Below are positions 1 to 64,000 of a DNA stretch of 64,000 nt, piece after piece. How positions within the stretch are numbered: position 1 is the stretch's first letter; each line of letters starts with the position of its first letter. Location of the stretch: the NCBI GenBank assembly GCA_041662565.1, contig JBAZSE010000005.1:402-64401 (forward strand), read 5' to 3'. The translations under genes were made by a program, and so were the position numbers. Below the pieces are notes generated by a model. That model searched no databases and was not told the origin of the DNA. It worked only from the letters and a program-made list of their open reading frames with translations. The stretch comes from Patescibacteria group bacterium. GTDB taxonomy: Bacteria; Patescibacteriota; Patescibacteriia; UBA1558; UBA10009.

Positions 1-1602
1 GGCAAGTGGCTGGAAGGGGCGCGCGATTGGTCTATTTCTCGTCAGCGGTTTTGGGGTTCGGTAATGCCAATTTGGGTTTGCAAGGAGTGTGGTGAAAAAA
101 AAGTTTTTGGTTCGGTTGAGGAATTAGAGCATGCTTCCGGCAGGGAAGTTAATGATTTGCATAAGCACGTAGTTGATTTGATTACCGTGCCGTGCCCCAA
201 CTGTAAAAATAACATGAACAGAATTCCTGATGTATTGGATTGCTGGTTTGAATCCGGTTCTATGCCTTACGCCCAATTGCATTATCCTTTTGAAAATAAA
301 GAAAAATTTGAACATAATTTTCCAGCTGCTTTTATTGCCGAGGGCGCGGACCAAACCAGAGCTTGGTTTTATTATTTGCATGTTTTAGCCGTAGGCATCA
401 AGGGTAAAGCGGCTTTCAAAAATGTGGCGGTTAACGGTATTGTGTTGGCTGCTGATGGCAAAAAAATGTCCAAAAAGCTTAAAAATTATCCGGACCCAAT
501 GGAGATGATTAATAAATATGGCGCCGATGCCATGCGTTATTATTTAGCCACCTCGCCGGTTTTAAAAGCCGATGATTTGTGTTTTGCCGAACATGATTTA
601 GCCACTGTTTATAAAAAGGTTTTTATTATTTTGGGAAATGTTGTTTCGTTTTACAAAATGTATGAGCCGCAAACGGCAAATTCTTTATTCTCCGAACCCG
701 TCGAATCGGCGGGGAAGAGGGCTAAGATCCAAATTCCAAGATCCAAAAATATTTTGGACGAATGGATTTTAGTTAAGCTTGCTGTTTTGAATCAAGAAAT
801 TACAACTGCGTATAAAGGTTATGATTTGGTTGGGGCTGCGCGGCCACTGGGTGATTTTATTGATCAACTTTCTACTTGGTATTTAAGGCGTTCCCGCGAA
901 AGGTTTAAAGGAGAGGATGAAGATGATAAACAAAATGCCTTGGCAACTTTTAAATATGTTTTGTCAGAATTGTCGTTGTTAATGGCTCCGGTAATGCCGT
1001 TTACCGCCGATTGGCTTTATAAAGAAGCGGGCGGGGCTAAACAATCTGTCCATCTTGAAAGTTGGCCTGTTGATTTTATTAAACATGATGAAAAAGTTTT
1101 AGCTAATATGGAAGCAGTCAGAAAGATTGTGGAATTGGCTTTAGCTAAACGTGATGAAGTTGGTATTAAAGTCAGACAGGTTTTGGGTAGCTTAAAGCTC
1201 AAAACGCAAAGTTTAAAACTAAGGGATGAATATCTAAATTTAATCAAAGACGAGGTTAATGTCAGAGAAGTGAAATTCATCAAAGGAACGTCCGATAATC
1301 TTGAAGTTGAATTGGATACGGTTTTAACGGAAGAATTAAAAGCCGATGGTTTGTACCGGGAATTAATTAGAACCATCAACCAGTTGCGCAAAGAAGCCGG
1401 CCTAACCATTCAAGATAAAGTTAGCGTTTTTTATCAAACAAATTCTTTATTGGTTAAAAGCGCCATTACTCAATTTAATGCGGAGCTTTTAAAAAATACT
1501 TTAAGTTTAAGTTGGCAAGAAAGCAAAGCGGGGGATTGTTTAATTACCAAAGAGGCGGAAGTTAATGGCGAGATTGTTAATTTATCATTGGTTAAAGTTT
1601 AA
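1..1602 (+). CDS. ileS: Isoleucyl-tRNA synthetase, C-terminal part (5' end lies outside the window)
   Basis: The reading frame is open from base 1 (..WSISRQRFWG..). It contains the KMSKKL (KMSKS) class I motif, a Cys-X2-Cys..Cys-X2-Cys zinc knuckle and an anticodon-binding C-terminus. Confidence 0.85.
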   Translation, partial: GKWLEGARDWSISRQRFWGSVMPIWVCKECGEKKVFGSVEELEHASGREVNDLHKHVVDLITVPCPNCKNNMNRIPDVLDCWFESGSMPYAQLHYPFENKEKFEHNFPAAFIAEGADQTRAWFYYLHVLAVGIKGKAAFKNVAVNGIVLAADGKKMSKKLKNYPDPMEMINKYGADAMRYYLATSPVLKADDLCFAEHDLATVYKKVFIILGNVVSFYKMYEPQTANSLFSEPVESAGKRAKIQIPRSKNILDEWILVKLAVLNQEITTAYKGYDLVGAARPLGDFIDQLSTWYLRRSRERFKGEDEDDKQNALATFKYVLSELSLLMAPVMPFTADWLYKEAGGAKQSVHLESWPVDFIKHDEKVLANMEAVRKIVELALAKRDEVGIKVRQVLGSLKLKTQSLKLRDEYLNLIKDEVNVREVKFIKGTSDNLEVELDTVLTEELKADGLYRELIRTINQLRKEAGLTIQDKVSVFYQTNSLLVKSAITQFNAELLKNTLSLSWQESKAGDCLITKEAEVNGEIVNLSLVKV

Positions 1603-1647
1603 GTTTTTAGTTTTATCGAGCTAAGCTCGATTAAGTTTTGAATTTTT
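1602..1647. repeat. Palindromic mini-element (about 46 bp), intergenic copy between ileS and recO
   Basis: AGTTTTTAGTTTTATCGAGCTAAGCTCGATTAAGTTTTGAATTTTT with a perfect 17-bp core palindrome ATCGAGCTAAGCTCGAT. Confidence 0.75.
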
Positions 1648-1650
1648 GCC

Positions 1651-2328
1651 ATGTCCATTTTTTTAAATACCGAGGCCATTGTTTTAGCCAAATTGCCCCT
1701 TAAAGAGGCCGACCGTTTATACATTTTATTCACTCCCGAATTCGGCAAAATAGAAGCGCAAGTAAAATCGGCGGTTACCAGCAAAAGCAAATTAGCCGGA
1801 TCGTTAGAGCCGATTTCGCAAGCTAAAATAATGATTGTTAAGGGCCGGCACCTTGAAAGCGTAGCCGGTGCTCAGCTGTTACAGCGTTTTAATTTTAGCG
1901 AGCCCTTAATTTTTGGCCAAATCGGTTTGGTTAGGGAATTATTTATTAAATTGCTTAAGCCCGAAGTTAAAGAGCCCGTGTTGTATCAAAATTTATTAAG
2001 TTATCTTTCTGCCATGTCCGGAAGCGCCGAACTTGAAGCCAAAAGATTTTTAACACAAAGATTTATTTGGCAACTCCTTAATATCAGCGGTTTTAGCGGA
2101 ATAACTGATGATACCTTGTATTTGCATTCTGCCCATGGCCAAAATCAGGATATTTCCGGTTTGGATTTACCAACCCGGGAGTTGCTAAAAAACTGCCTCT
2201 TGCTCGAACCCCAACCTTTACAAGTGGCTGATAATTTGTTACAAAAACTAGAGAACTTTACGCGAACATATTTAAGGCAGATTTTAGAGCGGGATTTAAA
2301 TTCATTTTATTTTAATCTATCACTTTGA
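1651..2328 (+). CDS. recO: DNA repair protein RecO (no zinc-finger cysteines)
   Basis: The N-terminal OB-fold pattern (EAIVLAKLPLKEADRLYILFTPEFGKIEAQVKS) resembles RecO. It is 225 aa. The stop TGA overlaps the next start (TGATG). Confidence 0.6.
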   Translation: MSIFLNTEAIVLAKLPLKEADRLYILFTPEFGKIEAQVKSAVTSKSKLAGSLEPISQAKIMIVKGRHLESVAGAQLLQRFNFSEPLIFGQIGLVRELFIKLLKPEVKEPVLYQNLLSYLSAMSGSAELEAKRFLTQRFIWQLLNISGFSGITDDTLYLHSAHGQNQDISGLDLPTRELLKNCLLLEPQPLQVADNLLQKLENFTRTYLRQILERDLNSFYFNLSL

Positions 2329-4226
2329 TGTTTAACGATAATCGGAAAAAAAATCACGGGCTGGTTGATTTGCGATCAGCCAATGTGGTTAAAAAAGCTG
2401 CCACCTCTGCCCCAAAGCATGATGATTTTTTAAGCACGCCCCACGGCCCGGAACACCGTAAAATTACCCGCCGGCCGATTAAAAAGCGCTCGTCTTTTTT
2501 ATTGTTTTTAATCGTTTTACTGCTTGTTTTAGCCGGCGCTTCTATTGCCAGTTTTTTTATCTTTGATCAAGGAAAAGGCGATCAATCATTGCGCTTAACT
2601 TTAGCCGCCGCTAAAAGCGTTTCTTCGGGGGAAGAAGTAACCCTGGAAATCGGCTACGAAAATTTGGATACCATTGCTTTACAAAAAATGCAGGTGGTGG
2701 TGGAATATCCCAAGGGCTTTTATTTTAATTCCGCCTCACAGGAACCCGTTAATCAAGAGAGTAATATTTGGAATTTGCCGGATTTGGGAGTTGGACAAAA
2801 AGGTACGCTTTCTATTAATGGTCAGTTGATTGGCAAGGTAGAGGAAAATAAAGAATTTAAAATGACTTTTCAGTATCGCCCGAGTAATTTTAATTCCGAT
2901 TTCAGCGAAACTCTTGCCAAAGCCATTAAGATTAGCCAGACCTTGTTTCCTGTAAATTTAACGGCACCTGAAAAAATTGAAGAAGGCCAAACAGTAAATT
3001 TTAAAGGCGATTTTAAAAATGAAGCCAAGCAGGATTTAAATAATTTATTTTGGAGTTTTGATTTAGGCGAAGCTTTTATGCCTTTGTCTTTAACTCCAAC
3101 CACTTCCATAAACTACCAATGGTCTTTACCCGCATTGCCACCAGGTGAAAAAAAAGATATTTTGGTTGAAGGAAAAATAAATTCCGCAGTTGCCAACCCC
3201 TTGCCTTGGTATTTTAAAATCTGGCAGAAAGTTGATTTTAAAGGCAATCAGCAGGAACGTATTCTATACGAGCAATCAGGCCAAGTTGAAGTTGTTGCGC
3301 CGGTTTTAAAAGTTGGCTTGGAACTTTCTTCACCCGATAAAAAAATCAATTGGGGCGATGAAGTTGATTTAAAGCTGACTTACGAAAATATAGGCAAGAT
3401 TGATGTTAAGGAAGCGGTGTTAAAATTAGCTTTAAACCAGTATATTGATTGGCCAAGGTACAAAAACCAAACCAATGCCACCATAGATGGTAACACTTTA
3501 ATTTGGCTTTCCAAAAGCGGAAATGCCACTGTTGGCCTTTCAAATATCCCAGTTGGCACAAAAGGCGAACTTTTGATAACCGTACCGTTTGTTTTGGAAC
3601 CTAAGGATTTAATGGATTATTCGCCCGATGAAGCCAAGTTGGAGGCAACAGCTTCGGCTATGATTAAATATAATGATCAGGAGTTGAATTTTAACAGCGA
3701 AAAATTGCTTTTGCCTTTAATCAGTGCGGCGCGTTTGCAGGCCGAGGCCAGGTATTATTTGGATTCAACCCCGCTAAGCGGGGCAAGTACCAAAGTAGGC
3801 AGCGGTCCTTTGCCTCCGGTAGTTGGTCAAGAAACAAAATATCGGATTTACTGGAAGCTATTTACCGGCTCAAGCGGTTTAAGCAACGTGGCGGTTAAAG
3901 CCAGCTTGCCTTCTTATATTAATTTTGTTGGGGGCGCTGATAATCCCACCTTGGGCACACCTTTAAAATTTGATTCCGCCACGCGTGAAGTTTCGTGGGA
4001 AATTAATGAGGCAGCGCCTAACACCGGTTTAATGGCTAGTTTTGATGTTAGTGTTAAACCCTCAACCGATCAGGTTAATCAATTGCTAATCTTAAGCAAT
4101 CCCGCCATGCTTAACGCCCAGGAAAAAGATAGCAATAATTTTATTTCCAAAACCACAAATTTGTTAACTTCCGATTTAACAGCCGATTTGCAAGCCAAGG
4201 GCAAGGGCAGGGTAATGGTAAAATAA
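2328..4226 (+). CDS. Hypothetical membrane-anchored protein: basic cytoplasmic N-terminus, one TM helix, then repeated extracellular beta-sandwich-like (DUF11/CARDB-like) segments
   Basis: A hydrophobic helix (FLLFLIVLLLVLAGASIASFFIF) follows a Lys/Arg-rich N-terminus, and the extracellular part has recurring similar blocks. The ATG at 2328 is preferred over the TTG at 2325. Confidence 0.5.
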   Translation: MFNDNRKKNHGLVDLRSANVVKKAATSAPKHDDFLSTPHGPEHRKITRRPIKKRSSFLLFLIVLLLVLAGASIASFFIFDQGKGDQSLRLTLAAAKSVSSGEEVTLEIGYENLDTIALQKMQVVVEYPKGFYFNSASQEPVNQESNIWNLPDLGVGQKGTLSINGQLIGKVEENKEFKMTFQYRPSNFNSDFSETLAKAIKISQTLFPVNLTAPEKIEEGQTVNFKGDFKNEAKQDLNNLFWSFDLGEAFMPLSLTPTTSINYQWSLPALPPGEKKDILVEGKINSAVANPLPWYFKIWQKVDFKGNQQERILYEQSGQVEVVAPVLKVGLELSSPDKKINWGDEVDLKLTYENIGKIDVKEAVLKLALNQYIDWPRYKNQTNATIDGNTLIWLSKSGNATVGLSNIPVGTKGELLITVPFVLEPKDLMDYSPDEAKLEATASAMIKYNDQELNFNSEKLLLPLISAARLQAEARYYLDSTPLSGASTKVGSGPLPPVVGQETKYRIYWKLFTGSSGLSNVAVKASLPSYINFVGGADNPTLGTPLKFDSATREVSWEINEAAPNTGLMASFDVSVKPSTDQVNQLLILSNPAMLNAQEKDSNNFISKTTNLLTSDLTADLQAKGKGRVMVK

Positions 4227-4237
4227 GAAATTGTTCT

Positions 4238-4378
4238 TGCTTTGCTCCGGATGAAATTAAATTTTCCATACTCGCACCCTCCTTCGTCTCGCCAGGGTCT
4301 CGCCTGCAGCTCGCCCTGGCTCGCTTGGGGGCACCCGCTCGTATGAAGAAAATTTAATTTCATCCGTCGCTCGCAAAT
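4238..4378. repeat. GC-rich TIR-flanked palindromic intergenic element, family A copy 1
   Basis: Perfect 18-bp TIRs GGATGAAATTAAATTTTC / GAAAATTTAATTTCATCC. Core CCCTCCTTCGTCTCGCC, then stem GCCAGGG/CCCTGGC around loop TCTCGCCTGCAGCTCG. Confidence 0.8.
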
Positions 4379-4395
4379 CTTTTTAAAACATTGTT

Positions 4396-5538
4396 ATGTC
4401 TTTTAAACTTTTAAAAACCAGTAAACATTCCCAAGCCCGCTTGGGTGTTTTAAAAACCGCTCATGGCAATATCCAAACGCCTTTTTTTATGCCCATTGCA
4501 ACACGGGGCGCTGTTAAAACCTTAAGGGCTTCAGACATCAAAAAATTGAATGCCGAAATTGTTTTGGGCAACACTTATCATTTATTTTTTAAGCCGGGTT
4601 TAAAGATATTAAAAAAAGCGCAAGGGCTTCATAAATTTATGGATTGGACTGGCCCTATTTTAACCGATTCAGGCGGGTATCAGGTTTTTTCGCTCGGGGG
4701 CAATAAGGATTTTGGCTCGTCTCATAAAAATTTGGTTAAAATAACTTCAGCCGGCGTGGAATTCAGATCGGTTTACGATGGCAGTAAACATTTGTTTACG
4801 CCCAAAAAAGTTTTGGAAATCCAGGCCATGATCAATTCCGACATTAGAATGGTTTTGGATGTTTGTTCGCCATCCAATTGTTCGCGCGAGCAGGCCGAAA
4901 AGGATTTGGAAATTACATTAACTTGGGCAAAGATCAGCTCAAAACTAATAACAAAAAATTCAAAACATTTATTATTTGGCATTGTTCAGGGCGCTTTGTA
5001 TAAGGATTTACGCTTAAAATGCGTTCAAGAGTTGGTTAAATTGAATTTCGACGGCTATGCGTTGGGCGGTTTGGCGGTGGGCGAAACACCCCAAGAAATG
5101 TATAAAGTTTTGGATTACGCCTCACCTAAAATGCCAGCAGATAAACCCCGCTATTTAATGGGCGTTGGTTACCCCGAGCAGATTGTGGAGGCGGTAAAAA
5201 GAGGGATGGATATGTTTGATTGCGTTATTCCAACCAGAGAGGCTCGTCATGGTAGATTATATTATTTTAATTTAAAGCCAAAAGCTAAAAACTTAAAGTT
5301 GGATAAAGATTTTTATCAAACTATTAATATAAAGTCGGAAAAATTTTCTAACGACATGTCGGCGATAAATGTAAATTCCAAAATTCCCGAACTTAAAAAT
5401 TATACCAAGGCCTACTTAAGGCATTTGTTTAGCGTGGAAGAACCGCTTGCTTTGCAACTTGCCACTTTAAATAATGTGGAATTTTATCTTCAGCTTATGG
5501 CTGAGATTAGAAACAGCATTAAAATTAACCGATTATAA
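4396..5538 (+). CDS. tgt: Queuine tRNA-ribosyltransferase
   Basis: Hallmark Tgt motifs are present: TPFFMPIATRGAVK, LGNTYHL, DSGGYQVFSL. Confidence 0.9.
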   Translation: MSFKLLKTSKHSQARLGVLKTAHGNIQTPFFMPIATRGAVKTLRASDIKKLNAEIVLGNTYHLFFKPGLKILKKAQGLHKFMDWTGPILTDSGGYQVFSLGGNKDFGSSHKNLVKITSAGVEFRSVYDGSKHLFTPKKVLEIQAMINSDIRMVLDVCSPSNCSREQAEKDLEITLTWAKISSKLITKNSKHLLFGIVQGALYKDLRLKCVQELVKLNFDGYALGGLAVGETPQEMYKVLDYASPKMPADKPRYLMGVGYPEQIVEAVKRGMDMFDCVIPTREARHGRLYYFNLKPKAKNLKLDKDFYQTINIKSEKFSNDMSAINVNSKIPELKNYTKAYLRHLFSVEEPLALQLATLNNVEFYLQLMAEIRNSIKINRL

Positions 5539-5549
5539 AAAATAATTTT

Positions 5550-5792
5550 ATGAAAGAAAAATTATTTAGTTCCGGCGAAGCGCCGGAAGATGTAACTTTA
5601 AATCAAAGAGTTGCTAATCACGAAGGCCAAGAAGGCACAGTTACAGAAGTGATTACACCATTTTCAGTTCGAGTGGAATTTGATAATGGAGATACTTTTT
5701 TGTATAATCCGGCCCAATTGAAAAAAATTCTCAAGCACGGCGAAATTGTAGATGTTGATTTTAGCCAAAAATTAACGGGCACTAATAATTAA
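5550..5792 (+). CDS. Hypothetical small protein (80 aa)
   Basis: A compact ORF directly downstream of tgt with no recognisable motif. Confidence 0.35.
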   Translation: MKEKLFSSGEAPEDVTLNQRVANHEGQEGTVTEVITPFSVRVEFDNGDTFLYNPAQLKKILKHGEIVDVDFSQKLTGTNN

Positions 5793-5854
5793 AAGTAATG
5801 CCAAGATGCTTAAAATATGCTAAAATTTAAAATAATACTTAGCATTATAATATT

Positions 5855-6805
5855 ATGAAAATAACGGTTTTAGGTGCAGGCAGATGGGGTTCTTTGTTGG
5901 CTTGGGTTCAAAACCAGACCGGCCGGCAGGTAATTTTGTGGAATCGCCAGGATGAATTATTGGCCGAATGGCTAAAGATGGGCAAAAACAAGTATTTAAC
6001 TTTACCTTCGCAAGTTAAACTTACCGCCGATTTGGCTTTGGCTTTAAAAAACGACATTATTTTTATTGCCGTTAGGGCCCAGCATTTTAGGGATTTATGC
6101 CTGCAATTAAAAAAGCTTCAACCCAAAAATAAGTTGTTTATTTTAGCTATGAAGGGTTTAGAAGAAAAAACCGGCAAACGCTTATCCCAGATATTTTTTG
6201 AATATTTCCATCAGTCAAATTCACTTGGCGTTTTAGCCGGCCCGGGCCATCCTCAAGAAATTTCTCAAAATATTCCCACCATCATGACTTGCGCCGCTTT
6301 AGACCAAAAAGATTTGCCGGCTGTGGTTAAGGCCTGCCAAACTCCGCTGATGAAAATTTTTCCGCAAACCGATTTGTTGGGCGTGGAAGTTGGCGCGGCT
6401 TTAAAAAATGTCATCGGCTTGGCCGGGGGGTTGCTTGTTGGTTTGGAAAAAAAATCATTTAAAAGCTATTTATTGTCTCGCGGTCCGGTTGAGGTGGGTA
6501 ATTTAATTAAGGCCATGGGCGGAAAATATCAAACGGCTTTTGGCTTATCCCATTTGGGCGATTACGGCGCCACGGTTTTTTCGGGCTTTAGTTATAACCA
6601 TCAAGCCGGAGAATTATGGATTAAAGAACGCAAATTATCGTCCATAGCCGAAGGTTTGCCCACTTTAAAAGCCGTTAATTTGTTGGCAAAAAAATATAAA
6701 GTAAAAATGCCGATTTGCGAAGCAATTTATAAAATTTTTTACGGCAATATTTCCGCAAACAAATTTATTGATATTTTGCTGAAAAGAAAAACGGAATCTG
6801 ATTAA
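5855..6805 (+). CDS. gpsA: Glycerol-3-phosphate dehydrogenase [NAD(P)+]
   Basis: N-terminal Rossmann motif VLGAGRWGS and the GpsA signature GVEVGAALKNVIGLAGG. Confidence 0.85.
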   Translation: MKITVLGAGRWGSLLAWVQNQTGRQVILWNRQDELLAEWLKMGKNKYLTLPSQVKLTADLALALKNDIIFIAVRAQHFRDLCLQLKKLQPKNKLFILAMKGLEEKTGKRLSQIFFEYFHQSNSLGVLAGPGHPQEISQNIPTIMTCAALDQKDLPAVVKACQTPLMKIFPQTDLLGVEVGAALKNVIGLAGGLLVGLEKKSFKSYLLSRGPVEVGNLIKAMGGKYQTAFGLSHLGDYGATVFSGFSYNHQAGELWIKERKLSSIAEGLPTLKAVNLLAKKYKVKMPICEAIYKIFYGNISANKFIDILLKRKTESD

Positions 6806-6827
6806 TTTGGCGGAATTCTTACAGGGC

Positions 6828-6857
6828 TTGCCAAAGTGCCTATTTTTCTATTATAAT
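6828..6857 (+). promoter_or_regulatory. Candidate promoter TTGCCA-N18-TATAAT upstream of glyQS
   Basis: Near-consensus hexamers, immediately followed by a hairpin plus T-tract (6859-6890). Confidence 0.4.
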
Positions 6858-6901
6858 AAAGCTAATCTTTAACAGATTAGCTTAATTTTTTTTAAGACAT
6901 T

Positions 6902-8284
6902 ATGACTAAAAACATTCAAGAAGAAGGTGCTATGGATAAACTGGTTTCTTTGGCCAAAAGGCGGGGTTTTGTTTTTCAATCCTCCGAACTTTACGGAGGC
7001 ATCAATTCCATCTACGATTTCGGCCCCTTGGGCGTGGAATTAAAAAATAATATCAAGCGTGAATGGTGGAAAGCCATGGTTCAATGTCGGGATAATGTAG
7101 AGGGCCTGGATTCGGGCATTTTAATGCATCCCAAAATTTGGGAGGCCAGCGGGCATTTGGCCGGTTTTACCGATCCCTTGGTTGATTGTAAAGCTTGCAA
7201 AAAAAGATTTCGAGCCGATCATTTGCTGGAATCCAAAGGTTTAAAACCCGATTTTAGACCGGTTAGTTTTGCCCAAGAAGGCATTGCCTGTCCGGAATGC
7301 GATGGCGAGCTTACCAGTGTTAGGGATTTTAATTTAATGTTTAAAACCCAAATGGGTGCGGTTGAGGGCCAAACAGCCGAAATATATTTAAGGCCCGAAA
7401 CCGCACAGGGCATTTACGTTAATTTTTTGAACGTTTTAAATTCTTCCAGGCAAAAAGTGCCGTTTGGCATTGCCCAAATCGGTAAGGCCTTTAGAAATGA
7501 AATAACCCCGGGCAATTTTATTTTTAGGATGCGCGAATTTGAACAGATGGAAATGCAGTTTTTTGTTAAACCCGAAGATGCCACCAAGTGGTTTGAATAT
7601 TGGCAGCAGCAAAGAATGAATTGGTATCTGGATTTAGGGGTTAATAAGGATAAATTAAAATTCAGGCAGCACCGTAGCGATGAATTGGCTCATTACGCCA
7701 AAGCGGCGGTTGATGTGGAATATGATTTTCCGTTTGATCAGCGTGAAATGGAAGGCATCCATAACCGCGGAGAATGGGATTTATCGCGCCACCAACAATT
7801 TTCCGGCAAAGATCTTCATTACCAGGATTTGTTAACCAAAGAAAAATTCATTCCTTACGTGATTGAAACATCCGGCGGTGTTGACAGGGCCACTTTAATG
7901 TTTTTGCTTAATGCCTATACCGAGGTAGAAACCAGAAGCGGGGATGAAGAAGCCAAGCATGAAACCGAGGTGGTGTTAAAATTGGATAAAAGATTAGCCC
8001 CGATTAAAGTGGCTATTTTACCCTTGTCCAAAAAATTGTCCGAACCGGCCATGGAGATTTACAAAGATTTACGCCAAAATTATCGCTGTGATTTTGATGA
8101 TTCCGGCAGTGTGGGCAAAAGGTACCGCCGCCAAGATGAAATCGGTACGCCGTATTGCATAACTTTTGATTTTGATTCGGTAGAAGACCATAAAGTAACG
8201 GTCAGGGATCGCGATACCATGGCGCAAGAAAGAATCGCTATTGCCGAGTTAAAGGATTATTTAAGAGAAAAATTAGGGTTTTAA
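6902..8284 (+). CDS. glyQS: Glycyl-tRNA synthetase (dimeric alpha2 type)
   Basis: Class II aaRS of the GlyRS alpha2 type: FQSSELYGGINSIYDFGPLGVELKNNIKREWW. Confidence 0.9.
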   Translation: MTKNIQEEGAMDKLVSLAKRRGFVFQSSELYGGINSIYDFGPLGVELKNNIKREWWKAMVQCRDNVEGLDSGILMHPKIWEASGHLAGFTDPLVDCKACKKRFRADHLLESKGLKPDFRPVSFAQEGIACPECDGELTSVRDFNLMFKTQMGAVEGQTAEIYLRPETAQGIYVNFLNVLNSSRQKVPFGIAQIGKAFRNEITPGNFIFRMREFEQMEMQFFVKPEDATKWFEYWQQQRMNWYLDLGVNKDKLKFRQHRSDELAHYAKAAVDVEYDFPFDQREMEGIHNRGEWDLSRHQQFSGKDLHYQDLLTKEKFIPYVIETSGGVDRATLMFLLNAYTEVETRSGDEEAKHETEVVLKLDKRLAPIKVAILPLSKKLSEPAMEIYKDLRQNYRCDFDDSGSVGKRYRRQDEIGTPYCITFDFDSVEDHKVTVRDRDTMAQERIAIAELKDYLREKLGF

Positions 8285-8286
8285 TA

Positions 8287-8425
8287 TTGCGAGCGACGGG
8301 TGAAATTAAATTTTCTTCATACGAGCGGGGCCCGCGAGCGAGCCCGGGCGAGTTTCAAACGAGACCCGGGCGAGACGAAGGAGGGTTGCGAGCATGGAAA
8401 ATTTAATTTTACCTGGAGCAAAGCA
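8287..8425. repeat. GC-rich palindromic element, family A copy 2 (inverted orientation relative to copy 1)
   Basis: About 90% identical to the reverse complement of 4238-4378, including flanks. The internal stem is GCCCGGG/CCCGGGC, a compensatory change relative to copy 1. Confidence 0.8.
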
Positions 8426-8439
8426 ATGATTGCTAAATT

Positions 8440-9708
8440 ATGTTTAAACAAGAAAAGTTAGCTAATGGCATCCAATTAATTACCGCGCATCGGGCCGATA
8501 CCCAGGCGGTTACTGTCTTGGTTTTGGTTAAAATCGGTTCCAGATATGAATCATTGGATTTAAACGGAGTATCGCATTTTGTGGAGCATTTGCTGTTTAA
8601 AGGCACGCGCAAGCGGCCAAACAGTTTGGCCATTAGCCGAGCTTTGGATGGCATTGGCGCCGAATATAACGCTTTTACCGCCAAAGATCATACCGGCTAC
8701 TATATTAAAGCCAATAGCGAACATTTGGATCTGGCTTTGGATATGCTTTCCGATATGTTTTTTAATTCCGTTTTTGACGCGCGCGAAATGGATAAGGAAA
8801 GGGGAGTGATTGTTGAAGAAATCAACATGTATAACGATAATCCCTTAATGCTGATCAACGATATTTTTGAAGAAACGGTTTTTGCCGGGCATTCGTTGGG
8901 CAGGCGGATTAGCGGGCCCAAAGAAAATATTTTAAAAAAAATCAGCACCCCAGGTTTGGTAAAATTTTATCGCGACCACTATTTAAATAACCAAATCATT
9001 GTTGGCGTGGCCGGAAATTTTAATGAAGATTCAATTATTAAAAAAATCGGCGGTTATTTTAACAAGCCCCTAGCAAGCCACAAAGGCCATTCATTTGCCA
9101 AATTTTCTTCAACCCAAAAATCCCCCCGAGTTAATTTGCATTTTAAAGACACTTCACAAGTTCAGCTGGCTTTGGGTTTTCCGGGTTTTAAAAATACCGA
9201 TCCTCGAGTTTACGCTTTATCATTGCTGGCGGTTATTTTGGGCGGCAATATGAGTTCGCGTTTGTTTACGGAAATCAGAGAAAAAAGAGGTTTGGCTTAT
9301 TTTGTTAGGGCCAGTGATAGTTTTTACGAGGATTGCGGAAATTTTGTCATTCAAGCCGGCGTGGAACTTAACAGTTTGGAAAAAGCCATTAAAACAATTT
9401 TGGATCAGTTAAAAAAAGTTACTAAGCAACCGGTAGGAGAGGCCGAACTTAAGCGGGCTAAGGAATTTTTAAAAGGCAAGTTTGTTTTGCAGCTGGAAGA
9501 TAGCGCCGCTTTAATCAGTTGGCTAGGTGAGCAAAAATTATTAACCGGCCGTTTGGAAACAGTGCAAGAAAAATTGGCTAAGATCAATCGGGTTACAGCC
9601 CAGGAGATAAAAAAAGTAGCGGCCGAAGTTATTAATTTGGCCAAGATTAACTTGGCCTTAATCGGCCCGTTTAAAGATAAAGAAAAATTTTTAAAATTAC
9701 TAAAATAA
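8440..9708 (+). CDS. M16 family (insulinase/pitrilysin-like) zinc peptidase
   Basis: Inverted zinc motif HFVEHLLFKGT (HxxEH) and a two-domain M16 architecture. Confidence 0.8.
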   Translation: MFKQEKLANGIQLITAHRADTQAVTVLVLVKIGSRYESLDLNGVSHFVEHLLFKGTRKRPNSLAISRALDGIGAEYNAFTAKDHTGYYIKANSEHLDLALDMLSDMFFNSVFDAREMDKERGVIVEEINMYNDNPLMLINDIFEETVFAGHSLGRRISGPKENILKKISTPGLVKFYRDHYLNNQIIVGVAGNFNEDSIIKKIGGYFNKPLASHKGHSFAKFSSTQKSPRVNLHFKDTSQVQLALGFPGFKNTDPRVYALSLLAVILGGNMSSRLFTEIREKRGLAYFVRASDSFYEDCGNFVIQAGVELNSLEKAIKTILDQLKKVTKQPVGEAELKRAKEFLKGKFVLQLEDSAALISWLGEQKLLTGRLETVQEKLAKINRVTAQEIKKVAAEVINLAKINLALIGPFKDKEKFLKLLK

Positions 9709-9720
9709 TAAAATAATTTT

Positions 9721-10761
9721 ATGAATAACAACACAACCATCAATATTTCTACCGGCACTTTGATAAAAATTTTGATTTTTTTGGCAATCATTTCCTTTTT
9801 GTTTTTGATTAAGGAAGTACTGTTAATTTTATTGGTAGCTTTAATTTTAACCGCGGCCTTTAACCCCTCGGTGGATTGGCTGCACAAGCACAGGATCCCC
9901 AGGGGTTTGGGTATTTTAATAATTTACGCCGTGTTTTTTGCCACTTTAAGCACCGCCTTTATTTTAATTATTCCACCTATTTCTCGTGAAGTAACACAGT
10001 TATCCGAAAATTTCCCTTTTTATTACGAAAAAATCAGCGCCAGTTTCCAATCGTTCAGTTCTATTAGTAAATCCACGGCTACCGAACAGGTGCAAAACGG
10101 CTTAAATACTTTGGGTCAAAATTTGCCTCAGGCCTTATCCAACGTGGCTTCCACCATTTTTGATGTTTTTGGCGGTCTATTTTCCGCCATCCTGGTTTTG
10201 GTGATTACATTTTATTTAATCGTCCAAGAAGAGGCCATGAAGGGTTTTATCAAATTGCTCACCCCCGATAAAATTCAGCCCTACTTGGTTAGGATGCTTA
10301 ACCAGATTCAGCTAAAAATGGGTTTGTGGCTAAGGGGCCAGATTATTTTATCTTTGGTGATTTTTACCATGGTTTTTATCGGTCTAACTATTTTAGGCGT
10401 GCCTTATGCATTAGTGCTGGCTTTTTTGGCCGGTTTACTGGAAGTTGTGCCTTTCATTGGGCCTCTGGTTGCGGCCATTCCGGCGGTTTTCTTCGCTTTC
10501 ATGCAGTCGCCGATTATGGGCATTTCGGTTATTATTTTATTCGTTGTTGTTCAACAGTTGGAAAATAATTTAATCGTGCCTAAAATTATGAGCAAAGCCG
10601 TTGATCTTAATCCTTTGGTGGTGATCTTGGCGGTATTGGTTGGTGCCAAGTTGGGCGGTATTATCGGCGCTTTGCTGGCTGTTCCGGTTGCTGCCGGCTT
10701 ATCGGTGTTTATCAGGGATTTTATGGATAAAAGAATGGAAGAGGAAAATAAGCTGGCTTAG
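9721..10761 (+). CDS. AI-2E family transporter (PerM/YhhT-like permease)
   Basis: A multi-TM protein of 346 aa with the characteristic hydrophobic profile and a C-terminal conserved region (FIGPLVAAIPAV). Confidence 0.65.
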   Translation: MNNNTTINISTGTLIKILIFLAIISFLFLIKEVLLILLVALILTAAFNPSVDWLHKHRIPRGLGILIIYAVFFATLSTAFILIIPPISREVTQLSENFPFYYEKISASFQSFSSISKSTATEQVQNGLNTLGQNLPQALSNVASTIFDVFGGLFSAILVLVITFYLIVQEEAMKGFIKLLTPDKIQPYLVRMLNQIQLKMGLWLRGQIILSLVIFTMVFIGLTILGVPYALVLAFLAGLLEVVPFIGPLVAAIPAVFFAFMQSPIMGISVIILFVVVQQLENNLIVPKIMSKAVDLNPLVVILAVLVGAKLGGIIGALLAVPVAAGLSVFIRDFMDKRMEEENKLA

Positions 10762-10773
10762 AAAATAAATTGC

Positions 10774-11445
10774 ATGTCCACATTATATATAGTAGCTACC
10801 CCGATCGGTAATTTAGAAGATATCACCTTAAGAGCTCTTAGAATTCTTAAAGAAGTTGATTTTGTATTGTGCGAAGATACCAGGGTTACGAGGAATTTAT
10901 TGGCACATTACCAAATTAATACGCCTACCTTGTCTTTTCATCAGCATTCCACCGGATTGGAAGTAAATAAGTTGATTAATTTAATTAGAGAAGGAAAAAA
11001 TTTGTCTTTGGTGACGGATGCCGGTACTCCCGGTGTAAGCGATCCGGGCGGAGTATTGGTGGAAAAGGTAATTAAGGAATTTGGCGATCAGGTCAAAATT
11101 GAAGCCATTCCCGGGCCTTCGGCAATCACAGCGGCAATTTCCATTGCCGGGTTGCCATTGGATAAATTTTTATTTTTGGGTTTTTTGCCCCATAAAAAGG
11201 GTCGGCAAACATTGTTAAAAGAAATCGCTAATTCAAATTACCCCGTTATTTTATACGAATCGGTCCACCGCATTGAAAAATTATTGGATGAGTTGTCTGG
11301 TAATAACTATCAGTTGGTAGTTGCCAGAGAATTAACTAAAAAGTTTGAAACAATTTACCGGGGAACGGCGGAAGAAATTAAAATCCAGTTAAAGCCAGCA
11401 GAAGTGAAGGGGGAATTTGTTGTAATAATTTCAAAAAATGAGTAA
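10774..11445 (+). CDS. rsmI: 16S rRNA (cytidine1402-2'-O)-methyltransferase
   Basis: LYIVATPIGNLEDITLRALRILKEVDFVLCEDTR is the RsmI/tetrapyrrole-methylase-fold N-terminus. Confidence 0.85.
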   Translation: MSTLYIVATPIGNLEDITLRALRILKEVDFVLCEDTRVTRNLLAHYQINTPTLSFHQHSTGLEVNKLINLIREGKNLSLVTDAGTPGVSDPGGVLVEKVIKEFGDQVKIEAIPGPSAITAAISIAGLPLDKFLFLGFLPHKKGRQTLLKEIANSNYPVILYESVHRIEKLLDELSGNNYQLVVARELTKKFETIYRGTAEEIKIQLKPAEVKGEFVVIISKNE

Positions 11446-12880
11446 AAAATTTTATATTACCACCGCCATACCTTATGTTAATGCCCGTCCGCATATTGGC
11501 TTTGCTTTGGAAGCAGTGCAGGCCGATGCTTTGGCTAGATATCATCGCACTTTAGGCGAGGATGTATTCTTTTTAACCGGCACGGATGAAAACAGCTTAA
11601 AAAACGTTCAAGCCGCGGAAAAAGAAGGCATTAGCGCGCAAGAGCTGTGCGATCGCAACGCCAAAGTTTTTTTGGAATTAAAAAACGCCCTTAATTTGTC
11701 ATTTGATTCATTTATTAGAACAACCGAAGAACGCCATTTTAGCGGGGCGCAAAAATTATGGTCTGGGTGCCAGCCACAAGATATTTATAAAAAGAAGTAT
11801 CAGGGTTTTTATTGCGTTGGCGGCGAAGCTTTTTATCTGGAAAAAGATTTAATCGAAGGGTTATGCCCGGAGCATAAAACCGCGCCCGATTTGATTGAAG
11901 AAGAAAATTATTTTTTCAAGCTTTCAAATTATCAGGATAAATTATTAAAATTAATTGAATCAGACGAGTATAAAATTACGCCAGCCACCAAAAAAAATGA
12001 AATTACCAGCTTTATTAAAATGGGATTGGAAGATTTTAGCATTTCCCGCTCAACTGCTCGGGCTCATGGCTGGGGAGTAAGTGTTCCAGACGATGCCTCG
12101 CAAATAATGTATGTCTGGTTTGACGCTTTATCTAATTATATTACAGCTTTGGATTATTCATCCGAAGGCGACTTATTTAAAAAATATTGGCCGGCCGATG
12201 TGCATGTGGTAGGCAAGGGGATTATCCGGTTCCACGCTGTTTACTGGCCAGCCATGTTAATGAGCGCCGGTTTGGAAGTTCCTAAAGAATTGTTTGTTCA
12301 TGGATATGTTAATGTTGGTGGAGAAAAAATGAGCAAGAGTTTGGGTAATGTGATTGATCCTTTTGAATTGGTTTCCAAATACGGCACCGATGCCGTTCGT
12401 TATTATCTGCTCAAGCAAATTCATCCGGTAGAAGATTCCGATTTTACGATTGAAAAATTTGAAGAAGTTTATAACGCGGATTTGGCCAATGGGCTGGGGA
12501 ACCTCGTTTCCAGAACAGCTAATTTGATTGAAAAGAATTTTGATGGGAAACTTAAAGCTCAAAACTTAATTGAGCTCAGCTCGATAGAGCTAAAAACTAA
12601 TTTTGATAAATATATTAAAGAATATAGATTTGATTTGGCGCTTAAGGAAATTCAGGAAATGATTACGGCTACCGACCAGCTGATTGATCAACAAAAGCCC
12701 TGGGTTTTGGTTAAAACCGATTTAAAAAAAGCAGAAGAAGTTTTGGTTCAGGCAGTTAGCCAAATTTTATCCGTAGCCGAAAGTTTAAAGCCATTTTTAC
12801 CTCCTACAGCGGATAAAATCATCGTTCAGTTTACTGCCGAAAAGATAGTTAAAGGCGAATCGTTGTTTCCAAGAATTTAA
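11438..12880 (+). CDS. metG: Methionyl-tRNA synthetase; carries an in-frame palindromic mini-element insertion at 12554-12604
   Basis: YITTAIPYVNARPHIGFA (HIGH region) and KMSKSLGN. The inserted peptide is ..KAQNLIELSSIELKTNF.. Confidence 0.9.
   Translation: MSKKFYITTAIPYVNARPHIGFALEAVQADALARYHRTLGEDVFFLTGTDENSLKNVQAAEKEGISAQELCDRNAKVFLELKNALNLSFDSFIRTTEERHFSGAQKLWSGCQPQDIYKKKYQGFYCVGGEAFYLEKDLIEGLCPEHKTAPDLIEEENYFFKLSNYQDKLLKLIESDEYKITPATKKNEITSFIKMGLEDFSISRSTARAHGWGVSVPDDASQIMYVWFDALSNYITALDYSSEGDLFKKYWPADVHVVGKGIIRFHAVYWPAMLMSAGLEVPKELFVHGYVNVGGEKMSKSLGNVIDPFELVSKYGTDAVRYYLLKQIHPVEDSDFTIEKFEEVYNADLANGLGNLVSRTANLIEKNFDGKLKAQNLIELSSIELKTNFDKYIKEYRFDLALKEIQEMITATDQLIDQQKPWVLVKTDLKKAEEVLVQAVSQILSVAESLKPFLPPTADKIIVQFTAEKIVKGESLFPRI
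12554..12604. repeat. Palindromic mini-element copy inserted in-frame within metG
   Basis: AAAGCTCAAAACTTAATTGAGCTCAGCTCGATAGAGCTAAAAACTAATTTT; both arms match the reverse complement of the 1602-1647 copy. Confidence 0.75.
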
Positions 12881-12885
12881 GTTTT

Positions 12886-13032
12886 TAAAGCGAGCATGGG
12901 CAAGTAAAATTTTTTTCGGTCTGAGACGGGTCCCCCCGAACGAGCCTGGGCGAGCTACAAGCGAGACCCTGGCGAGTTGAGGGAGGGAGGCGAGGACAAA
13001 AAAATTTTTGCTTGGCCAGGCTAGCGTTCAAC
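12886..13032. repeat. GC-rich palindromic element, subfamily B
   Basis: Core GGCGAGTTGAGGGAGGGAGG; near reverse complement of the 18287-18421 copy. Confidence 0.75.
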
Positions 13033-13053
13033 TAATCATTAATTTATAATCAT

Positions 13054-13620
13054 ATGTCTACCATTGATATCATTATAATCATCATCTTGGCGCTGTTTAT
13101 CTGGAAAGGCGTTAAACTTGGCCTAATTGAAGCAGTGGGCGGTATTATCGGCCTATTTATGGGTGCTTGGCTGGCCGGCCGCTATTATGCCCAAGCCGCC
13201 GAAATGATTAAAGGTCTGTTGTTCGGTTCGGAAATTTTAGCCAATGTTTTAGGTTTTATTTTGGTGTTTATCGTTATTAACCGAGGTATTGCTTTGTTGT
13301 TTTGGATTGCCGATAGGGTATTTCATATTATTGCCATTATTCCGTTTTTAAAAAGCATTAATTATTTTTTGGGCGGAATATTTGGATTAATTGAGGGTGT
13401 TATTTTTATCGGCATTATTGTTTTCTTTTTAACTTTGGTGCCTTTTACAGAAAAGTTTCAGGAAAAAATAGCCAGTTCCAGATTTTCCGGAATTTTTGCC
13501 ACGGTTGGTAAAATTGCCGATCCGTTTATTCCCGATACTTTAATAGATTTGCCGTTTGATTTACCCAATGTTGGAGATACTTTAAAAGATATTAATTTAA
13601 GCATTCCTCAAATGAAGTAA
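13054..13620 (+). CDS. CvpA family membrane protein
   Basis: A four-TM small membrane protein; the N-terminus IDIIIIIILALFIWKGVKLGLI is typical of colicin V production protein CvpA. Confidence 0.55.
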   Translation: MSTIDIIIIIILALFIWKGVKLGLIEAVGGIIGLFMGAWLAGRYYAQAAEMIKGLLFGSEILANVLGFILVFIVINRGIALLFWIADRVFHIIAIIPFLKSINYFLGGIFGLIEGVIFIGIIVFFLTLVPFTEKFQEKIASSRFSGIFATVGKIADPFIPDTLIDLPFDLPNVGDTLKDINLSIPQMK

Positions 13621-13627
13621 TTTTTTT

Positions 13628-14986
13628 ATGCTCATAGACACTCACGCTCATCTAAATTTTAGGGCTTACGATATTGATAGGGAAGAGATTGTTACACGTT
13701 GTGCCAAAAAGGGCATGGCAGTTGTTAACGTTGGCGCGCAATACCAAACCAGCAAGAGCGCGGCCGCGTTGGCATTAAAGAATGAAAATTTTTACGCCAC
13801 AGTGGGCCTGCATCCAATCCATGCTTTTGATGAAATTTTTGACGCGGCCGCTTACGAATCATTGTTAAACCCTAAAGTAGTCGGAATCGGCGAATGTGGT
13901 TTGGATTATTGGTGGTTTAAATACCTTAAAGAGCCCTATAAAATAGTTTTGTTGCACGGTTGGGGCGGTAGTAAGGATGAAAGGTTTTTTATTTGGCTGG
14001 ATGAAGAGCTGACTAAACTTGGTCACACCGTCATTCGCTTTAATTTTCCCGATACCGATAATCCCAATCAAGAAGCGTGGTTAAAAGAAATTAGCAAGCA
14101 AGTGGGCTATGTTAATGGCAAAACATTGCTAGTAGGTTTTTCTTTGGGCGGGGTTTCCATTTTAAGATTTTTGGAACAGTTGGATGAAGATGCAACCATA
14201 GCTGGTGCTTACTTGTTAGGAACTCCGGCTCAAAATCCGGGCTATCCGGAAATAAAAGATTTTTTTAAAACCGATTTTGATTGGCAACACATTAATTCGG
14301 TTTGTAAAAATTTTAACATTTACAGTTCCACTAATGATGAGGTGGTGCCCGCGGAGCATGGCTTAAAATTGGCGGAAAAACTTAAAACCGAGGTTAAATC
14401 CATTAAAGACGCCTGGCATTTTAATCTAGAAACCATTCCAGAATTGCTGATAAATATCAATGAAGATATTATTGAGGTTGAAAAAAATTTACCGACCATA
14501 GAAGGAGTGATTAAAAAACAGGAAGAAATTTTTATCCAACAAATCAAATTTGCCCAAAAATACAACCTTGCCTTAATGTTGCATGGTCGCAATGGCTTAG
14601 AGGGCAGGGATGTTTACGCCGAAATGCTGGAGATCCTTAAAAAGGAAAAAATTGAGCGGGCTGTTTTTCATTGCTATGGCGGAACGCTGGCAATGGCTCA
14701 ACAAATTGTTAAGGCCGGTTATTATATCGGTATAGATGGCCCGGTTACTTATAAAAAGAAATCGGAAGAACTTCAGACGGTTGTCAAGGAAATTCCTTTG
14801 TCCAGTTTGTTATTGGAAACTGATGCTTGTGGTCCTTATTTGACTCCAGAGCCATATCGAGGACAGCGCAATGAACCGATTTATATTGAGCTCATTGCCA
14901 GTAAAGTCGCCGAATTAAAGGGTTTGTCAAAAGATGAAGTTATTGAACAAACCTGGCAAAACGCTAAAAAACTTTTTAAAATTTAA
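13628..14986 (+). CDS. TatD-family metal-dependent hydrolase with an internally inserted YdeN/RBBP9-type alpha/beta serine-hydrolase domain
   Basis: TatD N-terminus (DTHAHL ... GIGECGLDY) and TatD C-terminus (LMLHGRNG ... FHCYGG ... LLETDACGPYLTPEPYRG). These flank roughly 195 aa that match the YdeN family (IVLLHGWGGS, GFSLGG, RFLEQL, STNDEVVP, HF). Confidence 0.8.
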   Translation: MLIDTHAHLNFRAYDIDREEIVTRCAKKGMAVVNVGAQYQTSKSAAALALKNENFYATVGLHPIHAFDEIFDAAAYESLLNPKVVGIGECGLDYWWFKYLKEPYKIVLLHGWGGSKDERFFIWLDEELTKLGHTVIRFNFPDTDNPNQEAWLKEISKQVGYVNGKTLLVGFSLGGVSILRFLEQLDEDATIAGAYLLGTPAQNPGYPEIKDFFKTDFDWQHINSVCKNFNIYSSTNDEVVPAEHGLKLAEKLKTEVKSIKDAWHFNLETIPELLININEDIIEVEKNLPTIEGVIKKQEEIFIQQIKFAQKYNLALMLHGRNGLEGRDVYAEMLEILKKEKIERAVFHCYGGTLAMAQQIVKAGYYIGIDGPVTYKKKSEELQTVVKEIPLSSLLLETDACGPYLTPEPYRGQRNEPIYIELIASKVAELKGLSKDEVIEQTWQNAKKLFKI

Positions 14987-14992
14987 TTTTTT

Positions 14993-16048
14993 ATGGAAAT
15001 ACTATTAATTATAACTTTAGTAGTCATTGTTGCGGGCTTTGCCGTTGTCTTTGTTTTCTTAAATAAAAAACCGGTTGAATCGAATAAAAATGACCAATCC
15101 ATGTTAATGCTGCAAAACCAGCTTAACGAACTTAATAAAACGCTGGATAGCAAATTGCACCAATCATCGCAGGTTATGCAACAGCAGTTTTCACAATCCG
15201 CCAACATTATTCGTGATGTTACCGAGCGTTTAACAAAGCTGGATGAAACCAATAAGCAGGTGGTGGGTTTTGCCGATCAGTTAAAATCGCTTCAAGATAT
15301 TTTAAAAAATCCCAAACAGCGCGGGGTGGTAGGGGAGTATTATTTGGAAACTTTGCTAAAAAACGTTATGCCGCCCGGCAGTTACCAAATGCAATACGAT
15401 ATGGGTGAGGACGAAAAAGGAAATAAATTAATTGTTGATGCCATTGTGAGGGTTAAAGATAAAATTATTCCCATTGATTCAAAATTTTCTTTGGAAAATT
15501 ATAACCGTTTGGTGGTGGAGCATAATGAAGCCGAAAAAGATCGCTTGGAAAAATTGTTTGTCGGAGATTTAAAAATGAGGATTGTCGAAACTTCCAAATA
15601 TATCCAGCCAAGCAAGGGCACCATGGATTTTGCCTTCATGTTTATTCCGCACGAAGCCATTTATTATGATTTATTAATCAATAAAATCGGCGCGGTAACC
15701 GAAGATACCGAAAATTTAATTCAGCGGGCTGCGGGCAAATACAAAGTTATTATTGTTTCGCCAACTTCCTTTTTGGCCTATTTGCAAACTGTTCTGCAAG
15801 GTTTGCGGGCTATGCAGATAGAAGAATCCGCCAAAGAGATTCGCAAGCGAGTGGAGTTATTGGGCAAGCACTTATTAAGTTACGATACTTATTTGCAAAA
15901 ATTAGGCAGTAATTTGGGCACCACGGTAAATATGTACAACAGCGCTTATAAAGAATTCGGTAAAATAGAAAAAGATGTGGTTAAGATCGCCGGCGGAGAG
16001 GCCAAAATCGAGCCCTTAGAGATAGCCAAACCTAAATTAGACGAATGA
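14993..16048 (+). CDS. rmuC: DNA recombination protein RmuC
   Basis: An N-terminal TM helix, a long coiled coil and the RmuC C-terminal domain (FAFMFIPHEAIYYDLL). Confidence 0.75.
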   Translation: MEILLIITLVVIVAGFAVVFVFLNKKPVESNKNDQSMLMLQNQLNELNKTLDSKLHQSSQVMQQQFSQSANIIRDVTERLTKLDETNKQVVGFADQLKSLQDILKNPKQRGVVGEYYLETLLKNVMPPGSYQMQYDMGEDEKGNKLIVDAIVRVKDKIIPIDSKFSLENYNRLVVEHNEAEKDRLEKLFVGDLKMRIVETSKYIQPSKGTMDFAFMFIPHEAIYYDLLINKIGAVTEDTENLIQRAAGKYKVIIVSPTSFLAYLQTVLQGLRAMQIEESAKEIRKRVELLGKHLLSYDTYLQKLGSNLGTTVNMYNSAYKEFGKIEKDVVKIAGGEAKIEPLEIAKPKLDE

Positions 16049-16049
16049 T

Positions 16050-16598
16050 ATGAAAGAATATTTTGATATTGTTGATGCCAATAATCAGCCGACCGGTGAA
16101 AAACGATTGCGTTCGGAAGCGCATACTTTGGGTTTATGGCATCGCACTGTACATATTTATTTTTTTAGACAAGTGGCTGGTCATTTAGAATTTTTAGTAC
16201 ATTTAAGATCAAAAAACGTTGATTCGCATCCCGACAACTGGGATACGCGTTTTGGTGGACATCTTAAAGCCGGAGAAACTTATGAACAAGCGGCGTTGAG
16301 TGAGGTTGAAGATGAAGTCGGTTTAAAGATAAATGTAAGTTCTTTGATTAAAGGTTTGGTTCGTGTAAATAATAAAGAAAATAATCGAGAATTTTCACAG
16401 GTTTATTACTATGAGTTTCTTGGAGAACCTGATGATTTGTTATTTAAAGACGATGAAGTTCAATCGGTTAAATGGTTAAAAGCAAGCGAGATCATTGAAG
16501 GATTAACAAATAATTCTGAACAATGGGCAGGGGGTTTAGCGGGGTTTAAAGCAATTTTAGAATATCTAGAGGATTATTTGAATAATAAGAATTATTAA
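16050..16598 (+). CDS. NUDIX hydrolase
   Basis: Nudix box GGHLKAGETYEQAALSEVEDEVGL. Confidence 0.8.
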   Translation: MKEYFDIVDANNQPTGEKRLRSEAHTLGLWHRTVHIYFFRQVAGHLEFLVHLRSKNVDSHPDNWDTRFGGHLKAGETYEQAALSEVEDEVGLKINVSSLIKGLVRVNNKENNREFSQVYYYEFLGEPDDLLFKDDEVQSVKWLKASEIIEGLTNNSEQWAGGLAGFKAILEYLEDYLNNKNY

Positions 16599-16656
16599 TA
16601 TAGAAGATTATTTGGCTAAAATTAGCCATTTTTTTAAGTTGATATTTTTTAGGTAC

Positions 16657-16685
16657 TTGAAACTTTCAGTTAATTACTATATACT
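16657..16685 (+). promoter_or_regulatory. Candidate sigma70-type promoter of the ATP synthase operon (TTGAAA-N17-TATACT)
   Basis: A near-consensus -35 and -10 with 17-nt spacing, about 20 nt upstream of the atpZ-like ORF. Confidence 0.45.
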
Positions 16686-16705
16686 TTAGGCGCAAAATTC
16701 AATTT

Positions 16706-17014
16706 TTGTGGAAAAATATGCCAGAAAATAAGGGTAATGATGTTAAGTGGTATTCCCAGGCATTAGAGATATTTGCCGGAGTTTCCGGTTGGATCGCTGG
16801 TCCAATTATTGCCGCCTTATTTTTAGGCAAATGGCTGGATAAAAAGTACGATAGCGAGCCCTGGCTGTTCCTATTATGTATTGGTTTGGCATTTGCCATT
16901 TCTTCATTCGGTATTGTAAAAATCACTTTGACTTATATTAAAAAAATTGAAAAAGAGGCGAGCGATAATAAAGCAGCCCTTGAGCAAAATAAAAAGATTA
17001 ATAATCAATCATGA
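16706..17014 (+). CDS. AtpZ/AtpI-like small membrane protein preceding atpB
   Basis: A two-TM 102-aa protein in the position immediately upstream of atpB, with overlapping stop/start. Confidence 0.45.
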   Translation: MWKNMPENKGNDVKWYSQALEIFAGVSGWIAGPIIAALFLGKWLDKKYDSEPWLFLLCIGLAFAISSFGIVKITLTYIKKIEKEASDNKAALEQNKKINNQS

Positions 17015-17919
17015 GCCAAGCAACAGTTAAAAAAAATATAGACACTTCTTTGGAACAGGCCACCGAAGTTACTGGTCTGCCAGCAGCAGAAGAGCAAACA
17101 GCCGAGGAATCGGGTCAGGTTTCGCACGAGGCCACCCTTTTTGCCGAACCGATTTTTCATTTGGGAAATTTTACTGTTACTAATTCTTTGATAAATTCTT
17201 GGTTGGTAGTGATTATTTTGGTGGTTGTGGCCTTGGTTTTAAAAAGCAAAGTTAAAAAAATTCCCGGTCGGATGCAAAATTGCGCCGAAGTGGTTATAGA
17301 AGGTGCACTTAATATGGGCGATTCAGTAACGGGTGATAGAAAAAAAACCTTAAAAATTTTCCCTATTGTTTTTGCAATTTTTTTGTTTGTTTTGCTAAAT
17401 AACTGGCTGGGCTTATTGCCAGGCATAGGATCCATTGGCTTTATTGAAAACGGTGAGCATGGAGCGGTGTTTGTGCCTTTACTAAGAGGCGCTACGGCCG
17501 ATTTAAATACCACTTTGGCCTTAGCCATATTTGCGGTTATTGGTTCAAATATCTTTGGCGTTTTTGCGGTGGGTTTGTGGAGCCATATTAATAAGTATTT
17601 GAACTTTAAGGCCTTTTTGGCAATTCCCAAAAAAATCATTAAAGAACCCACGGTAATTTTTGTTAACCCCATTAAGGCCTTTGTGGGTTTAATTGAAATT
17701 GTCGGCGAGGCGGCTAAAGTGGCATCTTTATCATTCAGGTTATTCGGTAATATTTTTGCCGGGGAAGTTTTATTATCGGCTATGGCGGTAATTTTTGCCT
17801 TTGGTTTGCCCATACCTTTTATGTTTTTGGAAGTTATTGTTGGGTTGATTCAGGCCTTAATTTTTGCTATGCTGACGCTGGTTTACTTTACTATTGCCTC
17901 AACTGCCGAGGAGCATTAA
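17011..17919 (+). CDS. atpB: F0F1 ATP synthase subunit a
   Basis: Conserved a-subunit region LSFRLFGNIFAGEVLL with the essential Arg. Confidence 0.9.
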   Translation: MSQATVKKNIDTSLEQATEVTGLPAAEEQTAEESGQVSHEATLFAEPIFHLGNFTVTNSLINSWLVVIILVVVALVLKSKVKKIPGRMQNCAEVVIEGALNMGDSVTGDRKKTLKIFPIVFAIFLFVLLNNWLGLLPGIGSIGFIENGEHGAVFVPLLRGATADLNTTLALAIFAVIGSNIFGVFAVGLWSHINKYLNFKAFLAIPKKIIKEPTVIFVNPIKAFVGLIEIVGEAAKVASLSFRLFGNIFAGEVLLSAMAVIFAFGLPIPFMFLEVIVGLIQALIFAMLTLVYFTIASTAEEH

Positions 17920-17955
17920 TTTATTAATAAACATCTCTTAAAAGCGCGACTTTAA

Positions 17956-18219
<264 letters not shown>

Positions 18220-18286
18220 TCGATTTACACTCAGAAGGTTTAAATTTTTTGGCCTTCTGAAGTAAGAAGATTATTTAAAATTTAAA

Positions 18287-18421
18287 CTAGCGCAAGGTAA
18301 AAAAAATTTTTTGTCCTCGATTCCCTCCCTCAACTCGTCGGGGTCTCGTCTGGAACTCGCCCCGACTCGTTCGGGGGGATCCCGTCTCGGACCGAAAAAA
18401 TTTTTCTTACCTCGCGCTAGC
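18287..18421. repeat. GC-rich palindromic element, subfamily B, located inside the atp operon between atpE and atpF
   Basis: TIR CTAGCGCAAGGTAAAAAAAATTTTTT / AAAAAATTTTTCTTACCTCGCGCTAG. Internal stem GTCGGGG/CCCCGAC around loop TCTCGTCTGGAACTCG. Confidence 0.8.
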
Positions 18422-18441
18422 TATTATCTACATATAACATT

Positions 18442-18939
18442 ATGGAAGAACTTATAAAAACATTTCACATTGATTGGAAATTGTTAGTTGCTCAACTGGT
18501 AAATTTTGGCATTGTTTTGTTTGTCATTTGGCGTTTTGCGCTTAAACCTTTGTTAAAAATCATGGATAAGCGCACTAAGGAAATAGAAAAAAGCTTGGCT
18601 GATGCCCATACAATAGAAGATAATTTGGCTAAAAGCGAAAAAGCGCGGGAGGAAAAAATTTTAGCCGCTAAAAAAGAAGCTCAAGAAATTATCCAAGCCG
18701 CCCGAGAAATGGGCAAAACCCAAGGCCAAGATTTGGTGGATAGTGCTAAGAGGGAAGTGCAAACAGTGATTGCCGCGGCTAAAGAGCAAATTGCCGGCGA
18801 AAAAGATAAAATGCTTTTGGAAGTAAAAACAGAAGTCGGCCAGCTGGTTATTATGGGTGCTAAAAAGATTTTAAGCGAAGTAGTGGATGAAAAAACCAAT
18901 GGCCAGATTATTGATAATATTTTAAAGAAGATAAAATAA
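18442..18939 (+). CDS. atpF: F0F1 ATP synthase subunit b
   Basis: An N-terminal TM helix followed by a long charged helix, in operon position. Confidence 0.8.
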   Translation: MEELIKTFHIDWKLLVAQLVNFGIVLFVIWRFALKPLLKIMDKRTKEIEKSLADAHTIEDNLAKSEKAREEKILAAKKEAQEIIQAAREMGKTQGQDLVDSAKREVQTVIAAAKEQIAGEKDKMLLEVKTEVGQLVIMGAKKILSEVVDEKTNGQIIDNILKKIK

Positions 18940-18941
18940 AC

Positions 18942-19352
18942 ATGAGAAAGCTTAAGCCAAAACAATACGCCGCGGCTTTATATCAAGCCATTAAAGATCA
19001 GCCCATTGAGAAGTGCGGTCCGATTTTTCATGATTTTTTGGCTGTTGTTTGGCGCAACAAGGATTGGAAAAATTTAAGTAAAATTACCGGCAGTTTTTTA
19101 AAGTATTATTTGGAGCAAGAAAATGTTTTGGAAGCCACGGCTGTGTTTGCCAGCCAGCCGGCAAATGCTCTGGCTAAAAATTTACAAGTTTGGCTGGCTG
19201 AGTTTACCAAAAAAAATGTTAATTTAAAAACAGAAGTGGATCCCGCTTTACTTGGTGGGCTGGTTATTAAGTACGACGATTTGATTTTTGACGGCAGTTT
19301 GAATACCCAGTTATCTATTTTACAAAAACAGTTAATAAATAATAATCTATAA
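18942..19352 (+). CDS. atpH: F0F1 ATP synthase subunit delta (short, 136 aa)
   Basis: Sits between atpF and atpA and is shorter than the typical ~175 aa. Confidence 0.65.
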   Translation: MRKLKPKQYAAALYQAIKDQPIEKCGPIFHDFLAVVWRNKDWKNLSKITGSFLKYYLEQENVLEATAVFASQPANALAKNLQVWLAEFTKKNVNLKTEVDPALLGGLVIKYDDLIFDGSLNTQLSILQKQLINNNL

Positions 19353-19373
19353 TCTATAACCTATAATTAAAAT

Positions 19374-20879
19374 ATGTCTACCAAAGATCAGATTGTTGAA
19401 CAGCTAAAACAACAAATTCAAAATTTTAAAACCCAAGTAACCGTCGAAAAAGTGGGTACCGTGGCCGAAGTCGGCGATGGCATTGCCAGAATTTCAGGGC
19501 TAGCCGATTGTATGAGCCAAGAAATGTTGGAATTTGGCAATGGCCAATTTGGCGTGGCTTTAAACTTGGAAGAAGAAGCTATTGGCGCTATTATTTTAGG
19601 CGATTATTTGGGCATTAAAGAAGGCGATCAGGTAAAGTTAACAGGCAAAATTTTACAGGTTCCGGTTGGCGAAGCCGTTGTTGGCCGGGTTTTAAATCCG
19701 CTAGGCCAGCCCTTAGACGGTAAAGGGGAGATTAAAACCGATCAATACTATCCGGTAGAAAAAATCGCTCCTCGCGTAATTAATCGTGAATCGGTTAAAA
19801 TTCCTTTGCAAACAGGTATTAAAGCTATTGATTCCATGATTCCAATCGGCAGGGGCCAAAGAGAATTGATAATCGGCGATAGGCAAACCGGCAAAACCGC
19901 TTTGGCTATAGATACCATTATCAACCAAGCCGGGCAAAATGTTAAGTGTATTTACGTAGCTATCGGCCAAAAGCAATCCAAAATTGCCAAAATTGTGGCT
20001 AAGCTGGAAGAGCACGGCGCCATGAAATATACTACAGTGGTTTTGGCTGGTGCTTCGGATCCGGCTTCTTTATCTTACATTGCCCCTTACTCCGGTTGTG
20101 CTATGGGTGAATATTTCATGGATAAAGGCGAAGATGTTTTAATTATTTACGATGATCTTTCTAAGCACGCGGTGGCCTATCGTGAAATTTCTTTGTTGTT
20201 AAGAAGGCCCCCGGGCAGAGAGGCCTACCCAGGAGATATTTTTTATTTGCATTCCAGATTATTGGAGCGTGCCGCCAAGCTTTCCAAAGAATACGGCGGG
20301 GGATCATTAACCGCTTTGCCGATTATTGAAACCCAGGCCGGCGATGTTTCGGCTTATATTCCCACCAACGTTATTTCCATTACCGATGGGCAAATCTTTT
20401 TGGAATCTGATTTATTCTACAAAGGCGTGCGTCCGGCTTTAAATACCGGTATTTCCGTTTCCCGTGTGGGTAGTGCCGCTCAAATCAAGGCCATGAAAAA
20501 GGTGGCCGGCAAACTTAAATTATCCATGGCTCAATACCGCGAGTTAGAGGCCTTTGCCCAATTTGGTAGCGATTTGGATGAAACCACTCAACAACAACTT
20601 AAATTGGGTGTTCGCTTGAGTGAAATATTAAAACAGGGCCAATACGAACCCATGAGCGTGGCTCATCAAGTGGTTATTTTGTACGCCGCCATTAACGGTT
20701 TCTTAAATGATATTCCGGTGGAAAATATCCAAAAGTTTGAAAGCGATTTTCATAAATATTTGGATTCGAACGGCAAAGCGATTTTGGATAAAATTACCGA
20801 AGTTAAGGAAATTAATGAAGATGTTGAGCCAAAGTTAAAAGCAATAATTGAAGAATTTAAAAAGCAATTTGTTAACTAA
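19374..20879 (+). CDS. atpA: F0F1 ATP synthase subunit alpha
   Basis: Walker A GDRQTGKT and extensive alpha-subunit similarity. Confidence 0.95.
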
Positions 20880-20882
20880 ACC

Positions 20883-21797
20883 ATGCCCCAGGCAACACGA
20901 GACATTAAAAGAAGAATCAAATCCGTAGGCAACACCAAAAAGGTGACAAAAGCCATGGAAATGGTTTCGGCCGCCAAGATGCGTAAAAGCGTGGCGAATG
21001 TTTTGGCATCTCGCAGTTATGCTTCGCTCGCCGGCGATTTAATTATGCATTTATCCGCTAGAACCGATTCTAAATACCATCCTTTATTGCGCGCAAATCA
21101 CGGTGCTGGAAAAATAGGTTTGATTTTAGTCACTTCCAATCGTGGTCTTTGCGGGGGCTTTAATAACCAAATTATCAATCAAGCCATTAAGTTTATAAAA
21201 CTCCAGCATCAAGGAGAAGCTCAAGTTGAAGTGGTGGCTATGGGTAAAAAGGGGCGCGAAGCCATGGTTAAAACCAAGCAAAATATGGTTGCGGATTTTA
21301 ATAAAATGGATATTACCACCGATATGACTGTTATTGCTCCTTTGGCCAAATTGGTGATTAACGATTATTTAGCCGGCAAATATGATAAAGTAATGGTTGC
21401 TTATACCGATTTTATTTCCGCCCTGGTGCAAAAGCCCAGAATTTTACAGTTACTGCCTTTATCAGGTTTGGCGGAAGATAAGTATTTAGGGCAGGCAGGA
21501 TCGGTAAATAAAGAAATCACTAATGAGCCAATAATGAAGTACGAGTATTTATTTGAACCATCAGCTGATAAGGTTTTGGATCAATTATTGCCCAGAATGT
21601 TGGAAACCCAAATTTACCAAACGATTTTAGAATCAGATGCCGCCGAACACAGTGCCCGTATGGTAGCTATGCGCAACGCTACCGATGCCGCTTCGGATAT
21701 GATTGCCGAATTAACTTTGGTCTTTAATAAAGCCAGACAAGGTTCCATTACGGCCGAGTTAGCGGATATTTCCGGCGGTCGGGCGGCTTTGGAATAG
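20883..21797 (+). CDS. atpG: F0F1 ATP synthase subunit gamma
   Basis: RIKSVGNTKKVTKAMEMVSAAKMRK N-terminus and ITAELADISGG C-terminus. Confidence 0.9.
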   Translation: MPQATRDIKRRIKSVGNTKKVTKAMEMVSAAKMRKSVANVLASRSYASLAGDLIMHLSARTDSKYHPLLRANHGAGKIGLILVTSNRGLCGGFNNQIINQAIKFIKLQHQGEAQVEVVAMGKKGREAMVKTKQNMVADFNKMDITTDMTVIAPLAKLVINDYLAGKYDKVMVAYTDFISALVQKPRILQLLPLSGLAEDKYLGQAGSVNKEITNEPIMKYEYLFEPSADKVLDQLLPRMLETQIYQTILESDAAEHSARMVAMRNATDAASDMIAELTLVFNKARQGSITAELADISGGRAALE

Positions 21798-22106
21798 TTC
21801 TTTTTAAAAAAAGAGCGCTCTCAAAGATTTGAGAGCGCCTGATCCAAGATTGTGTCTGTATGAGACACGTTAGCCGCTAAGGAAGCGCCTGAATGTTTGT
21901 AATTGAAGCTTGGCTCTATGTTGGCCTGGTTTCAATTTTACTAAAACAACAGGATCTCCCAGCCGATCATTGGCCCATGTTACGGGTGGGCCTTTGGGAA
22001 CTGCGGGTGGTTCAGGATTTCTGTCATTGGACATGGCTTTTCCAATATTGGATTGTTGGGTGATACAGATTACTTTATATTAAAACATAAAATTTTACAT
22101 TAATAA

Positions 22107-23504
<1,398 letters not shown>

Positions 23505-23507
23505 TAT

Positions 23508-23951
23508 ATGAAAATCAAATTCAAAATAGCCACGCCCGAGCGGGTGGTTTACGAATCCGAAGTTGATCAAGTAACCTTGTCCACGCAAATGGGCGAGATT
23601 ACTGTTTTGCCAAACCATATTCCTTTAGTTAGTTCTCTTAAGCCCGGCGAAATAACGGTTAAAATCGGCAAAGAAGATTTACCCATGGCTATTTCGGGCG
23701 GTTTTGTGGAATTTGCCGAAAATAACATGGTGATTTTAGCCGATACAGCCGAAAGGGTAGAAGAAATTAATGAAGAACGCGCCGAAGCCGGCAGAGCTCG
23801 CGCCAAGGAATTATTGGAAAAACAGGGCTTTGCGGAAAATGTTGATTACACCGCTTTGGCCGCTAAAATGGAAAAAGAATTGGCTCGTTTGCGGGTAGCT
23901 AAAAAATATAAAAATATCCGTAAAGGCCCTCAAATTAAAATTGAGGAATAG
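23508..23951 (+). CDS. atpC: F0F1 ATP synthase subunit epsilon
   Basis: N-terminal beta-sandwich (KIATPERVVYESEVDQVTL) plus a C-terminal helical hairpin. Confidence 0.85.
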   Translation: MKIKFKIATPERVVYESEVDQVTLSTQMGEITVLPNHIPLVSSLKPGEITVKIGKEDLPMAISGGFVEFAENNMVILADTAERVEEINEERAEAGRARAKELLEKQGFAENVDYTALAAKMEKELARLRVAKKYKNIRKGPQIKIEE

Positions 23952-23978
23952 GGTTACGCGGATTATATTGATTTTATT

Positions 23979-24018
23979 ACAGATTACACGGATGCTCTAT
24001 CTGTGTAATCTGTTTTTT
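23979..24018 (+). terminator. Rho-independent terminator ending the atp operon
   Basis: Hairpin CAGATTACACGG/CTGTGTAATCTG followed by TTTTTT. Confidence 0.75.
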
Positions 24019-24039
24019 ATATCCGTAAAATCCGTGAAT

Positions 24040-24640
24040 AAAAAAAGACCGCCGAGAACGAGATGGTCTAAGTCAGAGTGGTTGATTTTCTGACTGACTT
24101 CTCGCTCAAGGCGGTGTGGGAGTTCGGCCCCCTCTAGCCGAACAAAGGGTTCGGCGCCGCGTGAATCCACGGTGTGCTTAAGACCGCTTTGTCTTTCTGG
24201 TTTGAAAGACAAAATACGCGGCGCCGAAAAATGAGGCGCTACCAAACCTCTGAACCAGCTTCCTCTCCACCAAGAAAGGGGGTAAGGTAGCGCCGAAAAA
24301 TCCTAAGGCAAGGGGTAGAAACTGTTCAATCTGCACTAACTATAATTGATGCGTTGCCGCGGGCCTCCGAGGGAGGGTGGGAGGTGCCGATTACATCAAT
24401 CATGTTTAAGCATGCTAACCCTTGCCTTATTGAAGGCAGTTAATTACTTGGTCGCGTTCGGTGAGGATGCCGAACTCAATTAACTGCCTGAAACTCCAGG
24501 CGTTTTTTGCAGAATGGGCGAAACATTGCATAAACGCCTTTAGAGGCGGCTTGCCGGGGTGCTGGCGCAGGCAGGAGTATGAACCTAAGCCAACCAAGCC
24601 GCAAACAAAAAGTACACCTACACTTTTACCTTAACATATT
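24040..24640. ncRNA. GC-rich ORF-free structured region. It is a candidate structured ncRNA; RNase P RNA-like motif fragments were noted, but its identity is unresolved.
   Basis: About 600 bp at well above local GC with no credible ORF and many nested hairpins (for example GGCAGTTAATT...AATTAACTGCC and AAGGCAAGGG...CCCTTGCCTT). Weak resemblance to RNase P CR-II (GAAAGGGGGTAAGGTAGCGCC) and to a CR-V-like segment (TATGAACCTAAGCC). Confidence 0.3.
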
Positions 24641-24744
24641 GGAAAAATTCGTCAAATTTTCGGCCTTTTTCAACATCAATTATATGTGCTAAACCCCGCA
24701 CCGCATTTCTTGCCAAGAAAAGCGGTGCGGGGTAAAATACCAGC

Positions 24745-27700
24745 ATGACTTACGCTGATTCTCTTAATCCGGAGCAAAAAAAGGCCGTAGAATACACCAA
24801 GGGCCCGCTATTAATCGTGGCCGGCGCCGGTACCGGTAAAACAACGGTTATCTGCGAACGGATCAATTTTTTAATTACCAAAAAAAATTTACAGCCCAAT
24901 CAAATTTTAGCCCTAACTTTTACCGAAAAAGCCGCCGCCGAAATGGAAGAAAGGGTGGATAAAGCCCTGCCTTACGGTTATATCGATTTATGGATTTCCA
25001 CCTTCCACAGTTTTGCCGAAAGATTATTACATGAGCATGGTTTGGATATCGGCTTAAGCGATGATTTTAAATTATTGGATCAAACCGCTTCCTGGCTGTT
25101 GGTGCGCAATAATTTGGATAAATTCAATTTGGATTATTACCGACCGCTGGGCAATCCCAATAAATTCATCCATGCGTTGTTAAAGCATTTTTCCAAATGC
25201 AAAGATGAACTTATCAAACCAAAAGATTATTTGGACTACGCTGAATCATACCGTTTGGATAATGATTTAAGAAAAGATGAATCCGCCTTCGCCAAGGCTT
25301 CGTCGGACCAAGGGGATGCCGCCATGGAAGTTAAGCGTTTGGAAGAACTAGCTAATGCTTATCATGTTTATCAGCAGTTGTTGCTGGATAATAATTATTT
25401 GGATTTTGGCGACTTAATTAATTATGTGTATGAGCTTTTTTTAAAGCGTCCGCAAATTTTAAAAAAATACCAAGAGCAGTTTAAATACATTTTGGTTGAT
25501 GAATTTCAGGATACCAATTACGCCCAGTACCAATTAATCAAGCTTTTGGCCGGAACAAAAAATAACGTCACGGTAGTGGGGGATGACGACCAATCAATTT
25601 ATAAATTCCGCGGGGCTTCTATTTCTAATATTTTGGAATTTAAAAAAGATAACCCCAAATGCTTGGAAATTTATTTAACCACCAATTACCGGACCAAGCA
25701 GAATATTTTGGATGTTGCCTATAAGTTTATCCAGCTTAATAATCCCAATCGGTTGGAAGCGCAGTTAAAAATCAAAAATAAATCGAGCTCAGCTCGACAA
25801 AGCTCAAAGCTCAAGACTCCAGCCAAAAGTTCAAGATCAAAATTTACCAAAGAGTTAATCGCTTCCAGAACAGGGCAGGGGATTATTGAGCATTTGCACG
25901 CGCCAACGCTGGATGACGAGGTGGCAATGGTGATCAATAAAATCGGCCAGCTTTATCAAAAAGAACAGGGTCTTTCGTGGTCCAATTTTGCCATTTTAGT
26001 TAGAGCTAACGATCAGGCCAGGCCGTTTATCGAGGCCCTGGAAAGAGCGGCTGTGCCTTACCAATTTGTGGCTTCCCGCGGGCTTTATGCCAAACCCTTG
26101 GTGTTAAATTTAATTGCTTTTCTGCGCTTGTTGGATAACTACCATGAATCCGATGCTATGTACCGCTATTTAACTTTACCGATTTTTGCCTTACCTCAAG
26201 CGGAATTGATTAAAATCACCCACGAAGCCAATAAAAAAAGATGGACTTTATACGAAACCGTTAAACAGGTTCGTTACTTATTGCATCTATCGCCTGATGC
26301 GCAAAAAGGTCTGGATGTGGCTTTAAATTTTTTGGAAAAATATCTGGCCCGCGCCAAAACGGAAAAATGCAGCCGTTTGGTTTTTGATTTTTTAAACGAA
26401 TCAAATTATTTAAAATATATCGATACCTTACCCGAAGGCAAAAAGCGCCAAGAATTTTCTTATCTTTCCCAGTTTTACAAGCGCATTAAAACTTTTGAAG
26501 AAATCAATGATGATAAATCGGTTAAAAATTTCCTCAACCAGTTGGGTTTGGAATTGGAATCAGGCGAGCAGGGTGATCTGGCGGCCTTAAACGAAGATGA
26601 AGGTCCGGAAATGGTTAAAGTGATGACGGTGCACAGTGCCAAGGGTTTGGAATTTAAATATGTTTTTATCGTTAATTTGGTGGATATGCGCTTTCCCACT
26701 CGTGAGCGGCACGATCCTATCCAATTGCCCGATAAATTAATTAAAGAAATTGTGCCGGAAGGGGATATTCATTTGCAGGAAGAAAGACGATTGTTTTACG
26801 TTGGTTTAACCCGTGCTCGCGACGGTTTGTTTTTAACTTCGGCCGAAGATTACGGCGGGGTTAAAAAGAAAAAGATTTCCGTTTTTTTAACCGACCTTGG
26901 GTTCAAGCAGCCGGAGCATTTAACTTTTGTTAAAGAAAAATTGGAAACAGTGGAACAAGTGCAAGGTACTGCCAAAGAAACGATTAAAGAATTTTTGCCA
27001 GCCAAATTTTCTTTCACCCAAATCAAGGATTTTCTTGCTTGTCCTCGGTCGTATTATTACAAATACATATTAAAAGTCCCTATGCAGGGTAATAATTATT
27101 TTAGCTTTGGTTCTTCCATTCACCTGTCTTTGCAAAAATTTTACGAAGAAGTCAAAAGAAGAAAGGGAAGCGCGCAAACCGGTTTGTTTGGTCCGGTTTC
27201 GCAACCGAATTTGTTTGGCCAGAGTAATGTTTTAACTCAAGGGGACCCCTCGACGCGGCTCGGGGCAGTTCTCAAATCCTCTAGCCCAAAGTTAATTCGC
27301 GATTTAATTAGTTTAGAGGAGTTAATTAAATTTTACCAAGAGAACTGGATCGAGGACTGGTATGCTTCAAAAGAGCAGAAAGAAAAATATTTCAAATTAG
27401 GCAAGGAAATTTTAAAAAACTTTTACCATAGCGATTATTTGGAGCAATCCAATCCGGTTTATTTGGAAAAAGGTTTTGGTATTAAAGTGGGTGAATTTAG
27501 TTTAACCGGTAAAATTGATAGAATAGACCGCGTGCAAAACGGTTTAAAGATTATTGATTATAAAACCGGCCAACCCAAGGAAAAATTGGAAGCCGATGAT
27601 AAAGACCAGTTGTTAATTTACCAAATGGCTGCTGCGCAATTGTTTAACGAACCAATAGGTGAGCTGGCTTATTATTATTTGGAAAACGATACTCAAGTGG

Positions 27701-27837
27701 TTTTTTTGGGTAAGGAAAAGGATATGGAAAAATTGCAAGAAAAAATTATCACCACCATCAATCAAATCAGAGATTTTGACTTTTTGGCCTTTGTAGAGAG
27801 CCACGGACAGTGTGATTATTGCAAAGAGATTATTTAA
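24745..27837 (+). CDS. UvrD/PcrA-type SF1 helicase fused to a C-terminal RecB-family PD-(D/E)XK nuclease (AddA-like). It carries an in-frame palindromic mini-element insertion at about 25775-25830.
   Basis: Walker A AGAGTGKTT, helicase motifs, a nuclease motif GKIDRIDRV...IIDYKTG, and Cys residues (CPRSYYY, CDYC) suggesting an Fe-S-type nuclease domain. Confidence 0.8.
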   Translation: MTYADSLNPEQKKAVEYTKGPLLIVAGAGTGKTTVICERINFLITKKNLQPNQILALTFTEKAAAEMEERVDKALPYGYIDLWISTFHSFAERLLHEHGLDIGLSDDFKLLDQTASWLLVRNNLDKFNLDYYRPLGNPNKFIHALLKHFSKCKDELIKPKDYLDYAESYRLDNDLRKDESAFAKASSDQGDAAMEVKRLEELANAYHVYQQLLLDNNYLDFGDLINYVYELFLKRPQILKKYQEQFKYILVDEFQDTNYAQYQLIKLLAGTKNNVTVVGDDDQSIYKFRGASISNILEFKKDNPKCLEIYLTTNYRTKQNILDVAYKFIQLNNPNRLEAQLKIKNKSSSARQSSKLKTPAKSSRSKFTKELIASRTGQGIIEHLHAPTLDDEVAMVINKIGQLYQKEQGLSWSNFAILVRANDQARPFIEALERAAVPYQFVASRGLYAKPLVLNLIAFLRLLDNYHESDAMYRYLTLPIFALPQAELIKITHEANKKRWTLYETVKQVRYLLHLSPDAQKGLDVALNFLEKYLARAKTEKCSRLVFDFLNESNYLKYIDTLPEGKKRQEFSYLSQFYKRIKTFEEINDDKSVKNFLNQLGLELESGEQGDLAALNEDEGPEMVKVMTVHSAKGLEFKYVFIVNLVDMRFPTRERHDPIQLPDKLIKEIVPEGDIHLQEERRLFYVGLTRARDGLFLTSAEDYGGVKKKKISVFLTDLGFKQPEHLTFVKEKLETVEQVQGTAKETIKEFLPAKFSFTQIKDFLACPRSYYYKYILKVPMQGNNYFSFGSSIHLSLQKFYEEVKRRKGSAQTGLFGPVSQPNLFGQSNVLTQGDPSTRLGAVLKSSSPKLIRDLISLEELIKFYQENWIEDWYASKEQKEKYFKLGKEILKNFYHSDYLEQSNPVYLEKGFGIKVGEFSLTGKIDRIDRVQNGLKIIDYKTGQPKEKLEADDKDQLLIYQMAAAQLFNEPIGELAYYYLENDTQVVFLGKEKDMEKLQEKIITTINQIRDFDFLAFVESHGQCDYCKEII
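25775..25830. repeat. Palindromic mini-element copy inserted in-frame within the helicase-nuclease gene
   Basis: AAATCGAGCTCAGCTCGACAAAGCTCAAAGCTCAAG; core TCGAGCTCAGCTCGA is a perfect palindrome. It encodes the low-complexity peptide NKSSSARQSSKLKT. Confidence 0.7.
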
Positions 27838-27889
27838 TAAAAAAAGCCCGGGAAAATCCAGGCTTAACAATCAGTCAATAAACTTTTCG

Positions 27890-28225
27890 CTATTCGTAAT
27901 AGGCAAAGCCACTGATTGTGTAGCAAAATTGAGATTTAGTATTATTCATCCCTTTTCTGCCATCTGTAATTCGTGTCGTCGGAAATTGTTCCAAAAGTCT
28001 GACTGCAGTCGCTTTCATTTTTAGAAGTTTTACGACCATAGTGCATTCGGCATCAATTTTTGCTGACTCCGAAGCATCAGGTTCATCCTCTGGCCGTTGA
28101 CTTGAGGAATAACCCGCAACTTTAAATTTAATGCCTCCTTCTCGGGCTGTTGTGATTAACAATATCCCATTCTTTTGGAGTAATTCTGCCAAAGTCGATT
28201 TTGATGAATTCATTAACGAATTCAT
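27890..28225 (-). CDS. Hypothetical protein (111 aa), possibly a gene remnant
   Basis: A minus-strand ORF ending at a bidirectional hairpin+T terminator (27842-27870). Its composition is atypical and no motif was recognised. Confidence 0.3.
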   Translation of the reverse strand: MNSLMNSSKSTLAELLQKNGILLITTAREGGIKFKVAGYSSSQRPEDEPDASESAKIDAECTMVVKLLKMKATAVRLLEQFPTTRITDGRKGMNNTKSQFCYTISGFAYYE

Positions 28226-28376
28226 GGTTGATTCTCCTGATTTTTTCTTTTGTTGTGTTAAGAATGTAAGTTATTTGTCCGATTTATTGGTACTTTATGT
28301 TGATTTAAAACAATTGTCAAGAGGTTGATAATTTTAAGCCTTGCCATAAATCCCAAAAGTTAGTAAAATAATCCAT

Positions 28377-28766
28377 ATGACTATCAAGCAATATCTCTGG
28401 TTAATGTTGATGGGCACGGCTCTGTGTTTGGGTGGATTTGTTTTAGTCCTGTTTTTTATTAATCCGGAAACGGTCGGCAACTTGGGTTTGATTTTGTTTT
28501 ATGCCAGCTTGTTTTTGTCTTTAACGGGCTTGCTGGCTTTATTAAGTTATTTTTTTCGACTGATTTTTAATCGGATCTACACTAAAACCGAAAAAGTCCA
28601 GGTTTCCTTTCGTCAGTCGGTTTTTTTTGCCTTTGTGATTGTGGGTTCGTTATTTTTGCAATCCCATGGCTTAATGACTTGGCTTAATAGTTTACTTTTG
28701 GTAGCTTTGGTAACTTTTTTGGAATTTATCATTTTGTCTTTAAAAAAAGAAAGTGTTTCTCAGTAA
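28377..28766 (+). CDS. Hypothetical small membrane protein (4 predicted TM helices)
   Basis: A hydrophobic profile directly upstream of pheS. Confidence 0.45.
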   Translation: MTIKQYLWLMLMGTALCLGGFVLVLFFINPETVGNLGLILFYASLFLSLTGLLALLSYFFRLIFNRIYTKTEKVQVSFRQSVFFAFVIVGSLFLQSHGLMTWLNSLLLVALVTFLEFIILSLKKESVSQ

Positions 28767-28775
28767 TAAATCTTT

Positions 28776-29822
28776 ATGGAAGATAAGTTAAAAAAACTTA
28801 AAAATCAGGCCTTGGCAGAAATCAAAAAACTCGGTCTTAATAAAGTTGAAGGGTCCAAAATTTTGGCCGAGCTGAAAAAATTAGAAACCAAATATTTGGG
28901 CCGAAAAGGCGAATTAACCTTTATGTTAAGGGGGGTTAAGGATTTGGCTTTGCAAGAAAAACCCAAACTGGGTCAATTGGCCAATGAAATCAAACTGGAA
29001 CTGGAAAAAGTTATCAAAGAGGTGGAGCAAGGATTAAAAAGCCAAAAAAACGATGAATCTTTAAGCCATTGGCTGGATGTTACTTTGCCCGGTGTTAAAA
29101 CAACGCTCGGGCATTTGCACCCCATTACGATAGTAACCCGACAGTTGGAAGATATTTTTATCAAAATGGGTTTTATGGTGTTGGAAGGCCCGGAATTGGA
29201 ATCGGAGTATTATAATTTTGAAACTCTTAATATTCCGGCCACTCATCCGGCGCGCGATATTCAGGATACTTTTTACATTAAAGATAATCCGGGCTGGCTT
29301 TTGCGCACGCAAACTTCCAACCAGCAAGTTAGGGCAATGGAAAAATATGGTGCACCTTTGCGCGCTATTTTTCCCGGCCGGGTTTTTAGATGCGAAGCCA
29401 CCGATGTTAGGCATGATCATACTTTTTATCAGTTGGAAGGTTTAATGATCGGCAAGGATATTTCCATTGCCCATTTGATTACTTCCATGAAAATCATGTT
29501 AAAGGGCATTTTTAAAAAAGAAGTAAAAGTCCGCTTGCGCCCCGGTTATTTTCCTTTTGTCGAACCGGGCTTTGAAGTGGATGTTAGTTGTTTGTTATGC
29601 GATGGCGAGGGTTGCGGCGTTTGTAAAAAAACCGGCTGGGTGGAAATGATCGGCGCAGGCCTAGTTCATCCGCGTGTTTTGGAAGCCGGCGGATTAGACC
29701 CCAAAATTTGGTCGGGCTTTGCTTTTGGCATGGGCATAAACAGGTTGGTGATGATGAAATACGGCATAGACGATATTAGATTGTTTATGTCCGGCGATTT
29801 AAGATTTTTAGAACAATTTTAA
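28776..29822 (+). CDS. pheS: Phenylalanyl-tRNA synthetase alpha subunit
   Basis: Class II motifs (FRCEATDVRHDHTFYQLEG; GFAFGMGINRL). Confidence 0.9.
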   Translation: MEDKLKKLKNQALAEIKKLGLNKVEGSKILAELKKLETKYLGRKGELTFMLRGVKDLALQEKPKLGQLANEIKLELEKVIKEVEQGLKSQKNDESLSHWLDVTLPGVKTTLGHLHPITIVTRQLEDIFIKMGFMVLEGPELESEYYNFETLNIPATHPARDIQDTFYIKDNPGWLLRTQTSNQQVRAMEKYGAPLRAIFPGRVFRCEATDVRHDHTFYQLEGLMIGKDISIAHLITSMKIMLKGIFKKEVKVRLRPGYFPFVEPGFEVDVSCLLCDGEGCGVCKKTGWVEMIGAGLVHPRVLEAGGLDPKIWSGFAFGMGINRLVMMKYGIDDIRLFMSGDLRFLEQF

Positions 29823-29832
29823 CTGCTGAAAA

Positions 29833-32265
29833 ATGAAAATTTCCTTAAATTGGTTAAAAGAATACATTGATTTGCCCAAAGGCGTGGCTCCCGAGGACAT
29901 TGCTTTAAAGTTGACCATGGCCACGGTGGAAGTGGAAGAAATTATTGATCAGCAGCGTGATTACGCCAATATGGTGGTAGGCGAGATCGTGGATATCATT
30001 GATCATCCCCAAGCCGATCGCCTTAAGGTTTGCAAAGTTAAGGCAGGTAAAAATTCTTACCAAATTGTTTGCGGCGGCAATAATATTTATAAGGGCTTAA
30101 AAGGAATTTTGGCTTTGCCTGGAGCGCGTGTTAAATGGCACGGCCAAGGTGCTCCGGTTATTTTGGAAAAAACCGCAATCAGAGGAATTGAAAGCGAAGG
30201 CATGCTGTGCGCCGCCGAAGAAGTTGGTTTGCCTGCCGATACTCATCCAAGTGGCGGAGTGGTGGATTTGCCAGGCGCCAAAGCCGGTCAAAGCGCTGCC
30301 GAGGCCTTGGGATTAAATGATGTTATTTTTGAAGTTGATAACAAATCCGTTACCAACCGGCCTGATTTATGGGGACACTATGGCGTAGCGCGGGAAATTG
30401 CCGCTTTGTATAATTTAAAGTTAAAAGATTTAAAAATAGATAAGATTAAAGAGGGTAGCGCAGCAGATTTAAAAATCGAAATTAACGATGCCGAAAATTG
30501 CAGTCGCTATATGGGCGCTATTGTTGGTGGGATAAAAATCGCTCCTTCGCCCGCTTGGATGCAATTGGTTTTAGGCGCAGTTGGGGTGAGGCCGATTAAT
30601 AACATTGTTGATATTACCAATTTTGTCATGTTGGAATTGGGCCGTCCTTCCCATGCTTTTGATAGGCGCGAGATAGCCAATGATACCATTATTGTTCGGC
30701 GCGCTCAGGCAGGTGAAAAATTTAAAACTTTGGACGGGCAAGAAAGGCAGTTAACAAGCCAAATGTGTTTGGTTTGCGATGCAACTCGCCCGGTTGATTT
30801 GGCCGGCATTATGGGCGGAGAAAATTCGGAAATAAAAACCGATACCGCCGAAGTTATTTTTGAACTGGCTAATTTTAATCCGGTTAATATCCGTAAAACC
30901 GCCCAGGCCTTAAATTTAAGAACAGAAGCGGCCGCTCGTTTTGAAAAAGGGCTGGATCCGGATTTGGCAGAACTTGGATTAAAGCGGATTCTTACTTTGG
31001 TTCATCAACTTTTGCCCGAAGCAACTGTTATCAGTAAGATTGTTGATGTTAATTTGGTAAAGGCGGAAGAGCGTTTAATCGAGCTTAATCTGGATTTTTT
31101 ACATAAGCGCATTGGCCAAGAAATTCCCAAAAAAGAAGTGATAGGAATTTTGGAACGCTTGTCTTTTGCCGTTAAAGATAAAGGCGAAACATTGTTGGTT
31201 ACTCCGCCGTCATTTCGGGTGGTTAAGGATATTAGCTGCCCCGAAGATCTGGTAGAAGAAGTAGCCAGGATTTACGGTTACGGCAATATTGTGCCGCAAT
31301 TGCCCATAGTGGATATGACGCCGCCGGAAGAAAATCTTAATTTTTTGGTGAACCGGAAAGTTAGGGATATTTTATCGGGCACTCTTGGCCAAACCGAAGT
31401 TTATAATTATTCTTTTGCCCCGCTTAAAAGCCAGCAGTTACTGGGTTTTAAAGCGGATGAACATTTGGAAGTGGCCAATTATTTATCCGATGATTCGCGC
31501 TATTTAAAAGTTTCTTTATTTGAAAATTTGATCAGGAATTTGGAAAGCAATTTGCGTTTTTGCGAAAATGTGCGGATTTTTGAGCTTGCTCGGGCGTATC
31601 TTAAAACCGAAGGCAGTTTTAGCGTTGATGCCGGCCAAAAGTTGTTTTTAGCCAAGCAAGATAGAATGCTGGCAGGTATATATTTTGAGGCCAAAAGTTC
31701 CAATTCTTTTTTAAAGACCAAGGGTTTGCTGGAAATTATGTTATCTCGTTTGGAAATAGATTATCACTATGCCGAAACATCTTCCGCCAAAAGTATTCCG
31801 GCTTTTATAGCCAAAGAAAGCTATTTGGCTATTAAAACCGGTGATGTTACTTTGGGCTGGATAGGGGAGTTAAATACCGAATTAGCCCAAAGTTTGGGTG
31901 CTAAAAACAGTGTTGGCGTTTGGCAATTATCTTTTGAATTATTGGTTAAGTTTTTTCAGGATAAGAAAAAGTATCAAACTTTGTCCAAATATCCCAGTAT
32001 GGTTTACGATTTTTCCATCATTGTTGATAAAGAGGTCGCCTGGGCGCAAATAAAGCAAGAAGTTATAGAGTCAAACAATTTGGTTAAAAGAGTGGAATTA
32101 TTTGATGTGTTTAATTTGGAAAAATTGGGGCCCGACAGTCGGTCGTTGGCTTTTCATGTCACATTGCTGGATGAAAATAAAACTTTAACTTCGGCCGAGG
32201 GGGATGAAATAAAAAATAAAATCATTAATTTGTTAAAAACTAAGTTTAAGGCGGAGGTCAGATAA
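29833..32265 (+). CDS. pheT: Phenylalanyl-tRNA synthetase beta subunit
   Basis: MKISLNWLKEYIDL N-terminus, B3/4 and B5 domains and an FDX-ACB C-terminus; 810 aa. Confidence 0.9.
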   Translation: MKISLNWLKEYIDLPKGVAPEDIALKLTMATVEVEEIIDQQRDYANMVVGEIVDIIDHPQADRLKVCKVKAGKNSYQIVCGGNNIYKGLKGILALPGARVKWHGQGAPVILEKTAIRGIESEGMLCAAEEVGLPADTHPSGGVVDLPGAKAGQSAAEALGLNDVIFEVDNKSVTNRPDLWGHYGVAREIAALYNLKLKDLKIDKIKEGSAADLKIEINDAENCSRYMGAIVGGIKIAPSPAWMQLVLGAVGVRPINNIVDITNFVMLELGRPSHAFDRREIANDTIIVRRAQAGEKFKTLDGQERQLTSQMCLVCDATRPVDLAGIMGGENSEIKTDTAEVIFELANFNPVNIRKTAQALNLRTEAAARFEKGLDPDLAELGLKRILTLVHQLLPEATVISKIVDVNLVKAEERLIELNLDFLHKRIGQEIPKKEVIGILERLSFAVKDKGETLLVTPPSFRVVKDISCPEDLVEEVARIYGYGNIVPQLPIVDMTPPEENLNFLVNRKVRDILSGTLGQTEVYNYSFAPLKSQQLLGFKADEHLEVANYLSDDSRYLKVSLFENLIRNLESNLRFCENVRIFELARAYLKTEGSFSVDAGQKLFLAKQDRMLAGIYFEAKSSNSFLKTKGLLEIMLSRLEIDYHYAETSSAKSIPAFIAKESYLAIKTGDVTLGWIGELNTELAQSLGAKNSVGVWQLSFELLVKFFQDKKKYQTLSKYPSMVYDFSIIVDKEVAWAQIKQEVIESNNLVKRVELFDVFNLEKLGPDSRSLAFHVTLLDENKTLTSAEGDEIKNKIINLLKTKFKAEVR

Positions 32266-32317
32266 CCGCGCCATTATCCCTAAAAAGAGCTACGATCTCT
32301 TTGGGGCAAGAAAAAAT

Positions 32318-32722
32318 ATGAAAACCATAAAAAAATTCAATATTTTATCTGTTGCAAAAGTTGCCGGTATTTTAAACGGCGGGTTATATTTTGTTATCGG
32401 ATTGGTGGTTAATTTTGGCGTTTTGGTTATTGGTATCCCTGCCTTAAATTCCGTTGATTTGCTGGGCTTTGGCTCCGGCATTTTGGCTGTGTTGTTGCTT
32501 TCTTTGTTAATCGGAGCCGTTAGTTCCTTAATCGGAGCGATGATGGCTTGGTTATATAACATTTCAGCCAATTTGGTCGGCGGGATTATGTGGGAAGAAG
32601 AGGAAGTTAAAAAGCCCTTTCCGGCCTTTGATTTACCTGCCAAGCATTCGCCCGAGCATTTGGCAACTAATCCACAACCCCAAAACGAAGCCAATAATAT
32701 TATTGATCATTTTGATCAATAA
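32318..32722 (+). CDS. Hypothetical small membrane protein
   Basis: The plus-strand ORF has a TM-rich profile; the overlapping minus-strand ORF has junk composition. Confidence 0.4.
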   Translation: MKTIKKFNILSVAKVAGILNGGLYFVIGLVVNFGVLVIGIPALNSVDLLGFGSGILAVLLLSLLIGAVSSLIGAMMAWLYNISANLVGGIMWEEEEVKKPFPAFDLPAKHSPEHLATNPQPQNEANNIIDHFDQ

Positions 32723-32743
32723 GTAAGGCCTTTTCGCAGATAA

Positions 32744-34844
<2,101 letters not shown>

Positions 34845-34846
<2 letters not shown>

Positions 34847-34968
34847 AAATTCTTAGATTTTTGGTTGCGACATCGTCAGATTTCATAAAAATATTTTCAC
34901 CGTAACTTATTACGCCTCAAATATTTTTATTCATCTTCCTCGTCTCACCTAAAAATTTAAGAATTTCT
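34845..34968. repeat. AT-rich TIR-flanked ~125-bp element downstream of gyrB
   Basis: 18-bp TIRs AGAAATTCTTAGATTTTT / AAAAATTTAAGAATTTCT. The inner CTTCCTCGTCTCACC resembles the family A core. Confidence 0.55.
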
Positions 34969-35000
34969 ATAAAATCGCAAATATAAAAATTATTAAAAAT

Positions 35001-35918
35001 ATGCCAATCCAAACTACCAAGCATAAAAATGTTACTTGGGTAAATATTGAAGAACCCAATGATGAAGATATAAATTATTTAGCCAAAAATTTTCATTTTC
35101 ATCTTTTGGATTTGGAGGATTTGGGCCACGAGGCCCAGAGGAGCAAGCTGGATATTTATCCCGATTACGCTTTTATTATTTTGCGTTTTCCCGTAACTTA
35201 TAAGGATACAAATTTAATCGGATCGCATGAGCTGGGTATTTTTTTGGGCAAAGATTATTTAATAACTATTCAAAAAAAGAAGATTACTTCTTTGCAGGAT
35301 TATTATAAAAAAGTTTTGGCCGATCCAAAACTTATGGAAGAGGTTTTTGGTGGCCGTCCTGCCCTGCTTTTGTATAATGTTTTGGATGAAATGTATCATG
35401 CCACCTTATCTTTAACCGATTGGCTTTTAGCAGAAATTAACCAGGTTGAAAAAGAAGTTTACGATGAAGAAACTAAAACCGTGGTTAAAACGCTCGCTTT
35501 GCTTAGGCGCAATGTTTTGACCTTTAAAAGCATCATGGAACCCCAGCGTTTGGTTATCAGGACTTTGGTAAATTTACAAAAAGATTATTTAAGCAAGGAA
35601 TTTGAATCATATTTTGACGATATTGCCGACTATGTAGAAAGAATCAATAATTTGTTGGAAAACAGCAAAGAACTGGTAGATGGCTTGCATGCCACCAACG
35701 AATCCTTAACTTCTTACCGTTTAAACAGAGTTATGAGGATTTTAACCATTTTTTCTGTTTCCTTGCTGCCCTTAACTTTGCTAACGGGCATTTGGGGTAT
35801 GAATTTGCAATCACTGCCTTTAATTCATGACGAGACATTTATTTGGTATATTTTTGGCGGTTTAGCCATTGTTATTATCAGTATTTTTATTTGGATGAAG
35901 AAAAAGAATATTATTTAG
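35001..35918 (+). CDS. corA: Magnesium/cobalt transporter CorA
   Basis: GMN motif (GIWGMNL) before the two C-terminal TM helices. Confidence 0.85.
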   Translation: MPIQTTKHKNVTWVNIEEPNDEDINYLAKNFHFHLLDLEDLGHEAQRSKLDIYPDYAFIILRFPVTYKDTNLIGSHELGIFLGKDYLITIQKKKITSLQDYYKKVLADPKLMEEVFGGRPALLLYNVLDEMYHATLSLTDWLLAEINQVEKEVYDEETKTVVKTLALLRRNVLTFKSIMEPQRLVIRTLVNLQKDYLSKEFESYFDDIADYVERINNLLENSKELVDGLHATNESLTSYRLNRVMRILTIFSVSLLPLTLLTGIWGMNLQSLPLIHDETFIWYIFGGLAIVIISIFIWMKKKNII

Positions 35919-36030
35919 CCCTTGCCAGTTTTTTAATTTAAAAATTTCAATAAACGATGTAGGGATTGGTTTTAAACCTGTCCCTACATTTTGTTTTACG
36001 AAAAATGTTGTAAAAAAACTGGCAAGGGCT
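35917..36030. repeat. AT-rich TIR-flanked ~115-bp element downstream of corA
   Basis: Perfect 17-bp TIRs GCCCTTGCCAGTTTTTT / AAAAAACTGGCAAGGGC enclosing the hairpin TGTAGGGA...TCCCTACA. Confidence 0.6.
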
Positions 36031-36077
36031 AAATATTTGTGTTAAACTGGTATAAGTAACACATAATTAAAGGAAAA

Positions 36078-36419
36078 ATGAAGGAAATATTATCTTCAAA
36101 AATACACCAGGCAATAGTGACTGAGGCTGATTTAAGCTATATTGGCAGTATTACTATTGATCAGGATTTGCTTGAAAAAGCCGATCTGTGGCCGGGGCAA
36201 AAAGTAATGGTAGTCAGTAACACTACCGGCGTGCGTTTGGAAACATACGTTATTTTGGGGGAGAGGGGCAGTGGCATCATCTGTATGAATGGCGCTTGCG
36301 CCCATTTAATAAAAAAAGGCGAAGAAATAATTATCATCGGTTTTATCTTTAGCGACCGGCCAAAGCCAGCTAAATCCATTTTGGTTGATAAGCAAAACCG
36401 TTTTATAAAGTATTTATGA
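36078..36419 (+). CDS. panD: Aspartate 1-decarboxylase (pyruvoyl-dependent)
   Basis: MKEILSSKIHQAIVTEADLSYIGSITID with the Gly-Ser self-cleavage site. Confidence 0.8.
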   Translation: MKEILSSKIHQAIVTEADLSYIGSITIDQDLLEKADLWPGQKVMVVSNTTGVRLETYVILGERGSGIICMNGACAHLIKKGEEIIIIGFIFSDRPKPAKSILVDKQNRFIKYL

Positions 36420-37249
36420 GCTTTACCCTTATTGCCATCGGTTCGGCCTTGCTGGCTTCGGTAGCCAATATTTTAGCCCGAACGCTTTTGCGCCAAGTTA
36501 AGGCGCGGGAAATTTTAGGCATAAATTTTTTAACCATGGGCGCTACCTTGGTTTTATTATCGCCGTTTTTTTATTTTTTTAAAGCCGATCTTGTTTCTTT
36601 TGCTTTAGTGGTGGCGATTGCTTTAATTGACACGGTTGCGAATTATTTTTATTTTAAAACTTTTGAAAAAACCGAGGCCAGCGTAGCTACGCCTTTGCTG
36701 TCTTTGGCGCCGGCTTTCGCGTTTTTATTCGGCTGGCTGATTATTGCAGACGTGGTTAATCGACAAACTTACGTTTTGGCCTTTGCCATTATTGCTTTAG
36801 TGGTAATTTTTTCAGCTGATTTTAAGGATTTTAAAAATTTTAAAACAAGCACTTTGATTCCGGCCTTGGTTTCCTCTATTTTATTCGGATTGTCGGCAAT
36901 TCCTTCAAAATATTTGCTTTCCGATTTGCAGGCGATTAACGCGCCAACCTTGTACATGTTTAGGGCTGGATTTATCGCTCTTTTTTCCTTATTGTTTTTT
37001 AGGTTTCCCATCAACGCTTTGTCTTTTTCACAGTTCCGCACTATTTTTATCAGAGGTCTTTTTGTGATCGGCCAGTGGATTTTGCTGTATTACGCCTTAA
37101 CCGTAGGCAGCGTCGGCGTTACCATTACTTTGGCCAACATTACCCCGATTTTCGTTTTTATTTTAGGCATAGTTTTTTTGCGCGAAAAGGTAATGGCCAA
37201 AAAAATCATTGCCGCCCTACTAATATTATTTTTGTCTTTAATTATTTAA
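36416..37249 (+). CDS. EamA/DMT family transporter
   Basis: A ten-TM profile with two repeated halves. Confidence 0.6.
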   Translation: MSFTLIAIGSALLASVANILARTLLRQVKAREILGINFLTMGATLVLLSPFFYFFKADLVSFALVVAIALIDTVANYFYFKTFEKTEASVATPLLSLAPAFAFLFGWLIIADVVNRQTYVLAFAIIALVVIFSADFKDFKNFKTSTLIPALVSSILFGLSAIPSKYLLSDLQAINAPTLYMFRAGFIALFSLLFFRFPINALSFSQFRTIFIRGLFVIGQWILLYYALTVGSVGVTITLANITPIFVFILGIVFLREKVMAKKIIAALLILFLSLII

Positions 37250-37258
37250 TAAAATTTT

Positions 37259-38305
37259 ATGGCAATCGGAAGATTAAAATCAACCAAAAAACTTAAAAAT
37301 ATTTTGTTGTTATTTTGCGGCGGCACGATTTCCATGCATAAAAACGAATCAACCGGAGCATTGGATGTGGCTCATGGCATTGACCAGTTTTTCAAACTTG
37401 AGCCAAGGATAAAAAATTTAGCCAATATCACGCCTAAGTTTATCGCCAATATAGACAGCACTAATGTTGATCGGGCGATTTGGGAAAAAATCATTATCGC
37501 CATTAAGCTTAATTACAAAAAGTATGACGGATTTGTGGTAACTTTTGGCACCAATACCATGGCCTACGCTTCGGCCGCCTTGTCTTTTGCTTTAACCAAT
37601 ATTGGCAAGCCGGTTGTTTTTACGGGCGCCCAAATTCCAGCTGAAGCCACTTTTACTGATTCCAGGAACAATCTAGTTAACGCTCTTAGGCTGGCTAACA
37701 TGAACTTGGGCGGAGTCTTTGTGGTTTTTGGCAGTAAAATTATTTTGGGCTGCCGCGCTAAAAAGGTGAGCGAATCGCGCTTGGACGCGTTTGATACTTT
37801 TAACGACAGGGATTTTGGAGAAATCGGCATTGGCATTAAAATTAATAAATCTTCCAATCAGGGACATGCCGAAGCTTTGGTTGTTAAAAACGGTTTTGAG
37901 GATAATATAGTTTGCTTAACTTTAGTGCCGGGCTTAAATGCCAGCTTTATTGTTAATTTAATTAACCAGGGAGCCAAGGGTTTGGTGTTAAGGGCTTATG
38001 GTTCCGGAGATATTCCTTATGCTTTATTGCCGGCTTTAAAATACGCCCAAAAGAAAAAAGTGCCGGTAGTGGTAACCACCCAGTGCCCGGGCGGAGCTAC
38101 GGTAATGGGCTTAAATGATGTTGGCTTAAGAGCTTTGGAATTTGGGGTAATCCAGGCTTTTGATATGTGCATGGAAGCCATGACCACTAAGCTGATGTGG
38201 CTGTTAAAGCAAAAAACGCCTTACTTTAAAATTAAGGAGTTGATGCATAAAAACATGCAGGGCGAAGTTAATACCGAAACAGCTAAGGTTTACTTGGGCA
38301 AATAA
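37259..38305 (+). CDS. L-asparaginase (type I-like)
   Basis: N-terminal CGGTISM (TGGTIAG-type) motif and the overall asparaginase fold. Confidence 0.75.
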   Translation: MAIGRLKSTKKLKNILLLFCGGTISMHKNESTGALDVAHGIDQFFKLEPRIKNLANITPKFIANIDSTNVDRAIWEKIIIAIKLNYKKYDGFVVTFGTNTMAYASAALSFALTNIGKPVVFTGAQIPAEATFTDSRNNLVNALRLANMNLGGVFVVFGSKIILGCRAKKVSESRLDAFDTFNDRDFGEIGIGIKINKSSNQGHAEALVVKNGFEDNIVCLTLVPGLNASFIVNLINQGAKGLVLRAYGSGDIPYALLPALKYAQKKKVPVVVTTQCPGGATVMGLNDVGLRALEFGVIQAFDMCMEAMTTKLMWLLKQKTPYFKIKELMHKNMQGEVNTETAKVYLGK

Positions 38306-38317
38306 TTAAAATCAAAA

Positions 38318-38346
38318 ACAGCCTGGTTTAAACCCGGCTGTTTTTT
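38318..38346. terminator. Bidirectional intrinsic terminator between convergent genes
   Basis: ACAGCC...GGCTGT hairpin flanked by A-run and T-run. Confidence 0.65.
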
Positions 38347-38352
38347 GTTTAA

Positions 38353-39009
38353 TTATGGATTTGATTTTTTAATTTTCCTGAAAATAATATAGGAATAAAG
38401 AGTGGTTCCCAAAATCAGCAGAACAAGTAAAGTTATCATCCCAACAAAAATTACTTTTGGAGGCAACAAGGGGGAGAGCAGCATAAACAGCCCAAGCAGC
38501 ATAAACAATTTTCCGCCCAAGCGGTGAGTTTTGTTCCAAACCTCATCATTGGATAAAGTCCAGGGAGTTCTAATGCCCATAAACCAGTTGGGTTTTATTT
38601 TTCCCATGTAGTTGCCCATAATAACAAAGAGCAGGCCAATGATAATTGGAATCCAAAGTTCAACTCTCACTGGATAGCCAAGGCCGGAGAGCGAGGCGAT
38701 AATGTAAACTCCCAGCATGACCAGCATTAAAATCAGACGCATCATCCTAAAAATTTTGGTAAACTGTTCGTATTTTTCCTTTTTAGGGTCAATCAGCGGA
38801 ATGATTAAAAACAACAAATACATGCCCACAACCATGGCCGGCCCGATAATAGCGCCGGCAAAACGAGAGCCATAACTATCCACCTCTCCGTACATATTCC
38901 AGTGCATCGGGACTGTTTCGGGAAAGTTGGCATAAAAATAAAAGCCCAAGGCAATAGAAATAATTGCCAAGAGCAAAGGAACAATTTCGCTTTTAAATGT
39001 ATATTTCAT
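38353..39009 (-). CDS. SdpI/YhfL-family membrane protein (DUF1648 + SdpI immunity-protein-like)
   Basis: Six TM helices and the motif MGIRTPWTLSNDEVWNKTH typical of SdpI. It lies immediately downstream of an ArsR-family gene. Confidence 0.6.
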   Translation of the reverse strand: MKYTFKSEIVPLLLAIISIALGFYFYANFPETVPMHWNMYGEVDSYGSRFAGAIIGPAMVVGMYLLFLIIPLIDPKKEKYEQFTKIFRMMRLILMLVMLGVYIIASLSGLGYPVRVELWIPIIIGLLFVIMGNYMGKIKPNWFMGIRTPWTLSNDEVWNKTHRLGGKLFMLLGLFMLLSPLLPPKVIFVGMITLLVLLILGTTLYSYIIFRKIKKSNP

Positions 39010-39020
39010 ATTTTTTTAAA

Positions 39021-39284
39021 TTATCTTTTAAAAATTTTAAAATAACTTTCCATTAATTCTTCCATAACGCTTAGATTAATGGAATAAATAATTTGCTGGC
39101 CGGCTCGCTCCTGCGAAATCAAATCGGCTTCTTTAAGAATGTTAAAGTGGTGAGTTAAGGAGGGGAGGGTAATGCTAAAATTTTCGGCAATTTCTCCGGC
39201 ACTTTGCGAGTGTATTTTAAGCAGTTCCAAAATTTTTCTTCTGGTTGGGTCCGAGAGGGCTTTGAAAGTTTTATTGAGTGTCAT
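39021..39284 (-). CDS. ArsR/SmtB-family HTH transcriptional regulator (SdpR-like)
   Basis: LSDPTRRKILELL...AGEIAENFSITLPSLTHHFNILKEADLI. Confidence 0.8.
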   Translation of the reverse strand: MTLNKTFKALSDPTRRKILELLKIHSQSAGEIAENFSITLPSLTHHFNILKEADLISQERAGQQIIYSINLSVMEELMESYFKIFKR

Positions 39285-39289
39285 AAGTT

Positions 39290-39345
39290 AGATATTTAGC
39301 CAACTATCTAAATATATCATATCTAAATTTTTTTACAAGTGGATA
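39290..39345. promoter_or_regulatory. Operator-like direct/inverted repeats (ATCTAAAT / TTAGATAT) upstream of the ArsR gene
   Basis: TTAGATATTTAG...CTATCTAAATATATCATATCTAAAT: repeated half-sites in the divergent promoter region. Confidence 0.4.
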
Positions 39346-39431
39346 AGTTTTTATATATTGGTGCCTGCACCGTAGACCCGCAAAAGCGCGAAGCGCTGAG
39401 CGGGTTCTACGGTGTGGATAACTTTAAACTA

Positions 39432-39460
39432 TTGCCAATCAGCCAAGCATATGCTATATT
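39432..39460 (+). promoter_or_regulatory. Candidate promoter for secE-nusG-rplKA (TTGCCA-N17-TATATT)
   Basis: Good -35/-10 spacing. It is preceded by a GC hairpin plus a TGTGGATAA motif that is also found upstream of the AsnRS-like gene. Confidence 0.4.
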
Positions 39461-39521
39461 GTTAGTAATAGCCCCAAAGGGGCTTTTAAAAAACTTTAAA
39501 TTTGGCTAATATTAAACAAAT

Positions 39522-39713
39522 ATGAGCAACAAAATTGTTGAATATATTAAGCAATCCAGGGCAGAACTTAAAAAGGTTGTTTGGCCGACCAAAAAGCAGA
39601 CCCGTAACCATACTTTAATGGTTATTGGAGTTTCTTTGGGTCTGGCGATTTTTTTAGGCGCTGTTGACTTTGGTTTAAATAAGCTCTTGGAACTTTTTGT
39701 TTATAAAGTTTAA
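39522..39713 (+). CDS. secE: Preprotein translocase subunit SecE
   Basis: A single-TM 63-aa protein immediately upstream of nusG. Confidence 0.8.
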   Translation: MSNKIVEYIKQSRAELKKVVWPTKKQTRNHTLMVIGVSLGLAIFLGAVDFGLNKLLELFVYKV

Positions 39714-39741
39714 TTTCAGAATTCATTCATAATTCATTTAT

Positions 39742-40287
39742 ATGCCTAAGCAAACATTACAACAGGGAAGAAGATGGTACGTTTTGCATACTTATTCCGG
39801 CTACGAGGAAAACGTAACCCGAAACCTAAAACAGCGTATTGAATCCATGGATATGGAAGATAAGATTTTTGATGTTTTAGTTCCGACCGAAACCAAAATT
39901 AAAATCCGTAACAGTAAAAGAACCACTACCAGGGAAAAAATTTTTCCCGGCTATGTTTTGGTTAACATGATTGTGACCGATGATTCGTGGTACGTGGTGC
40001 GTAATACGCCCAACGTGACGGGTTTTGTGGGTTCGGGTACTACCCCGACTCCGGTTTCGGAAGAAGAAATCAAGGAATTGCAAAGAAGAATGGGCGTGGA
40101 AGAACCAACTTACAAAGTAGATGTAGCCGTGGGTACTTCTGTTAAAATTTCCGATGGTCCTTTTAAGGATTTTGAAGGCAAGATTTCCGAAATTGACGAA
40201 GCCAAGGGCAAGGTTAAAGTTCTTATTTCCTTGTTTGGCCGTGAAACCCCGGTAGAATTGGATTCTTTACAGATTAAAAAAATATAA
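39742..40287 (+). CDS. nusG: Transcription termination/antitermination factor NusG
   Basis: NGN domain (WYVLHTYSGYE) and a KOW C-terminus. Confidence 0.9.
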   Translation: MPKQTLQQGRRWYVLHTYSGYEENVTRNLKQRIESMDMEDKIFDVLVPTETKIKIRNSKRTTTREKIFPGYVLVNMIVTDDSWYVVRNTPNVTGFVGSGTTPTPVSEEEIKELQRRMGVEEPTYKVDVAVGTSVKISDGPFKDFEGKISEIDEAKGKVKVLISLFGRETPVELDSLQIKKI

Positions 40288-40346
40288 ATCGTTAATCCGA
40301 ATGTTAGCTTCTAAACGTTCGGAACTAATTTGAATTAAAATATTAT

Positions 40347-40772
40347 ATGGCTAAAAAAATAAAGACAATCATCAAATTGCAGATTAAAGCCGCTGCCGCT
40401 AATCCAGCGCCTCCAGTAGGACCAGCTTTGGGTCAGCATGGTTTGAATATTCAGGAATTTTGTATGAAATTCAACGAGGCCACTAAGGCCAATGCCGGCG
40501 AAGTGACTCCGGTAGAAATTACCGTTTACGAAGACAGGACTTATACTTTTGTGCTTAAAACCTCACCGGCCGCCGAGCTGATTAAAAAAGCCGCTGGCAT
40601 CCAAAAAGGTTCCGGTAAACCCTTAACCGAAAAAGTGGGCAAGGTTACTCGCTCCCAGGTTAAAGAAATCGCCTTAAAAAAAATGTCTGACCTTAATTCC
40701 AACACTATTGAAGGCGCTATGAGGATTATTGAGGGTACGGCCAGGCAAATGGGCGTGGAAGTTGTTGATTAA
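40347..40772 (+). CDS. rplK: 50S ribosomal protein L11
   Basis: [31 protein letters not shown]. Confidence 0.95.
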
Positions 40773-40844
40773 TATTTAATAAATTCATTAATTGAGGGAG
40801 CGTGCAACAACATGCGCCATTACCTCATCAAGAAAGAAAAAATA

Positions 40845-41528
40845 ATGTCTCACGTTTCTAAAAGATTAAAGGAAGCCAAGGGCTTGCTTGATAAAACCAA
40901 GGTTTATACTTTGGCCGAAGCCATTAAGTTGGTTAAAGATACTTCCAAAGTTAAATTTGACGCTTCGGTGGAAGTGCACCTTAAATTAGGCATTGATCCT
41001 AAAAAGGGCGAGCAAGGCGTTAGGGCATCGATTGTTTTGCCTTTTGGTACCGGTAAAATCAAAAAAGTCGCCGTGTTTGTTACGCCAACTTATGAAAAAG
41101 AAGCCAAAACGGCTGGAGCGGATATTGTGGGCGGCAAAGATTTAATTGAACAAATTAAAAAAGACGGCAAGTGCGATTTTGAAGTGGCCGTAGCCGTACC
41201 CGAAATTATGAGAGATTTGGCAGCCATTGCCAAAACTTTGGGTCAAAAGGGTTTAATGCCAAATCCCAAAACGGGCACTGTAACAACCGATATTACCAAA
41301 GCGGTGGAAGAAATTAAAAAAGGTAAGGTTGATTTTAAAAATGATGATACGGCCAATATTCACGCCATGGTCGGCAAGGTTTCATTTACGGATGAACAGA
41401 TCAAAGCCAATATTGATGCCTTGATCAATGCCGTAAAAAAAGCCAAGCCCGATGCGGTTAAAGGTATTTACCTTAAAACCATGACGATTTGTTCTTCTAT
41501 GGGCCCTGGTATCAAAGTTCAGTTGTAA
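40845..41528 (+). CDS. rplA: 50S ribosomal protein L1
   Basis: The L1 fold is conserved; the start at MSHVSKRLKE is preferred over the upstream ATG at 40812. Confidence 0.9.
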   Translation: MSHVSKRLKEAKGLLDKTKVYTLAEAIKLVKDTSKVKFDASVEVHLKLGIDPKKGEQGVRASIVLPFGTGKIKKVAVFVTPTYEKEAKTAGADIVGGKDLIEQIKKDGKCDFEVAVAVPEIMRDLAAIAKTLGQKGLMPNPKTGTVTTDITKAVEEIKKGKVDFKNDDTANIHAMVGKVSFTDEQIKANIDALINAVKKAKPDAVKGIYLKTMTICSSMGPGIKVQL

Positions 41529-41548
41529 ATTTACTTTTATTTGGTTTA

Positions 41549-41578
41549 CCCAGCCCTTCGCAAAGGGCTGGGTTTTTT
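41549..41578 (+). terminator. Rho-independent terminator after rplA
   Basis: CCCAGCCCTT-CGCAA-AGGGCTGGG followed by TTTTTT. Confidence 0.8.
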
Positions 41579-41636
41579 GTTTGCCCAAATACCGCCTTTT
41601 TGCTAGAATGAATTTATTAAATTAATCCATTAACTT

Positions 41637-42110
41637 ATGCCAAAACGAGAAGATTACATTTCCTGGGATGAATGTTTTATGCAAATGGCCCATTTGATCG
41701 CCATGAGATCCAAGGATCCATCATCCCAAGTAGGGGCAGTGATTGTTGATGATCAAAATGTTATTGTGGGTATGGGCTATAATGGCTGGCCTAGGGGCAT
41801 AAAAGATGATGAATTGCCGTGGGATCGGTCTGGCGGTTTTTTGGGATCAAAGTACGCCTTTGTTGTTCATGCGGAAGAAAACGCCGTTTATAACGCCAAT
41901 AAAGAAGTTAAAGGTTGTAAAGTTTATTGCACGCTTTTTCCTTGTAATGAATGTGCCAAAACTTTAATTCAAAACAACATTAAAGAGATAGTTTATTCTT
42001 CCGATAAGTATCATGATGAAGAAATTTGGATCGCCTCCAGAAAATTACTGGATTTAGCCGGAGTTAAGTATCAAAAGTACTCGCCTAAATTTAAATTAAA
42101 ATTAGAATGA
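41637..42110 (+). CDS. dCMP deaminase (ComEB-like)
   Basis: Zinc-binding HAEENAV and PCNECAK motifs. Confidence 0.85.
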   Translation: MPKREDYISWDECFMQMAHLIAMRSKDPSSQVGAVIVDDQNVIVGMGYNGWPRGIKDDELPWDRSGGFLGSKYAFVVHAEENAVYNANKEVKGCKVYCTLFPCNECAKTLIQNNIKEIVYSSDKYHDEEIWIASRKLLDLAGVKYQKYSPKFKLKLE

Positions 42111-42670
42111 CTAAAAAAATAATTTTGGGTTTTGTTGGAAAATTAGCTAGTGGTAAAGGCACGATCGCTAAATATCTCTCCGAGCATCATCAAGCGGAGG
42201 TTTTAATGTTTTCCCAACCCCTCCGCGATGTGCTTGATCGTTTTTATTTGCCCCAAACCAGGGGTAACATGCAGGGCGTTTCCAAAAGTTTGCGCGAGGC
42301 ATTGGGCCAGGATGTGATTGCCAAAGTTATTGCCGAGGATGCCAAAAAATCAGCGGCAAGTTTGTTGGCAGTTGACGGAGTAAGGCGCCCGATGGATATT
42401 GTTTTTTTAAGAGAATTGCCCGGTTTTTATTTAATCAAAGTGGAAACCGATCAAAAGATTCGCTACACCCGCATGACCAAGCGCGGGCAAAACCCTGATG
42501 ATCATACAACCACTTTTGAGGAATTTCAAAAAAAAGATATTGCCGAAGCCGAAAGTTTGATTGATGAAGTGGCCAAAGATGCCAAGTTTGCTATTGATAA
42601 TAACGGAACTTTTGAAGAATTATATAAACAGCTTGAAGAAATTTTAATCAATATCCAAAGTGAAAGTTAA
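42107..42670 (+). CDS. P-loop deoxynucleoside-monophosphate kinase resembling phage T4 gene 1 dNMP kinase
   Basis: P-loop GKLASGKGT. The C-terminus IDNNGTFEELYKQLEEIL resembles the T4 dNMP kinase C-terminus NDGSLEELFSKIKNTL (T4 sequence recalled from memory). It is embedded between dCMP deaminase and dut. Confidence 0.5.
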   Translation: MTKKIILGFVGKLASGKGTIAKYLSEHHQAEVLMFSQPLRDVLDRFYLPQTRGNMQGVSKSLREALGQDVIAKVIAEDAKKSAASLLAVDGVRRPMDIVFLRELPGFYLIKVETDQKIRYTRMTKRGQNPDDHTTTFEEFQKKDIAEAESLIDEVAKDAKFAIDNNGTFEELYKQLEEILINIQSES

Positions 42671-43082
42671 AATAAAAAAATTAAATCTTGCTGCCAAACT
42701 GCCTACCTATGCCAACCCGGGTGATGCCGGATTGGATTTGTATTCTTTGGAAGATTATCTACTGACGCCGGGGGAGAGGCATAATTTTTTTGTCGGCTTT
42801 GCTTTGGAATTCTCCAATGGCTTTGTGGCCATAGTTAAGGATAAAAGCGGTTTGCCTAAAAATTTTGGTTTGCATGTGTTGGGCGGGGTGTTTGATGCTC
42901 CTTATCGCGGAGAATACAATGTTACTATGGTAAATTTGGGCCAAGAGGCCTATCAAATTAAAACAGGCGATAAGATTGCCCAATTGCTGATCATACCTTG
43001 TGAGCGGGCTGAATTTGAAGAAACAGAGGAATTATCGGGCACAGTTAGGGGAGAGGGTAGGTTTGGGTCGAGTGGAAGATAA
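42660..43082 (+). CDS. dut: dUTP diphosphatase
   Basis: Motifs GDAGLDLYS, GVFDAPYRGE and RGEGRFGSSG. Confidence 0.9.
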   Translation: MKVKIKKLNLAAKLPTYANPGDAGLDLYSLEDYLLTPGERHNFFVGFALEFSNGFVAIVKDKSGLPKNFGLHVLGGVFDAPYRGEYNVTMVNLGQEAYQIKTGDKIAQLLIIPCERAEFEETEELSGTVRGEGRFGSSGR

Positions 43083-43141
43083 TATGAAACATTAATTCCC
43101 TAAAATCCTTTAAAGTTTAAGGATTTTTTTATTTTTTAATT

Positions 43142-43648
43142 TTATTTTTGATAAATGCAGAAGCGGAATTTGATGTCGTTTTCTTCGTTAATTTCACTTG
43201 TTTCAATTTTTTTAAAGTCAGTTGGAATTTTTGGAAAAAAAGCATCGCATTCAAATATGCCCTCAACTTCGGTCAAATATATTTTATGACAAGCGGGATG
43301 AGTAATTGAAAAAGCATATAACATGCCGCCGCCGATAATAAATACTTCTTCTGGATTTTTTTGTCCCAAATAATTAAGAGCTTCATCCAATGATTGGAAA
43401 TTTAAAACCTCGGAAGGCAAATCGTCGTACTTTTCTTTGGATAAAACAATATTCAATCTATCGCGCAAAGGGCGATATTTTTCCGGCAAAGATTTCCAGG
43501 TATTTAAGCCCATTATTACGACATTGTTTTTATTACCAATAGTAATAGAGCTGAAATGTTTTAAATCAGTTTTTAAATCCCAGGGTAGGCGATTGTTGAT
43601 GCCAATGCCCAGCTTTTCGTCAGCGGCAGCAATGATAGAAAAATTCAT
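43142..43648 (-). CDS. folA: Dihydrofolate reductase
   Basis: IIAAADEKLGIGINNRLPWDLKTDLKHF. Confidence 0.9.
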   Translation of the reverse strand: MNFSIIAAADEKLGIGINNRLPWDLKTDLKHFSSITIGNKNNVVIMGLNTWKSLPEKYRPLRDRLNIVLSKEKYDDLPSEVLNFQSLDEALNYLGQKNPEEVFIIGGGMLYAFSITHPACHKIYLTEVEGIFECDAFFPKIPTDFKKIETSEINEENDIKFRFCIYQK

Positions 43649-43664
43649 AGTTATTATGAGTTAC

Positions 43665-43743
43665 GAGGCCTTGCAAGTAAAAATTTATTTGCGGGACGCT
43701 CGATTACTCGCGAAAGCAAATAAATTTTTCTTGCTCGGCCTCG
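43665..43743. repeat. Short (about 80 bp) palindromic element between thyA and folA
   Basis: GAGGCC TTGCAAGTAAAAATTTATTTGC ... GCAAATAAATTTTTCTTGC TCGGCCTC: nested inverted repeats around a GC core. Confidence 0.65.
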
Positions 43744-43746
43744 CTA

Positions 43747-44565
43747 TTAAATAGCTATCGGGGCTTTAATGCCCGGATCAGGATTATAATTTTCTAAAGT
43801 AAAATCTTCAAACTTAAAATCAAAAATATTTTTAATTTCCGGATTGATTTTCATAGTTGGCAATGCCTTTGGCGTTCTGGATAGCTGTAATTTGACCTGG
43901 TCCAGATGATTGCTGTAAATATGCACGTCGCCAAAAGTATGCACAAAATCACCAAGTTCTTTGTTAGTTACTTGCGCCATCATCATAGTTAATAAAGCGT
44001 ATGAAGCAATGTTAAAAGGTACGCCCAAAAATACATCGGCACTACGCTGGTATAATTGGCAGGATAATTTATTGTTGGCCACATAAAATTGGAACATGGT
44101 GTGGCAAGGAGGGGGAGCGGTTTTTTTGCCGCTAATCAATTGCTGCAAATCAGCCACATTCCAGCCCGAAACAATCAATCTGCGGTCATTGGGATTCTTT
44201 TTGATCCTTTCCACTACATCGGCAATTTGGTTGATTTTTAGGCCATCTTTGCCTTCCCAGGCAGTCCATTGTTTGCCATAAATCGGGCCAAGATCGCCAT
44301 TTTCATCAGCCCATTCATCCCAAATGCCCACACCGTTATCATTTAGGTATTGAATATTGGTATCGCCGCGCAAAAACCACAGCAATTCATAAATAATTGA
44401 TTTTAAATGGACTTTTTTGGTGGTCATTAGTGGAAAACCCTCGGCTAAATTATAGCGCCGTTGCGCGCCAAATAGGGAAATGGTGCCCGTACCTGTGCGG
44501 TCGGCCTTTTCCACGCCTTTCTCCAAAATTTCCTGCAATAAAGAAAGGTATTGTTGCATAAACAA
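43747..44565 (-). CDS. thyA: Thymidylate synthase
   Basis: [31 protein letters not shown], and the active-site region [11 protein letters not shown]. Confidence 0.95.
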
Positions 44566-44687
44566 TATGTATTTATAAAATTAGATATTAAGAGACAGAT
44601 AAAATCTGCCCTAGCTTTTAGTATATGGGAAATTTTAAAAATTGTAAAATGCTTGCATTTAAGGTAAAATAATAGCATACATCGCTT

Positions 44688-45293
44688 ATGAAAGAAGGTT
44701 TATTCATCGTTATTTACGGCATTAATAACCTGGGCAAATCAACTCAGGCCGAGTTTTTGGTGGAGTCGTTTGATAAAGCGGGTTTACCGGCGCAATATCT
44801 AAAATATCCCGTTTATGAACTTGCCCCAACCGGCCCTAAAATAAATCAGGTTTTAAGGGGAGAAAATGGCCAGCAAATGTCCGAGGAAGAACTGCAGGCA
44901 ATGTACACTCAAAACAGGCGTGATTTTCAACCCCAGCTCATTAAACTTATTGCCGAAGGAATAAATGTTGTAGCCGAAGATTATATTGGCACCGGTTTGG
45001 CTTGGGGCAGTGCCAAGGGCGCTGATTTGGAAAAATTAATTGCCAGCAATAAGGGTTTACTAAAACCGGATATAGAAATTTTGCTTGACGGCGAAAGATT
45101 TATTCAAGCCAAAGAAGTTGGTCATTTGCATGAATCAAATGATGAGTTGGTGGAAAGGTGTCGAAATATTCATTTGGAATTGGCTGCCAAGTTTGGTTGG
45201 GCAATTGTTGATGCCAATCAAAAAGTAGAAGAAGTTCATGAAGATATTTTGAAAGCAATAGAGAAAAAAATAAAAGAATTAAATACTATTTAA
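44688..45293 (+). CDS. tmk: Thymidylate kinase
   Basis: P-loop GINNLGKST, a DRY-equivalent region EDYIGTGLAWG and lid similarity to Tmk. Confidence 0.75.
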   Translation: MKEGLFIVIYGINNLGKSTQAEFLVESFDKAGLPAQYLKYPVYELAPTGPKINQVLRGENGQQMSEEELQAMYTQNRRDFQPQLIKLIAEGINVVAEDYIGTGLAWGSAKGADLEKLIASNKGLLKPDIEILLDGERFIQAKEVGHLHESNDELVERCRNIHLELAAKFGWAIVDANQKVEEVHEDILKAIEKKIKELNTI

Positions 45294-45314
45294 TTTTAAT
45301 AAATTAATTTCACA

Positions 45315-46154
45315 ATGCAGGGCTTTACTCGCTTTGTGGCAAGAAAACATATGAGAAAAATTTTTCTCTTGTTGGCTTTGTTGGCTACGGCTATCTGGCC
45401 AGCCGGCAGTGTTATGGCCTGGAGTAATCCCAGCCACCCTTTTATGGTGGATAAAGCCGCCATTATTTTACAAAAAGATTTGGCAGCGTATATTAAAAAG
45501 TATCCTGATTTTAACAAGTATTTAAACACCTATCTGCCAAAAATTAAACAAGGTGCATCCGATGCCGATGCTTTTTCCACTACTGTTGGCAAAGAGGTTT
45601 ATAAATTTAAGGTCTTAGGCAAAAGTTATGAAATTTACATGCCAACCAGTGAACATTATTATGATGTGGCAACCGGCAAAGGAGCTTTAAAATATTTTAG
45701 ATCAGCCAGGCAAAAAGCCGATGAATATTATGCAACTGCCAAACAGAAATTTACCGAAAAAAAATATGATGACGCCTTTTTGTTTTTAGGCAGAGCAATT
45801 CATATGGTTCAGGATACTACCAATCCGCACCACACTCAAATCGGCGCCAGTGCCATTCTTAACTGGGAGGGTTTTTCCAATCACGCTTTTTCCAACCGGG
45901 AAAAATACAGCGTTGCTTCGGGCGGGATTTATACCGAGCCCAATATAGGCACCATGGTCCACAATAACGCCAATCTTTGCTCGGGTTATTTTAAGTATGT
46001 TGATGGCTTAAACAGATTGATTAAATGGATTAATTGGCCGGTTGATGATGATTATCCCAAGGCCGGTAACGCCTGTTTTTCCAGAGGCGAAAAAACAACA
46101 GCTGGTGCTGTTTACATGTTTTTAAAGGATGTTCTTAAGTTGCCAGCCAAGTAA
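45315..46154 (+). CDS. Secreted zinc-dependent phospholipase C / P1-nuclease-fold protein
   Basis: Signal peptide, then mature N-terminal WSNPSHPF (Trp1 zinc ligand), EHYYD, and FLFLGRAIHMVQDTTNPHHT matching the B. cereus PLC zinc-site pattern. Confidence 0.65.
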   Translation: MQGFTRFVARKHMRKIFLLLALLATAIWPAGSVMAWSNPSHPFMVDKAAIILQKDLAAYIKKYPDFNKYLNTYLPKIKQGASDADAFSTTVGKEVYKFKVLGKSYEIYMPTSEHYYDVATGKGALKYFRSARQKADEYYATAKQKFTEKKYDDAFLFLGRAIHMVQDTTNPHHTQIGASAILNWEGFSNHAFSNREKYSVASGGIYTEPNIGTMVHNNANLCSGYFKYVDGLNRLIKWINWPVDDDYPKAGNACFSRGEKTTAGAVYMFLKDVLKLPAK

Positions 46155-46184
46155 ATATATCATATGATTACATATAAACTCCTC

Positions 46185-46210
46185 GGCTCGTCGAGCTAAG
46201 CTCGATCTCG
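46185..46210. repeat. Core-only copy of the mini-element palindrome upstream of gatB
   Basis: GGCTCGTCGAGCTAAGCTCGATCTCGCC contains the perfect TCGAGCTAAGCTCGA. Confidence 0.55.
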
Positions 46211-46223
46211 CCTTACGTCGTTT

Positions 46224-47726
46224 ATGAATCTAGAAACAATTATCGGCCTAGAAATACACATTCAACTTAAAACTAAGTCGAAAATGTTTTGTAGTTGTTC
46301 CAATGTAGGCGAGAACCAACCGCCTAACACCACGGTTTGTCAGATTTGTTTGGGGCACCCCGGTACTTTGCCTTTTGCAAATCAGGAAGCAATTACCATG
46401 GGCGCCATGCTGGCCTTGGCTTTGGATGGCAAAATTAACCCTGTTTCAATTTGGGCCAGGAAAAATTATTTTTATCCGGATTTGCCCAAAGGTTATCAAA
46501 TTTCCCAGTTTGATAAACCCTTGTCCACAGAAGGCCATTTAACCATTCATGTTTTAGGTGAAGAAAAACGAATTAATATTGAACGTTTGCATTTGGAAGA
46601 AGACGCGGCTAAAAATTTTCATTCTCCTGAAGCTACTCTAATTGATTATAATCGGGCCGGCACGCCTTTGGCAGAAATTGTTACCAAGCCGGATTTTCGG
46701 TCACCTTTGGAAGCCAAGATTTTTTTAACGCAATTGCGATTGTTGGCACGTTATTTGCATGTTTCCGATGCCGATATGGAAAAAGGGCATTTACGATGTG
46801 ATGCCAATATTTCACTCAAGCAAGTGGGCGAAGAAAAATTGCATCCCAAAACAGAAATTAAAAATTTGAACTCATTTAGGTCGGTCGAACGGGCTTTGGA
46901 ATATGAAATGAAAAGGCAATTGGAATTATGGCAGCTGGGTACGCCGCCAAGTAAAGAAACAACCAGGGGCTGGGATGAAAATAAATTAATTACCGTAGAA
47001 CAGCGTTCTAAGGAAGATTCGGCCGATTACCGTTACTTTCCGGAACCGGATTTGCCGCCTTTGGTTTTTTCGGAGGCACAAGTTACCGAAATTAAAAATA
47101 GCTTGCCCGAATTGCCAAAAGCCAAGATTTTAAGATTCATTAAAGAATATCAGCTTAATGCCACCGATGCCATTACTCTGGTTGATGATGAAACCGTAGC
47201 CGATTATTTTGAAAAAGTAATGACCGAAGCAAGGGGCTGGCTGGAAGCAAGCGGCGACCCGATAGGCACTAGCGAAGAAATTTGGGAACTTAATAAAAAA
47301 AGGTTAACCAAATTGGTTTCCGGCTGGCTGTTATCGGAATTATTTAAATTGATGAATGAAGCCAAAACAACGATTTATGATTTAAAAATTACGCCGGAAA
47401 ATTTTGCCGAATTTATCGCCCTTATTTATGAAAGGAAAGTAAACAGTACCACAGCCCAAGCTGTTTTAAGAAAGATGTTTGTTACCGGCGCGGATCCTAG
47501 CCACATTATTGAAGAAGAGGATTTGGGCCAGATAAGCGATGAGCCGGCTTTAATCCAAGCGGTGGAAAAAATTATTGCCGGAAATTTAGAACAAGTAGCA
47601 GAGTACCGCCAAGGCAAAACGCCGTTACTTAAATATTTTATCGGCTTGAGCATGAAAGAAATGAAAGGTAAAGCCGATCCCGAAAAATTAGCCGAACTAT
47701 TTAAGAGTAAACTGGACGATGTTTAA
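46224..47726 (+). CDS. gatB: Asp-tRNA(Asn)/Glu-tRNA(Gln) amidotransferase subunit B
   Basis: ETIIGLEIHIQLKTKSKMFCSCS. Confidence 0.9.
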   Translation: MNLETIIGLEIHIQLKTKSKMFCSCSNVGENQPPNTTVCQICLGHPGTLPFANQEAITMGAMLALALDGKINPVSIWARKNYFYPDLPKGYQISQFDKPLSTEGHLTIHVLGEEKRINIERLHLEEDAAKNFHSPEATLIDYNRAGTPLAEIVTKPDFRSPLEAKIFLTQLRLLARYLHVSDADMEKGHLRCDANISLKQVGEEKLHPKTEIKNLNSFRSVERALEYEMKRQLELWQLGTPPSKETTRGWDENKLITVEQRSKEDSADYRYFPEPDLPPLVFSEAQVTEIKNSLPELPKAKILRFIKEYQLNATDAITLVDDETVADYFEKVMTEARGWLEASGDPIGTSEEIWELNKKRLTKLVSGWLLSELFKLMNEAKTTIYDLKITPENFAEFIALIYERKVNSTTAQAVLRKMFVTGADPSHIIEEEDLGQISDEPALIQAVEKIIAGNLEQVAEYRQGKTPLLKYFIGLSMKEMKGKADPEKLAELFKSKLDDV

Positions 47727-48489
47727 AAAATTTTTTGTTATTGCAATAAAACCGGCTTTGGTTTTGTTTTTGTTATCTTTTATTTTTTTTGGACAGCAGG
47801 CGTTGGCTCAAACCATGGATAGCGATAACGACGGTTTAACCGATGATCAAGAGATTAATATTTATCATACCGATCCTTTTAGATCCGATACCGATAAAGA
47901 CAGTTATTTTGATAAAGCGGAATTGGACAAAGGTTTTTCACCGCATCGGCCAGGGTATAAATTAAGCCAGTTGGATTGGGATAAAGATGGTTTGTCGGAT
48001 GAATTGGAGCTAAAATTTGGCACTGATTTAAAAAATTCCGATAGCGATGCAGACGGTTATACGGATGGCGATGAAGTAAAAAAGGGATTTAATCCCAAAA
48101 GCTCTGATAAAACCAAGCTGTTTAAAAAAATAGAAATTAATTTGGCCAAACAGGAATTAAACTATTATTTGGGCTCTGTAAGTTTAGCTACTTTTAAAGT
48201 ATCTTCCGGCAAACCGGGCTGGGATACGCCAAAGGGTAATTTTAAGATAGAAATCAAAACACCTTTAGCTTGGTCTAAAGCCGCCGGCTTGTGGATGCCT
48301 TATTGGATGGCTTTTGTGCCAACCGGAAAATTCGGCCTGCATGAACTGCCTTATTGGCCAAATGGTTATAGGGAAGGGGAGAACCATTTGGGTATGCCGG
48401 CTTCGCATGGCTGTGTTAGATTGGGCATTGGCTTTGCTAAAATTTTATATGATTGGGCAGAAATTGGTACGCCAGTGATGATTTATTGA
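47719..48489 (+). CDS. L,D-transpeptidase (YkuD domain) with N-terminal thrombospondin type-3-like Ca-binding repeats
   Basis: Repeats DSDNDGLTDDQE, DWDKDGLSDELE and DSDADGYTDGDE, then the catalytic HGCVRL motif. Confidence 0.8.
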   Translation: MFKKFFVIAIKPALVLFLLSFIFFGQQALAQTMDSDNDGLTDDQEINIYHTDPFRSDTDKDSYFDKAELDKGFSPHRPGYKLSQLDWDKDGLSDELELKFGTDLKNSDSDADGYTDGDEVKKGFNPKSSDKTKLFKKIEINLAKQELNYYLGSVSLATFKVSSGKPGWDTPKGNFKIEIKTPLAWSKAAGLWMPYWMAFVPTGKFGLHELPYWPNGYREGENHLGMPASHGCVRLGIGFAKILYDWAEIGTPVMIY

Positions 48490-48726
48490 ATCAGACGGCG
48501 CTAACGTAAAAATAAAAAAATTTGTAGCCGAGGACCGTTTAAGCCTTATCAAACGTGGCTTGAGAAAATTCAGAACGGCGGGGATAACTTAAATGAAAAA
48601 ATCGCAATTGATTGGCGCGTTCCGCAGGCAAGAATTTTTTTATTTTTACGATTAGCTATACCTAATTTAACGATGTGTGGCGCTTAGCGCCACAACCCCA
48701 GCGCTAAGCGCTGTGGATAAATACTA

Positions 48727-48755
48727 TTGACGGTCAATTTTTGAAAGAGTATTAT
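48727..48755 (+). promoter_or_regulatory. Candidate promoter TTGACG-N17-TATTAT driving a ~110-nt leader/sRNA that ends at a strong terminator
   Basis: Near-consensus hexamers. Upstream is a GC hairpin plus TGTGGATAA; downstream is the terminator at 48842-48870. Confidence 0.4.
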
Positions 48756-48841
48756 TATCCACAGTATGTTAAAACAAAACTTTAAATGGAAAGATAGGTT
48801 GAGCGTTACTCCAGGTTTAAGTTTTTCAAATTTTATCAATT

Positions 48842-48870
48842 ACACCCGTCAATAAGACGGGTGTTTTTTT
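48842..48870 (+). terminator. Rho-independent terminator (or attenuator) 30 nt upstream of the AsnRS-like gene
   Basis: ACACCCGTC-AATAA-GACGGGTGT followed by TTTTTTT. Confidence 0.75.
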
Positions 48871-48898
48871 AACTTAATTATTAACTAAGCTTTAATTT

Positions 48899-49891
48899 AT
48901 GCACAAAAATGTTCTCCTGATTTCGGAGATTTTAAAAGCCGGCAGAGCAACGCTGGAAAATCGCGGTTTTATCGAGGTGGTTACCCCAAGAGTAGTAAGG
49001 GCAACAGGCGCCTGCGAAAACGTCAACACTTTGTTTGAAGTTTCTGTTGGCCAGGATTTTAAGTGGTTTGGTTCAAGTAGTTATTTGGCTCAAACAGGTC
49101 AGTTGTATTTGGAGGCCTTGGTGCCGGAATATAAAAAGGTTTATTGTTCCGGACCTTCATTTAGAGCCGAAGCCACAGTTGATGCCAGGCATTTAACCGA
49201 GTTTTTGATGATGGAAATTGAATTTGCCGGCGGTTTTGACCAATTGTTGATGGAAATTGAGGCCTTTGTTTCGGGTATTGCCAAAACGCTTGTAAACATC
49301 AGCCAAACGCAGGATTTGGGCTTAGGCGAGGAGAATTTAAAACGGCTAGCCACTTGCCCGGATGTTTTTACTAAATTAACTTATGATCAAGCCATTATTA
49401 AGTTGCAGGAATTAGGCGAATCAATTGCCTGGGGCGATGATATTAATTCGGCTAGAGAAAAGATTTTAGTGGAAAGCTTCGGCAACCAGCCAATGTTTAT
49501 TACCCGCTATCCCGATCCAATGGTGGATCATGGCAAAGAAATTGAAGTGGAAAAGTTTTTTAACATGTTGCCTGATGCCGAAAATCCCGGCCGAGTGCTT
49601 TCTAGCGATTTGATTTTGCCGTTTGCCGGTGAAGCGGTTGGATCGGCGGCTCGCGTTCATATTGCCGAAGAAATGGTTAGAAGATTGGAACATTCCAAAA
49701 TGTTTAAACGCTTGGAAGAAATGGGTGGCAGTTTAGCGGACTTTTCCTGGTATATTGATCGCCTTAAAGAAGGTAGCGTGCCCCATGCCGGCTGTGGTTT
49801 TGGCATGTCGCGCATTATCCAGTGGATTATGGGTACCAGAGACATTAGAGAAGCCGTTACCTTCCCATCAAACAAGGGGGGAATTATTTAG
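48899..49891 (+). CDS. Class IIb aaRS catalytic-core-only protein (AsnRS/AspRS paralog; candidate archaeal-type asparagine synthetase AsnA)
   Basis: Class II motifs 2 (FRAE...RHLTEFLMMEIEFA) and 3 (GCGFGMSRIIQWIMGTRDIREAVTFP), but no N-terminal anticodon-binding OB domain; 330 aa. Confidence 0.55.
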   Translation: MHKNVLLISEILKAGRATLENRGFIEVVTPRVVRATGACENVNTLFEVSVGQDFKWFGSSSYLAQTGQLYLEALVPEYKKVYCSGPSFRAEATVDARHLTEFLMMEIEFAGGFDQLLMEIEAFVSGIAKTLVNISQTQDLGLGEENLKRLATCPDVFTKLTYDQAIIKLQELGESIAWGDDINSAREKILVESFGNQPMFITRYPDPMVDHGKEIEVEKFFNMLPDAENPGRVLSSDLILPFAGEAVGSAARVHIAEEMVRRLEHSKMFKRLEEMGGSLADFSWYIDRLKEGSVPHAGCGFGMSRIIQWIMGTRDIREAVTFPSNKGGII

Positions 49892-50034
49892 AACAGTTTT
49901 TAGCTGGTTAGTTTGAATTAAAAAAGCCCAGCCCTTTTTAAAGGGTTGGGCTTTTAATTAATATATTTGAATTTGTATTTTAGACCTGAATTTGCTATTA
50001 TTACTCTAAATTTAGAGGTTATCGGTAAGAGCAC

Positions 50035-53000
50035 ATGAATAATATTTTGGAAGCAAATCAGGGGCAAACAAACTGCCAACAGCAATTGTTTTATTGGCTT
50101 AATTTATCAATTAGGGCTTCTATTTTTTTAGCCGCATTTTTTGTTTTGGGTTTTTTTCTTGTTCCCTGTAAAACTTTTGCCACTACATATTATGTTGACG
50201 CAGTCGATGGAGCAAATGCAAATAACGGAACTTCGGAAGGCACTGCTTGGAAAGATATAGGCAACGCTAGTGGCGTAAATGCTCGAATGTCTGGAGGAAC
50301 TATCCAAGCAGGTGATACCATTCTTTTTAAGCGCGGACAAACCTTTACTAATGGCGCCTCCGGTTTGGTTATTACTGTTAATGGCACGGCCGGCAATATT
50401 ATAACTTTTGACGCTTACGGTACAGGTGCTAATCCAATTATTAACGGCGGAACTAGGTCTATAGATTCACGTAATAGAAGTTACCTTACTTTTAACAATC
50501 TTACGCTTACTAATGCCACCCAATATGGACTTTTATTTGGTGTTACTGCACAAAACTATGTAACTTTTAATAATATTTCGGTATCAGCCACTCCTAAAGC
50601 TATGAGCTGGGGTGGCGTAACCTATACAAATATTACTATTAGCAATTCTTCTTTTGACGCCACTACCACGCTTTGGGAGCAGGCTGCAGCATCTGTATTT
50701 GTCAATTTAACGATTACCAATAGCACTTTTGCCAAAAACGTGTTTATGAATACTGCTGTTGCTAATCCTAATACCAATATTGATATTGATGGTTGCACTT
50801 TTACTTCTGGTATTTATATATATGCTACTAATGATTTAACAATTACCGATACAACTGCCAGTGGTTCCGGTATTGATCTTCGCGGCGTTACGGATGTAAC
50901 AATGGATAATATAACGGTTACCAATACCACCACGGCTAGCGGCATGGCCATTAGCAATAGCGGAGCCATGAGCTCCAGCGATATTACTTTGAGTAATTCG
51001 CATTTAGACAATAACAGCACAGGAGGAATCAACGGTAATGGATTAACCTTAACCGGAGATGGTAGTAATTTTACTGCCACAAATGTAACCGCTTCCAATA
51101 ACGGTGGCGATGGATTTAATGTTCACAATACTTGGAGCAATGTTGTTTTTGATAAATGCTTGGCCGAAAATAACGGCACCACGGCAGAAACAACCGATGG
51201 CGATGGTTTTACTTTTCACGAAACCTCTTCAGGAACAATTAAAAATAGTGTGGCTAAAAATAACAAAAAATTCGGCATTGGCCATGTAAGTAGTTCCGTA
51301 GTGGATATGTACAATAACATTATATATAGCACTTTGGATAATGCCAGACAATTGGTTTACCTGTACGATACCGGAACATATACATTTCAAAATAATACCG
51401 TTTATAGCGGAACGCAGGGCAGGGATACAGTTTTATTGGGCGGAACTGTAACCATGAAAAACAATATCATTTATGGCGGCGATAGCGGTTTAACCACCAG
51501 CGGTGGCACAGCCACCATGGATTATAATTTGGTTTATGGAGCTAATACGGGTTACGATGGCGTTTCAGCCGGTGCTCATGATTTATCCAGTAATCCGTTA
51601 TTTTTAAACAGCACTGGTAGCTATTCCACCACTACCGATTTTTTACTGGCCGCTACTTCTCCGGCTATTGATGCCGGTACAACCTTAAGCGCCACCTATG
51701 ATGATGCTAATCTCTATGGTTCTTCTTGGCCCAGCGTGGTTACCACCGCAGATCAGGATCTAAGCGGTTATGGCTGGGAAATGGGAGCTTTTATTTATCC
51801 CTACCCTCAAAAGCCAACAATTGGCACTCCTTCGGCAATATCTGCCACCTCTATCCGCTGGAATTTTACCGATGCTGCCAATGATGAAACAGGTTTTAGG
51901 ATTTACAATAATTCCTATGCTTTGGCGGTTTCTTCGGCTACTGCGGGCCTAACCTATCTTGACGAAACCGGCTTATCGGAAAATACCCAATATACAGGCA
52001 GATTTGCCACGGCTTACAATAGCTATGGCAATTCGGCTTCATCTTCTATTGCTACATCCAAGTATACCCTGGCTAATGCACCCTCTGATTTAGCCGCTAC
52101 TTGGGATAGTGACGGCAATATTATCTTAACCGTTGATTCTTTTCCCAATGATACCCTGGGTACCTCCGGCTACTATTTTGAAAATACCACCCGTGGCAGT
52201 AATTCTGGTTGGCTGCAAACAAATACCTGGCAGGATAATAATCTGGCTTGTGGCACCAATAATTACACTGTTAAATACAGAAACGGCAACAGTGTAGAAA
52301 CAACCACCGCTACTGCTTCTCAAACCAGAAGTTGCGGTGGAGGATTTGGTTCTATTGGTTCCTCATCTGGTTCCTCATCACCCAGTGACCCCCCTCAAAC
52401 AAATATTCCAGCTACAATTCCTACAGACACAGTTGTACCTACACCTAATGCGGAAGTAACCCCAAATCCCAATCTGCCTGAATCTAGTATAATCATGCAA
52501 ACAACAGTGGAATTTTTGGCTGATTCTTTTAATGAAGTTAGGAACATTGCTCAAGAACAGGAAGCTTTTCAAAATATTGCCAAGCGTTTGCCGGAAGCAA
52601 ATTTATTTACCCCAATCCAGCAACAAGCCCTCTCCAATTTTATCGTTTACGGCACTCTGGAAACTAAAAAACTGGGCTCAGGAGAGCGAGCCGGCAGTAT
52701 TTACTCCTTTCAATCGGCTTTTAACAAACTGCCTCAAACCGAACAAGATTGGAGTGATGTGCTTAAAATATCTTTGGGTAGATGGCCATCGCAAACTTCA
52801 TCAACCAAAGAAAACGCGGTTAAAATAGATTTTAAAACCATTTATCAACGAGAACCTCAAGATAGTAATTCTCAGGATCAAGTTGCTATTGATATTATGG
52901 CTTATGGTATTAGGCCACTAATTCGCAATCTTAACTCTGAAAAAATCGCATTTAAATACTTTAAAGCTATCTACGGCAAAATTCCTCAAAGTACCCTTGA

Positions 53001-53046
53001 TTGGGATATTATCCGGGCCATTGCTTACAGCGGTGCTAAAAGATAA
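50035..53046 (+). CDS. Large (1003 aa) secreted/membrane-anchored right-handed parallel beta-helix (pectate-lyase-fold) repeat protein with FN3-like and C-terminal domains
   Basis: N-terminal hydrophobic anchor, then dozens of NxT/NxS-rich beta-helix repeats (TFNNLTLTNAT, TITNSTFAKN, VTASNNGGDGF), a Ser/Gly linker and a Pro/Thr-rich segment. Confidence 0.7.
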   Translation: MNNILEANQGQTNCQQQLFYWLNLSIRASIFLAAFFVLGFFLVPCKTFATTYYVDAVDGANANNGTSEGTAWKDIGNASGVNARMSGGTIQAGDTILFKRGQTFTNGASGLVITVNGTAGNIITFDAYGTGANPIINGGTRSIDSRNRSYLTFNNLTLTNATQYGLLFGVTAQNYVTFNNISVSATPKAMSWGGVTYTNITISNSSFDATTTLWEQAAASVFVNLTITNSTFAKNVFMNTAVANPNTNIDIDGCTFTSGIYIYATNDLTITDTTASGSGIDLRGVTDVTMDNITVTNTTTASGMAISNSGAMSSSDITLSNSHLDNNSTGGINGNGLTLTGDGSNFTATNVTASNNGGDGFNVHNTWSNVVFDKCLAENNGTTAETTDGDGFTFHETSSGTIKNSVAKNNKKFGIGHVSSSVVDMYNNIIYSTLDNARQLVYLYDTGTYTFQNNTVYSGTQGRDTVLLGGTVTMKNNIIYGGDSGLTTSGGTATMDYNLVYGANTGYDGVSAGAHDLSSNPLFLNSTGSYSTTTDFLLAATSPAIDAGTTLSATYDDANLYGSSWPSVVTTADQDLSGYGWEMGAFIYPYPQKPTIGTPSAISATSIRWNFTDAANDETGFRIYNNSYALAVSSATAGLTYLDETGLSENTQYTGRFATAYNSYGNSASSSIATSKYTLANAPSDLAATWDSDGNIILTVDSFPNDTLGTSGYYFENTTRGSNSGWLQTNTWQDNNLACGTNNYTVKYRNGNSVETTTATASQTRSCGGGFGSIGSSSGSSSPSDPPQTNIPATIPTDTVVPTPNAEVTPNPNLPESSIIMQTTVEFLADSFNEVRNIAQEQEAFQNIAKRLPEANLFTPIQQQALSNFIVYGTLETKKLGSGERAGSIYSFQSAFNKLPQTEQDWSDVLKISLGRWPSQTSSTKENAVKIDFKTIYQREPQDSNSQDQVAIDIMAYGIRPLIRNLNSEKIAFKYFKAIYGKIPQSTLDWDIIRAIAYSGAKR

Positions 53047-53103
53047 AAGGCATGTTTTTCAAAATCAAATAGTGATTAAATGGCCTAAAATTATTTTATA
53101 ACT

Positions 53104-53139
53104 AAAAAACAGCATTTATCATTTAAGTGCTGTTTTTTT
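53104..53139. terminator. Bidirectional intrinsic terminator after the beta-helix protein gene
   Basis: ACAGCAT...GTGCTGT hairpin flanked by an A-run and a T-run. Confidence 0.75.
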
Positions 53140-53222
53140 GGTGTCCCCGGCAAGACCCCGAAGAAATTTCGCTAACGCTCAATTTTTCAGGGCAGGGTTT
53201 AAACTTTTCAAATTATATAAGA

Positions 53223-53299
53223 TGGTACGCCCAAGAGGATTTGAACCTCTAACCTTCAGCACCGGATTCTGACGCCCTATCCAGTTGAGCTATGGGCGC
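53223..53299 (-). tRNA. tRNA-Arg (anticodon CCG), CCA encoded
   Basis: Manual fold: acceptor GCGCCCA/TGGGCGT, D-arm GCTC-AACTGGATA-GGGC, anticodon loop ATCCGGT, T-arm AGAGG-TTCAAAT-CCTCT, and a 3' ACCA. Close to the E. coli tRNA-Arg(CCG) recalled from memory. Confidence 0.8.
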
Positions 53300-54197
53300 G
53301 TATTAGTTTTTTTGCCTGATTTTTGTTCTTCAGCCAAATTATCTTTTTATCTTTCTTAAACCAAGTCATCTGTCGTTTGGCAAATTGGCTAAGGGCAATA
53401 AGCAGTTTATTAAACATTTCATCATAAGTCAACTTGTTTTGCAAATATTGGGCCACAAAGCGGTATTCTAAACCAAAGGACTCCAATTTTTTCCACAATA
53501 ATCCGTTTTGGCGAAGTTTTTTAACCTCTTTAACCAGTCCATCCGTTAATTCCTTTTTTAACCTTAATTTTATTCTTTTAATTAATTTTTCCTTAGGCAA
53601 GGTTAACCCTAAAATTAAGCAATCATATTTTGGGGCATTAACTTTTAATTTTTGACTTTTAACTTTTAAGTTTATGCTTATTTCAATTTTTCTAACCAAC
53701 CTGACTTTATTCTGCCAATCCGATTGATTTAGAGTGATCTTATATTTTTTTGCCAATGTTTGCAGTTGAGCCAACGATTTTTTATTTAACTTTTTTCGTA
53801 ATTTAATATTTGGTTTACTTTGGGGCAAATTGTAACCATCAACAATTGCTTGAATATATAAGCCGGTGCCGCCAACCAAAAAGGGGAGCTTGCCTTTGCG
53901 CAAAACATCATCAATCGCCTTATAAGCTAATTTTTGATAGTTGGCCAAAGTAAATTGTTTTTTTGGACTAATAACATCAATTAGATGATAGGAAATTGGT
54001 TTTTTGGTTTTGTACTCTTGTAAATCCTTACCAGTTCCAATATCCATGCCTTGATAAACCTGGCGCGAATCAGCCGAAACAATTTCGCCATTAAAAGCCC
54101 TTGCCATTTTTACTGCCAGTTTGGTTTTGCCGGTTGCCGTTGGCCCTAGTATTACAATTAGTTTATTATTTGGCATTTTTAATCCGCTCGGGTGCAA
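53277..54197 (-). CDS. miaA: tRNA dimethylallyltransferase
   Basis: P-loop ILGPTATGKTKLAV. The likely true start is MPNNK at 54176. The 3' end of the ORF overlaps the tRNA-Arg gene by about 23 nt. Confidence 0.85.
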   Translation of the reverse strand: MHPSGLKMPNNKLIVILGPTATGKTKLAVKMARAFNGEIVSADSRQVYQGMDIGTGKDLQEYKTKKPISYHLIDVISPKKQFTLANYQKLAYKAIDDVLRKGKLPFLVGGTGLYIQAIVDGYNLPQSKPNIKLRKKLNKKSLAQLQTLAKKYKITLNQSDWQNKVRLVRKIEISINLKVKSQKLKVNAPKYDCLILGLTLPKEKLIKRIKLRLKKELTDGLVKEVKKLRQNGLLWKKLESFGLEYRFVAQYLQNKLTYDEMFNKLLIALSQFAKRQMTWFKKDKKIIWLKNKNQAKKLIRAHSSTG

Positions 54198-54300
54198 AAA
54201 AAATTTTCCTCGGACCCTCGACTCGTCGTCGGGGTACCCCCTCGGTAAAATTTTTTTTCACCCTCGCGTATTTAATAAAATTTTTTTACCCGCGTTCGTT
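54190..54300. repeat. GC-rich palindromic element (shorter variant) between miaA and thrS
   Basis: TIR GGGTGCAAAAAAAATTTT / AAAATTTTTTTTCACCC; core CCTCGGACCCTCGACTCGTCGTCGGGG. Followed by the CCCGCGTTCG motif shared with the 61786-61936 copy. Confidence 0.6.
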
Positions 54301-54462
54301 AAATATAAACTAAAATTTTATCGTTTTCTTTCTTTTAGCGTAACCCTTGCTGGTTTGCGCTTTGGCAATTTGCCCGGCCAGCGTTGCTCCTTTGGGAGCG
54401 CTTTTGGCTTTATCCAATATTTTTTGCCTTTTTTCCGCTTTGGTCAACATATTTTTAATATA

Positions 54463-56217
54463 TTATTTCAATTCAGCGGATCGTTTGGCTATCAGTTGTT
54501 GAATTTGGGTGATAAATTCCTTTGAATCAACTTCCCATAATTCTTCAAAACCCCTAACCCTGACGCTCAAATTTTTTGAATTCATTTCTTTATCGCCGAT
54601 AACCAAAGTGTAGGGGATTTTTTCGGCGCTCGATTTGCGGATCTTTTTGCCTACAGTTTCGCTGGTTAAATCCAATTCCACGCGAATATTTTGGGCTTTA
54701 AATTGAGCGGCCAAATTTTGGCAAAACTTTTCGTGCGCTTCGCCAACATTAAGAATTTTAATTTGCACAGGCGAGAGCCACAAGGGGAATGCTCCGGTGT
54801 AGTGTTCAATCAGCACGCCTAAAAATCTTTCCAATGAGCCCAAAATTGCCACATGCAATACGGCCGGACGGTGTTTTTGCCCATCTTCGGCGATGTAATG
54901 CAAATCAAAATTTTCCGGCTGATTAAAGTCCAATTGAACGGTGGTTAACTGCCAACTTCGCCCAATTGCATCTTTAACCATGATATCAATTTTGGGGCCA
55001 TAAAAAGCCGCCTCGCCCTTTTCTACTATATACGGTTTGCCCCAATCCTTAGCCGCCTGAATCAAAATGTTTTCCGATTTTTCCCATAACTCATCCGAAC
55101 CAAAGTATTTACTTTTGTTTTCTTGATCGCGAACAGAAATTTGAACCAAAAAATTGGTAAAGCCAAAGGCTTTGTAAACAGTATCCATTAAACCTAAAAT
55201 CATGGTAATTTCGGAATTGATTTGATCGTGCCGTACAAAATGATGGGTATCATCTTGTGTTAGGGCTTTAACCCGAAGTAGGCCCGAAAGTTCGCCGGAT
55301 TTTTCATTGCGGTAAACGGTAGTATTTTCGGCATAACGGATTGGTAAATCTCGGTAACTATGAGGAGTGGCATTAAATAGTTCAAAATGATGCGGGCAGT
55401 TCATGGCTTTAAGGGCAAATTCATCGCCCTCGGCATCTTTCATTAGTGGCATCATGGCATCATATTTGCCTAAGTGACCGCTTTTTTTGTAAAGTTCAGC
55501 TTTGGCAATATGGGGAATGCTAACAAAATTGTAACCACGGTTGATTTTTTCGGCTCTCACAAATTCAGCTAATTCTCTTAGCAGAAGAGCTCCTTTGGGT
55601 AAAAACATGGGCAAGCCAGGCCCAACTAGTGGGCTAAATGCAAATAACTCTAAAGCCGGCCCTAATTTTTTGTGGTCGCGTTTTTCCGCTTCAGAAAGCA
55701 TTTTTAAATAGTCGGCCAATTCATCTTTTGATTCAAATGCCAAACCGTAAATGCGGGTCAGCATTTTATTTTTTTCATCGCCTCGCCAGTAAGCGCCGGC
55801 TAATTTATGCAAACAAAAACTTTCTGGATCGATTTTGTTAAAATTTTCCGTGTGTCCGCCGCGGCACAAATCCCTAAAATCACCGGATTGGTAAACGGTT
55901 AATGTTTGCCCCTCACCGGAAAATTCTTCAATCAGTTCCAACTTGTAAGGATTATCGGAAAATTCTTTTTTAACTTCGCTTGCCGAAAGTTCGTGTCGGT
56001 CAAAGCTTTTCCAGGTGGTTAGCAGTTTTTTCATCCGCTTTTCTATTTTTGGCAGATCCGCTTCGGTAATGGGCGAAGCAAATTCAAAATCATAATAAAA
56101 GCCGTTATCAATGGCCGGGCCAATAGTTCTTTTGGCATCGGGCCAAATGCTTAAAACGGCCGCCGCCAGTAAGTGGGCGAGCGAATGGCGTTGTTGGGAT
56201 AATTGTTCTTGGGTCAT
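54463..56217 (-). CDS. thrS: Threonyl-tRNA synthetase (lacks the N-terminal TGS domain)
   Basis: Editing domain RHSLAHLLAAAV...GPAIDNGFYYDFEF, class II motifs and an anticodon-binding C-terminus. Confidence 0.9.
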   Translation of the reverse strand: MTQEQLSQQRHSLAHLLAAAVLSIWPDAKRTIGPAIDNGFYYDFEFASPITEADLPKIEKRMKKLLTTWKSFDRHELSASEVKKEFSDNPYKLELIEEFSGEGQTLTVYQSGDFRDLCRGGHTENFNKIDPESFCLHKLAGAYWRGDEKNKMLTRIYGLAFESKDELADYLKMLSEAEKRDHKKLGPALELFAFSPLVGPGLPMFLPKGALLLRELAEFVRAEKINRGYNFVSIPHIAKAELYKKSGHLGKYDAMMPLMKDAEGDEFALKAMNCPHHFELFNATPHSYRDLPIRYAENTTVYRNEKSGELSGLLRVKALTQDDTHHFVRHDQINSEITMILGLMDTVYKAFGFTNFLVQISVRDQENKSKYFGSDELWEKSENILIQAAKDWGKPYIVEKGEAAFYGPKIDIMVKDAIGRSWQLTTVQLDFNQPENFDLHYIAEDGQKHRPAVLHVAILGSLERFLGVLIEHYTGAFPLWLSPVQIKILNVGEAHEKFCQNLAAQFKAQNIRVELDLTSETVGKKIRKSSAEKIPYTLVIGDKEMNSKNLSVRVRGFEELWEVDSKEFITQIQQLIAKRSAELK

Positions 56218-56452
56218 AGGTTTTTTGTTAGGTTAAGGTTATAAATTAAAAAAATTCCTTCGTCCAATAAATCTACTAAAAAATAAGTAAATTCAGGACG
56301 AAGGAATTTATTCCCCCGCGGTTCCACCTGTTTTATCCCGCTAAGCAGGATCTCTCAGAGATTGTCTTTAAACTTAGCCCCGCTTAGCGGGGTTTCCATT
56401 TTTATGGACGCAGGGTTGGTAGCCCTGCCAATCGTTTAGTATGCTAAATATA

Positions 56453-56728
56453 TTATATTTTTGGTTCAGTGTCAAGATGATTTACTATATCAAGATTGTC
56501 AATTTTAATTCCCATGTGCAGTAATTCATCTCTTTTTTCTTCCAATCTTTTTAAATCCCCGCTGATGTAATCAAGAATTTCCCCAGTCAGAGTTTTGGTA
56601 AACATGCCGATTATTTGATTTTTTTTATTATATTCAATTTCAACAATTAGAGGAACGCCATTTATTTCAACTTCATTTTTAGTAATTAACTTGCCATCCG
56701 GTTCAAATTTTATTTTTTCATGCAACAT
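56453..56728 (-). CDS. Hypothetical small protein (91 aa)
   Basis: An ORF tightly packed between thrS and the next gene; no motif recognised. Confidence 0.4.
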   Translation of the reverse strand: MLHEKIKFEPDGKLITKNEVEINGVPLIVEIEYNKKNQIIGMFTKTLTGEILDYISGDLKRLEEKRDELLHMGIKIDNLDIVNHLDTEPKI

Positions 56729-56730
56729 AA

Positions 56731-57900
56731 TTATTGTTTTATTTGAATACTGATTTTATCAGCCAAAGCCGGCAGATATTTGGTCCAAAAGGGGAGCATA
56801 ATGGAAACCTCTTTAACATCGCTTAAATTGCGTAATTTTTTTAAGGCCTCGGCTTTGGACATTTTAACCAGTTCGTCCGGATTGATTTTGATATTGGCGA
56901 TTTTAATATTGTAAGCGCCTTTGATTTGGGCGATTAAGTGTTCGGAATTATCATCCAAAGGAGTGATTTCGTATTTAAAGCTATTTGGGTTGATTGTTAA
57001 ATAAGCGCCTTCTTCTTTATAACTGGCCGGTAGAGTGCCGGCGGCAATGGTTTTAAATTTTTGCTCATCAAAAATTAGGGCCTTAACCCCCAAGCCCAGC
57101 GTGATGGTAAATTCTTTTTGTTGGCTGCCTATTTTGGCGTTGGTGGAGTATTTAATCGTTTCGGTAATGGCGGAATTTGGCGATAAAGTTTGCCCCTCTG
57201 GCAGATCTTTTTGGATTTGTTCCAGACCCTTGGCGATTAAAGAGTTTTTAAGATCATCCTTGGCTTGATCAATAGCGCTTTGGGTGATTTCGTATTTGGT
57301 TAACTGTTGGATTAAAAAGCCTTTAGTGTTTTCGGCGTAAATTTTATCCCGCAGGCCATCCCACAGGCCGGGGATAGTAAGTTTAGTGGCAGGTAATTCA
57401 AACTCTTTACCTGGTTGATCGGCCACGGCAGACGCGGTTATTTTACCGCCGGCCGGCACCACCACCGTTTCAGTTAGACGGTACAGCTTATTATCCGGTG
57501 AAAGCAAGCGGGTAGTGGCAATTAAAGTTTGGTTTTTGGAATAATTATTTATTAAAGTAACTTCGCCTCCGGCTTTATCGGTGGCGATTGTTGAAATTTG
57601 CGCCGGATAGGTTTTGCTTTCTTCAACCACCGTATTTTTTAATGAGCCGAAAAGTTTTTCCGCGCTGCCTGCCAGCAATTTTTGATCCGCCAAGGGATTA
57701 TTTTCCGTAACTTGCACGGCAAAACCAACTTCTTGGGTTTTGTAATTTGGAGTTATGTAAATAGTGGCCTGGGAAAGGGCAAAGTAAAGAATAGCCACCA
57801 CCAAAACAATGGCCACTAATGAAAAAATTATGGTAAAAAAGCGGTAGCTGGGAGTAATGGTATTAAGCGGGCTTTTGCGGATTGGTTCTAACTTATCCAT
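56731..57900 (-). CDS. Hypothetical membrane-anchored protein (389 aa)
   Basis: N-terminal TM helix (FFTIIFSLVAIVLVVAILYFAL) followed by a predicted extracytoplasmic domain. Confidence 0.5.
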   Translation of the reverse strand: MDKLEPIRKSPLNTITPSYRFFTIIFSLVAIVLVVAILYFALSQATIYITPNYKTQEVGFAVQVTENNPLADQKLLAGSAEKLFGSLKNTVVEESKTYPAQISTIATDKAGGEVTLINNYSKNQTLIATTRLLSPDNKLYRLTETVVVPAGGKITASAVADQPGKEFELPATKLTIPGLWDGLRDKIYAENTKGFLIQQLTKYEITQSAIDQAKDDLKNSLIAKGLEQIQKDLPEGQTLSPNSAITETIKYSTNAKIGSQQKEFTITLGLGVKALIFDEQKFKTIAAGTLPASYKEEGAYLTINPNSFKYEITPLDDNSEHLIAQIKGAYNIKIANIKINPDELVKMSKAEALKKLRNLSDVKEVSIMLPFWTKYLPALADKISIQIKQ

Positions 57901-57943
57901 ATAAGAATATTATAATAGGAAAATCAAAGCTTGTCTAGTTTGT

Positions 57944-60900
57944 TTATCTTAAAATAATATTTTCGCGGCCAATAAGAGTGATTAATTTTTCTATCAGTTC
58001 TCCTGTAACTTTAACGGTTTGACCGGTTTTAATCGTTTTATTGTCTATTTTTAAGAAAACTACGGCTTGGCCAGGAAAGTTTGGCAGAATATTTTTTAGT
58101 TCCAGCAAATATTTTTCCTGTTGTTCGGCATTAAGCTTGATTTCCAAACTGGAAAATTTTAAATTTTTATCAATCGGCCGAACACTGTCGCAAATCATTT
58201 TCATGGAGCCGTCTTTATCGGTTGTTTTGCCTTCTACCACTACGATTTCATCTTCCAGCCAGGCATCCTTGGTGCTTTCCAAAATTTTGGGAAAAACCAA
58301 AACTTCCGTACTGCCGGTTTCATCGGCTAAAGTCACAAAATACATGGCCTGGTTGTTTTTGGTCATCACGCGGTGGATATTATGGATTATGCCTGCCACC
58401 CTGGCCATTTTGCCGTTGCCCAAAGGCATTAATTGGCAAATATTGGTCCTGCCTTCCGGCAATAAATGCTTTACGCTGTTCATGGGATGATCTGATAAAT
58501 AAATGCCCAGCAATTCTTTTTCCCATTTTAGTTTAAGAACCTCATCTTCTTCCGGCGCGTTTTCCAGTTTTAAAACGGGTTTGGCCAAAGCGGAATTGGC
58601 AAATAAATTAACCTGCCCGTTGGAGTCATTATTTTTTTTGCCGAATTTTAAAAGTTTTTCTATGTTAAACAACAATTCATTGCGTAAACCGAATTTATCC
58701 AGTGCGCCCGATTTAATCAGCGATTCCAAAGATTTTTTATTCAAATCCTTATCTTGGGTTCTTAGCAAAAAATCTTGCAAATCTATAAACGGCCCGTTGG
58801 CTTTTCTTTCCTTGATAATCGCCTTGGTTAAATGCTCGCCAACGTTTTTAATGGCCGAAAGCCCAAAGCGGATGCGTGGTTGATCCTTGGTATCTTCGGC
58901 CACCACCATAGTAAAAATAGTATAGCTTTCGTTAATATCGGGCGGAAGCACCTTAATGCCCATTTTTTCGCACTCTTCTATTTCCAAGGCCACGCGATCG
59001 ATGTTTTCATTATCGGCAGTTAAAAGAGCCGCCATAAACTGGGTAGGAAAATTGGCTTTAAGGTAAGCGGTTTGGTAAGAAATCATAGCGTACGAAGCGG
59101 CATGAGCGCGGTTAAAGCCGTATCGGGCAAAAGGCAAAATGTATTCCCAGATTTTTTTAGCCACCCGCTTATCAACTTTATTGGCAATCATGCCCTTAAT
59201 CATTTTTTCTTCCTGCTCTACCATCAGTGATTTGATTTTTTTGCCAACGGCTTTTCTTAACACATCGGCTTCGCCGTAGGTAAAGCCGGCCAGCGCTTGG
59301 GCAATTTCGGTAATTTGTTCCTGATAAACGGCAATGCCGAATGTTCTTTTTAAAATCGGCTCCAACTTGGGATGCAGATAGGTAATGGTGGTTTGGCCCT
59401 TTTTACCGGCAATGTAATCGGGAATAAGTTCCATGGGGCCCGGACGGTATAAAGAAATCATCACAATAATATCTTCAATATCAGTTGGTTCCAGCTGGAT
59501 TAAATATCTTCTCATGCCCGATGATTCCAATTGGAATACGCCGGTGGTGTGTCCGCGTTGCAATAGCTTAAATGTTTTTTCGTCATTTAAAGGCAGTTTA
59601 TCAATATCGATTTTTTCTCCCGTGGTTTTGTGGATGATTTCCAAAGCGGTTTCAATAATCGTTAGGTTTTTTAAACCCAAAAAGTCCATTTTTAACAAAC
59701 CCAAAGCCACTACCGGATGCAAAGAATATTGGGAAACAATGGTTTTGTCGTCGCTGGAGGCGTATTGCAGGGGTACATGGTTATCCAGCGCATCGGGTGT
59801 AATTAAAACACCGCAAGCATGAGTGGAGGCGTGCCTGGCCACACCTTCCAATTTTTTGGAAAAATCGATTAAGTTTTTGGCTTGCGGATCGTTTTGGTAA
59901 ATTTCTTTAATTTCCGGAACCTTGGTCACTGCTTCCGTTAAGCCCATAAACATAGGGATCAGCTTGGCAATTTTATCGCAGTAAGAATAAGAGATGCCTA
60001 AAACCCGGCCCACATCTCTAATCGCGGCCCGGGCCGCCATAGTACCAAAGGTGATAATTTGCGAAACTTGCCCCGCACCGTATTTTTGGGTTACGTAGGC
60101 CAAAACCTCGTCGCGCCGGGTATCAGCAAAATCCAAATCAATATCGGGCATGCTGACTCTTTCGGGATTTAAAAAACGTTCAAAAATCAAATTAAATTTA
60201 ATCGGGTCAATATTGGTGATATTGATTAAATAGGAAACTAAACTGCCCGGCGCGCTGCCGCGGCCTGGGCCGACCACAATGCCATTGTTTTTGGCCCAAT
60301 TAACAAAATCTTGGACAATTAAAAAGTATGAGGCAAAGCCGGTTTTGGCGATTATTCCCAATTCATAATCCAACCGCGTTCTAATAATTTCGTTGATGCC
60401 TTCGGGGTAGCGCTTGTTTAACCCTTGCTCGCATAAATTTTTTAAATAACTGTTATCGGTTTGGCCACTTGGCACGGCAAAAAACGGCAAAAGCGTTTTA
60501 TCCAATTCAATTTCTAGTTCGCACATGTCGGCGATTTTTTGGGTATTGGCCAGGGCTTCGGGGATATGGGCAAAAGCATTGCTCATTTTTTCCGGCGAAG
60601 CAAAAGAGGCATCCAACCCCATCATATTCATCCGATCGGTATCGGCTTGCTTACGTTTGGTTTGAATGCAGAGCAAAATATCCTGGGCTTCGGCATCTTC
60701 CGGATTAAGATAATGAACATCATTGGTGGCCACCAAAGGAATATCCAGCTCTTGAGAAAATTTAATCAATTGTTCATTAACCACGGCTTGTTCATCCACA
60801 TTAGGATGATGCTGAAGTTCCAAATAAAAATTATTTTGGCCAAAAACACGTAAATATTTTAGAGCTAATTCTTTGGCGCCTTTAATATCGCCGGATGTTA

Positions 60901-61333
60901 TGGCCCGAGGAATTTCTCCGGCTAAGCAAGCTGATAAGGCAATTAGACCATCATGGTATTTTTCCAACAGTTCCCAATCTAAGCGGGGTTTGTAATAAAA
61001 ACCTTCCAAATGGGCCAGGGTGTTAAGTTTTAATAAATTTTTATAGCCCTGTTGGTTTTTTGCCAGCAAAATCAAATGAAACGGGTGGGTATCTGCCTTG
61101 CCTTCTTTGCTTAAGCGGCTGCCAGGCGCCAGGTACGCTTCCATGCCCACAATCGGCTTAATGCCAGCTTTTTTGCATTGCTCGTAAAATTCAATAATCC
61201 CGTACATGGAACCATGATCAGTTAAAGCCAGGGCGGGCATTTTAAATTCCTTGGCTTTTTTTACCAGTTCGGGAATTTTAGGTAAGCCGTCTAGTAGGGA
61301 ATAATGGCTATGAGTATGAAGGTGAATAAACAT
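57944..61333 (-). CDS. dnaE: DNA polymerase III alpha subunit
   Basis: PHP domain HLHTHSHYSLLDG, polymerase core and OB fold; 1129 aa. Confidence 0.95.
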   Translation of the reverse strand: MFIHLHTHSHYSLLDGLPKIPELVKKAKEFKMPALALTDHGSMYGIIEFYEQCKKAGIKPIVGMEAYLAPGSRLSKEGKADTHPFHLILLAKNQQGYKNLLKLNTLAHLEGFYYKPRLDWELLEKYHDGLIALSACLAGEIPRAITSGDIKGAKELALKYLRVFGQNNFYLELQHHPNVDEQAVVNEQLIKFSQELDIPLVATNDVHYLNPEDAEAQDILLCIQTKRKQADTDRMNMMGLDASFASPEKMSNAFAHIPEALANTQKIADMCELEIELDKTLLPFFAVPSGQTDNSYLKNLCEQGLNKRYPEGINEIIRTRLDYELGIIAKTGFASYFLIVQDFVNWAKNNGIVVGPGRGSAPGSLVSYLINITNIDPIKFNLIFERFLNPERVSMPDIDLDFADTRRDEVLAYVTQKYGAGQVSQIITFGTMAARAAIRDVGRVLGISYSYCDKIAKLIPMFMGLTEAVTKVPEIKEIYQNDPQAKNLIDFSKKLEGVARHASTHACGVLITPDALDNHVPLQYASSDDKTIVSQYSLHPVVALGLLKMDFLGLKNLTIIETALEIIHKTTGEKIDIDKLPLNDEKTFKLLQRGHTTGVFQLESSGMRRYLIQLEPTDIEDIIVMISLYRPGPMELIPDYIAGKKGQTTITYLHPKLEPILKRTFGIAVYQEQITEIAQALAGFTYGEADVLRKAVGKKIKSLMVEQEEKMIKGMIANKVDKRVAKKIWEYILPFARYGFNRAHAASYAMISYQTAYLKANFPTQFMAALLTADNENIDRVALEIEECEKMGIKVLPPDINESYTIFTMVVAEDTKDQPRIRFGLSAIKNVGEHLTKAIIKERKANGPFIDLQDFLLRTQDKDLNKKSLESLIKSGALDKFGLRNELLFNIEKLLKFGKKNNDSNGQVNLFANSALAKPVLKLENAPEEDEVLKLKWEKELLGIYLSDHPMNSVKHLLPEGRTNICQLMPLGNGKMARVAGIIHNIHRVMTKNNQAMYFVTLADETGSTEVLVFPKILESTKDAWLEDEIVVVEGKTTDKDGSMKMICDSVRPIDKNLKFSSLEIKLNAEQQEKYLLELKNILPNFPGQAVVFLKIDNKTIKTGQTVKVTGELIEKLITLIGRENIILR

Positions 61334-61454
61334 ATTTGTATTTTACCTGCAAAAAATGGCTTTAGCAACCCGTGTTTCAGGCCAAAAAAACCGTTGTAAA
61401 TAAAAAGTAGAGACGCGCAATTGTGCGTCTCTACCATGAAATTGAAAAAATTGT

Positions 61455-61760
61455 TTAATTATCCGATTTGTTTTTTTTGGCAGCGGTTTTTTTGGCCTTT
61501 TTTTCCGCCACGTAATCAGCTACTTTTTTGCCTACTTCCATAACCGCGGCAAAAGTAGTGCCAAAATTAGCCACTTTTTCTTTGGATTTATCAAAAAAAT
61601 CTTTAATAGCATTTAAAGTGCCGGTAAATGTTTCCATGACCGAATTTATTTTTTTTAAAATCATGGCAAAATAATAAATCACCCAGCACAAAAAAATGGT
61701 AAACCATAAAACGCAGAAGGCGATTACTATATTTAATAGATCCTGGGAATTTTCTAACAT
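61455..61760 (-). CDS. Hypothetical small membrane protein with a Lys-rich C-terminal tail
   Basis: A single TM helix (VIAFCVLWFTIFLCWVIYYFAMIL), then an amphipathic region ending KKAKKTAAKKNKSDN. Confidence 0.45.
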   Translation of the reverse strand: MLENSQDLLNIVIAFCVLWFTIFLCWVIYYFAMILKKINSVMETFTGTLNAIKDFFDKSKEKVANFGTTFAAVMEVGKKVADYVAEKKAKKTAAKKNKSDN

Positions 61761-61785
61761 AGGTTTTTATTTTTAATTTATTAAT

Positions 61786-61936
61786 GCTCACTCGGTCAAG
61801 AAAAATTTTTCTATCCTCGGCACCCTCCTTCGTCTCGGCCTAGTCTCGTCTAAAACTCGCTAGGCGGGCGCATCATGTTGCGCCCCTACGGGTCCCGCCT
61901 CGGACAAAGAAAAATTTTTTCTTGTCCCGCGTTCGC
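61786..61936. repeat. GC-rich palindromic element, family A, between dnaE and a small minus-strand gene
   Basis: Core CACCCTCCTTCGTCTCGGCC. Stem GCCTAG/CTAGGC around loop TCTCGTCTAAAACTCG, i.e. the same architecture with a covarying stem. Flank AAAAATTTTT TIRs. Confidence 0.75.
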
Positions 61937-62009
61937 ATTTGATGTTCATTAATTTATTTTATTATACCACAATTCACCAAAAACAAAAAATGTGGTAAAA
62001 TAAAGCCAT

Positions 62010-62864
62010 ATGGTTGACTATCAAATCCATGATTTATCAGAAAGGCAGCTAAAATTTGGCTACTGGCTGTTAAATTATAAAGACCGCTTAAAAAAGATTT
62101 TACTCGGTTTTATAATTGCTTTAGGAGCAATCTTTTGGGGGCTGGCTATTTACGGCTTAGTTGTCTATTTGTCTTTTGGCGCCTCGGATCAGCAAATTGT
62201 TTTAGGCATTGTTAATAACAATATTGATTGGCAGAGTTTTAGAGAACGCAATAAACCTTTGGATTTAGTTTTTTCGGCTCCCGAACTTATTTATACCGGC
62301 AAGGGCAATTACGATATTGTGGCCCAGGCCTACAACCCCAATACCAGGAGGGGAATGGCTAAGCTGACTTATCAATTTATTGCGGATAATTTTACTTCGG
62401 CCACCGGTACCATTGTTATTTTACCTCAACAAAAAGTTTATTTATTAAGTTTGGCCAATCAAACAACCGGCCGGCTGGAAGCTCCGCAATTAAGCGTGCT
62501 GGGTCTGGCTTGGCAAAGGATCGGCGAACAGCCACAGGATCCTAATCTTCAACCTATTGGGCTGGATCAGATTAATTTTACAGCCGGCGATCTTAAAGAG
62601 CGGTCAGCGGTTTTATTTTCCGCGCGCAATAATACGTTAAAGAATTTTTGGACAGTTGGTTTTGAAGCCGTTTTATTTAACAATAACCGGATAGTCGGAG
62701 CCAACATTATTTTTGTTAATGAATTTTTAAGCGAAGAAACCAGGAATTTGGAAATGAGCTGGTTTGAATCATTGCCTGCGGTTACGCGGGTAGAAATTGT
62801 TCCGTTGGTGGATATTTACGACCCAACTGCCGTTTATTCTGTACCCGGGAAAGTCAATAAGTAG
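62010..62864 (+). CDS. Hypothetical membrane-anchored protein (284 aa) upstream of the SEDS gene
   Basis: One N-terminal TM helix and an extracytoplasmic domain. Confidence 0.45.
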   Translation: MVDYQIHDLSERQLKFGYWLLNYKDRLKKILLGFIIALGAIFWGLAIYGLVVYLSFGASDQQIVLGIVNNNIDWQSFRERNKPLDLVFSAPELIYTGKGNYDIVAQAYNPNTRRGMAKLTYQFIADNFTSATGTIVILPQQKVYLLSLANQTTGRLEAPQLSVLGLAWQRIGEQPQDPNLQPIGLDQINFTAGDLKERSAVLFSARNNTLKNFWTVGFEAVLFNNNRIVGANIIFVNEFLSEETRNLEMSWFESLPAVTRVEIVPLVDIYDPTAVYSVPGKVNK

Positions 62865-62869
62865 AATTT

Positions 62870-63988
62870 ATGTTAAAAAGGATTTTTGTTTGGCTAGAAT
62901 ACTACGATTGGTATTTAATCATCAATATAAGCTTATTGATGATTTTCGGTTTAGCTACTTTGTACAGTTTACAGCTTAATGTTGACGTGCCCAATTTTAC
63001 GATTTTTAACCACCAGCTAACTTTGGCCCTGTTTGGCTTGGCGATATTTTTATTGGTCAGTTCAATTAACTTTAAGGTTTGGAGCGATTACTACAAAATT
63101 ATTTACCTAATTGCTTTGGCCTTATTGATTTTGGTTTTAGCGGTCGGATCCCATATCCGGGGCACGACCGGCTGGCTGTATTTTTTTGGCCAGGGTTTTC
63201 AACCGGTGGAACTGGTTAAAATCGCTTTAATTATTTTTTTGGCCAGATTTTTTGCCTTGGGAAATTATCAAAATAATTTATTAAAGGGTTTGATTGTTTC
63301 GGGTTTTGGCGTTTTGCTTTTAATCGTTTTGGTTTTGCTGCAGCCGGATTTTGGTTCCAGCATGCTATTGTTTGCCACTTGGCTGGCCATGTATTTTTTA
63401 CTTCCGGTTAAACGCAAAACCATTGTGGGCCTTTTTTTGATTTTACTGGTTTTAGCTTCGGCTTTTTGGCTGTTTTTTTTGCAGGATTACCAACAAAAGC
63501 GCTTGCTGACTTTTTTAAATCCTCAAGCGGATCCTTTAGGTTCTGGTTATAATGTAAGGCAAGCCATTGTGGCGGTGGGCTCGGGCAGTTTTATTGGCCG
63601 GGGATTGGGCCTGGGCTCGCAAAGTCAGCTTAATTTTTTACCCGAACAGCAAACAGATTTTATTTTTGCCGTGATTGCGGAGGAATTGGGCTTTATTGGT
63701 GCCGGCTTGGTGCTGGTTTTGTTTTTCAGTTTGCTTTACAGAATTTATGCCATTGCCAAATTGGCCAAGGATAATTTTGCCCATTTTTTTGCTTTGGGGT
63801 TGGTCATAACTCTGGCTATCCAAATTTTTGTCAATATTGGGATGAATTTGGGTATGGCCCCGGTAACGGGCGTGCCCTTGCCTTTAATCAGCTACGGGGG
63901 CAGTTCATTAATCTCTTTACTTATCGCTTTGGGCATAATCCACAATATCCATATTAGAAACAAGAGGTCTTTATTTGCCAGGTATTAA
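62870..63988 (+). CDS. ftsW: SEDS-family peptidoglycan glycosyltransferase (FtsW/RodA)
   Basis: Ten-TM SEDS profile; conserved region PLPLISYGGSSLI. Confidence 0.8.
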   Translation: MLKRIFVWLEYYDWYLIINISLLMIFGLATLYSLQLNVDVPNFTIFNHQLTLALFGLAIFLLVSSINFKVWSDYYKIIYLIALALLILVLAVGSHIRGTTGWLYFFGQGFQPVELVKIALIIFLARFFALGNYQNNLLKGLIVSGFGVLLLIVLVLLQPDFGSSMLLFATWLAMYFLLPVKRKTIVGLFLILLVLASAFWLFFLQDYQQKRLLTFLNPQADPLGSGYNVRQAIVAVGSGSFIGRGLGLGSQSQLNFLPEQQTDFIFAVIAEELGFIGAGLVLVLFFSLLYRIYAIAKLAKDNFAHFFALGLVITLAIQIFVNIGMNLGMAPVTGVPLPLISYGGSSLISLLIALGIIHNIHIRNKRSLFARY

Positions 63989-64000
63989 GTTGGCCACTCT

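Follow-up and report, generated by a model that had tools for sequence, protein, structure and literature searches.

A family of palindromic repeats between housekeeping genes in Komeilibacteria, probably a non-autonomous mobile element

The 64-kb stretch of Patescibacteria DNA analyzed here, which we refer to as the window, carries seven copies of a palindromic repeat of about 150 bp that is, as judged from Rfam and the searchable literature, previously undescribed, and that we call the CTCG family after its most conspicuous sequence motif. The copies are probably a lineage-restricted, non-coding and non-autonomous palindromic repeat of the MITE/REP/ERIC class. Candidate-phyla-radiation (CPR) bacteria have genomes of roughly 1 Mb with tight gene packing, and they are thought to be poor in mobile elements. 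Nothing relevant was found in the literature on MITE or REP elements in CPR bacteria or Patescibacteria, on Komeilibacteria, or on the terminal sequences of the repeat. Rfam scans, at the gathering threshold for the whole window and at an E-value threshold for two copies, gave no match to the family, with only a tRNA-Arg and noise returned; the family is not derived from tRNA or rRNA. The preliminary description of this DNA had stated that nothing comparable is annotated; this stands for Rfam and the searchable literature but not for the related genomes, which carry other palindromic families of comparable kind (discussed below).

A covariance model made from an 11-copy alignment (five full copies from the window and six from elsewhere) was run over the window with filters off. 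It matches five full-length copies (~150 nt, 114-153 bits) and two that are degenerate or short, which accounts for all seven loci first proposed (30.6-153 bits; Table 1). The loop motif GGGTCTCGYYTGNARCTCGC and the CCCTCC box CCCTCCYTCRNCTCG, which the preliminary description had listed among the shared features, are each found five times in the window, where 0.01 and 0.39 matches are expected, respectively. The copies range from 97 to 166 nt, occupy about 1.5% of the window, and have a GC content of 48-53% against about 40% window-wide. As originally described, all of them are intergenic and both orientations occur. They are dispersed 4-18 kb apart among housekeeping genes (recO, tgt, gpsA, glyS, metG, the atp operon, thyA-folA, thrS, miaA, and dnaE). 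Two further candidates were rejected: a model match at 52617-52775 (E 0.01) lies inside a 1003-aa ORF and was taken as chance, and a hairpin at 48505-48650 (E 0.5) was not accepted as a family member despite its similar architecture. The latter, ~145 nt long, combines a GC foot and a long A/T-rich stem (TAAAAATAAAAAAATT / AATTTTTTTATTTTTA) with GCCGAGGAC inside an otherwise unrelated interior; contig L018 of a sister genome, though syntenic, has a different hairpin in its place.

Table 1 Copies of the CTCG family in the window, and sites of a second palindromic family in the window's relatives and just past the window's right end (L numbers denote sampled loci).
Feature	Position	Strand	Model score	Neighbouring genes	Remarks
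Full-length copy, subfamily A	4234..4383	+	153 bits	DUF11-domain gene (stop 4226), tgt (start 4396)	mRNA has CTCG strand
Full-length copy, subfamily A, inverted	8280..8429	-	143 bits	glyS (stop 8284), M16 peptidase gene (start 8440)	mRNA has CGAG strand
Full-length copy, subfamily B	12881..13031	-	150 bits	metG (stop 12880), cvpA (start 13054)	
Full-length copy, subfamily B	18280..18430	+	145 bits	atpE (18007..18219), atpF (start 18442)	Within ATP synthase operon (Pfam, ORFs)
Short copy	43657..43753	+	30.6 bits, E 1e-5	thyA, folA (both minus strand)	Terminal arms retained, ~55 nt of core gone
Degenerate copy	54176..54280	+	46.7 bits, E 8e-10	thrS, miaA (both minus strand)	Core truncated; adjoins miaA start codon near 54175, as read from the sequence
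Full-length divergent copy	61780..61945	+	114 bits	Divergent genes 61455..61760(-), 62010..62864(+)	Extra GC hairpin of ~20 nt inserted in core
Second family	L004:1124-1212				
Second family	L016:7754-7842				
Second family	L018:1882-1988				
Second family	L019:2477-2604				
Second family	L019:9694-9782				
Second family	L020:14112-14200				
Second family	L032 (several)				
Second family	L028:4568-				

Each copy forms a single long, interrupted hairpin, as RNA or DNA and from either strand, with fold z-scores of -6.7 to -8.8 and arm pairing that spans about 65 positions; for the copy at 4234..4383 the RNA fold reaches -58.1 / -69.3 kcal/mol (z -6.9 / -8.8). From the outside in, the hairpin consists of a GC outer stem with CTCG boxes (TTGCTTTGCTCCGG...CCGTCGCTCGCAA is one example), an A/T-rich stem, and a GC-rich core that again contains CTCG boxes. 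The A/T-rich palindromes were initially mistaken for the ends of the element; they are mid-stems, and the GC-containing outer stem lies beyond them. The division into two subfamilies is supported, as copies 4238 and 8287 (subfamily A) are 89% identical and have the mid-stem GAAATTAAATTTTC/GAAAATTTAATTTC, while subfamily B has stems of the A5-7T5-8 type. When 11 copies are aligned, 93% of the cells in 39 pairs are standard pairs, and 18 of the 39 pairs show compensatory changes on both sides compared with 7 or fewer in slid controls; none of 500 shuffles reached the observed score. The termini are constant and the core is variable, as seen in the window copies at 43657 and 54176 and at L016:8981-9108 and L019:7529-7702, where the arms are retained and the cores are unrelated. 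Conserved termini combined with a variable interior are the usual pattern in non-autonomous transposons.

No conserved coding capacity is evident in the copies, which differ by indels, and the sole ORF found in one of them is not shared by the others. This 94-aa ORF, 4079-4363(-), starts within copy 4238 at an ATG that follows an AAGGAGG by 6-9 nt on the CGAG strand, and it extends antisense into the DUF11 gene. A mini-ORF reading of the AAGGAGG and ATG in subfamily A was dropped because subfamily B lacks the ATG, and the repeat itself probably gave rise to a spurious ORF call here. Gene callers should be used with care on these genomes, where ORFs get extended into the repeats.

An indication of how the copies arose comes from related genomes, in which the gene order around the copy sites is conserved. 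The spacer between the DUF11 gene and tgt measures 169 nt in the window, as opposed to 17 nt in L022 and 6 nt in L025, and in L031, whose Tgt is 79% identical, the two genes overlap (TAATG). Between glyS and the M16 peptidase gene there are 155 nt in the window, compared with overlapping calls in L022, L023, L025, and L034 (~17 nt in L022 when the conserved start is aligned). Similarly, the metG-cvpA spacer is 173 nt in the window and 18-24 nt in L020, L022, L023, and L034, and the atpE-atpF spacer is 222 nt in the window and 60 nt in L034, where the element is absent. The covariance model finds no copy in the loci of these relatives, a weak match in L032 (E 0.012) being to a different element. 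Presence and absence at orthologous sites can thus be followed at four sites against L020, L022, L023, L025, L031, and L034. The Komeilibacteria MAG JAUYIT01 is especially informative, as it has a copy of the family at one locus (L004) and none at the window's sites (L020); the family therefore predates the split, and the window copies are most simply later insertions. In some relatives the same sites hold a different palindromic family, which points in the same direction. From these alignments, the copies at the four sites (DUF11-Tgt, GlyRS-M16, MetRS-CvpA, and atpE-atpF) are most likely insertions, a polarity of gain rather than loss that rests on parsimony, and it looks like short spacers have been opportunistically colonized by selfish palindromes. 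The original suggestion of a REP-, Correia-, or MITE-type element is borne out to this extent: the family is an interspersed non-coding hairpin repeat with further copies elsewhere, and relatives have the orthologous sites either empty or filled with something else. Comparison of presence and absence had also been proposed at the level of strains. Relatives do lack copies at the four sites, but there is no polymorphism within the population, since three other assemblies are 99.9-100% identical and have the same spacers; the case for mobility consequently rests on relatives at about 70-80% identity.

Several marks of known transposition systems were looked for in addition. Across 15 copies no target-site duplication of at least 3 nt was found at offsets of -4 to +4, and a 2-nt TA duplication is inseparable from the A/T-rich flanks. 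No autonomous partner with the same inverted repeats was detected in the window and 35 further loci (about 400 kb), where arm pairs separated by more than 200 nt and solo arms are both absent; this negative is weak, as the part of the host genome that was covered amounts to about 64 kb. A tblastn search with the Y1_Tnp of L025 returned no Y1/RAYT gene in the window or in the element-bearing loci. In the relative from which the query was taken (L025/L026) a Y1_Tnp gene lies between ileS and recO, with no copy of the family in the ~20 kb sampled there. This IS200/RAYT-like gene (L025:5241-5948, L026:1332-1949) encodes a tandem peptide repeat in its interior (SWFADISQPPSAGKH...), and the corresponding DNA recurs 3' of tgt in the spacer L025:9560-9781.

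Beyond the window, the family appears to have a narrow distribution. A scan of 185,579 species genomes with the core pattern gave 13 matches, of which one, in JAUYIT01, is a true copy; the other 12 fall in unrelated lineages outside the Patescibacteria and were taken as chance. Among JGI metagenomes the core pattern matched five contigs, all from sample Ga0082335, and the covariance model added two further divergent copies in contigs of that sample to give seven copies there; the further copies that the preliminary description had asked for thus exist in related genomes. Viral contigs yielded zero core-pattern matches. The window's Tgt is annotated 'Patescibacteria group bacterium', and its nearest homologs include a 77%-identical Tgt annotated as Candidatus Komeilibacteria. 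The family is so far restricted to a narrow Komeilibacteria clade, in which it occurs in at least three related genomes. The copy at 12881-13031 is 81-88% identical to four non-orthologous copies from Ga0082335, and blocks of syntenic DNA shared by the window and the Ga0082335 contig L018 are 70-85% identical. A similarity between species that is at or above the syntenic level fits either a conserved source lineage or purifying selection.

Taken together, we propose that the family spreads, or once spread, much as transposons do, with an enzyme encoded outside the sampled DNA acting in trans and with source copies selected to retain their hairpin arms and boxes. Because most copies separate genes that are co-transcribed in relatives, we infer that each copy is transcribed within a polycistronic mRNA, where it would fold as a ~65-bp interrupted hairpin in either orientation. 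Such a hairpin is presumably tolerated, and by analogy with other bacterial repeats it is probably at most an mRNA processing or stability signal, either as a target of a double-strand RNase or as a barrier to 3' exonucleases; it is unlikely to work as a terminator. Such roles in mRNA processing and stability have been shown elsewhere for ERIC, Correia, and REP sequences. The presence of long RNA hairpins inside essential operons (ATP synthase and thyA-folA), whether tolerated or used, constitutes a natural experiment, and the family can also serve as a marker for typing Komeilibacteria strains and lineages.

A stronger role for the host is conceivable, in which the hairpins are selected as cis-acting RNA elements that punctuate operons. 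The hairpin in a polycistronic mRNA would direct RNase III/RNase E-type processing or block 3' exonucleases and would thereby adjust how strongly adjoining cistrons are expressed relative to each other, as with atpE versus atpF-C. This explanation is compatible with a mobile origin, and we consider it unlikely. It would account for pairing that is maintained by compensatory changes, for the fact that either orientation yields a hairpin, and for the position of one copy directly 3' of atpE, the gene for the most abundant ATP synthase subunit. The copy between thyA and folA also bears on this reading. Contig L018 is syntenic with positions 39.4-49.9 kb of the window and contains, in the same orientation, a full-length copy (L018:5369-5520) orthologous to the short copy of the window. 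The window copy has lost ~55 nt of its core and its arms are still paired, with compensatory differences between the two species (CAAG/CTTG vs GAAC/GTTC). Persistence of this hairpin across a species split, with compensatory changes in its arms, could reflect a function at the level of the host. On the other hand, G·U mismatches are as frequent as A·C mismatches, with no link to the transcribed strand, overlapping genes work at the same sites in close relatives, and other lineages have different families there, which points to opportunistic insertion.

The feature most worth pursuing is the set of one-strand, helically phased CTCG boxes. All 15 copies have 4-11 CTCG and 0-1 CGAG on the same strand, and in the 11 aligned copies CTCG occurs 91 times, when 10 are expected, and CGAG once. 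The boxes sit on both arms and are opposed in the hairpin; since they face each other, nearly every arm mismatch on the CTCG strand is T·C, C·T, or C·C. Seen from the complementary strand, a pair of boxes becomes CGAG/CGAG, with tandem G·A between C-G pairs, and in 15 of 15 copies this complementary strand folds better, by 3-17 kcal/mol (median ~11). Box columns are also the best conserved (0.90, compared with 0.82 for stems and 0.75 for other unpaired positions), and the excess over the stems is not predicted by a purely selfish model.

These properties raise the prospect that the boxes serve a dedicated protein as a strand-specific recognition element. The protein could be a single-strand DNA transposase of the HUH type, a nucleoid protein that binds duplex DNA, or an RNA-binding protein for which tandem G·A pairs on the CGAG strand are the signal. 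The strand bias of the boxes, the nearly uniform pyrimidine·pyrimidine mismatches, the consistently better fold of the CGAG strand, the conservation of the box columns, and a spacing of the core boxes of 11, 11, and 10 nt, or about one helical turn, all speak for such an element. On the other side, the asymmetry may be largely inherited from a single ancestor, as the 11 sequences are related, the conservation excess is modest, and the periodicity follows automatically from a 7-bp stem plus a 7-nt loop. Furthermore, no candidate protein was found in the window or the element-bearing loci by Pfam and tblastn, and the copies take both orientations, within a single replichore as well as with respect to transcription. 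We therefore regard a dedicated reader of the boxes as very unlikely. A broader version, also quite unlikely, is that the boxes define a new class of hairpin element and are read by a strand-specific machine, which would be a single-strand DNA transposase or an RNA-binding or RNA-processing protein, and that the element has been co-opted by streamlined CPR bacteria as operon punctuation. If the boxes are indeed a recognition code, the family would point to a mobilizing or RNA-processing enzyme in these uncultured hosts.

Orientation relative to transcription is close to 50:50, with the CTCG strand in the mRNA for 6 copies and the CGAG strand for 6 (7 with L004). Pairing covaries, but the lack of a fixed orientation and of any bias in wobble pairs toward the mRNA strand makes a strand-specific RNA gene or riboregulator unlikely. 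The idea that the copies are intrinsic, possibly bidirectional terminators or a family of independently transcribed small RNA genes, which a very stable, intergenic, GC-rich hairpin between A- and T-runs might suggest, is hardly tenable, because a consensus scan found no terminator or promoter at any copy, the T-run precedes the GC core and the A-run comes after it with both paired in the stem (the reverse of a terminator), copies sit in units that need read-through (atpE-atpF, thyA-folA, and pairs that overlap in relatives), orientation is random, and Rfam gives no match. An outward TTGNCC '-35' in the arms of B-type copies was also considered; it was set aside since it is missing from subfamily A and nothing scored as its -10 counterpart. 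An integron attC array or a CRISPR array was ruled out by the dispersal of the copies between housekeeping genes in both orientations.

The CTCG family is not the only palindromic repeat in these genomes. A second, highly conserved family of roughly 80-150 nt, GTCATT[G/C]CGAG...CTCG[C/G]AATGAC (GTCATTGCGAG...CTCGCAATGAC), for which we know of no name, occurs in every relative sampled. The window itself contains no match, although the family is present just past the window's right end in the same genome (L028). This second family fills the glyS-M16 junction in L020 and the metG-cvpA, cvpA-tatD, atpE-atpF, and atpA-atpG junctions in L032, and a third type of palindrome, made of C-runs and G-runs (ACCCCCACCCAACCTTCCCC...GGGGGAGGAGAGGAGGGGGT), is located at L023:6041-6175, upstream of tgt, and at L032:15395-15490. 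Judging from these alignments, the same gene junctions are independently filled by other palindromic families in related genomes. Nor are the CTCG copies the only strongly GC-rich intergenic DNA of the window, as had been believed, since GC-rich intergenic hairpins also occur at 41549-41578, 48680-48720, and 61407-61434. The last is a 28-nt near-perfect palindrome, GTAGAGACGCGCAATTGTGCGTCTCTAC, that forms a terminator-like hairpin after gene 61455..61760(-) and occurs once in the window; it begins with GTAG, like REP elements, and is identical at L004:4196-4223 in a different Komeilibacteria MAG, where it apparently lies within an ORF.

Other observations were made along the window. A 47-nt palindromic repeat with the core TCGAGCTNAGCTCGA is found at 1598-1644, 12552-12598, and 25765-25811; one copy lies across the ileS stop and the recO spacer, and two are within ORFs. 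When MetRS is aligned with four relatives, the metG copy maps to a hypervariable loop with many indels, and the third copy is inside a UvrD/PD-(D/E)XK helicase-nuclease gene. By analogy, this repeat may be an in-frame palindrome insertion like the RPEs of Rickettsia. A promoter-like block (TTGACG, 17 nt, TATTAT) within an inverted repeat TGTGGATAA...TTATCCACA is common to both species (window 48690-48770 and L018:9400-9480); it lies 5' of the class II aaRS-like gene 48899..49891, and the bracketed block may be an operator. In the otherwise syntenic L018, window positions 45255-46223 with the 279-aa ORF 45315..46154 have no counterpart, which implies a gene-sized indel. Finally, at about 50000-56000 the cumulative GC skew stops rising, and around 50-53 kb the genes shift from mostly plus to mostly minus, next to tRNA-Arg(CCG) at 53223-53299; this region may be a replichore boundary.

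The two palindromic families of the clade share junctions (MetRS-CvpA, atpE-atpF, and GlyRS-M16) and a TTGCGAGCGAC-like string that is present in the termini of the second family and in subfamily A, and the second family gives the weak model match mentioned above. In contrast to the CTCG family, however, it consists of two or three short GC hairpins, with no A/T stem and no periodic CTCG core. Among known elements, ERIC/IRU sequences are similar in size (ERIC being imperfect palindromes of ~127 bp) and are likewise long, imperfect, non-coding hairpins at transcribed intergenic sites including operons, in either orientation and with internal deletions or insertions; no transposase is known for them and they leave no clear target duplication. 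The CTCG copies agree with this description as imperfect palindromes of ~100-150 bp with indel variants in either orientation, their transcription being inferred from operon context. They have no known sequence similarity to ERIC/IRU, and Rfam, the one library searched, returned no repeat-element family. In addition, the hosts of ERIC/IRU are enterobacteria and vibrios, whereas the CTCG family occurs in Patescibacteria and is distinguished by its A/T-rich mid-stems and by CTCG boxes confined to one strand.

Correia/NEMIS elements of Neisseria and MITEs such as Nezha and RUP resemble the CTCG family as 100-160-bp elements with terminal inverted repeats that are present or absent between related genomes, form subfamilies with internal indels, are co-transcribed, and are able to form double-stranded RNA; the CTCG copies, too, are short (<300 bp) and non-coding with terminal inverted repeats. 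Correia elements differ in that they duplicate a defined TA, carry an IHF site, and have promoters that point outward, and MITEs in that their inverted repeats match those of a parent insertion sequence; the searches described above brought none of these to light in the CTCG family. REP, BIME, and REPIN sequences, which are mobilized by RAYT (Y1) transposases, are also extragenic palindromes with strand-specific conserved bases by or in a hairpin; they leave no target duplication and have proposed roles in mRNA stability. However, REPs are single hairpins of 20-40 nt with a conserved 5' tetranucleotide, are usually clustered or arranged as doublets, and are linked to a single-copy RAYT gene, whereas the CTCG family, with no Y1 gene in the element-bearing DNA, has a single composite hairpin of ~150 nt as its unit and carries CTCG in the stems rather than GTAG at the 5' end.

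Follow-up and report, generated by a model that had tools for sequence, protein, structure and literature searches.

Dispersed hairpin repeats with covarying stems and conserved tandem G·A pairs in the gene spacers of a Patescibacteria genome

Results

A repeat family in the spacers of housekeeping genes

The element at positions 8287-8425 (copy c2) begins 2 nt past the stop codon of a class-II aminoacyl-tRNA synthetase (aaRS) gene (6902-8284), in the sense orientation, and is followed after 14 nt by an M16 peptidase gene (8440-9708). A preliminary description of this DNA had reported that c2 is about 90% identical to the reverse complement of 4238-4378. Comparison of the two sequences bore this out, with 125 identical positions over 139-141 nt (88-90%) and a likeness that takes in the TTGC...GCAA ends. 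Five full copies and two short relatives were found in the window, by which we mean the whole 64-kb stretch of DNA that was analyzed:

8287-8425, plus strand: copy c2, the copy flagged initially, subfamily A; 131.3 bits against the covariance model
4238-4378, minus strand: copy c1, subfamily A; 134.5 bits
12889-13026, plus strand: copy c3, subfamily B; 133.9 bits
18286-18422, minus strand: copy c4, subfamily B; 132.4 bits
61786-61936, minus strand: copy c5; 119.4 bits
54181-54272, minus strand: short family member of 92 nt, with an A/T-tract outer stem as in the full copies; 25.8 bits
43662-43745, minus strand: short relative of 84 nt in the thyA-folA spacer, with the B-type terminus AGCGAGGCCGAGCAAGAAAAATTT

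The covariance model was built from the five full window copies, which score 119-135 bits against it, and it also flags both short relatives. A degenerate core pattern matched exactly the five full-copy sites, with 0.00 matches expected from 100 shuffles. The elements are noncoding, about 130-150 nt long and GC-rich, and they form islands of 52-62% G+C in the short spacers of an AT-rich genome (the window has about 40% G+C).

All flanking genes that were scanned against Pfam were housekeeping genes, and copies were located inside essential operons (atpE-atpF, metG-cvpA, thyA-folA and the arg genes). Copy c1 lies antisense to both of its neighbors, a DUF11 protein gene (2325-4226) and tgt (4396-5538), and c3 lies in the sense orientation between metG (11438-12880) and cvpA (13054-13620). 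Copy c4 interrupts the genes of the ATP synthase operon in antisense orientation, with atpE (18007-18219) on one side and atpF (18442-18939) on the other. Copy c5 lies upstream of a gene for 101 aa (61455-61760, minus strand), at a distance of 26 nt, and this gene in turn precedes dnaE; in c5 one CGAG block is replaced by an additional side hairpin, GGGCGCA-acatga-TGCGCCC. The 92-nt member contains six CGAG and no CTCG, and in the 84-nt relative the outer CGAG blocks are Watson-Crick paired (CGAG/CTCG).

A pattern scan of 185,579 species genomes yielded 51 matches. The covariance model retained one, at positions 80-217 of L023, a Komeilibacteria metagenome-assembled genome (MAG), and dropped the other 50 as chance matches in high-GC genomes. 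A metagenome scan identified five contigs, all of sample Ga0082335, with five full copies whose neighbors are arg-operon genes, glycosyltransferase genes and a VanW-domain gene; these contigs also hold two elements with the outer arms of the family and unrelated cores. With these six copies from outside the window, 11 full copies from three genomes were analyzed. Three further loci (L073-L075) represent the same strain at 99.9-100% identity and contribute no further copy. Pairwise identity among the copies is 58-93%, the copies fall into few subfamilies, and arms and cores have been swapped between family members. A scan of viral contigs gave no match to the family, and BLAST against the phage and plasmid collections likewise gave no similar sequence. 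The sole Rfam match in the window was a tRNA-Arg; the elements matched no Rfam family, and when they were searched permissively (E up to 10) the best score was 20.2 bits against a threshold of 33 bits (E=0.26).

Gene calls were also found within the repeats. An ORF of 94 aa (4079-4363, minus strand) starts inside c1 and runs through it, and is almost certainly a false ORF arising from the GC-rich repeat; in L058, a 29-aa gene was called inside c5. For annotation, GC-rich repeat islands can thus produce false ORFs.

Orientation of copies and comparison with relatives

Relative to their flanking genes, six of the 11 copies are in the sense and five in the antisense orientation, and within operons copies lie 2-11 nt from stop codons. 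An IS200/IS605-style strand bias was rejected, as c1 (-), c2 (+), c3 (+) and c4 (-) occupy both strands within 15 kb. TIGR-type and CRISPR-type arrays were likewise rejected, since the copies are dispersed single units and not tandem.

The nearest relatives of the window genome belong to Candidatus Komeilibacteria. In a comparison that is one between species with diverged spacers (MetRS 72-80% identical), metG and cvpA were separated by 18-21 nt in L059 and L062; in L062 the aaRS gene overlapped the M16 gene and the atpE-atpF spacer measured 60 nt, and in L066 the aaRS and M16 genes were 3 nt apart. With its filters off, the covariance model detected no family member in the 98 kb covered by six syntenic loci of relatives. 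A further locus, L055, is syntenic with 39.4-50 kb of the window, and its thyA-folA spacer is occupied by a full element of 129 nt, oriented like the 84-nt relative of the window. This shared family member could reflect long residence rather than recent movement.

Other orthologous spacers in the relatives hold unrelated palindromes, such as one with the ends GTCATTGCGAG...CTCGCAATGAC. Palindromes with these ends form a separate repeat family of related Komeilibacteria (L059, 6755-6845; L061, 4650-4790 and 9810-9890), and they begin with bases similar to ATTGCGAGCGA, with which c1 and c2 start. A terminator-like hairpin (cagaagg...ccttctg) is conserved after atpE, at 18222-18265 of the window and 17976-18012 of L062. 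It lies on the upstream side of the site at which c4 is inserted, so that a small structure was already present in this spacer before the insertion. In L062, genes for a DNA methyltransferase and an MjaV-type restriction endonuclease (13428-15375) are inserted between tatD and rmuC, and this pair is absent from the window, L059 and L066.

Hairpin architecture

Each of the five window copies folds as a single long hairpin (RNAfold z-scores of -4.0 to -8.3). The hairpin consists of an outer A-tract/T-tract stem followed by short G+C stems, which are separated by internal loops in which 5'-CGAG-3' faces 5'-CGAG-3', and its tip is formed by a 3-bp stem with a triloop. Terminal inverted repeats are present, in that the outer arms pair up to the last 3-6 nt. 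A single bulged A recurs on the 3' arm (in CGAGA, and as the A within GGAGGG), and across subfamilies the core is more conserved than the arms. In c2 the following parts were identified:

8343-8374, plus strand: apical module, in the order stem, CGAG, loop, CGAG, bulged A, stem, CGAG
8343-8348 and 8365-8370, plus strand: the two apical stem arms, each CCCGGG
8349-8352, 8360-8363 and 8371-8374, plus strand: apical CGAG blocks
8353-8359, plus strand: loop TTTCAAA, with the bulged A at 8364
8380-8385, plus strand: GGAGGG, downstream of the apical module

The GGAGGG was considered as a Shine-Dalgarno sequence and rejected: the next start codon is 50-60 nt away, the ATG downstream is not conserved (it is absent from c3), and five of the 11 copies are antisense.

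Covariation of the stems

The apical stems quoted in the preliminary description (c1, GCCAGGG/CCCTGGC; c2, GCCCGGG/CCCGGGC; c4, GTCGGGG/CCCCGAC; c5, GCCTAG/CTAGGC) are present exactly in the sequence. The accompanying statement that both strands change together in every case is wrong: in c3, a copy that was not cited, GCCTGGG/CCCTGGC contains a T·T mismatch. The loop that these stems were said to share is the same in length and position, but its sequences differ (CTGCAGG, TTTCAAA, CTACAAG, TTCCAGA and TTTTAGA).

The 11 full copies were aligned with MAFFT without reference to structure, and the hairpin that was scored comprised 42 pairs, namely the RNAalifold consensus and one stem pair that RNAalifold had dropped. 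A standard pair was formed in 90.4% of cells, compared with 81.7% after shuffling and 37-54% when the partners were slid. Changes on both sides were found in 18 of the 42 pairs, against 10.4±1.8 in shuffles (none of 500 reached 18) and 3-8 with slid partners; these figures are to be read with the caveats that the copies are paralogues from few master copies, so that independent events are few, and that with the covariation tool related sequences may exceed shuffles even without structure, a relatedness that the slid-partner controls preserve. Counted by cells, changes on both sides numbered 42, compared with 15.3 in shuffles and 3-13 with slid partners. The covariation first noted in a few copies was thus not dissolved by the addition of more.

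In the apical helix, four of nine pairs carried changes on both sides, and 94.9% of cells were paired. Seven haplotypes of the 6-bp apical stem were observed (CCAGGG, CCCGGG, CCTGGG, TCGGGG, CCGGGG, GCCTAG and GCCTGG), with Watson-Crick replacements at four of the six positions, and a count by hand gave at least seven double changes versus one single change. Between c1 and c2, the differences comprised three compensatory double changes, two changes from G-C to G·U and one A·C mismatch, the rest being in loops. The most frequent apical stem, CCTGGG/CCCTGG, carries an uncorrected T·T at stem position 3 (pair 81/104) in five of the 11 copies, these being c3 and four of the six copies of the related genomes. 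About 17 cells were G·U, seven of them from the loop-closing pair, and about eight were A·C.

These data support the conclusion that pairing is maintained well beyond chance along the whole element, and not in the internal stem alone. Given the 18 of 42 pairs with double changes, the 90.4% pairing and the Watson-Crick replacements in the apical stem, neutral decay of a dead palindrome is unlikely. The stems alone cannot separate RNA from DNA as the working form.

Several apical stems (c1 and c3 of the window, and L023) carry CCWGG (CCAGG or CCTGG) on both arms. The T·T variant has CCTGG on each arm, and a CCWGG site is thus kept on both. The presence of the site on both arms may be a coincidence or may have a link to methylation.

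Tandem G·A pairs and strand asymmetry

The strongest evidence for a strand-specific structure, which the preliminary description overlooked, is the conserved tandem G·A pairs of the CGAG/CGAG blocks. Each element contains 6-11 CGAG versus 0-1 of the complement CTCG, whereas a plain DNA palindrome would contain the two in equal number. The CGAG blocks stand at mirrored positions of both arms and so form the series C-G, G·A, A·G, G-C. When 14 family members were folded to minimum energy, GA/GA accounted for 44 of the 48 internal loops of 2x2 nt; on the opposite strand these loops turn into TC/TC.

The GA dinucleotides of the CGAG blocks were the most conserved columns of the alignment (mean pairwise column identity, 0.955), followed by the C and G that flank them (0.939), the Watson-Crick stem (0.705) and other unpaired positions (0.618). 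Folded as RNA, the CGAG strand was 7-17 kcal/mol more stable than its complement, and with DNA parameters it was 1.5-6.3 kcal/mol more stable. The four central CGAG blocks are spaced by 10, 11 and 11 nt in every full copy, and the remaining spacings are 4, 5, 13, 18 and 25-32 nt. Stability in RNA as well as in DNA is an established property of tandem sheared G·A pairs when their context is pyrimidine-GA-purine, and 5'-CGAG-3' is one classical context of such pairs in RNA. Collectively, the asymmetry between CGAG and CTCG, the GA/GA loops, the identity of the GA columns and the stability of tandem G·A pairs indicate that the hairpin structure is strand-specific and that its apparent mismatches are its most constrained part.

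Other palindromes in the window

Further inverted repeats were observed in the window. At 35909-36037, the corA-panD spacer is filled by a long palindrome of another type, AT-rich and 129 nt in length (RNA minimum free energy, -58.6 kcal/mol), with perfect outer arms of 23 nt (TTAGCCCTTGCCAGTTTTTT.../...AAAAAAACTGGCAAGGGCTAA), an inner GTAGGGA...TCCCTAC hairpin and no CGAG. An element of 159 nt at 48499-48657, after the gene at 47719-48489, has A/T-rich inverted arms of 33 nt (48505-48537 and 48618-48650) and contains GCCGAGGAC, which it shares with the CGAG family; it may be a modular relative with a different core.

A small palindrome centered on ATCGAGCTNAGCTCGAT occurs at 1598-1644, 12552-12598 and 25765-25811, the three sites being 64-81% identical. 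Two of the three lie within long ORFs, namely metG (11438-12880) and a gene for a UvrD/PD-(D/E)XK helicase-nuclease (24745-27837), and these palindromes could be due to chance or be a coding-compatible repeat. Near-identical GC-stem hairpins (CCCAGCCCTT...AAGGGCTGGG) at 41549-41578 and 49921-49950, beside T/A runs, look like ordinary intrinsic terminators in opposite orientations.

Comparison with named systems

The CGAG family resembles REPINs, the hairpin-forming REP doublets that RAYT (TnpA-REP) tyrosine transposases mobilize, in several respects. Both are extragenic, present in multiple copies, rich in G+C and about 100-150 nt long; in both, a single strand folds into one long imperfect hairpin with compensatory changes in its arms (PMC3116915); and both occur in either orientation with no obvious target-site duplication. 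The CGAG family differs from REPINs in its stereotyped tandem G·A internal loops and in its host, a bacterium of the Candidate Phyla Radiation (CPR), and it is not visibly made of two short REP palindromes. In contrast to REPINs, no GTAG-type REP head was conserved in the alignments of the copies, where the conserved tetranucleotide was CGAG. No RAYT gene was found among the Pfam-scanned genes of the window of about 64 kb and of the Ga0082335 loci. More broadly, no transposase (RAYT/Y1, DDE or other) was present among the Pfam-scanned genes of the window or beside the copies in Ga0082335 and related loci.

Like MITEs and palindromic repeats such as Correia, ERIC, RUP, BOX and Nezha, the CGAG elements are small noncoding repeats, dispersed over spacers and operons in either orientation, with inverted-repeat arms, presumed co-transcription and a modular make-up of arms and cores. 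Unlike those repeats, they show stronger conservation in the core than at the termini. Within the window, no parent insertion sequence sharing their ends was seen, and no consistent target-site duplication was detected, the flanks being AT-rich and often reading TAA on either side of the element.

Kink-turns share with the CGAG blocks the tandem G·A and A·G pairs flanked by a C-G pair. However, the defining 3-nt bulge of the kink-turn is absent from the family, whose loops are symmetric (2x2) with bulges of 0-1 nt; a single A bulge sometimes stands one pair from a 2x2 GA loop. As for intrinsic terminators, a GC stem followed by a U-tract was found at none of the elements, and after the inner stem an A-run precedes the T-run.

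Discussion

We regard the CGAG hairpin repeats as a new family and do not assign them to any named one. The account that we favor, with moderate confidence, is that they are lineage-restricted, non-autonomous mobile hairpin repeats, REPIN- or MITE-like, whose folded strand is recognized for copying. Compensatory changes have been described as "common" in REPIN hairpins (PMC3116915). Because such changes are normal in mobile hairpin repeats, the covariation observed here points to a constraint on the propagation of the element itself at least as much as to a function for the host. The simplest reason for the constraint on the hairpin is that copying or recognition acts on the folded single strand. 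The earlier conclusion that these are functional hairpins rather than the products of neutral decay is sound as regards structural constraint, but "functional" most likely means functional for the element.

We infer a mechanism of mobility that involves a single-stranded intermediate and a protein able to recognize the G·A motifs. The elements would be copied by an enzyme whose gene lies at another site in the genome. This enzyme would recognize the CGAG-bearing strand in its folded, single-stranded state, most plausibly as DNA that becomes exposed when the genome is replicated. Under selection, the master copies would keep their stems paired through compensatory changes and their G·A motifs invariant. 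Inserted copies would be tolerated in spacers only, where they would be passively co-transcribed in either orientation. It is possible, and we propose it tentatively, that the CGAG/CGAG tandem G·A pairs set along the covarying hairpin constitute the recognition code of a single-strand-specific CPR protein, either a non-RAYT mobilizing enzyme or an RNA-binding factor. If true, the family would represent a new system of hairpin elements that propagate themselves in bacteria whose genomes are very small, and its defining feature would be non-Watson-Crick pairs instead of sequence heads.

An alternative is that the elements are structured RNAs useful to the host, as mRNA stabilizers, processing sites or protein-binding platforms, with the G·A pairs as tertiary or protein-recognition elements. 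The great stability of the hairpin as RNA, with the CGAG strand 7-17 kcal/mol better than its complement, would suit such a role, as would the classical sheared context of CGAG in RNA, the placement of copies within operons close to stop codons and a core that is more conserved than the arms across subfamilies. Against this, the five antisense copies would give transcripts bearing CUCG/CUCG pyrimidine mismatches, a promoter and terminator scan placed no site in or beside the elements, and even the permissive Rfam search gave no match. In addition, the element is missing from these operons in closer relatives, where it is hence dispensable. Since transcription of nearly half of the copies would yield the wrong strand and the relatives manage without the element, we regard a host RNA function as unlikely.

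The CGAG blocks could instead be sites for a protein that binds double-stranded DNA, nucleoid-associated or partition-like, arranged as direct repeats on one helical face, with the palindromy incidental or serving a cruciform. The spacing of the central blocks by 10, 11 and 11 nt in every full copy, and A-tract/T-tract arms of the sort typical of bent DNA, are in keeping with this model. The other CGAG spacings do not fit a helical repeat, however, and every CGAG has a mirrored partner, which is explained by the fold and not by direct repeats. Such a model also has no need of covarying stems between the blocks, and we consider it improbable.

It is also very doubtful that the palindromes are neutral, with covariation produced by hairpin-templated repair or strand-switch mutation and by ancestry shared within subfamilies: although the copies are paralogues of few subfamilies (58-93% identity) with few independent events, and related sequences can beat shuffles without structure, the slid-partner controls gave 3-8 double-change pairs compared with the 18 observed, and templating of one arm by the other would turn CGAG/CGAG into CGAG/CTCG and thereby erase the conserved G·A mismatches, whereas the GA columns have an identity of 0.955 and CTCG occurs 0-1 times per copy.

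The family provides an unusually clean natural case of apparent mismatches that are conserved above the base pairs surrounding them. The conserved G·A pairs offer a simple handle toward a partner protein, and toward a decision between RNA and single-stranded DNA as the working form.

Proteobacteria and a few other groups are well known to carry dispersed repeats that form hairpins; for genomes of the Candidate Phyla Radiation, we found no description of such repeats in the literature searched. CPR genomes are about 1 Mb in size and are thought to be streamlined. The repeats in the spacers of essential operons, together with the differing palindrome families in relatives, suggest an active turnover of selfish DNA in these minimal genomes.

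What the first reader, a model, noticed from the sequence alone, without database searches (positions are those of the whole stretch)
12554..12604. RPE-like palindromic mini-element inserted in-frame inside the essential gene metG
A palindromic element of about 45-50 bp (core TCGAGCT-N-AGCTCGA with AT-rich arms CAAAACTTAAT / ATTAAGTTTTG) occurs 4 times in this 64-kb window: 1602-1647, 12554-12604, 25775-25830 and 46185-46210. Four exact copies of a 15-17-bp palindrome are far beyond chance. The metG copy lies inside the coding sequence without breaking the frame and adds the peptide KAQNLIELSSIELKTNF. Its arms are near-identical to the reverse complement of the intergenic copy at 1602-1647, and the spurious antisense ORF there translates to LIELSSIKLKT. 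This is the behaviour described for Rickettsia palindromic elements, which are selfish palindromes tolerated in-frame in proteins. As far as I know it is not a described feature of streamlined CPR-like genomes.
Basis: partly seen in the sequence, partly recalled or inferred. Interest (0 to 1): 0.75.

Follow-up and report, generated by a model that had tools for sequence, protein, structure and literature searches.

The report
Hairpin DNA repeat inside CPR metG
A short hairpin-forming DNA repeat really does sit in frame inside the methionyl-tRNA synthetase gene of this tiny-genome (Patescibacteria) bacterium. It replaces or extends a naturally variable surface loop by about 6 residues rather than adding 17, and elsewhere in the phylum the same hairpins cluster around a small GIY-YIG nuclease gene, which suggests how they spread.

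Summary
TCGAGCTNAGCTCGA occurs four times in the window against 0.02 expected; the metG copy has one mismatch. Three copies (1602-1646, 12552-12598, 25765-25811) share a ~45-nt unit. Two lie in frame in different codon phases, in metG and a UvrD/AddA-like helicase.

MetG is not 17 residues longer. Orthologues and solved MetRS have an equal or longer connector here. The net gain is 6 codons against the closest palindrome-free orthologue, in a low-confidence loop of the anticodon-binding domain.

Both coding sites are indel hot spots that carry different GC-rich palindromes in related genomes. A cleaner case is an 18-nt palindrome insertion at 3765-3782.

The core belongs to a Patescibacteria-wide family of perfect palindromes with a fixed GCTNAGC apex and covarying stems. 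In 80 metagenome loci chosen only for a ~90-aa GIY-YIG gene, all 28 such palindromes lie within 250 nt of that gene, usually just after a tRNA gene.

This copies the published Ssn nuclease/hairpin-repeat architecture, a superfamily that includes Neisseria dRS3 and Rickettsia RPE-4/-6. It is not an RPE member but a new CPR variant of that kind. Mobilisation by the nuclease is inferred, not shown.

The parts
12552..12598 (+). metG copy of the ~45-nt repeat unit. The core is 12570-12584 (TTGAGCTCAGCTCGA, one mismatch), flanked by the direct repeat GCTCAAAACTTAAT / GCTAAAAACT-AAT.
   Evidence: In frame, with the core starting at codon position 2. The DNA hairpin is degenerate.
11438..12880 (+). 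metG (methionine--tRNA ligase, 480 aa), host gene of the finding
   Evidence: Pfam PF09334 E 5e-105; 100% identical to a Patescibacteria MAG protein; AF2 model with mean pLDDT 91
1598..1646 (-). Intergenic copy between ileS (stop codon at 1600-1602) and recO (start at 1651). The 17-nt perfect palindrome ATCGAGCTAAGCTCGAT lies at 1615-1631, flanked by the 9-nt direct repeat TTAAGTTTT.
   Evidence: The orthologous junction in L008 is 1 nt long. Weakly terminator-like on the + strand.
25765..25811 (+). Copy inside the UvrD/AddA-like helicase-nuclease gene. The core at 25783-25797 is read as SSSAR (codon position 1).
   Evidence: The site is hypervariable among orthologues.
24745..27837 (+). UvrD-type helicase with a C-terminal PD-(D/E)XK nuclease domain (1030 aa), host of the second coding copy
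   Evidence: Pfam PF00580, PF13361, PF12705
46191..46205 (.). Core-only copy (cgTCGAGCTAAGCTCGA), 18 nt upstream of the gatB start (46224) and downstream of a promoter-like site at 46140-46168
3765..3782 (+). Clean 18-nt in-frame insertion (peptide STPLSG) holding the sister palindrome CCCCGCTAAGCGGGG (3769-3783), in ORF 2325-4226
   Evidence: Absent from all 4 orthologues that cover the site. Hairpin -7.4 kcal/mol, z -3.9.
56378..56392 (.). Intergenic twin of that palindrome (CCCCGCTTAGCGGGG)
48676..48713 (.). Two adjacent GCTNAGC-apex palindromes with different stems (TGTGGCGCTTAGCGCCACA and CAGCGCTAAGCGCTG) in a 410-nt spacer

Best explanation
The sequence at 12552-12598 is one slightly decayed copy of a short hairpin-forming DNA repeat. 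Its core is (A)TCGAGCT-N-AGCTCGA(T): a 6-7 bp stem with a T-N-A triloop.

In this genome the core travels within a ~45-nt unit with A-rich flanks. That unit has been copied to at least three places: an intergenic spacer, metG and a helicase gene.

The core belongs to a family of perfect palindromes found in many classes of Patescibacteria. The apex GCTNAGC is fixed and the stems covary, which points to intrastrand pairing rather than binding of a dimeric protein to duplex DNA.

In other CPR and metagenome contigs, arrays of these same palindromes lie directly between a tRNA gene and a ~90-aa single-domain GIY-YIG nuclease gene. The palindromes plus the nuclease gene form a discrete ~350-nt cassette found behind different tRNA genes.

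This is the architecture published for Ssn site-specific single-stranded-DNA nucleases and their hairpin repeats (NTS/SRM). I therefore infer that the repeat is the ssDNA hairpin substrate of such a nuclease, and that it spreads as a non-autonomous element when DNA is single-stranded (replication, repair or transformation).

Copies that land in frame in permissive, Lys-rich surface loops survive. In MetG the copy occupies the variable connector after the long helix of the anticodon-binding domain and changes its length by only about 6 residues.

Shown: repeat identity, coding context, loop location, insertion polymorphism, and the association of the palindrome family with GIY-YIG cassettes. 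Inferred: that a nuclease of this type exists in this genome, that it cleaves these hairpins, and that it drives their spread.
For: The repeat is real and dispersed. Codon phases differ between the coding copies, and elsewhere all three phases occur (SSLARL, VELSSI, NRAxLD).

Insertion polymorphism: the ileS-recO spacer is 48 nt here and 1 nt in L008. metG is +18 nt relative to L002. L004 and L005 carry a decayed core at the same site, read in different frames from each other, and L007 carries an unrelated GC-rich palindrome there. The helicase site holds different palindromes in L088 and L089, and nothing in the base-form orthologues. The 18-nt insertion at 3765-3782 is absent from 4 orthologues. 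Several other lineage-unique indels hold GC-rich palindromes.

Loop location: AF2 pLDDT averages 64-67 over residues 371-390 and is below 50 at 379-382. Solved MetRS vary in length at this point.

Family: 8 of the 14 GCTNAGC sites in the window are centres of longer palindromes. In 734 kb of loci, GCTNAGC is the centre of 109 odd palindromes, 31 of them not selected for, against at most 13 for any other G+C-containing centre. The 19-nt pattern gives 78 genome hits, 34 of them in named Patescibacteria of at least 9 candidate groups, often several per genome. Hairpin energies are -5.4 to -7.5 kcal/mol. Flanking direct repeats of at least 8 nt number 11 observed against 2.3 expected.

Nuclease link: GIY-YIG genes are flanked by the palindromes in L011, L029 (Ca. 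Daviesbacteria), L031 and L073, with Pfam PF01541 E 1e-14 to 4e-17. In 80 loci chosen only by the GIY-YIG protein, all 28 GCTNAGC palindromes in 233 kb lie within 250 nt of the gene. They occur in all 12 closest relatives and in 1 of 68 distant ones. Nine of ten have a tRNA gene just upstream. Similarity between L094 and L095 (74-96%) starts at the tRNA 3' end and stops at the GIY-YIG stop codon, with unrelated flanks and different tRNAs.

Published parallel: Ssn/NTS-SRM (PMC11893778); dRS3 and RPE-4/-6 as CGTC REPs, and REPs inside replication and repair genes (PMC3733652).
Against: No GIY-YIG gene lies in the 64-kb window or in the roughly 130 kb of Komeilibacteria-like loci held. The rest of the source genome could not be read; it is absent from both contig collections.

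The palindromes do not match the published SRM search motif (0 hits), and most lack the CGTC tag.

The nearest solved relatives of the CPR nuclease are UPF0213 proteins (1zg2, 1ywl), so membership of the Ssn clade proper (cd10448) is untested.

Ssn has been shown to cleave ssDNA and to lower transformation, not to move repeats. NTS repeats are rarely inside genes (2%), whereas 4 of 8 are here.

The A-rich arms of the metG copy are partly conserved coding sequence in orthologues (KLKTN; L002 has both arms without the core). The direction and age of the copying events are therefore unclear.

The control for flanking repeats used mostly coding positions, which may understate chance repeats in AT-rich spacers.
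Confidence: 0.55

Rival explanations
1. The palindromes are functional RNA hairpins: terminators, 3' trailers of tRNA genes, 5'-UTR stabilisers or processing sites. Selection maintains them in intergenic spacers, and the coding copies are rare by-products with no mobility system behind them.
For: Most genome hits are intergenic and within 10-40 nt of gene ends or starts. Copy 1 passes the terminator-like scan directly after the ileS stop codon. Copy 4 lies downstream of a promoter-like site in the gatB leader. L032 is a textbook bidirectional terminator, A7-CCGAGCTTAGCTCGG-T7. The arrays follow tRNA genes. The metG mismatch is a G-U pair in the sense RNA.
Against: There is no orientation bias relative to flanking genes: 10 vs 10 starts on either side. 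The TCGAGCT family has no U-tract; its flanks are AAT...YAAA. In-frame copies occur in all three phases in many taxa. Other tRNA genes in the same loci lack the palindromes, which occur only beside the GIY-YIG gene. No Rfam family matches. This rival does not explain the shared 45-nt unit at three unrelated places.
Confidence: 0.17
2. The palindromes arise locally by template switching or snap-back synthesis at replication or repair, at indel-prone A-rich sites. GCTNAGC acts as a favoured nucleation centre, and no element is copied from place to place.
For: Both coding sites are indel hot spots carrying unrelated GC-rich palindromes in different lineages. Stems differ from site to site around the same apex. 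Direct repeats flank many copies at variable distance.
Against: Identical 15-19-mers recur at many loci and across classes of Patescibacteria. Three window copies share about 30 nt of flank beyond the core. The tight link to a GIY-YIG cassette is not predicted.
Confidence: 0.1
3. The 7-N-7 palindrome is the duplex-DNA operator of a dimeric transcription factor conserved in Patescibacteria, and the coding copies arose by chance.
For: It has a symmetric 7-1-7 layout. Many copies lie 11-30 nt upstream of start codons, including groEL (L037) and rpsL (L063). In several genomes it sits between TTGAAT and TATTNA hexamers.
Against: Within a single genome the outer half-sites vary while staying complementary around a fixed apex. 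That is what base pairing predicts, not a single DNA-binding protein. Isolated half-sites are not enriched. The hexamer spacing is 14 nt, too short for a sigma-70 promoter (established 17±1 spacing). The coding copies show insertion signatures.
Confidence: 0.05
4. It is a genuine member of the Rickettsia palindromic element (RPE) families, acquired or shared by descent.
For: In-frame occurrence in housekeeping genes and hairpin potential. RPE-4 and RPE-6 belong to the same broad CGTC-REP class as Ssn-linked repeats.
Against: RPEs are about 150 bp and each encodes a conserved peptide. Here the unit is 15-45 nt, is read in different phases, and 3 of 4 copies lack the CGTC tag.
Confidence: 0.02

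Closest known systems
Ssn single-domain GIY-YIG ssDNA nucleases with their hairpin repeats (NTS in Neisseria, SRM in general; Chenal et al. 2025, PMC11893778)
   Same: A ~90-aa single-domain GIY-YIG gene with hairpin-forming repeats immediately beside it, sometimes on both sides (L011, L029, L092). The same repeats are dispersed elsewhere in the genome. The repeat-gene-repeat layout resembles an insertion sequence. The hosts are symbiont or reduced-genome bacteria.
   Different: The motif does not fit the SRM search pattern. It is a perfect 15-21-nt palindrome with a fixed GCTNAGC apex and a 3-nt loop, not a 20-50-nt imperfect one with a CGTC head. The arrays sit mostly upstream of the gene and directly after a tRNA gene. 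Half of the window's copies are inside genes, against 2% for NTS. Clade membership (cd10448) and ssDNA cleavage are untested. No such gene was seen in this window.
CGTC-tagged REPs, including Neisseria dRS3 and Rickettsia RPE-4/RPE-6 (Di Nocera et al. 2013, PMC3733652)
   Same: Short GC-rich stem-loops, often in pairs or clusters. They have short unpaired tails resembling CCA; here the tail is CACC(A) after the palindrome beside GIY-YIG genes. They occur occasionally inside genes, notably replication and repair genes, as with the helicase here.
   Different: Stems of 8-9 bp with 4-5-nt loops and a CGTC head define that class. Here only the copy at 46191 is preceded by CG, giving CGTC.
Rickettsia palindromic elements (RPE-1 etc.; reviewed in PMC10969869)
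   Same: Palindromic selfish-looking DNA tolerated in frame in unrelated essential genes, in positions compatible with the protein fold.
   Different: RPEs are about 150 bp and encode a conserved peptide in one frame. This unit is 15-45 nt, is read in any frame, and changes the loop length by about 6 residues.
REP/BIME elements mobilised by RAYT (IS200/IS605-type) transposases
   Same: Hairpin repeats recognised as ssDNA by a small nuclease whose gene they flank. The copies are non-autonomous and scattered through the genome.
   Different: There is no GTAG tag, no Y1 transposase was seen, and the associated enzyme is GIY-YIG rather than HUH. REPs are overwhelmingly extragenic.
Organellar GC-rich palindromic elements (Volvox mtDNA/ptDNA, PMC2670323; coding palindromes of Nematomorpha mtDNA, PMC6649704)
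   Same: GC-rich palindromes spreading in AT-rich compact genomes and entering coding regions.
   Different: Eukaryotic organelles, unrelated sequences, and no associated nuclease cassette is known. These papers were seen only as search hits and were not read in detail.

Membership tests
Rickettsia palindromic elements (RPE) | Element length about 100-150 bp | tested here: not met
   The core is 15-17 nt and the shared unit 45-47 nt. Definition from PMC10969869.
Rickettsia palindromic elements (RPE) | Each family encodes a conserved peptide when inserted in ORFs | tested here: not met
   The core is read as IELSSI in metG and SSSAR in the helicase. All three phases occur elsewhere.
Rickettsia palindromic elements (RPE) | In-frame insertion in unrelated housekeeping genes at positions compatible with the fold | tested here: met
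   metG, helicase and ORF 2325-4226. The MetG copy lies in a low-pLDDT loop.
Ssn nuclease / SRM hairpin repeats | Hairpin repeats flank a single-domain ~94-aa GIY-YIG gene | tested here: met
   Met in related loci, not in the window: 28 of 28 palindromes lie within 250 nt of the gene in 80 unselected loci. The proteins are 79-93 aa and contain PF01541 only.
Ssn nuclease / SRM hairpin repeats | Repeat fits the SRM search pattern HGTCWYN(0-2)YYVSBRHN(0-5)WNVSBRGN(0-2)RNCYNB | tested here: not met
   0 matches in the window (both strands) and in 11 GIY-YIG loci.
Ssn nuclease / SRM hairpin repeats | Nuclease belongs to the cd10448 clade of GIY-YIG proteins | not testable with these tools
   No CDD and no SsnA sequence were available. 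The nearest solved proteins are UPF0213 (1zg2 E 9e-17, 1ywl). There was no NCBIfam hit.
Ssn nuclease / SRM hairpin repeats | Site-specific cleavage of ssDNA only, next to the hairpin, on one strand | not testable with these tools
   Biochemical property.
Ssn nuclease / SRM hairpin repeats | The same genome carries both the nuclease gene and many repeat copies | tested here: inconclusive
   The window has 8 family palindromes in 64 kb but no GIY-YIG ORF.
REP (GTAG- or CGTC-tagged) / RAYT | Conserved GTAG or CGTC tetranucleotide at one end | tested here: not met
   The trinucleotides before the core are mostly AAA, GAA, TTA, TAA and CAA. TCG, which gives CGTC, occurs in 4 of about 90 cores, including the copy at 46191.
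REP (GTAG- or CGTC-tagged) / RAYT | Associated IS200/IS605-type tyrosine transposase gene flanked by the repeats | tested here: inconclusive
   None among the window ORFs scanned with Pfam. Seven further window genes are known only from precomputed Pfam labels of locus L001, and a few, such as 62010-63988, were not scanned. The genome outside the window was not seen.
MITE | Terminal inverted repeats plus a target-site duplication of fixed length | tested here: inconclusive
   There is an excess of flanking direct repeats of 8-10 nt (11 vs 2.3 expected), but at variable distance from the core. The unit is shorter than any described MITE.
DNA uptake sequences (DUS/USS) | The single (unpaired) motif is itself strongly over-represented | tested here: not met
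   TCGAGCT and AGCTCGA each occur 4 times in the window, only once outside a palindrome.

The most novel reading that the evidence does not exclude
Patescibacteria carry their own branch of the Ssn-type system. A tRNA-linked GIY-YIG cassette has cognate GCTNAGC-apex hairpins that are written into the chromosome, including in frame into surface loops of essential proteins such as MetRS, a UvrD/AddA-like helicase and TatD. The system would then be a major source of the lineage-specific loop insertions seen in CPR proteins. By analogy with Neisseria, it would also control what incoming single-stranded DNA can recombine, in organisms that depend on DNA uptake.
Probability: 0.3. Interest if true: 0.8.

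Novelty: new variant of a known kind. Interest (0 to 1): 0.62.

Why it matters
CPR/Patescibacteria proteins are known for unexplained lineage-specific insertions, and their genomes are thought to be poor in mobile DNA.

This finding shows one concrete source of such insertions: short hairpin repeats that enter coding sequence in any frame at permissive loops, even in an essential tRNA synthetase.

The link to a small GIY-YIG nuclease cassette behind tRNA genes gives a testable candidate for the enzyme that recognises them. It would extend the recently described Ssn nuclease/hairpin-repeat principle to a new motif class and a new phylum. It also offers new sequence-specific ssDNA nuclease/target pairs, and suggests a way in which these DNA-scavenging bacteria might police transformation.

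Tried and rejected
Searches that found nothing:
- Rfam at gathering threshold on the whole window found only the tRNA.
- The viral contig scan for the 19-nt pattern gave 0 hits.
- The metagenome scan for core plus left arm gave 0 hits, so neither the source genome nor close relatives with the same arms are in that collection. The genome scan likewise did not return the source genome.
- The exact look-up of MetG given without its stop codon failed; it worked with P0001.
- The word-index search for the ORF 2325-4226 protein gave only 4 hits.
- Supplements of the Ssn paper are not held, so no SsnA sequence was available for comparison.

Ideas rejected:
- DUS-like uptake signal: half-sites are not enriched on their own.
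- Promoter: in several Uhrbacteria-like loci the palindrome lies between TTGAAT and TATTNA, but the spacing is 14 nt and the 'genes' downstream are 10-aa ORFs.
- Directional regulatory element: there is no orientation bias.
- Restriction-site over- or under-representation: there are 14 GCTNAGC sites against 11.8 expected.
- Transposase in the window: none was found among the scanned ORFs, which are housekeeping genes.
- SRM pattern of Chenal et al.: no match.

Lead kept but unexplained: NGCTNAGCN is the classical IS10/Tn10 target consensus (PMC4574204).

Full report
**1. What is in the sequence**

The pattern TCGAGCTNAGCTCGA, allowing two mismatches, has four matches in the window: 1616, 12570 (TTGAGCTCAGCTCGA, one mismatch), 25783 and 46191. 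Shuffles give 0.02 on average and never four. AGCTNAGCT occurs nowhere else in the window.

Three of the copies share much more than the core. 1602-1646 is 87% complementary to 12554-12598 over 45 nt. 25765-25811 is 81% identical to 12552-12598 over 47 nt. The copy at 46191 shares the core only.

Within a copy the flanks are direct repeats, for example TTAAGTTTT on both sides of the core at 1600-1639.

As single-stranded DNA the cores fold into 6-7-bp stems with a T-N-A triloop, at -5.4 to -6.1 kcal/mol. The metG copy is weakened by its mismatch and folds no better than shuffles.

**2. Genes and organism**

ORF 11438-12880 is methionine--tRNA ligase (PF09334, E 5e-105). ORF 24745-27837 is a UvrD-type helicase with a PD-(D/E)XK nuclease domain. 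Copy 1 lies between ileS and recO, and copy 4 lies 18 nt upstream of gatB.

MetG and the helicase are 100% identical to proteins of a 'Patescibacteria group bacterium' MAG, and the nearest named relatives are Candidatus Komeilibacteria. The rest of the window holds housekeeping genes, and no transposase was found among the ORFs scanned.

**3. The claimed 17-residue insertion**

The metG copy is in frame and reads KAQNLIELSSIELKTNF, but MetG is not longer than its relatives. The 120 best homologues are almost all 470-499 aa, against 480 here.

In the alignment the segment is a hypervariable connector. LKTN, which is encoded by the right arm, is conserved in the closest orthologues. Solved MetRS from Brucella (4dlp) and Aquifex (2csx) have 8 and 2 more residues there.

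An AlphaFold2 model (mean pLDDT 91) puts residues 369-388 in a low-confidence loop between helix 338-368 and helices 389-419 of the anticodon-binding domain. pLDDT is below 50 at residues 379-382.

At DNA level:
- The nearest orthologue without a palindrome (L002) is 18 nt shorter, yet keeps sequences like both arms.
- L004 carries a decayed core at the same site (CCCGAGCTAAGTCGAGGG).
- L005 has DNA homologous to L004 but read in another frame.
- L007 has an unrelated GC-rich palindrome (CCTGCCGGCGAGGCAGG) flanked by a 16-nt direct repeat.
- L008 has none.

The site is therefore an indel hot spot repeatedly occupied by palindromes. The net effect here is about 6 codons, not 17.

**4. The other copies behave the same way**

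In the helicase the core is read in a different phase (SSSAR). Most orthologues have 'LKV-ANKKLSKKL' at this point, whereas Komeilibacteria-like relatives carry inserts of different length and sequence. L088 has CCTCCGGAGCCCAAAGGGCGGAGG, L089 has a ~110-nt imperfect palindrome, and L091 has only a short insert.

The ileS-recO spacer is 48 nt here, almost all of it repeat, and 1 nt in L008.

The cleanest case was not in the finding. At 3765-3782 an 18-nt insertion (STPLSG) contains the palindrome CCCCGCTAAGCGGGG. It interrupts an otherwise invariant block (EARYYLD...KVGSGP) and is absent from all four orthologues that cover the site. Its twin, CCCCGCTTAGCGGGG, is intergenic at 56378.

A screen of orthologue sets found further lineage-unique indels built on GC-rich palindromes. 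One is GGCCAGCTGAGCTGGCC inside a TatD-like gene of L007.

**5. A family with a fixed apex**

Eight of the 14 GCTNAGC sites in the window are centres of palindromes extending at least 4 bp further on each side, with four different stems. GCTNAGC itself is not over-represented: 14 observed against 11.8 expected. GC-rich perfect hairpins number 19 in the window, against 1-8 in shuffles.

Across 734 kb of fetched loci, GCTNAGC is the centre of 109 odd palindromes, 31 of which were not selected for. No other G+C-containing centre exceeds 13.

A scan of 185,579 species genomes for AATYGAGCTNAGCTCGAYA returned 78 stretches. Thirty-four are in MAGs named as Patescibacteria: Uhr-, Shapiro-, Komeili-, Sacchari-, Yanofsky-, Davies-, Roizman-, Falkow- and Kerfeldbacteria, and Parcubacteria. 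There are often several hits per genome.

Nineteen more stretches are in MAGs labelled 'uncultured Gammaproteobacteria'. At least one of these has flanks nearly identical to an Uhrbacteria locus (L049 vs L075).

Most copies are intergenic and close to gene ends or starts, without orientation bias. Some lie inside real genes in all three phases.

A fixed apex with symmetric covariation of the stems within one genome argues for intrastrand pairing rather than a duplex operator. Isolated half-sites are not enriched, which argues against an uptake signal. Flanking direct repeats of at least 8 nt are in excess, 11 observed against 2.3 expected. One example is a 10-nt repeat around a 26-nt in-frame insert in L053.

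**6. Link to a nuclease**

Reading L011 showed arrays of these palindromes on both sides of a small gene. That gene is a 93-aa GIY-YIG protein, and homologues lie beside palindromes in L029 (Ca. Daviesbacteria), L031 and L073.

As an unbiased test I fetched 80 metagenome loci chosen only by similarity to this protein. All 28 GCTNAGC palindromes in their 233 kb lie within 250 nt of the GIY-YIG gene. They occur in all 12 closest relatives and in 1 of 68 distant ones.

The layout is constant: tRNA gene, then TCACC(G/A)AGCTNAGCT(C/T)GGTGA overlapping the tRNA 3' end, then a second palindrome. The second palindrome is often exactly ATCGAGCTNAGCTCGAT, the 17-mer of copy 1. It is followed by CACC, then 25-45 nt, then the start codon.

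Between L094 and L095, similarity of 74-96% begins at the tRNA 3' end and ends at the nuclease stop codon. The tRNAs (Glu, Lys) and outer flanks are unrelated. The palindromes plus gene therefore form a discrete ~350-nt cassette found at different tRNA genes.

**7. Comparison with what is known**

Chenal et al. 2025 (PMC11893778) describe Ssn. These are ~94-aa single-domain GIY-YIG proteins that bind and cut only single-stranded DNA next to a cognate hairpin repeat (NTS in Neisseria, SRM in general). The repeats flank the gene and are scattered in hundreds of copies. The system modulates transformation, and its repeat-gene-repeat layout resembles an insertion sequence.

Di Nocera et al. 2013 (PMC3733652) had grouped Neisseria dRS3 with Rickettsia RPE-4 and RPE-6 as CGTC-tagged REPs lacking a known enzyme. 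They also noted REPs inside replication and repair genes.

Membership, however, fails or is untested on several defining features:
- RPEs are about 150 bp and encode a conserved peptide.
- The SRM search pattern finds nothing here.
- The CGTC tag is rare.
- The nearest solved relatives of the CPR nuclease are UPF0213 proteins, and CDD clade assignment could not be made.
- No GIY-YIG gene lies in the window or in the Komeilibacteria-like loci held.

I found no description of these palindromes in CPR in six full-text searches.

**8. Most likely mechanism and its limits**

Shown:
- A dispersed hairpin repeat sits in frame in metG, in a permissive loop.
- It is present or absent at orthologous sites in related genomes.
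- It belongs to a phylum-wide palindrome family.
- That family is tightly associated with a GIY-YIG cassette.

Inferred: the repeat is the ssDNA substrate of an Ssn-like nuclease. It spreads as a non-autonomous element when DNA is single-stranded. In-frame copies survive only in tolerant Lys-rich loops.

The intergenic copies may also have acquired RNA-level roles. Copy 1 scores as a weak terminator after ileS, and copy 4 lies in the predicted gatB leader.

Unresolved: why the arms of the metG copy are partly conserved coding sequence, which leaves open whether the unit was copied from metG outward or inserted anciently and then homogenised. Also unresolved is whether the coincidence of GCTNAGC with the IS10 target consensus means anything.

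**9. Verdict**

This is not an RPE and not a 17-residue insertion. It is a CPR variant of nuclease-associated hairpin repeats, with unusually frequent in-frame coding copies. Novelty: new variant of a known kind. Interest: 0.62.

Noticed in passing
window 4237-4376, 8287-8426, 12889-13009, 18301-18422, 61801-61860: Five copies of a ~120-140-nt GC-rich intergenic repeat that folds into one long imperfect hairpin (-58 kcal/mol, z -6.9; 16 pairs kept through changes on both sides). The copies lie in both orientations, and one sits directly after metG. Relatives L002 and L008 have ~20-nt spacers after metG. In size and shape this repeat is much closer to an RPE or MITE than the 15-nt core is. No Rfam match.
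   Followed up: partly
window 3765-3782 (ORF 2325-4226): An 18-nt in-frame insertion made of the palindrome CCCCGCTAAGCGGGG, adding STPLSG inside a conserved block. It is absent from four orthologues. A twin palindrome lies at 56378-56392.
   Followed up: yes
L093-L102, L029, L011 (e.g. L094:1856-2270): A ~350-nt cassette consisting of a tRNA 3' end, two GCTNAGC-apex palindromes and a ~90-aa GIY-YIG gene. It is found behind different tRNA genes (Glu, Lys, His, Gln, Leu). The first palindrome overlaps the encoded tRNA 3' end (TCACCA), and CACC(A) recurs after the second.
   Followed up: partly
window 25285-25317 and 27172-27198 (helicase ORF): Two more lineage-unique in-frame insertions (AFAKASSDQGD, AQTGLFGPV) built around the small palindromes GCCTTCGCCAAGGC and CAAACCGGTTTG.
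   Followed up: partly
window 48489-48899: An unusually long (410-nt) spacer before a 330-aa class-II synthetase-like gene that lacks an anticodon-binding domain. It holds a 33-nt inverted repeat (48505-48537 / 48618-48650), two adjacent GCTNAGC palindromes (48676-48713) and a terminator-like hairpin (48842-48864 plus a T-run).
   Followed up: no
window 39368-39420 (spacer 39284-39742 upstream of nusG): A long GC-rich stem (CACCGTAGACCCGC...GCGGGTTCTACGGTG) with a GCTGAGC apex in a 458-nt spacer. It may be an unannotated structured RNA. No Rfam hit.
   Followed up: no
L079:1440-1700: A tandem array with a 67-nt period. Each unit holds two palindromes, ACGACGTTCAACGTCGC and ATCGAGCTCAGCTCGAT.
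   Followed up: no
P0123, P0130, P0136, P0140, P0210 (helicase orthologues, 1326-1367 aa): Several orthologues of the helicase carry an intein (precomputed Pfam PF14890) and are about 330 aa longer. The window protein has none.
   Followed up: no
L049 vs L075; L060, L039: MAGs titled 'uncultured Gammaproteobacteria bacterium' (TPA assemblies) carry the palindrome several times. One has flanks nearly identical to a Candidatus Uhrbacteria locus, so their taxonomic labels may be wrong.
   Followed up: no
window-wide; literature: The apex GCTNAGC equals the classical IS10/Tn10 target consensus NGCTNAGCN (PMC4574204). It also corresponds to a type II restriction site, by my recollection that of BlpI (not checked here). 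It is unknown whether this is coincidence.
   Followed up: no

Follow-up and report, generated by a model that had tools for sequence, protein, structure and literature searches.

TIM barrels that carry a further domain in a beta-alpha loop include pyruvate kinase (B domain) and IMPDH (CBS pair), where regulatory or lid inserts sit on the catalytic face of the barrel. One catalytic domain nested in another is uncommon. The Group II TatDs used for comparison here (S. aureus TatD/YcfH, 6l25 and 2gzx; T. maritima TM0667, 1j6o; E. coli YcfH, 1yix) have a beta4-alpha4 loop, Loop1, of 5-15 residues; in S. aureus TatD it lies alongside the active site (PMC7201278). TatD/YcfH enzymes have 3'-exonuclease and AP-endonuclease activity (PMC10085689). 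According to PMC10711561, which cites Wydau 2009, YcfH and Synechocystis DTD3 also deacylate D-aminoacyl-tRNA. Both are of the same TatD superfamily and HxH class as the protein described below, and neither has an inserted domain. Known members of the YdeN/RBBP9 serine hydrolase family stand alone, with lengths of about 180-195 aa. RBBP9, the one member for which aminoacyl hydrolysis is reported, cleaves amide and possibly ester bonds to free single amino acids whose alpha-amine is free (PMC8866121).

In the window (the whole stretch of DNA analyzed, 64,000 nucleotides), a single open reading frame combines both families. Unlike the B domain of pyruvate kinase or the CBS pair of IMPDH, the insert in this TatD barrel forms an additional enzyme, complete in itself and with a catalytic triad. 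The gene and its parts, as delimited by the reading frame, Pfam and the comparisons given below, are as follows.

13628..14986, + strand: whole gene, TatD with nested serine hydrolase, 452 aa (ORF and Pfam)
13628..13924, + strand: TatD N-terminal part, residues 1-99, strands beta1-beta4, with the HxH motif, H62 and E89
13643-13645, + strand: H6
13649-13651, + strand: H8
13811-13813, + strand: H62
13892-13894, + strand: E89, the bridging Glu
13925..14479, + strand: inserted YdeN/RBBP9-type alpha/beta serine hydrolase with linkers, residues 100-284
13943..14431, + strand: Pfam match to PF06821 (Ser_hydrolase), residues 106-268
14141..14143, + strand: Ser172, nucleophile, in GFSLGG (17/17 family members)
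14336..14338, + strand: Asp237 of the triad, in STNDEVVP (17/17 family members)
14417..14419, + strand: His264 of the triad, in AWHF (17/17 family members)
14480..14983, + strand: TatD C-terminal part, residues 285-452, helix alpha4 and strands beta5-beta8
14582-14584, + strand: H319
14669-14671, + strand: H348
14816-14818, + strand: E397
14822-14824, + strand: D399

Matches to TatD models were split in two by the insert. The 452-aa protein matched PF01026 (TatD_DNase) with an E value of 7e-68 and 229 bits (cut-off 27) in two stretches, the best of which aligned residues 293-451 with profile positions 102-253, and TIGR00010 (222 bits, cut-off 206), again in two stretches. To set the boundaries of the insert, an insert-less profile was built from 268-aa Patescibacterial TatDs. 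Residues 1-99 aligned with positions 1-101 of this profile and residues 285-452 with positions 103-268, so that the profile runs on without a gap from one part to the other, which leaves residues 100-284 as the insert. Against S. aureus TatD (2gzx), residues 1-98 aligned with chain positions 1-101 and residues 298-451 with 107-254. The initial annotation had described an uninterrupted 452-aa frame with a hydrolase domain between two TatD parts; the frame, the split TatD match and every motif that it quoted were recovered, and its bracket of 13910-14497 (residues 95-290) encloses the insert correctly. Its estimate of about 195 aa for the insert depends on the reference, the length being 185 aa relative to the nearest insert-less orthologues and about 199 relative to S. 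aureus TatD. The junctions read ...FKYLKEPYK... and ...EVEKNLPT...; they contain no splicing motifs and the domain is an alpha/beta hydrolase rather than a HINT fold, which rules out an intein or other self-excising element. Base composition of the insert was not anomalous (GC 0.386, compared with 0.391 for the C-terminal and 0.447 for the N-terminal TatD part), and promoter and terminator scans gave no more matches than in shuffled sequence.

By both sequence and fold, the insert is a complete YdeN/RBBP9-type serine hydrolase. It matched PF06821 with an E value of 5.6e-18 and 65.9 bits (cut-off 22) over positions 1-157 of the 172 in the profile. A family profile matched B. subtilis YdeN (PDB 1uxo; E 3e-25, residues 7-171 of 192) and RBBP9 (E 3e-19, residues 3-182). 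In Foldseek searches of the PDB, its fold matched 1uxo with a TM score of 0.91 and an rmsd of 1.5 A over 183 columns, and RBBP9 (9fcr) with a TM score of 0.90. Thus the earlier assignment to this family along the whole domain holds, as do the nucleophile elbow, Asp and His that it named (S172, D237, H264). Relative to YdeN (1uxo) and RBBP9 (2qs9, 7oex, 9fcr), the insert matches along its whole length with an rmsd of 1.5-2.1 A, and its GxSxG elbow, Asp and His align with theirs. It is also hydrophobic, like RBBP9, at the positions of the Phe140/Leu141 pocket. Note that Glu208, conserved in 15/17 inserts, is only an approximate counterpart of Glu108, the alpha-amine anchor of RBBP9, as the loop alignment is uncertain. 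The triad S172/D237/H264 was invariant in 17/17 inserts, and among 127 stand-alone relatives the Ser, Asp and His were kept in 126, 126 and 124, respectively. Judged by these residues, the insert is apparently an active hydrolase.

The host is an HxH-type Group II, YcfH/YabD-like TatD with a complete (beta/alpha)8 barrel; by phmmer it scored 160 bits with S. aureus YcfH, 93.6 with E. coli YcfH, 93.3 with YjjV and 86.5 with E. coli TatD, and thus is not clearly nearer in sequence to E. coli YcfH than to E. coli TatD (93.6 vs 86.5 bits). TM scores for the barrel (Foldseek, target-normalized, with the alignment spanning the insert) were 0.89 for 6l25 and 2gzx and 0.86 for 1j6o. Residues H6, H8, H62, E89, H319, H348 and D399 were invariant among 60 sequences, and E397 was kept in at least 90%. 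All residues of the S. aureus TatD metal site (H6, H8, E92, H128, H153 and D204, plus E202) are matched in the host barrel. Like other Group II TatDs, the host therefore retains all metal ligands and catalytic acids, and it lies in a housekeeping locus beside MetRS. Where those enzymes have Loop1, the host has a 185-residue second enzyme.

Placement of the insert was examined with AF2 models of the 452-aa protein (pLDDT 93.5, pTM 0.83) and of the 52%-identical protein P0017 (pLDDT 90.8, pTM 0.79), which had identical secondary-structure layouts. Structure prediction, which had been proposed earlier as a check on whether a barrel loop is replaced, places the insert at the beta4-alpha4 loop, one wall of the TatD active-site groove. 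We infer from a pTM this high for a protein of 267+185 residues that the orientation of the domains is defined, and the models predict that the insert is rigidly docked at the rim of the TatD catalytic face. Loop1 takes part in the dimer contact seen in crystals of S. aureus TatD, and in the host this contact probably cannot form in the same way. With a groove-lining loop replaced, the insert might restrict rather than preserve nuclease activity. On the TatD surface, position 12, in the loop that follows beta1, and position 70, in the one that follows beta3, carry acidic residues in insert-less proteins and basic or hydrophobic residues in insert-bearing ones. A fold search of the PDB returned no solved chain with both TatD and YdeN/RBBP9 domains, and no description of a TatD with a nested hydrolase was found in the literature, in agreement with the initial remark that the architecture was not recognized as described.

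A search of related genomes, also suggested at the outset, recovered the architecture in 17 protein clusters of 52-100% identity from NCBI, JGI, ENA and Logan assemblies. In 17/17 clusters the 192-residue segment containing the insert was of equal length, without indels. Four GTDB species representatives carry the insert, three of them named Komeilibacteria. The insert is under strong purifying selection, with pN of 0.10-0.13 versus pS of 0.68-0.77 and, where computable, dN/dS of about 0.06-0.08; this lies inside the range for the TatD halves (0.06-0.14). Insert and host diverge at an equal rate (pairwise identities correlate with r = 0.79 and a mean difference of -2%). An exhaustive profile search with the insert covered 1.84 billion representatives. 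Among the best 150 of its 2986 matches there was one cluster nested in TatD; a TatD with a far more divergent insert may score below 105 bits and thus fall beyond these 150.

The conserved neighboring genes, all on the same strand, are as follows.

11438-12880, + strand: MetRS, upstream
13054-13620, + strand: CvpA/Colicin_V, upstream
14993-16048, + strand: RmuC, downstream
16050-16598, + strand: NUDIX hydrolase, downstream

The stop codon of CvpA precedes the start of the nested gene by 7 nt, and that of the nested gene precedes the start of RmuC by 6 nt. The order MetRS-CvpA-TatD-RmuC was found in every insert-bearing locus examined, all from Komeilibacteria-type Patescibacteria. The MetRS-TatD neighborhood is conserved equally in insert-less genomes, and the locus is orthologous with or without the insert. 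For one sister pair (L010 with the insert, L008 without), identities were 81% for CvpA, 92% for RmuC and 76-81% for TatD. Since the insert comes and goes between sister lineages, it behaves as an accessory module. It would thus seem dispensable for TatD function, and homologous recombination among Komeilibacteria may have swapped or removed it. Throughout the tree, insert-less loops have in common an H-[PLI]-T-F-x-R motif that insert-bearing genes lack; repeated independent de novo deletions are therefore unlikely, and allele exchange by homologous recombination fits better. The nearest insert-less sisters retain the insert-type residue at TatD position 70, which suggests that these lineages lost the insert secondarily. 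Paralogues homogenized by gene conversion were ruled out, as both forms occupy one CvpA-TatD-RmuC position on different contigs; the window itself holds a single TatD and a single YdeN-like sequence, with no second copy of either. No obvious direct repeat was seen in the L010 and L008 genes where their two short junction stretches were inspected. In one insert-less locus (L003), TatD and RmuC are separated by a gene of 328 aa, which has no match in Pfam and thus is no obvious displaced hydrolase.

A related arrangement occurs in DPANN archaea, where the host is a different enzyme in another domain of life. The protein ranked 7 among the best 150 of 2986 matches (P0126) has an insert-like domain nested in leucyl-tRNA synthetase. 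Among the 120 closest LeuRS clusters, 55 have PF06821 nested with the catalytic N-half on one side and the CP1 editing domain on the other (P0271, P0274, P0288, P0289, P0307 and P0126 are examples from DPANN). As in TatD, the domain is nested rather than terminal and adjoins a site that handles nucleic-acid 3' ends, here the CP1 editing domain. Of the 57 LeuRS-nested domains, 55 retain Ser and His, and the triad Asp is sometimes Glu. A NUDIX insertion is often present too, and one protein has two tandem PF06821 copies. Similar LeuRS sites also hold NUDIX domains, and possibly HAD-type domains (one record, so named by its source and without a Pfam HAD match). We found no account in the literature of LeuRS with nested PF06821 or NUDIX domains. 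Other fusion partners of PF06821 are cytidylate kinase, methyltransferase, peptidase S51 and NUDIX. Of the close stand-alone relatives, one lies three genes from PTH2 and another adjoins a HIT hydrolase.

Taken together, the protein is probably a genuine nested-domain bifunctional enzyme with two active sites, in which a YdeN/RBBP9 domain stands in place of TatD Loop1. The best-supported reading of the conserved catalytic residues is a nuclease/esterase, as first proposed. The barrel would keep the role of its insert-less orthologues, namely metal-dependent hydrolysis of nucleic-acid 3' ends, as a 3'-5' exonuclease/AP endonuclease and possibly as a D-aminoacyl-tRNA deacylase of the kind reported for YcfH/DTD3. 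The insert would add a second activity through Ser172-Asp237-His264, hydrolyzing an ester or amide by way of an acyl-enzyme. By analogy with RBBP9, the group removed would most likely be an amino-acyl group whose alpha-amine is free.

It is possible, although we think it rather unlikely, that the two activities have no mechanistic link and that the insert is a house-cleaning esterase or aminopeptidase carried in a permissive surface loop, the benefit being gene economy in a reduced genome with a housekeeping host gene that is always expressed. Patchy presence between sister lineages, the nesting or fusion of PF06821 domains in unrelated hosts, the occupation of similar LeuRS sites by NUDIX and possibly other hydrolase domains, and the unaltered TatD catalytic residues are all as expected for such a passenger. 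Linker lengths that are fixed down to 52% identity, the confident domain orientation and the correlated positions 12 and 70 argue instead that the catalytic face bears a close-fitting interface under selection. Note that these features show packing and not shared chemistry, so that an independent hydrolase overlaps with the bifunctional enzyme preferred here.

Coupled quality control of aminoacylated tRNA 3' ends, with both domains acting on one substrate class, is an unlikely possibility. Here the nested hydrolase would strip the amino-acyl group from aminoacyl- or peptidyl-tRNA or from aminoacyl-nucleotide esters, and the barrel would bind or trim the 3' end. Consistent with this are the reported hydrolysis of D-aminoacyl-tRNA by two HxH members of the TatD family (YcfH and Synechocystis DTD3), the release by RBBP9 of single amino acids bearing a free alpha-amine, the position downstream of MetRS in every locus examined, the related domain beside CP1 in DPANN LeuRS, and the stand-alone relatives near PTH2 or beside a HIT hydrolase. 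This support is circumstantial. LeuRS sites with NUDIX fit a permissive site that collects house-cleaning hydrolases equally well, sister lineages live without the insert, adjacency of MetRS and TatD is just as conserved in insert-less genomes, and cytidylate kinase, methyltransferase, peptidase S51 and NUDIX are not tRNA enzymes. A broader form of the proposal, offered tentatively, is that prokaryotic YdeN/RBBP9 proteins are aminoacyl-ester hydrolases of aminoacylated 3' ends that were repeatedly nested beside end-handling sites in CPR and DPANN. Their substrates might, speculatively, be mis-acylated or D-aminoacyl-tRNA, or aminoacyl-nucleotides. The graft sites might, with the same reservation, be Loop1 of YcfH/DTD3-type TatD and, in DPANN LeuRS, the point of entry into the CP1 editing domain.

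More doubtful is coupled cleaning of DNA ends, in which an acyl or peptidyl adduct, such as what is left of a DNA-protein crosslink, would first be taken off a damaged 3' end or an AP site by the hydrolase, and TatD would then process the end. Bacterial TatD, YcfH and YjjV are 3'-exonucleases and AP endonucleases that protect against H2O2, all loci retain the downstream RmuC, which carries the annotation of a DNA-recombination protein, and RBBP9-type enzymes trim N-terminal residues of peptides. However, action on nucleic-acid adducts is not known for any YdeN/RBBP9 member, RmuC adjoins TatD equally with and without the insert, and the chemistry of RBBP9 (free alpha-amine, single residue per step) is poorly suited to crosslink removal. 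Replacement of Loop1 at the rim of the groove could also indicate a pseudo-enzyme lid that only gates or recruits TatD substrates, which is very improbable given a Ser/Asp/His triad and GxSxG elbow invariant in 17/17 inserts down to 52% identity and dN/dS of about 0.06-0.08. An artefact (frameshift, chimeric assembly or gene-calling fusion of two genes, the first of which the initial annotation had raised) can practically be dismissed, as TatD sequence flanks the insert on both sides, the frame has no stop codon or frame change, and the indel-free architecture recurs with conserved synteny in 17 independent clusters from four data sources down to 52% identity.

The protein is already in public databases, labeled only "TatD family hydrolase". 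Current labels for these architectures, "TatD family hydrolase" for the one and "class I tRNA ligase family protein" for the other, thus leave an annotation gap. In TatD the graft lies at the rim of the host active site. A selected and apparently rigid insert that is nevertheless present or absent between sisters amounts to a natural experiment on the origin of composite active sites and on their spread by recombination. It may also provide a handle on an orphan family, as YdeN of prokaryotes is without known function and RBBP9 without known physiological substrates. The hosts (YcfH/DTD3-type TatD and the LeuRS editing region) point to a concrete and testable hypothesis, namely that aminoacyl esters are hydrolyzed at the 3' ends of nucleic acids. 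If the reading of aminoacylated 3' ends is true, nested grafts would be composite proofreading enzymes of ultra-small CPR bacteria and DPANN archaea.

One feature of the barrel itself speaks against the bifunctional reading. In S. aureus TatD, an Ala-cis-Pro at the spot equivalent to Asp399-Ala400 shapes the active site (PMC7201278). The protein of this genome has a 2-residue insertion, Cys401-Gly402, directly after Asp399-Ala400.

The TatD-hydrolase gene is a single uninterrupted ORF whose start lies 7 nt after the CvpA stop and whose end lies 6 nt before the RmuC start codon. The gene and its insert are as follows.

13628-14986, + strand: TatD with nested hydrolase, one uninterrupted ORF of 452 aa
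13925-14479, + strand: insert, residues 100-284, delimited with the insert-less TatD profile

In Pfam scans, TatD_DNase matched the 452-aa protein in two stretches (E 7e-68), with Ser_hydrolase PF06821 between them at residues 106-268 (E 5.6e-18, profile positions 1-157 of 172). TIGR00010 from NCBIfam likewise matched in two stretches (222 bits versus a cut-off of 206). A custom profile of 268 aa was built from insert-less Patescibacterial TatDs; residues 1-99 correspond to its positions 1-101 and residues 285-452 to positions 103-268, so the TatD profile is continuous across the break and 185 residues are extra. Alignment to S. aureus TatD (2gzx) paired chain 1-101 with query 1-98 and chain 107-254 with query 298-451. 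The initial annotation had read this gene as a TatD interrupted by a nested YdeN/RBBP9-type domain. Both its observation and its interpretation hold: its insert coordinates (residues 95-290 of the ORF) and all the motifs it quoted are correct, and the split match it proposed to look for is present.

The protein was modeled with AlphaFold2 from a 30-sequence alignment (pLDDT 93.5, pTM 0.83), and the model of P0017, a 52%-identical insert-bearing homologue, has the same secondary-structure layout (pLDDT 90.8, pTM 0.79). In the model, the chain exits the barrel right after strand β4 (84-93, GECGLDY) via a short helix (95-101), forms an α/β domain (105-259) and returns via a long helix (271-287) to TatD helix α4 (291-311). 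In Foldseek searches of the PDB, the barrel matched S. aureus TatD (TM 0.89 of target) and the insert matched YdeN (1uxo; TM 0.91, rmsd 1.5 Å) and RBBP9 (TM 0.90); no solved chain held both domains. The insert family profile matched YdeN (E 3e-25) and RBBP9 (E 3e-19) over the whole length of each. Whether the insert replaces a barrel loop had also been asked, and it is predicted to sit in one, between β4 and α4, the position termed Loop1 in S. aureus TatD (PMC7201278). Because Loop1, together with Loops 2 and 3, flanks the active site there and forms the crystal dimer contact (PMC7201278), the second enzyme would lie on the rim of the catalytic face. Three features lead us to infer that the domain orientation is fixed: pTM is high, linker lengths do not vary, and two TatD surface positions close to the catalytic face change with insert status, namely position 70 (E/D in insert-less, P/V/I in insert-bearing proteins) and position 12 (E/K versus R/Q/K).

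The nested TatD-hydrolase is a genuine, ancient and conserved protein. NCBI, JGI, ENA and Logan all have an identical copy, under the name “TatD family hydrolase [Patescibacteria group bacterium]”. A search for the same architecture in related genomes, also suggested at the outset, returned 16 further clusters with TatD and PF06821 (52-85% identity, 450-479 aa), named, where a source name was given, as Komeilibacteria or only “Tat protein ... TatD”. It also returned four GTDB species representatives, comprising three Candidatus Komeilibacteria MAGs and Parcubacteria GW2011_GWF2_45_11. When aligned with insert-less relatives, the insert-containing segment is 192 residues in 17/17 proteins. The insert profile was run exhaustively over 1.84 billion representatives clustered at 50% identity. 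Among the best 150 of 2986 matches, a single representative, P0004, is nested in TatD (343 bits, insert 97-288); the others score at most 143 bits and are nearly all stand-alone proteins of ∼180-195 aa, with some longer fusions. On these 150 matches, only one small clade has the architecture, and more divergent nested cases may lie further down the ranking. As a domain architecture it is new: a complete enzyme nested in another, with both families known.

Both enzymes look intact from their sequences. Across 60 aligned sequences, no substitution occurs at TatD ligands H6, H8, H62, E89, H319, H348 and D399, and at least 90% retain E397 (S. aureus counterparts, in that order, H6, H8, H63, E92, H128, H153, D204 and E202). 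The insert triad S172 (GFSLGG), D237 and H264 is present in 17/17 inserts. Insert pN is 0.10-0.13 versus pS of 0.68-0.77 (window versus two relatives), and dN/dS, where computable, is ∼0.06-0.08, inside the range of the TatD halves (0.06-0.14). Insert identity tracks TatD-part identity among the 17 proteins (r = 0.79, mean difference -2%), indicating that the insert co-diverged with its host.

Insert-bearing TatD is the orthologous housekeeping TatD. The same gene order was seen at every locus examined, insert-bearing or insert-less: (AI-2E transporter)-(TP_methylase)-MetRS-CvpA-TatD-RmuC-ATP synthase, interrupted here and there by additional genes; a paralogue was rejected on this shared order. 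Neither a second TatD nor a second YdeN-like sequence was found within the window. Insert-bearing and insert-less proteins intermingle in the tree of the whole TatD part and in separate trees of its N and C parts, as confirmed by flanking genes. For example, L010 (insert-bearing) and L008 (insert-less) are mutual closest relatives (CvpA 81%, RmuC 92%, TatD N-part 81%, C-part 76%), and identity drops to 40-55% only around the insert junction. Insert-less L014 MetRS is 76-79% identical to that of insert-bearing WIN (the window locus), L007, L004 and L005; within that group, MetRS identity is 72-81%. At the loop itself, H-[PLI]-T-F-x-R is common to insert-less proteins throughout the tree, and FKYLKEP to the insert-bearing genes.

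The MetRS-CvpA-TatD-RmuC locus (window 11438-16048 versus L001, L004, L007 and L010) shows mosaicism across Komeilibacteria lineages. The MetRS of L010 has 52% identity to that of the window and 72% to that of L001, whereas in RmuC L010 and the window agree at 82%; L004 and the window share 96% in RmuC, 76% in MetRS and 73-80% in TatD. Between window and L007, pS rises from the TatD N-part (0.46) through the C-part (0.65) to the insert (0.77). Mosaicism and uneven synonymous divergence suggest frequent homologous recombination, and we infer that the insert was gained once, long ago, and that insert-bearing and insert-less alleles were later exchanged by this route. Since the closest insert-less sisters still have the insert-type residue at position 70, they probably lost the insert secondarily. 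If so, the hydrolase module is accessory.

Among the domains most similar to the insert (best 150 of 2986 matches) were those of P0126, a 1169-aa archaeal LeuRS fragment; the closest stand-alone relatives of the insert, P0123 and P0124, are both on archaeal contigs.

L015 3372-6881: P0126 LeuRS (insert-profile match and Pfam)
L016 2648-3214: P0124, stand-alone, three genes from peptidyl-tRNA hydrolase PTH2
L017 659-1207: P0123, stand-alone, adjoining a HIT/DcpS-type hydrolase

PTH2, NurA and Rpb6 mark one of the L016 and L017 contigs as archaeal and TBP the other; an archaeal origin of the insert is possible. In P0126, a “QRNWIGKSEG” motif is followed directly by two tandem PF06821 domains, the CP1 editing domain, a NUDIX domain and the rest of LeuRS. 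P0126 is no oddity, since 55/120 of its closest LeuRS clusters (Pacearchaeota, Nanoarchaeota and Woesearchaeota, with one record labelled Patescibacteria) match the TatD-insert profile; P0271, P0274, P0288, P0289, P0307 and ∼50 more carry the domain. In the five full-length members scanned with Pfam, the nested PF06821 comes after the catalytic N-half (∼12-225) and before the editing domain, which restarts past it at profile position 17-22, and some have a further nested NUDIX domain. Lengths in the set are ∼810 aa for plain LeuRS, ∼960-980 with NUDIX, ∼1000-1040 with PF06821 and ∼1150-1200 with both. Among 57 such domains, 55 retain the triad Ser and His; at the Asp position, 41 have Asp and 12 have Glu. 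These LeuRS of DPANN archaea nest PF06821 as TatD does, the host enzyme differing and the site lying beside CP1. We found no paper describing a TatD-nested hydrolase or a LeuRS-nested PF06821.

The window protein is an HxH Group II TatD. Mg2+-dependent 3'-5' exonuclease and AP endonuclease activities, tied to oxidative damage repair, are established for bacterial TatD and YcfH (PMC4176340; PMC10085689). As summarized in PMC10711561 (citing Wydau 2009), D-aminoacyl-tRNA is hydrolyzed by E. coli YcfH and Synechocystis DTD3, not by E. coli TatD. RBBP9 is a serine aminopeptidase that frees aromatic or hydrophobic residues and needs a free α-amine, and its trapped acyl-enzyme intermediates fit “amide (or ester or thioester)” substrates (PMC8866121). 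By analogy with these enzymes, and from sequence and model, we favor a bifunctional enzyme as the probable reading: the barrel would remain an unchanged metal-dependent hydrolase of 3' ends, and the insert, docked on the active-site rim, would add Ser172-dependent acyl or aminoacyl hydrolysis. An independent passenger hydrolase, a reading that overlaps this one, is a minority possibility, consistent with the collecting of NUDIX, YdeN-like and perhaps HAD-type hydrolases in permissive loops. Coupling of the two sites on aminoacyl-tRNA-type substrates is rather unlikely; the YdeN-like domains nested in LeuRS and the stand-alone relative near PTH2 point to aminoacylated 3' ends, but the LeuRS parallel fits equally well if, in reduced genomes, essential genes accumulate house-cleaning hydrolases in their permissive loops. 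DNA-repair end cleaning by the two sites, in keeping with the repair role of TatD, is doubtful. With the triad present throughout, a non-catalytic lid is very improbable, and an artefact is scarcely conceivable. The main value of the bifunctional protein is as a natural composite-enzyme experiment, and with the LeuRS parallel it gives a starting point for working out what the orphan YdeN/RBBP9 family does. We know of no function for B. subtilis YdeN.

Close YdeN-like domains are also fused to NUDIX, a cytidylate-kinase-like domain, peptidase S51 and a methyltransferase (P0261, P0133, P0204, P0253). The window itself has a NUDIX gene (16050-16598), the second gene after the TatD-hydrolase gene, and a terminator-like hairpin follows it (16613-16628). 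The rest of the window is ordinary housekeeping content, and no further nested-domain architecture was found among the large window proteins scanned.

64-1602: class I (Ile/Leu/Val-type) tRNA synthetase C-part
24745-27837: UvrD/PD-(D/E)XK helicase-nuclease
29833-32265: PheT
32816-34846: GyrB
54463-56217, - strand: ThrRS
57944-61333, - strand: DnaE

Two smaller features of the TatD part were also seen. Cys401-Gly402 (window 14828-14833) is a two-residue insertion (ETDA-CG-PYL) between metal-binding Asp399-Ala400 and Pro, shared among the 60 aligned sequences only with insert-less P0020 (L014). In S. aureus TatD, the Pro at this spot is part of an Ala-cis-Pro peptide that reportedly shapes the active site, and the insertion may perturb TatD catalysis in the window's genome. 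Separately, P0020, P0004, P0007 and P0009 have a variable insertion of 15-22 aa right after metal-binding “HGRN” (β5 loop), irrespective of the hydrolase insert; the window's gene is without it. In P0020 its DNA (L014 4683-4781) has a GC of 0.56 versus 0.41 for the locus and contains the palindrome GGCCAGC-TGA-GCTGGCC, and it resembles an in-frame insertion of a small palindromic element.
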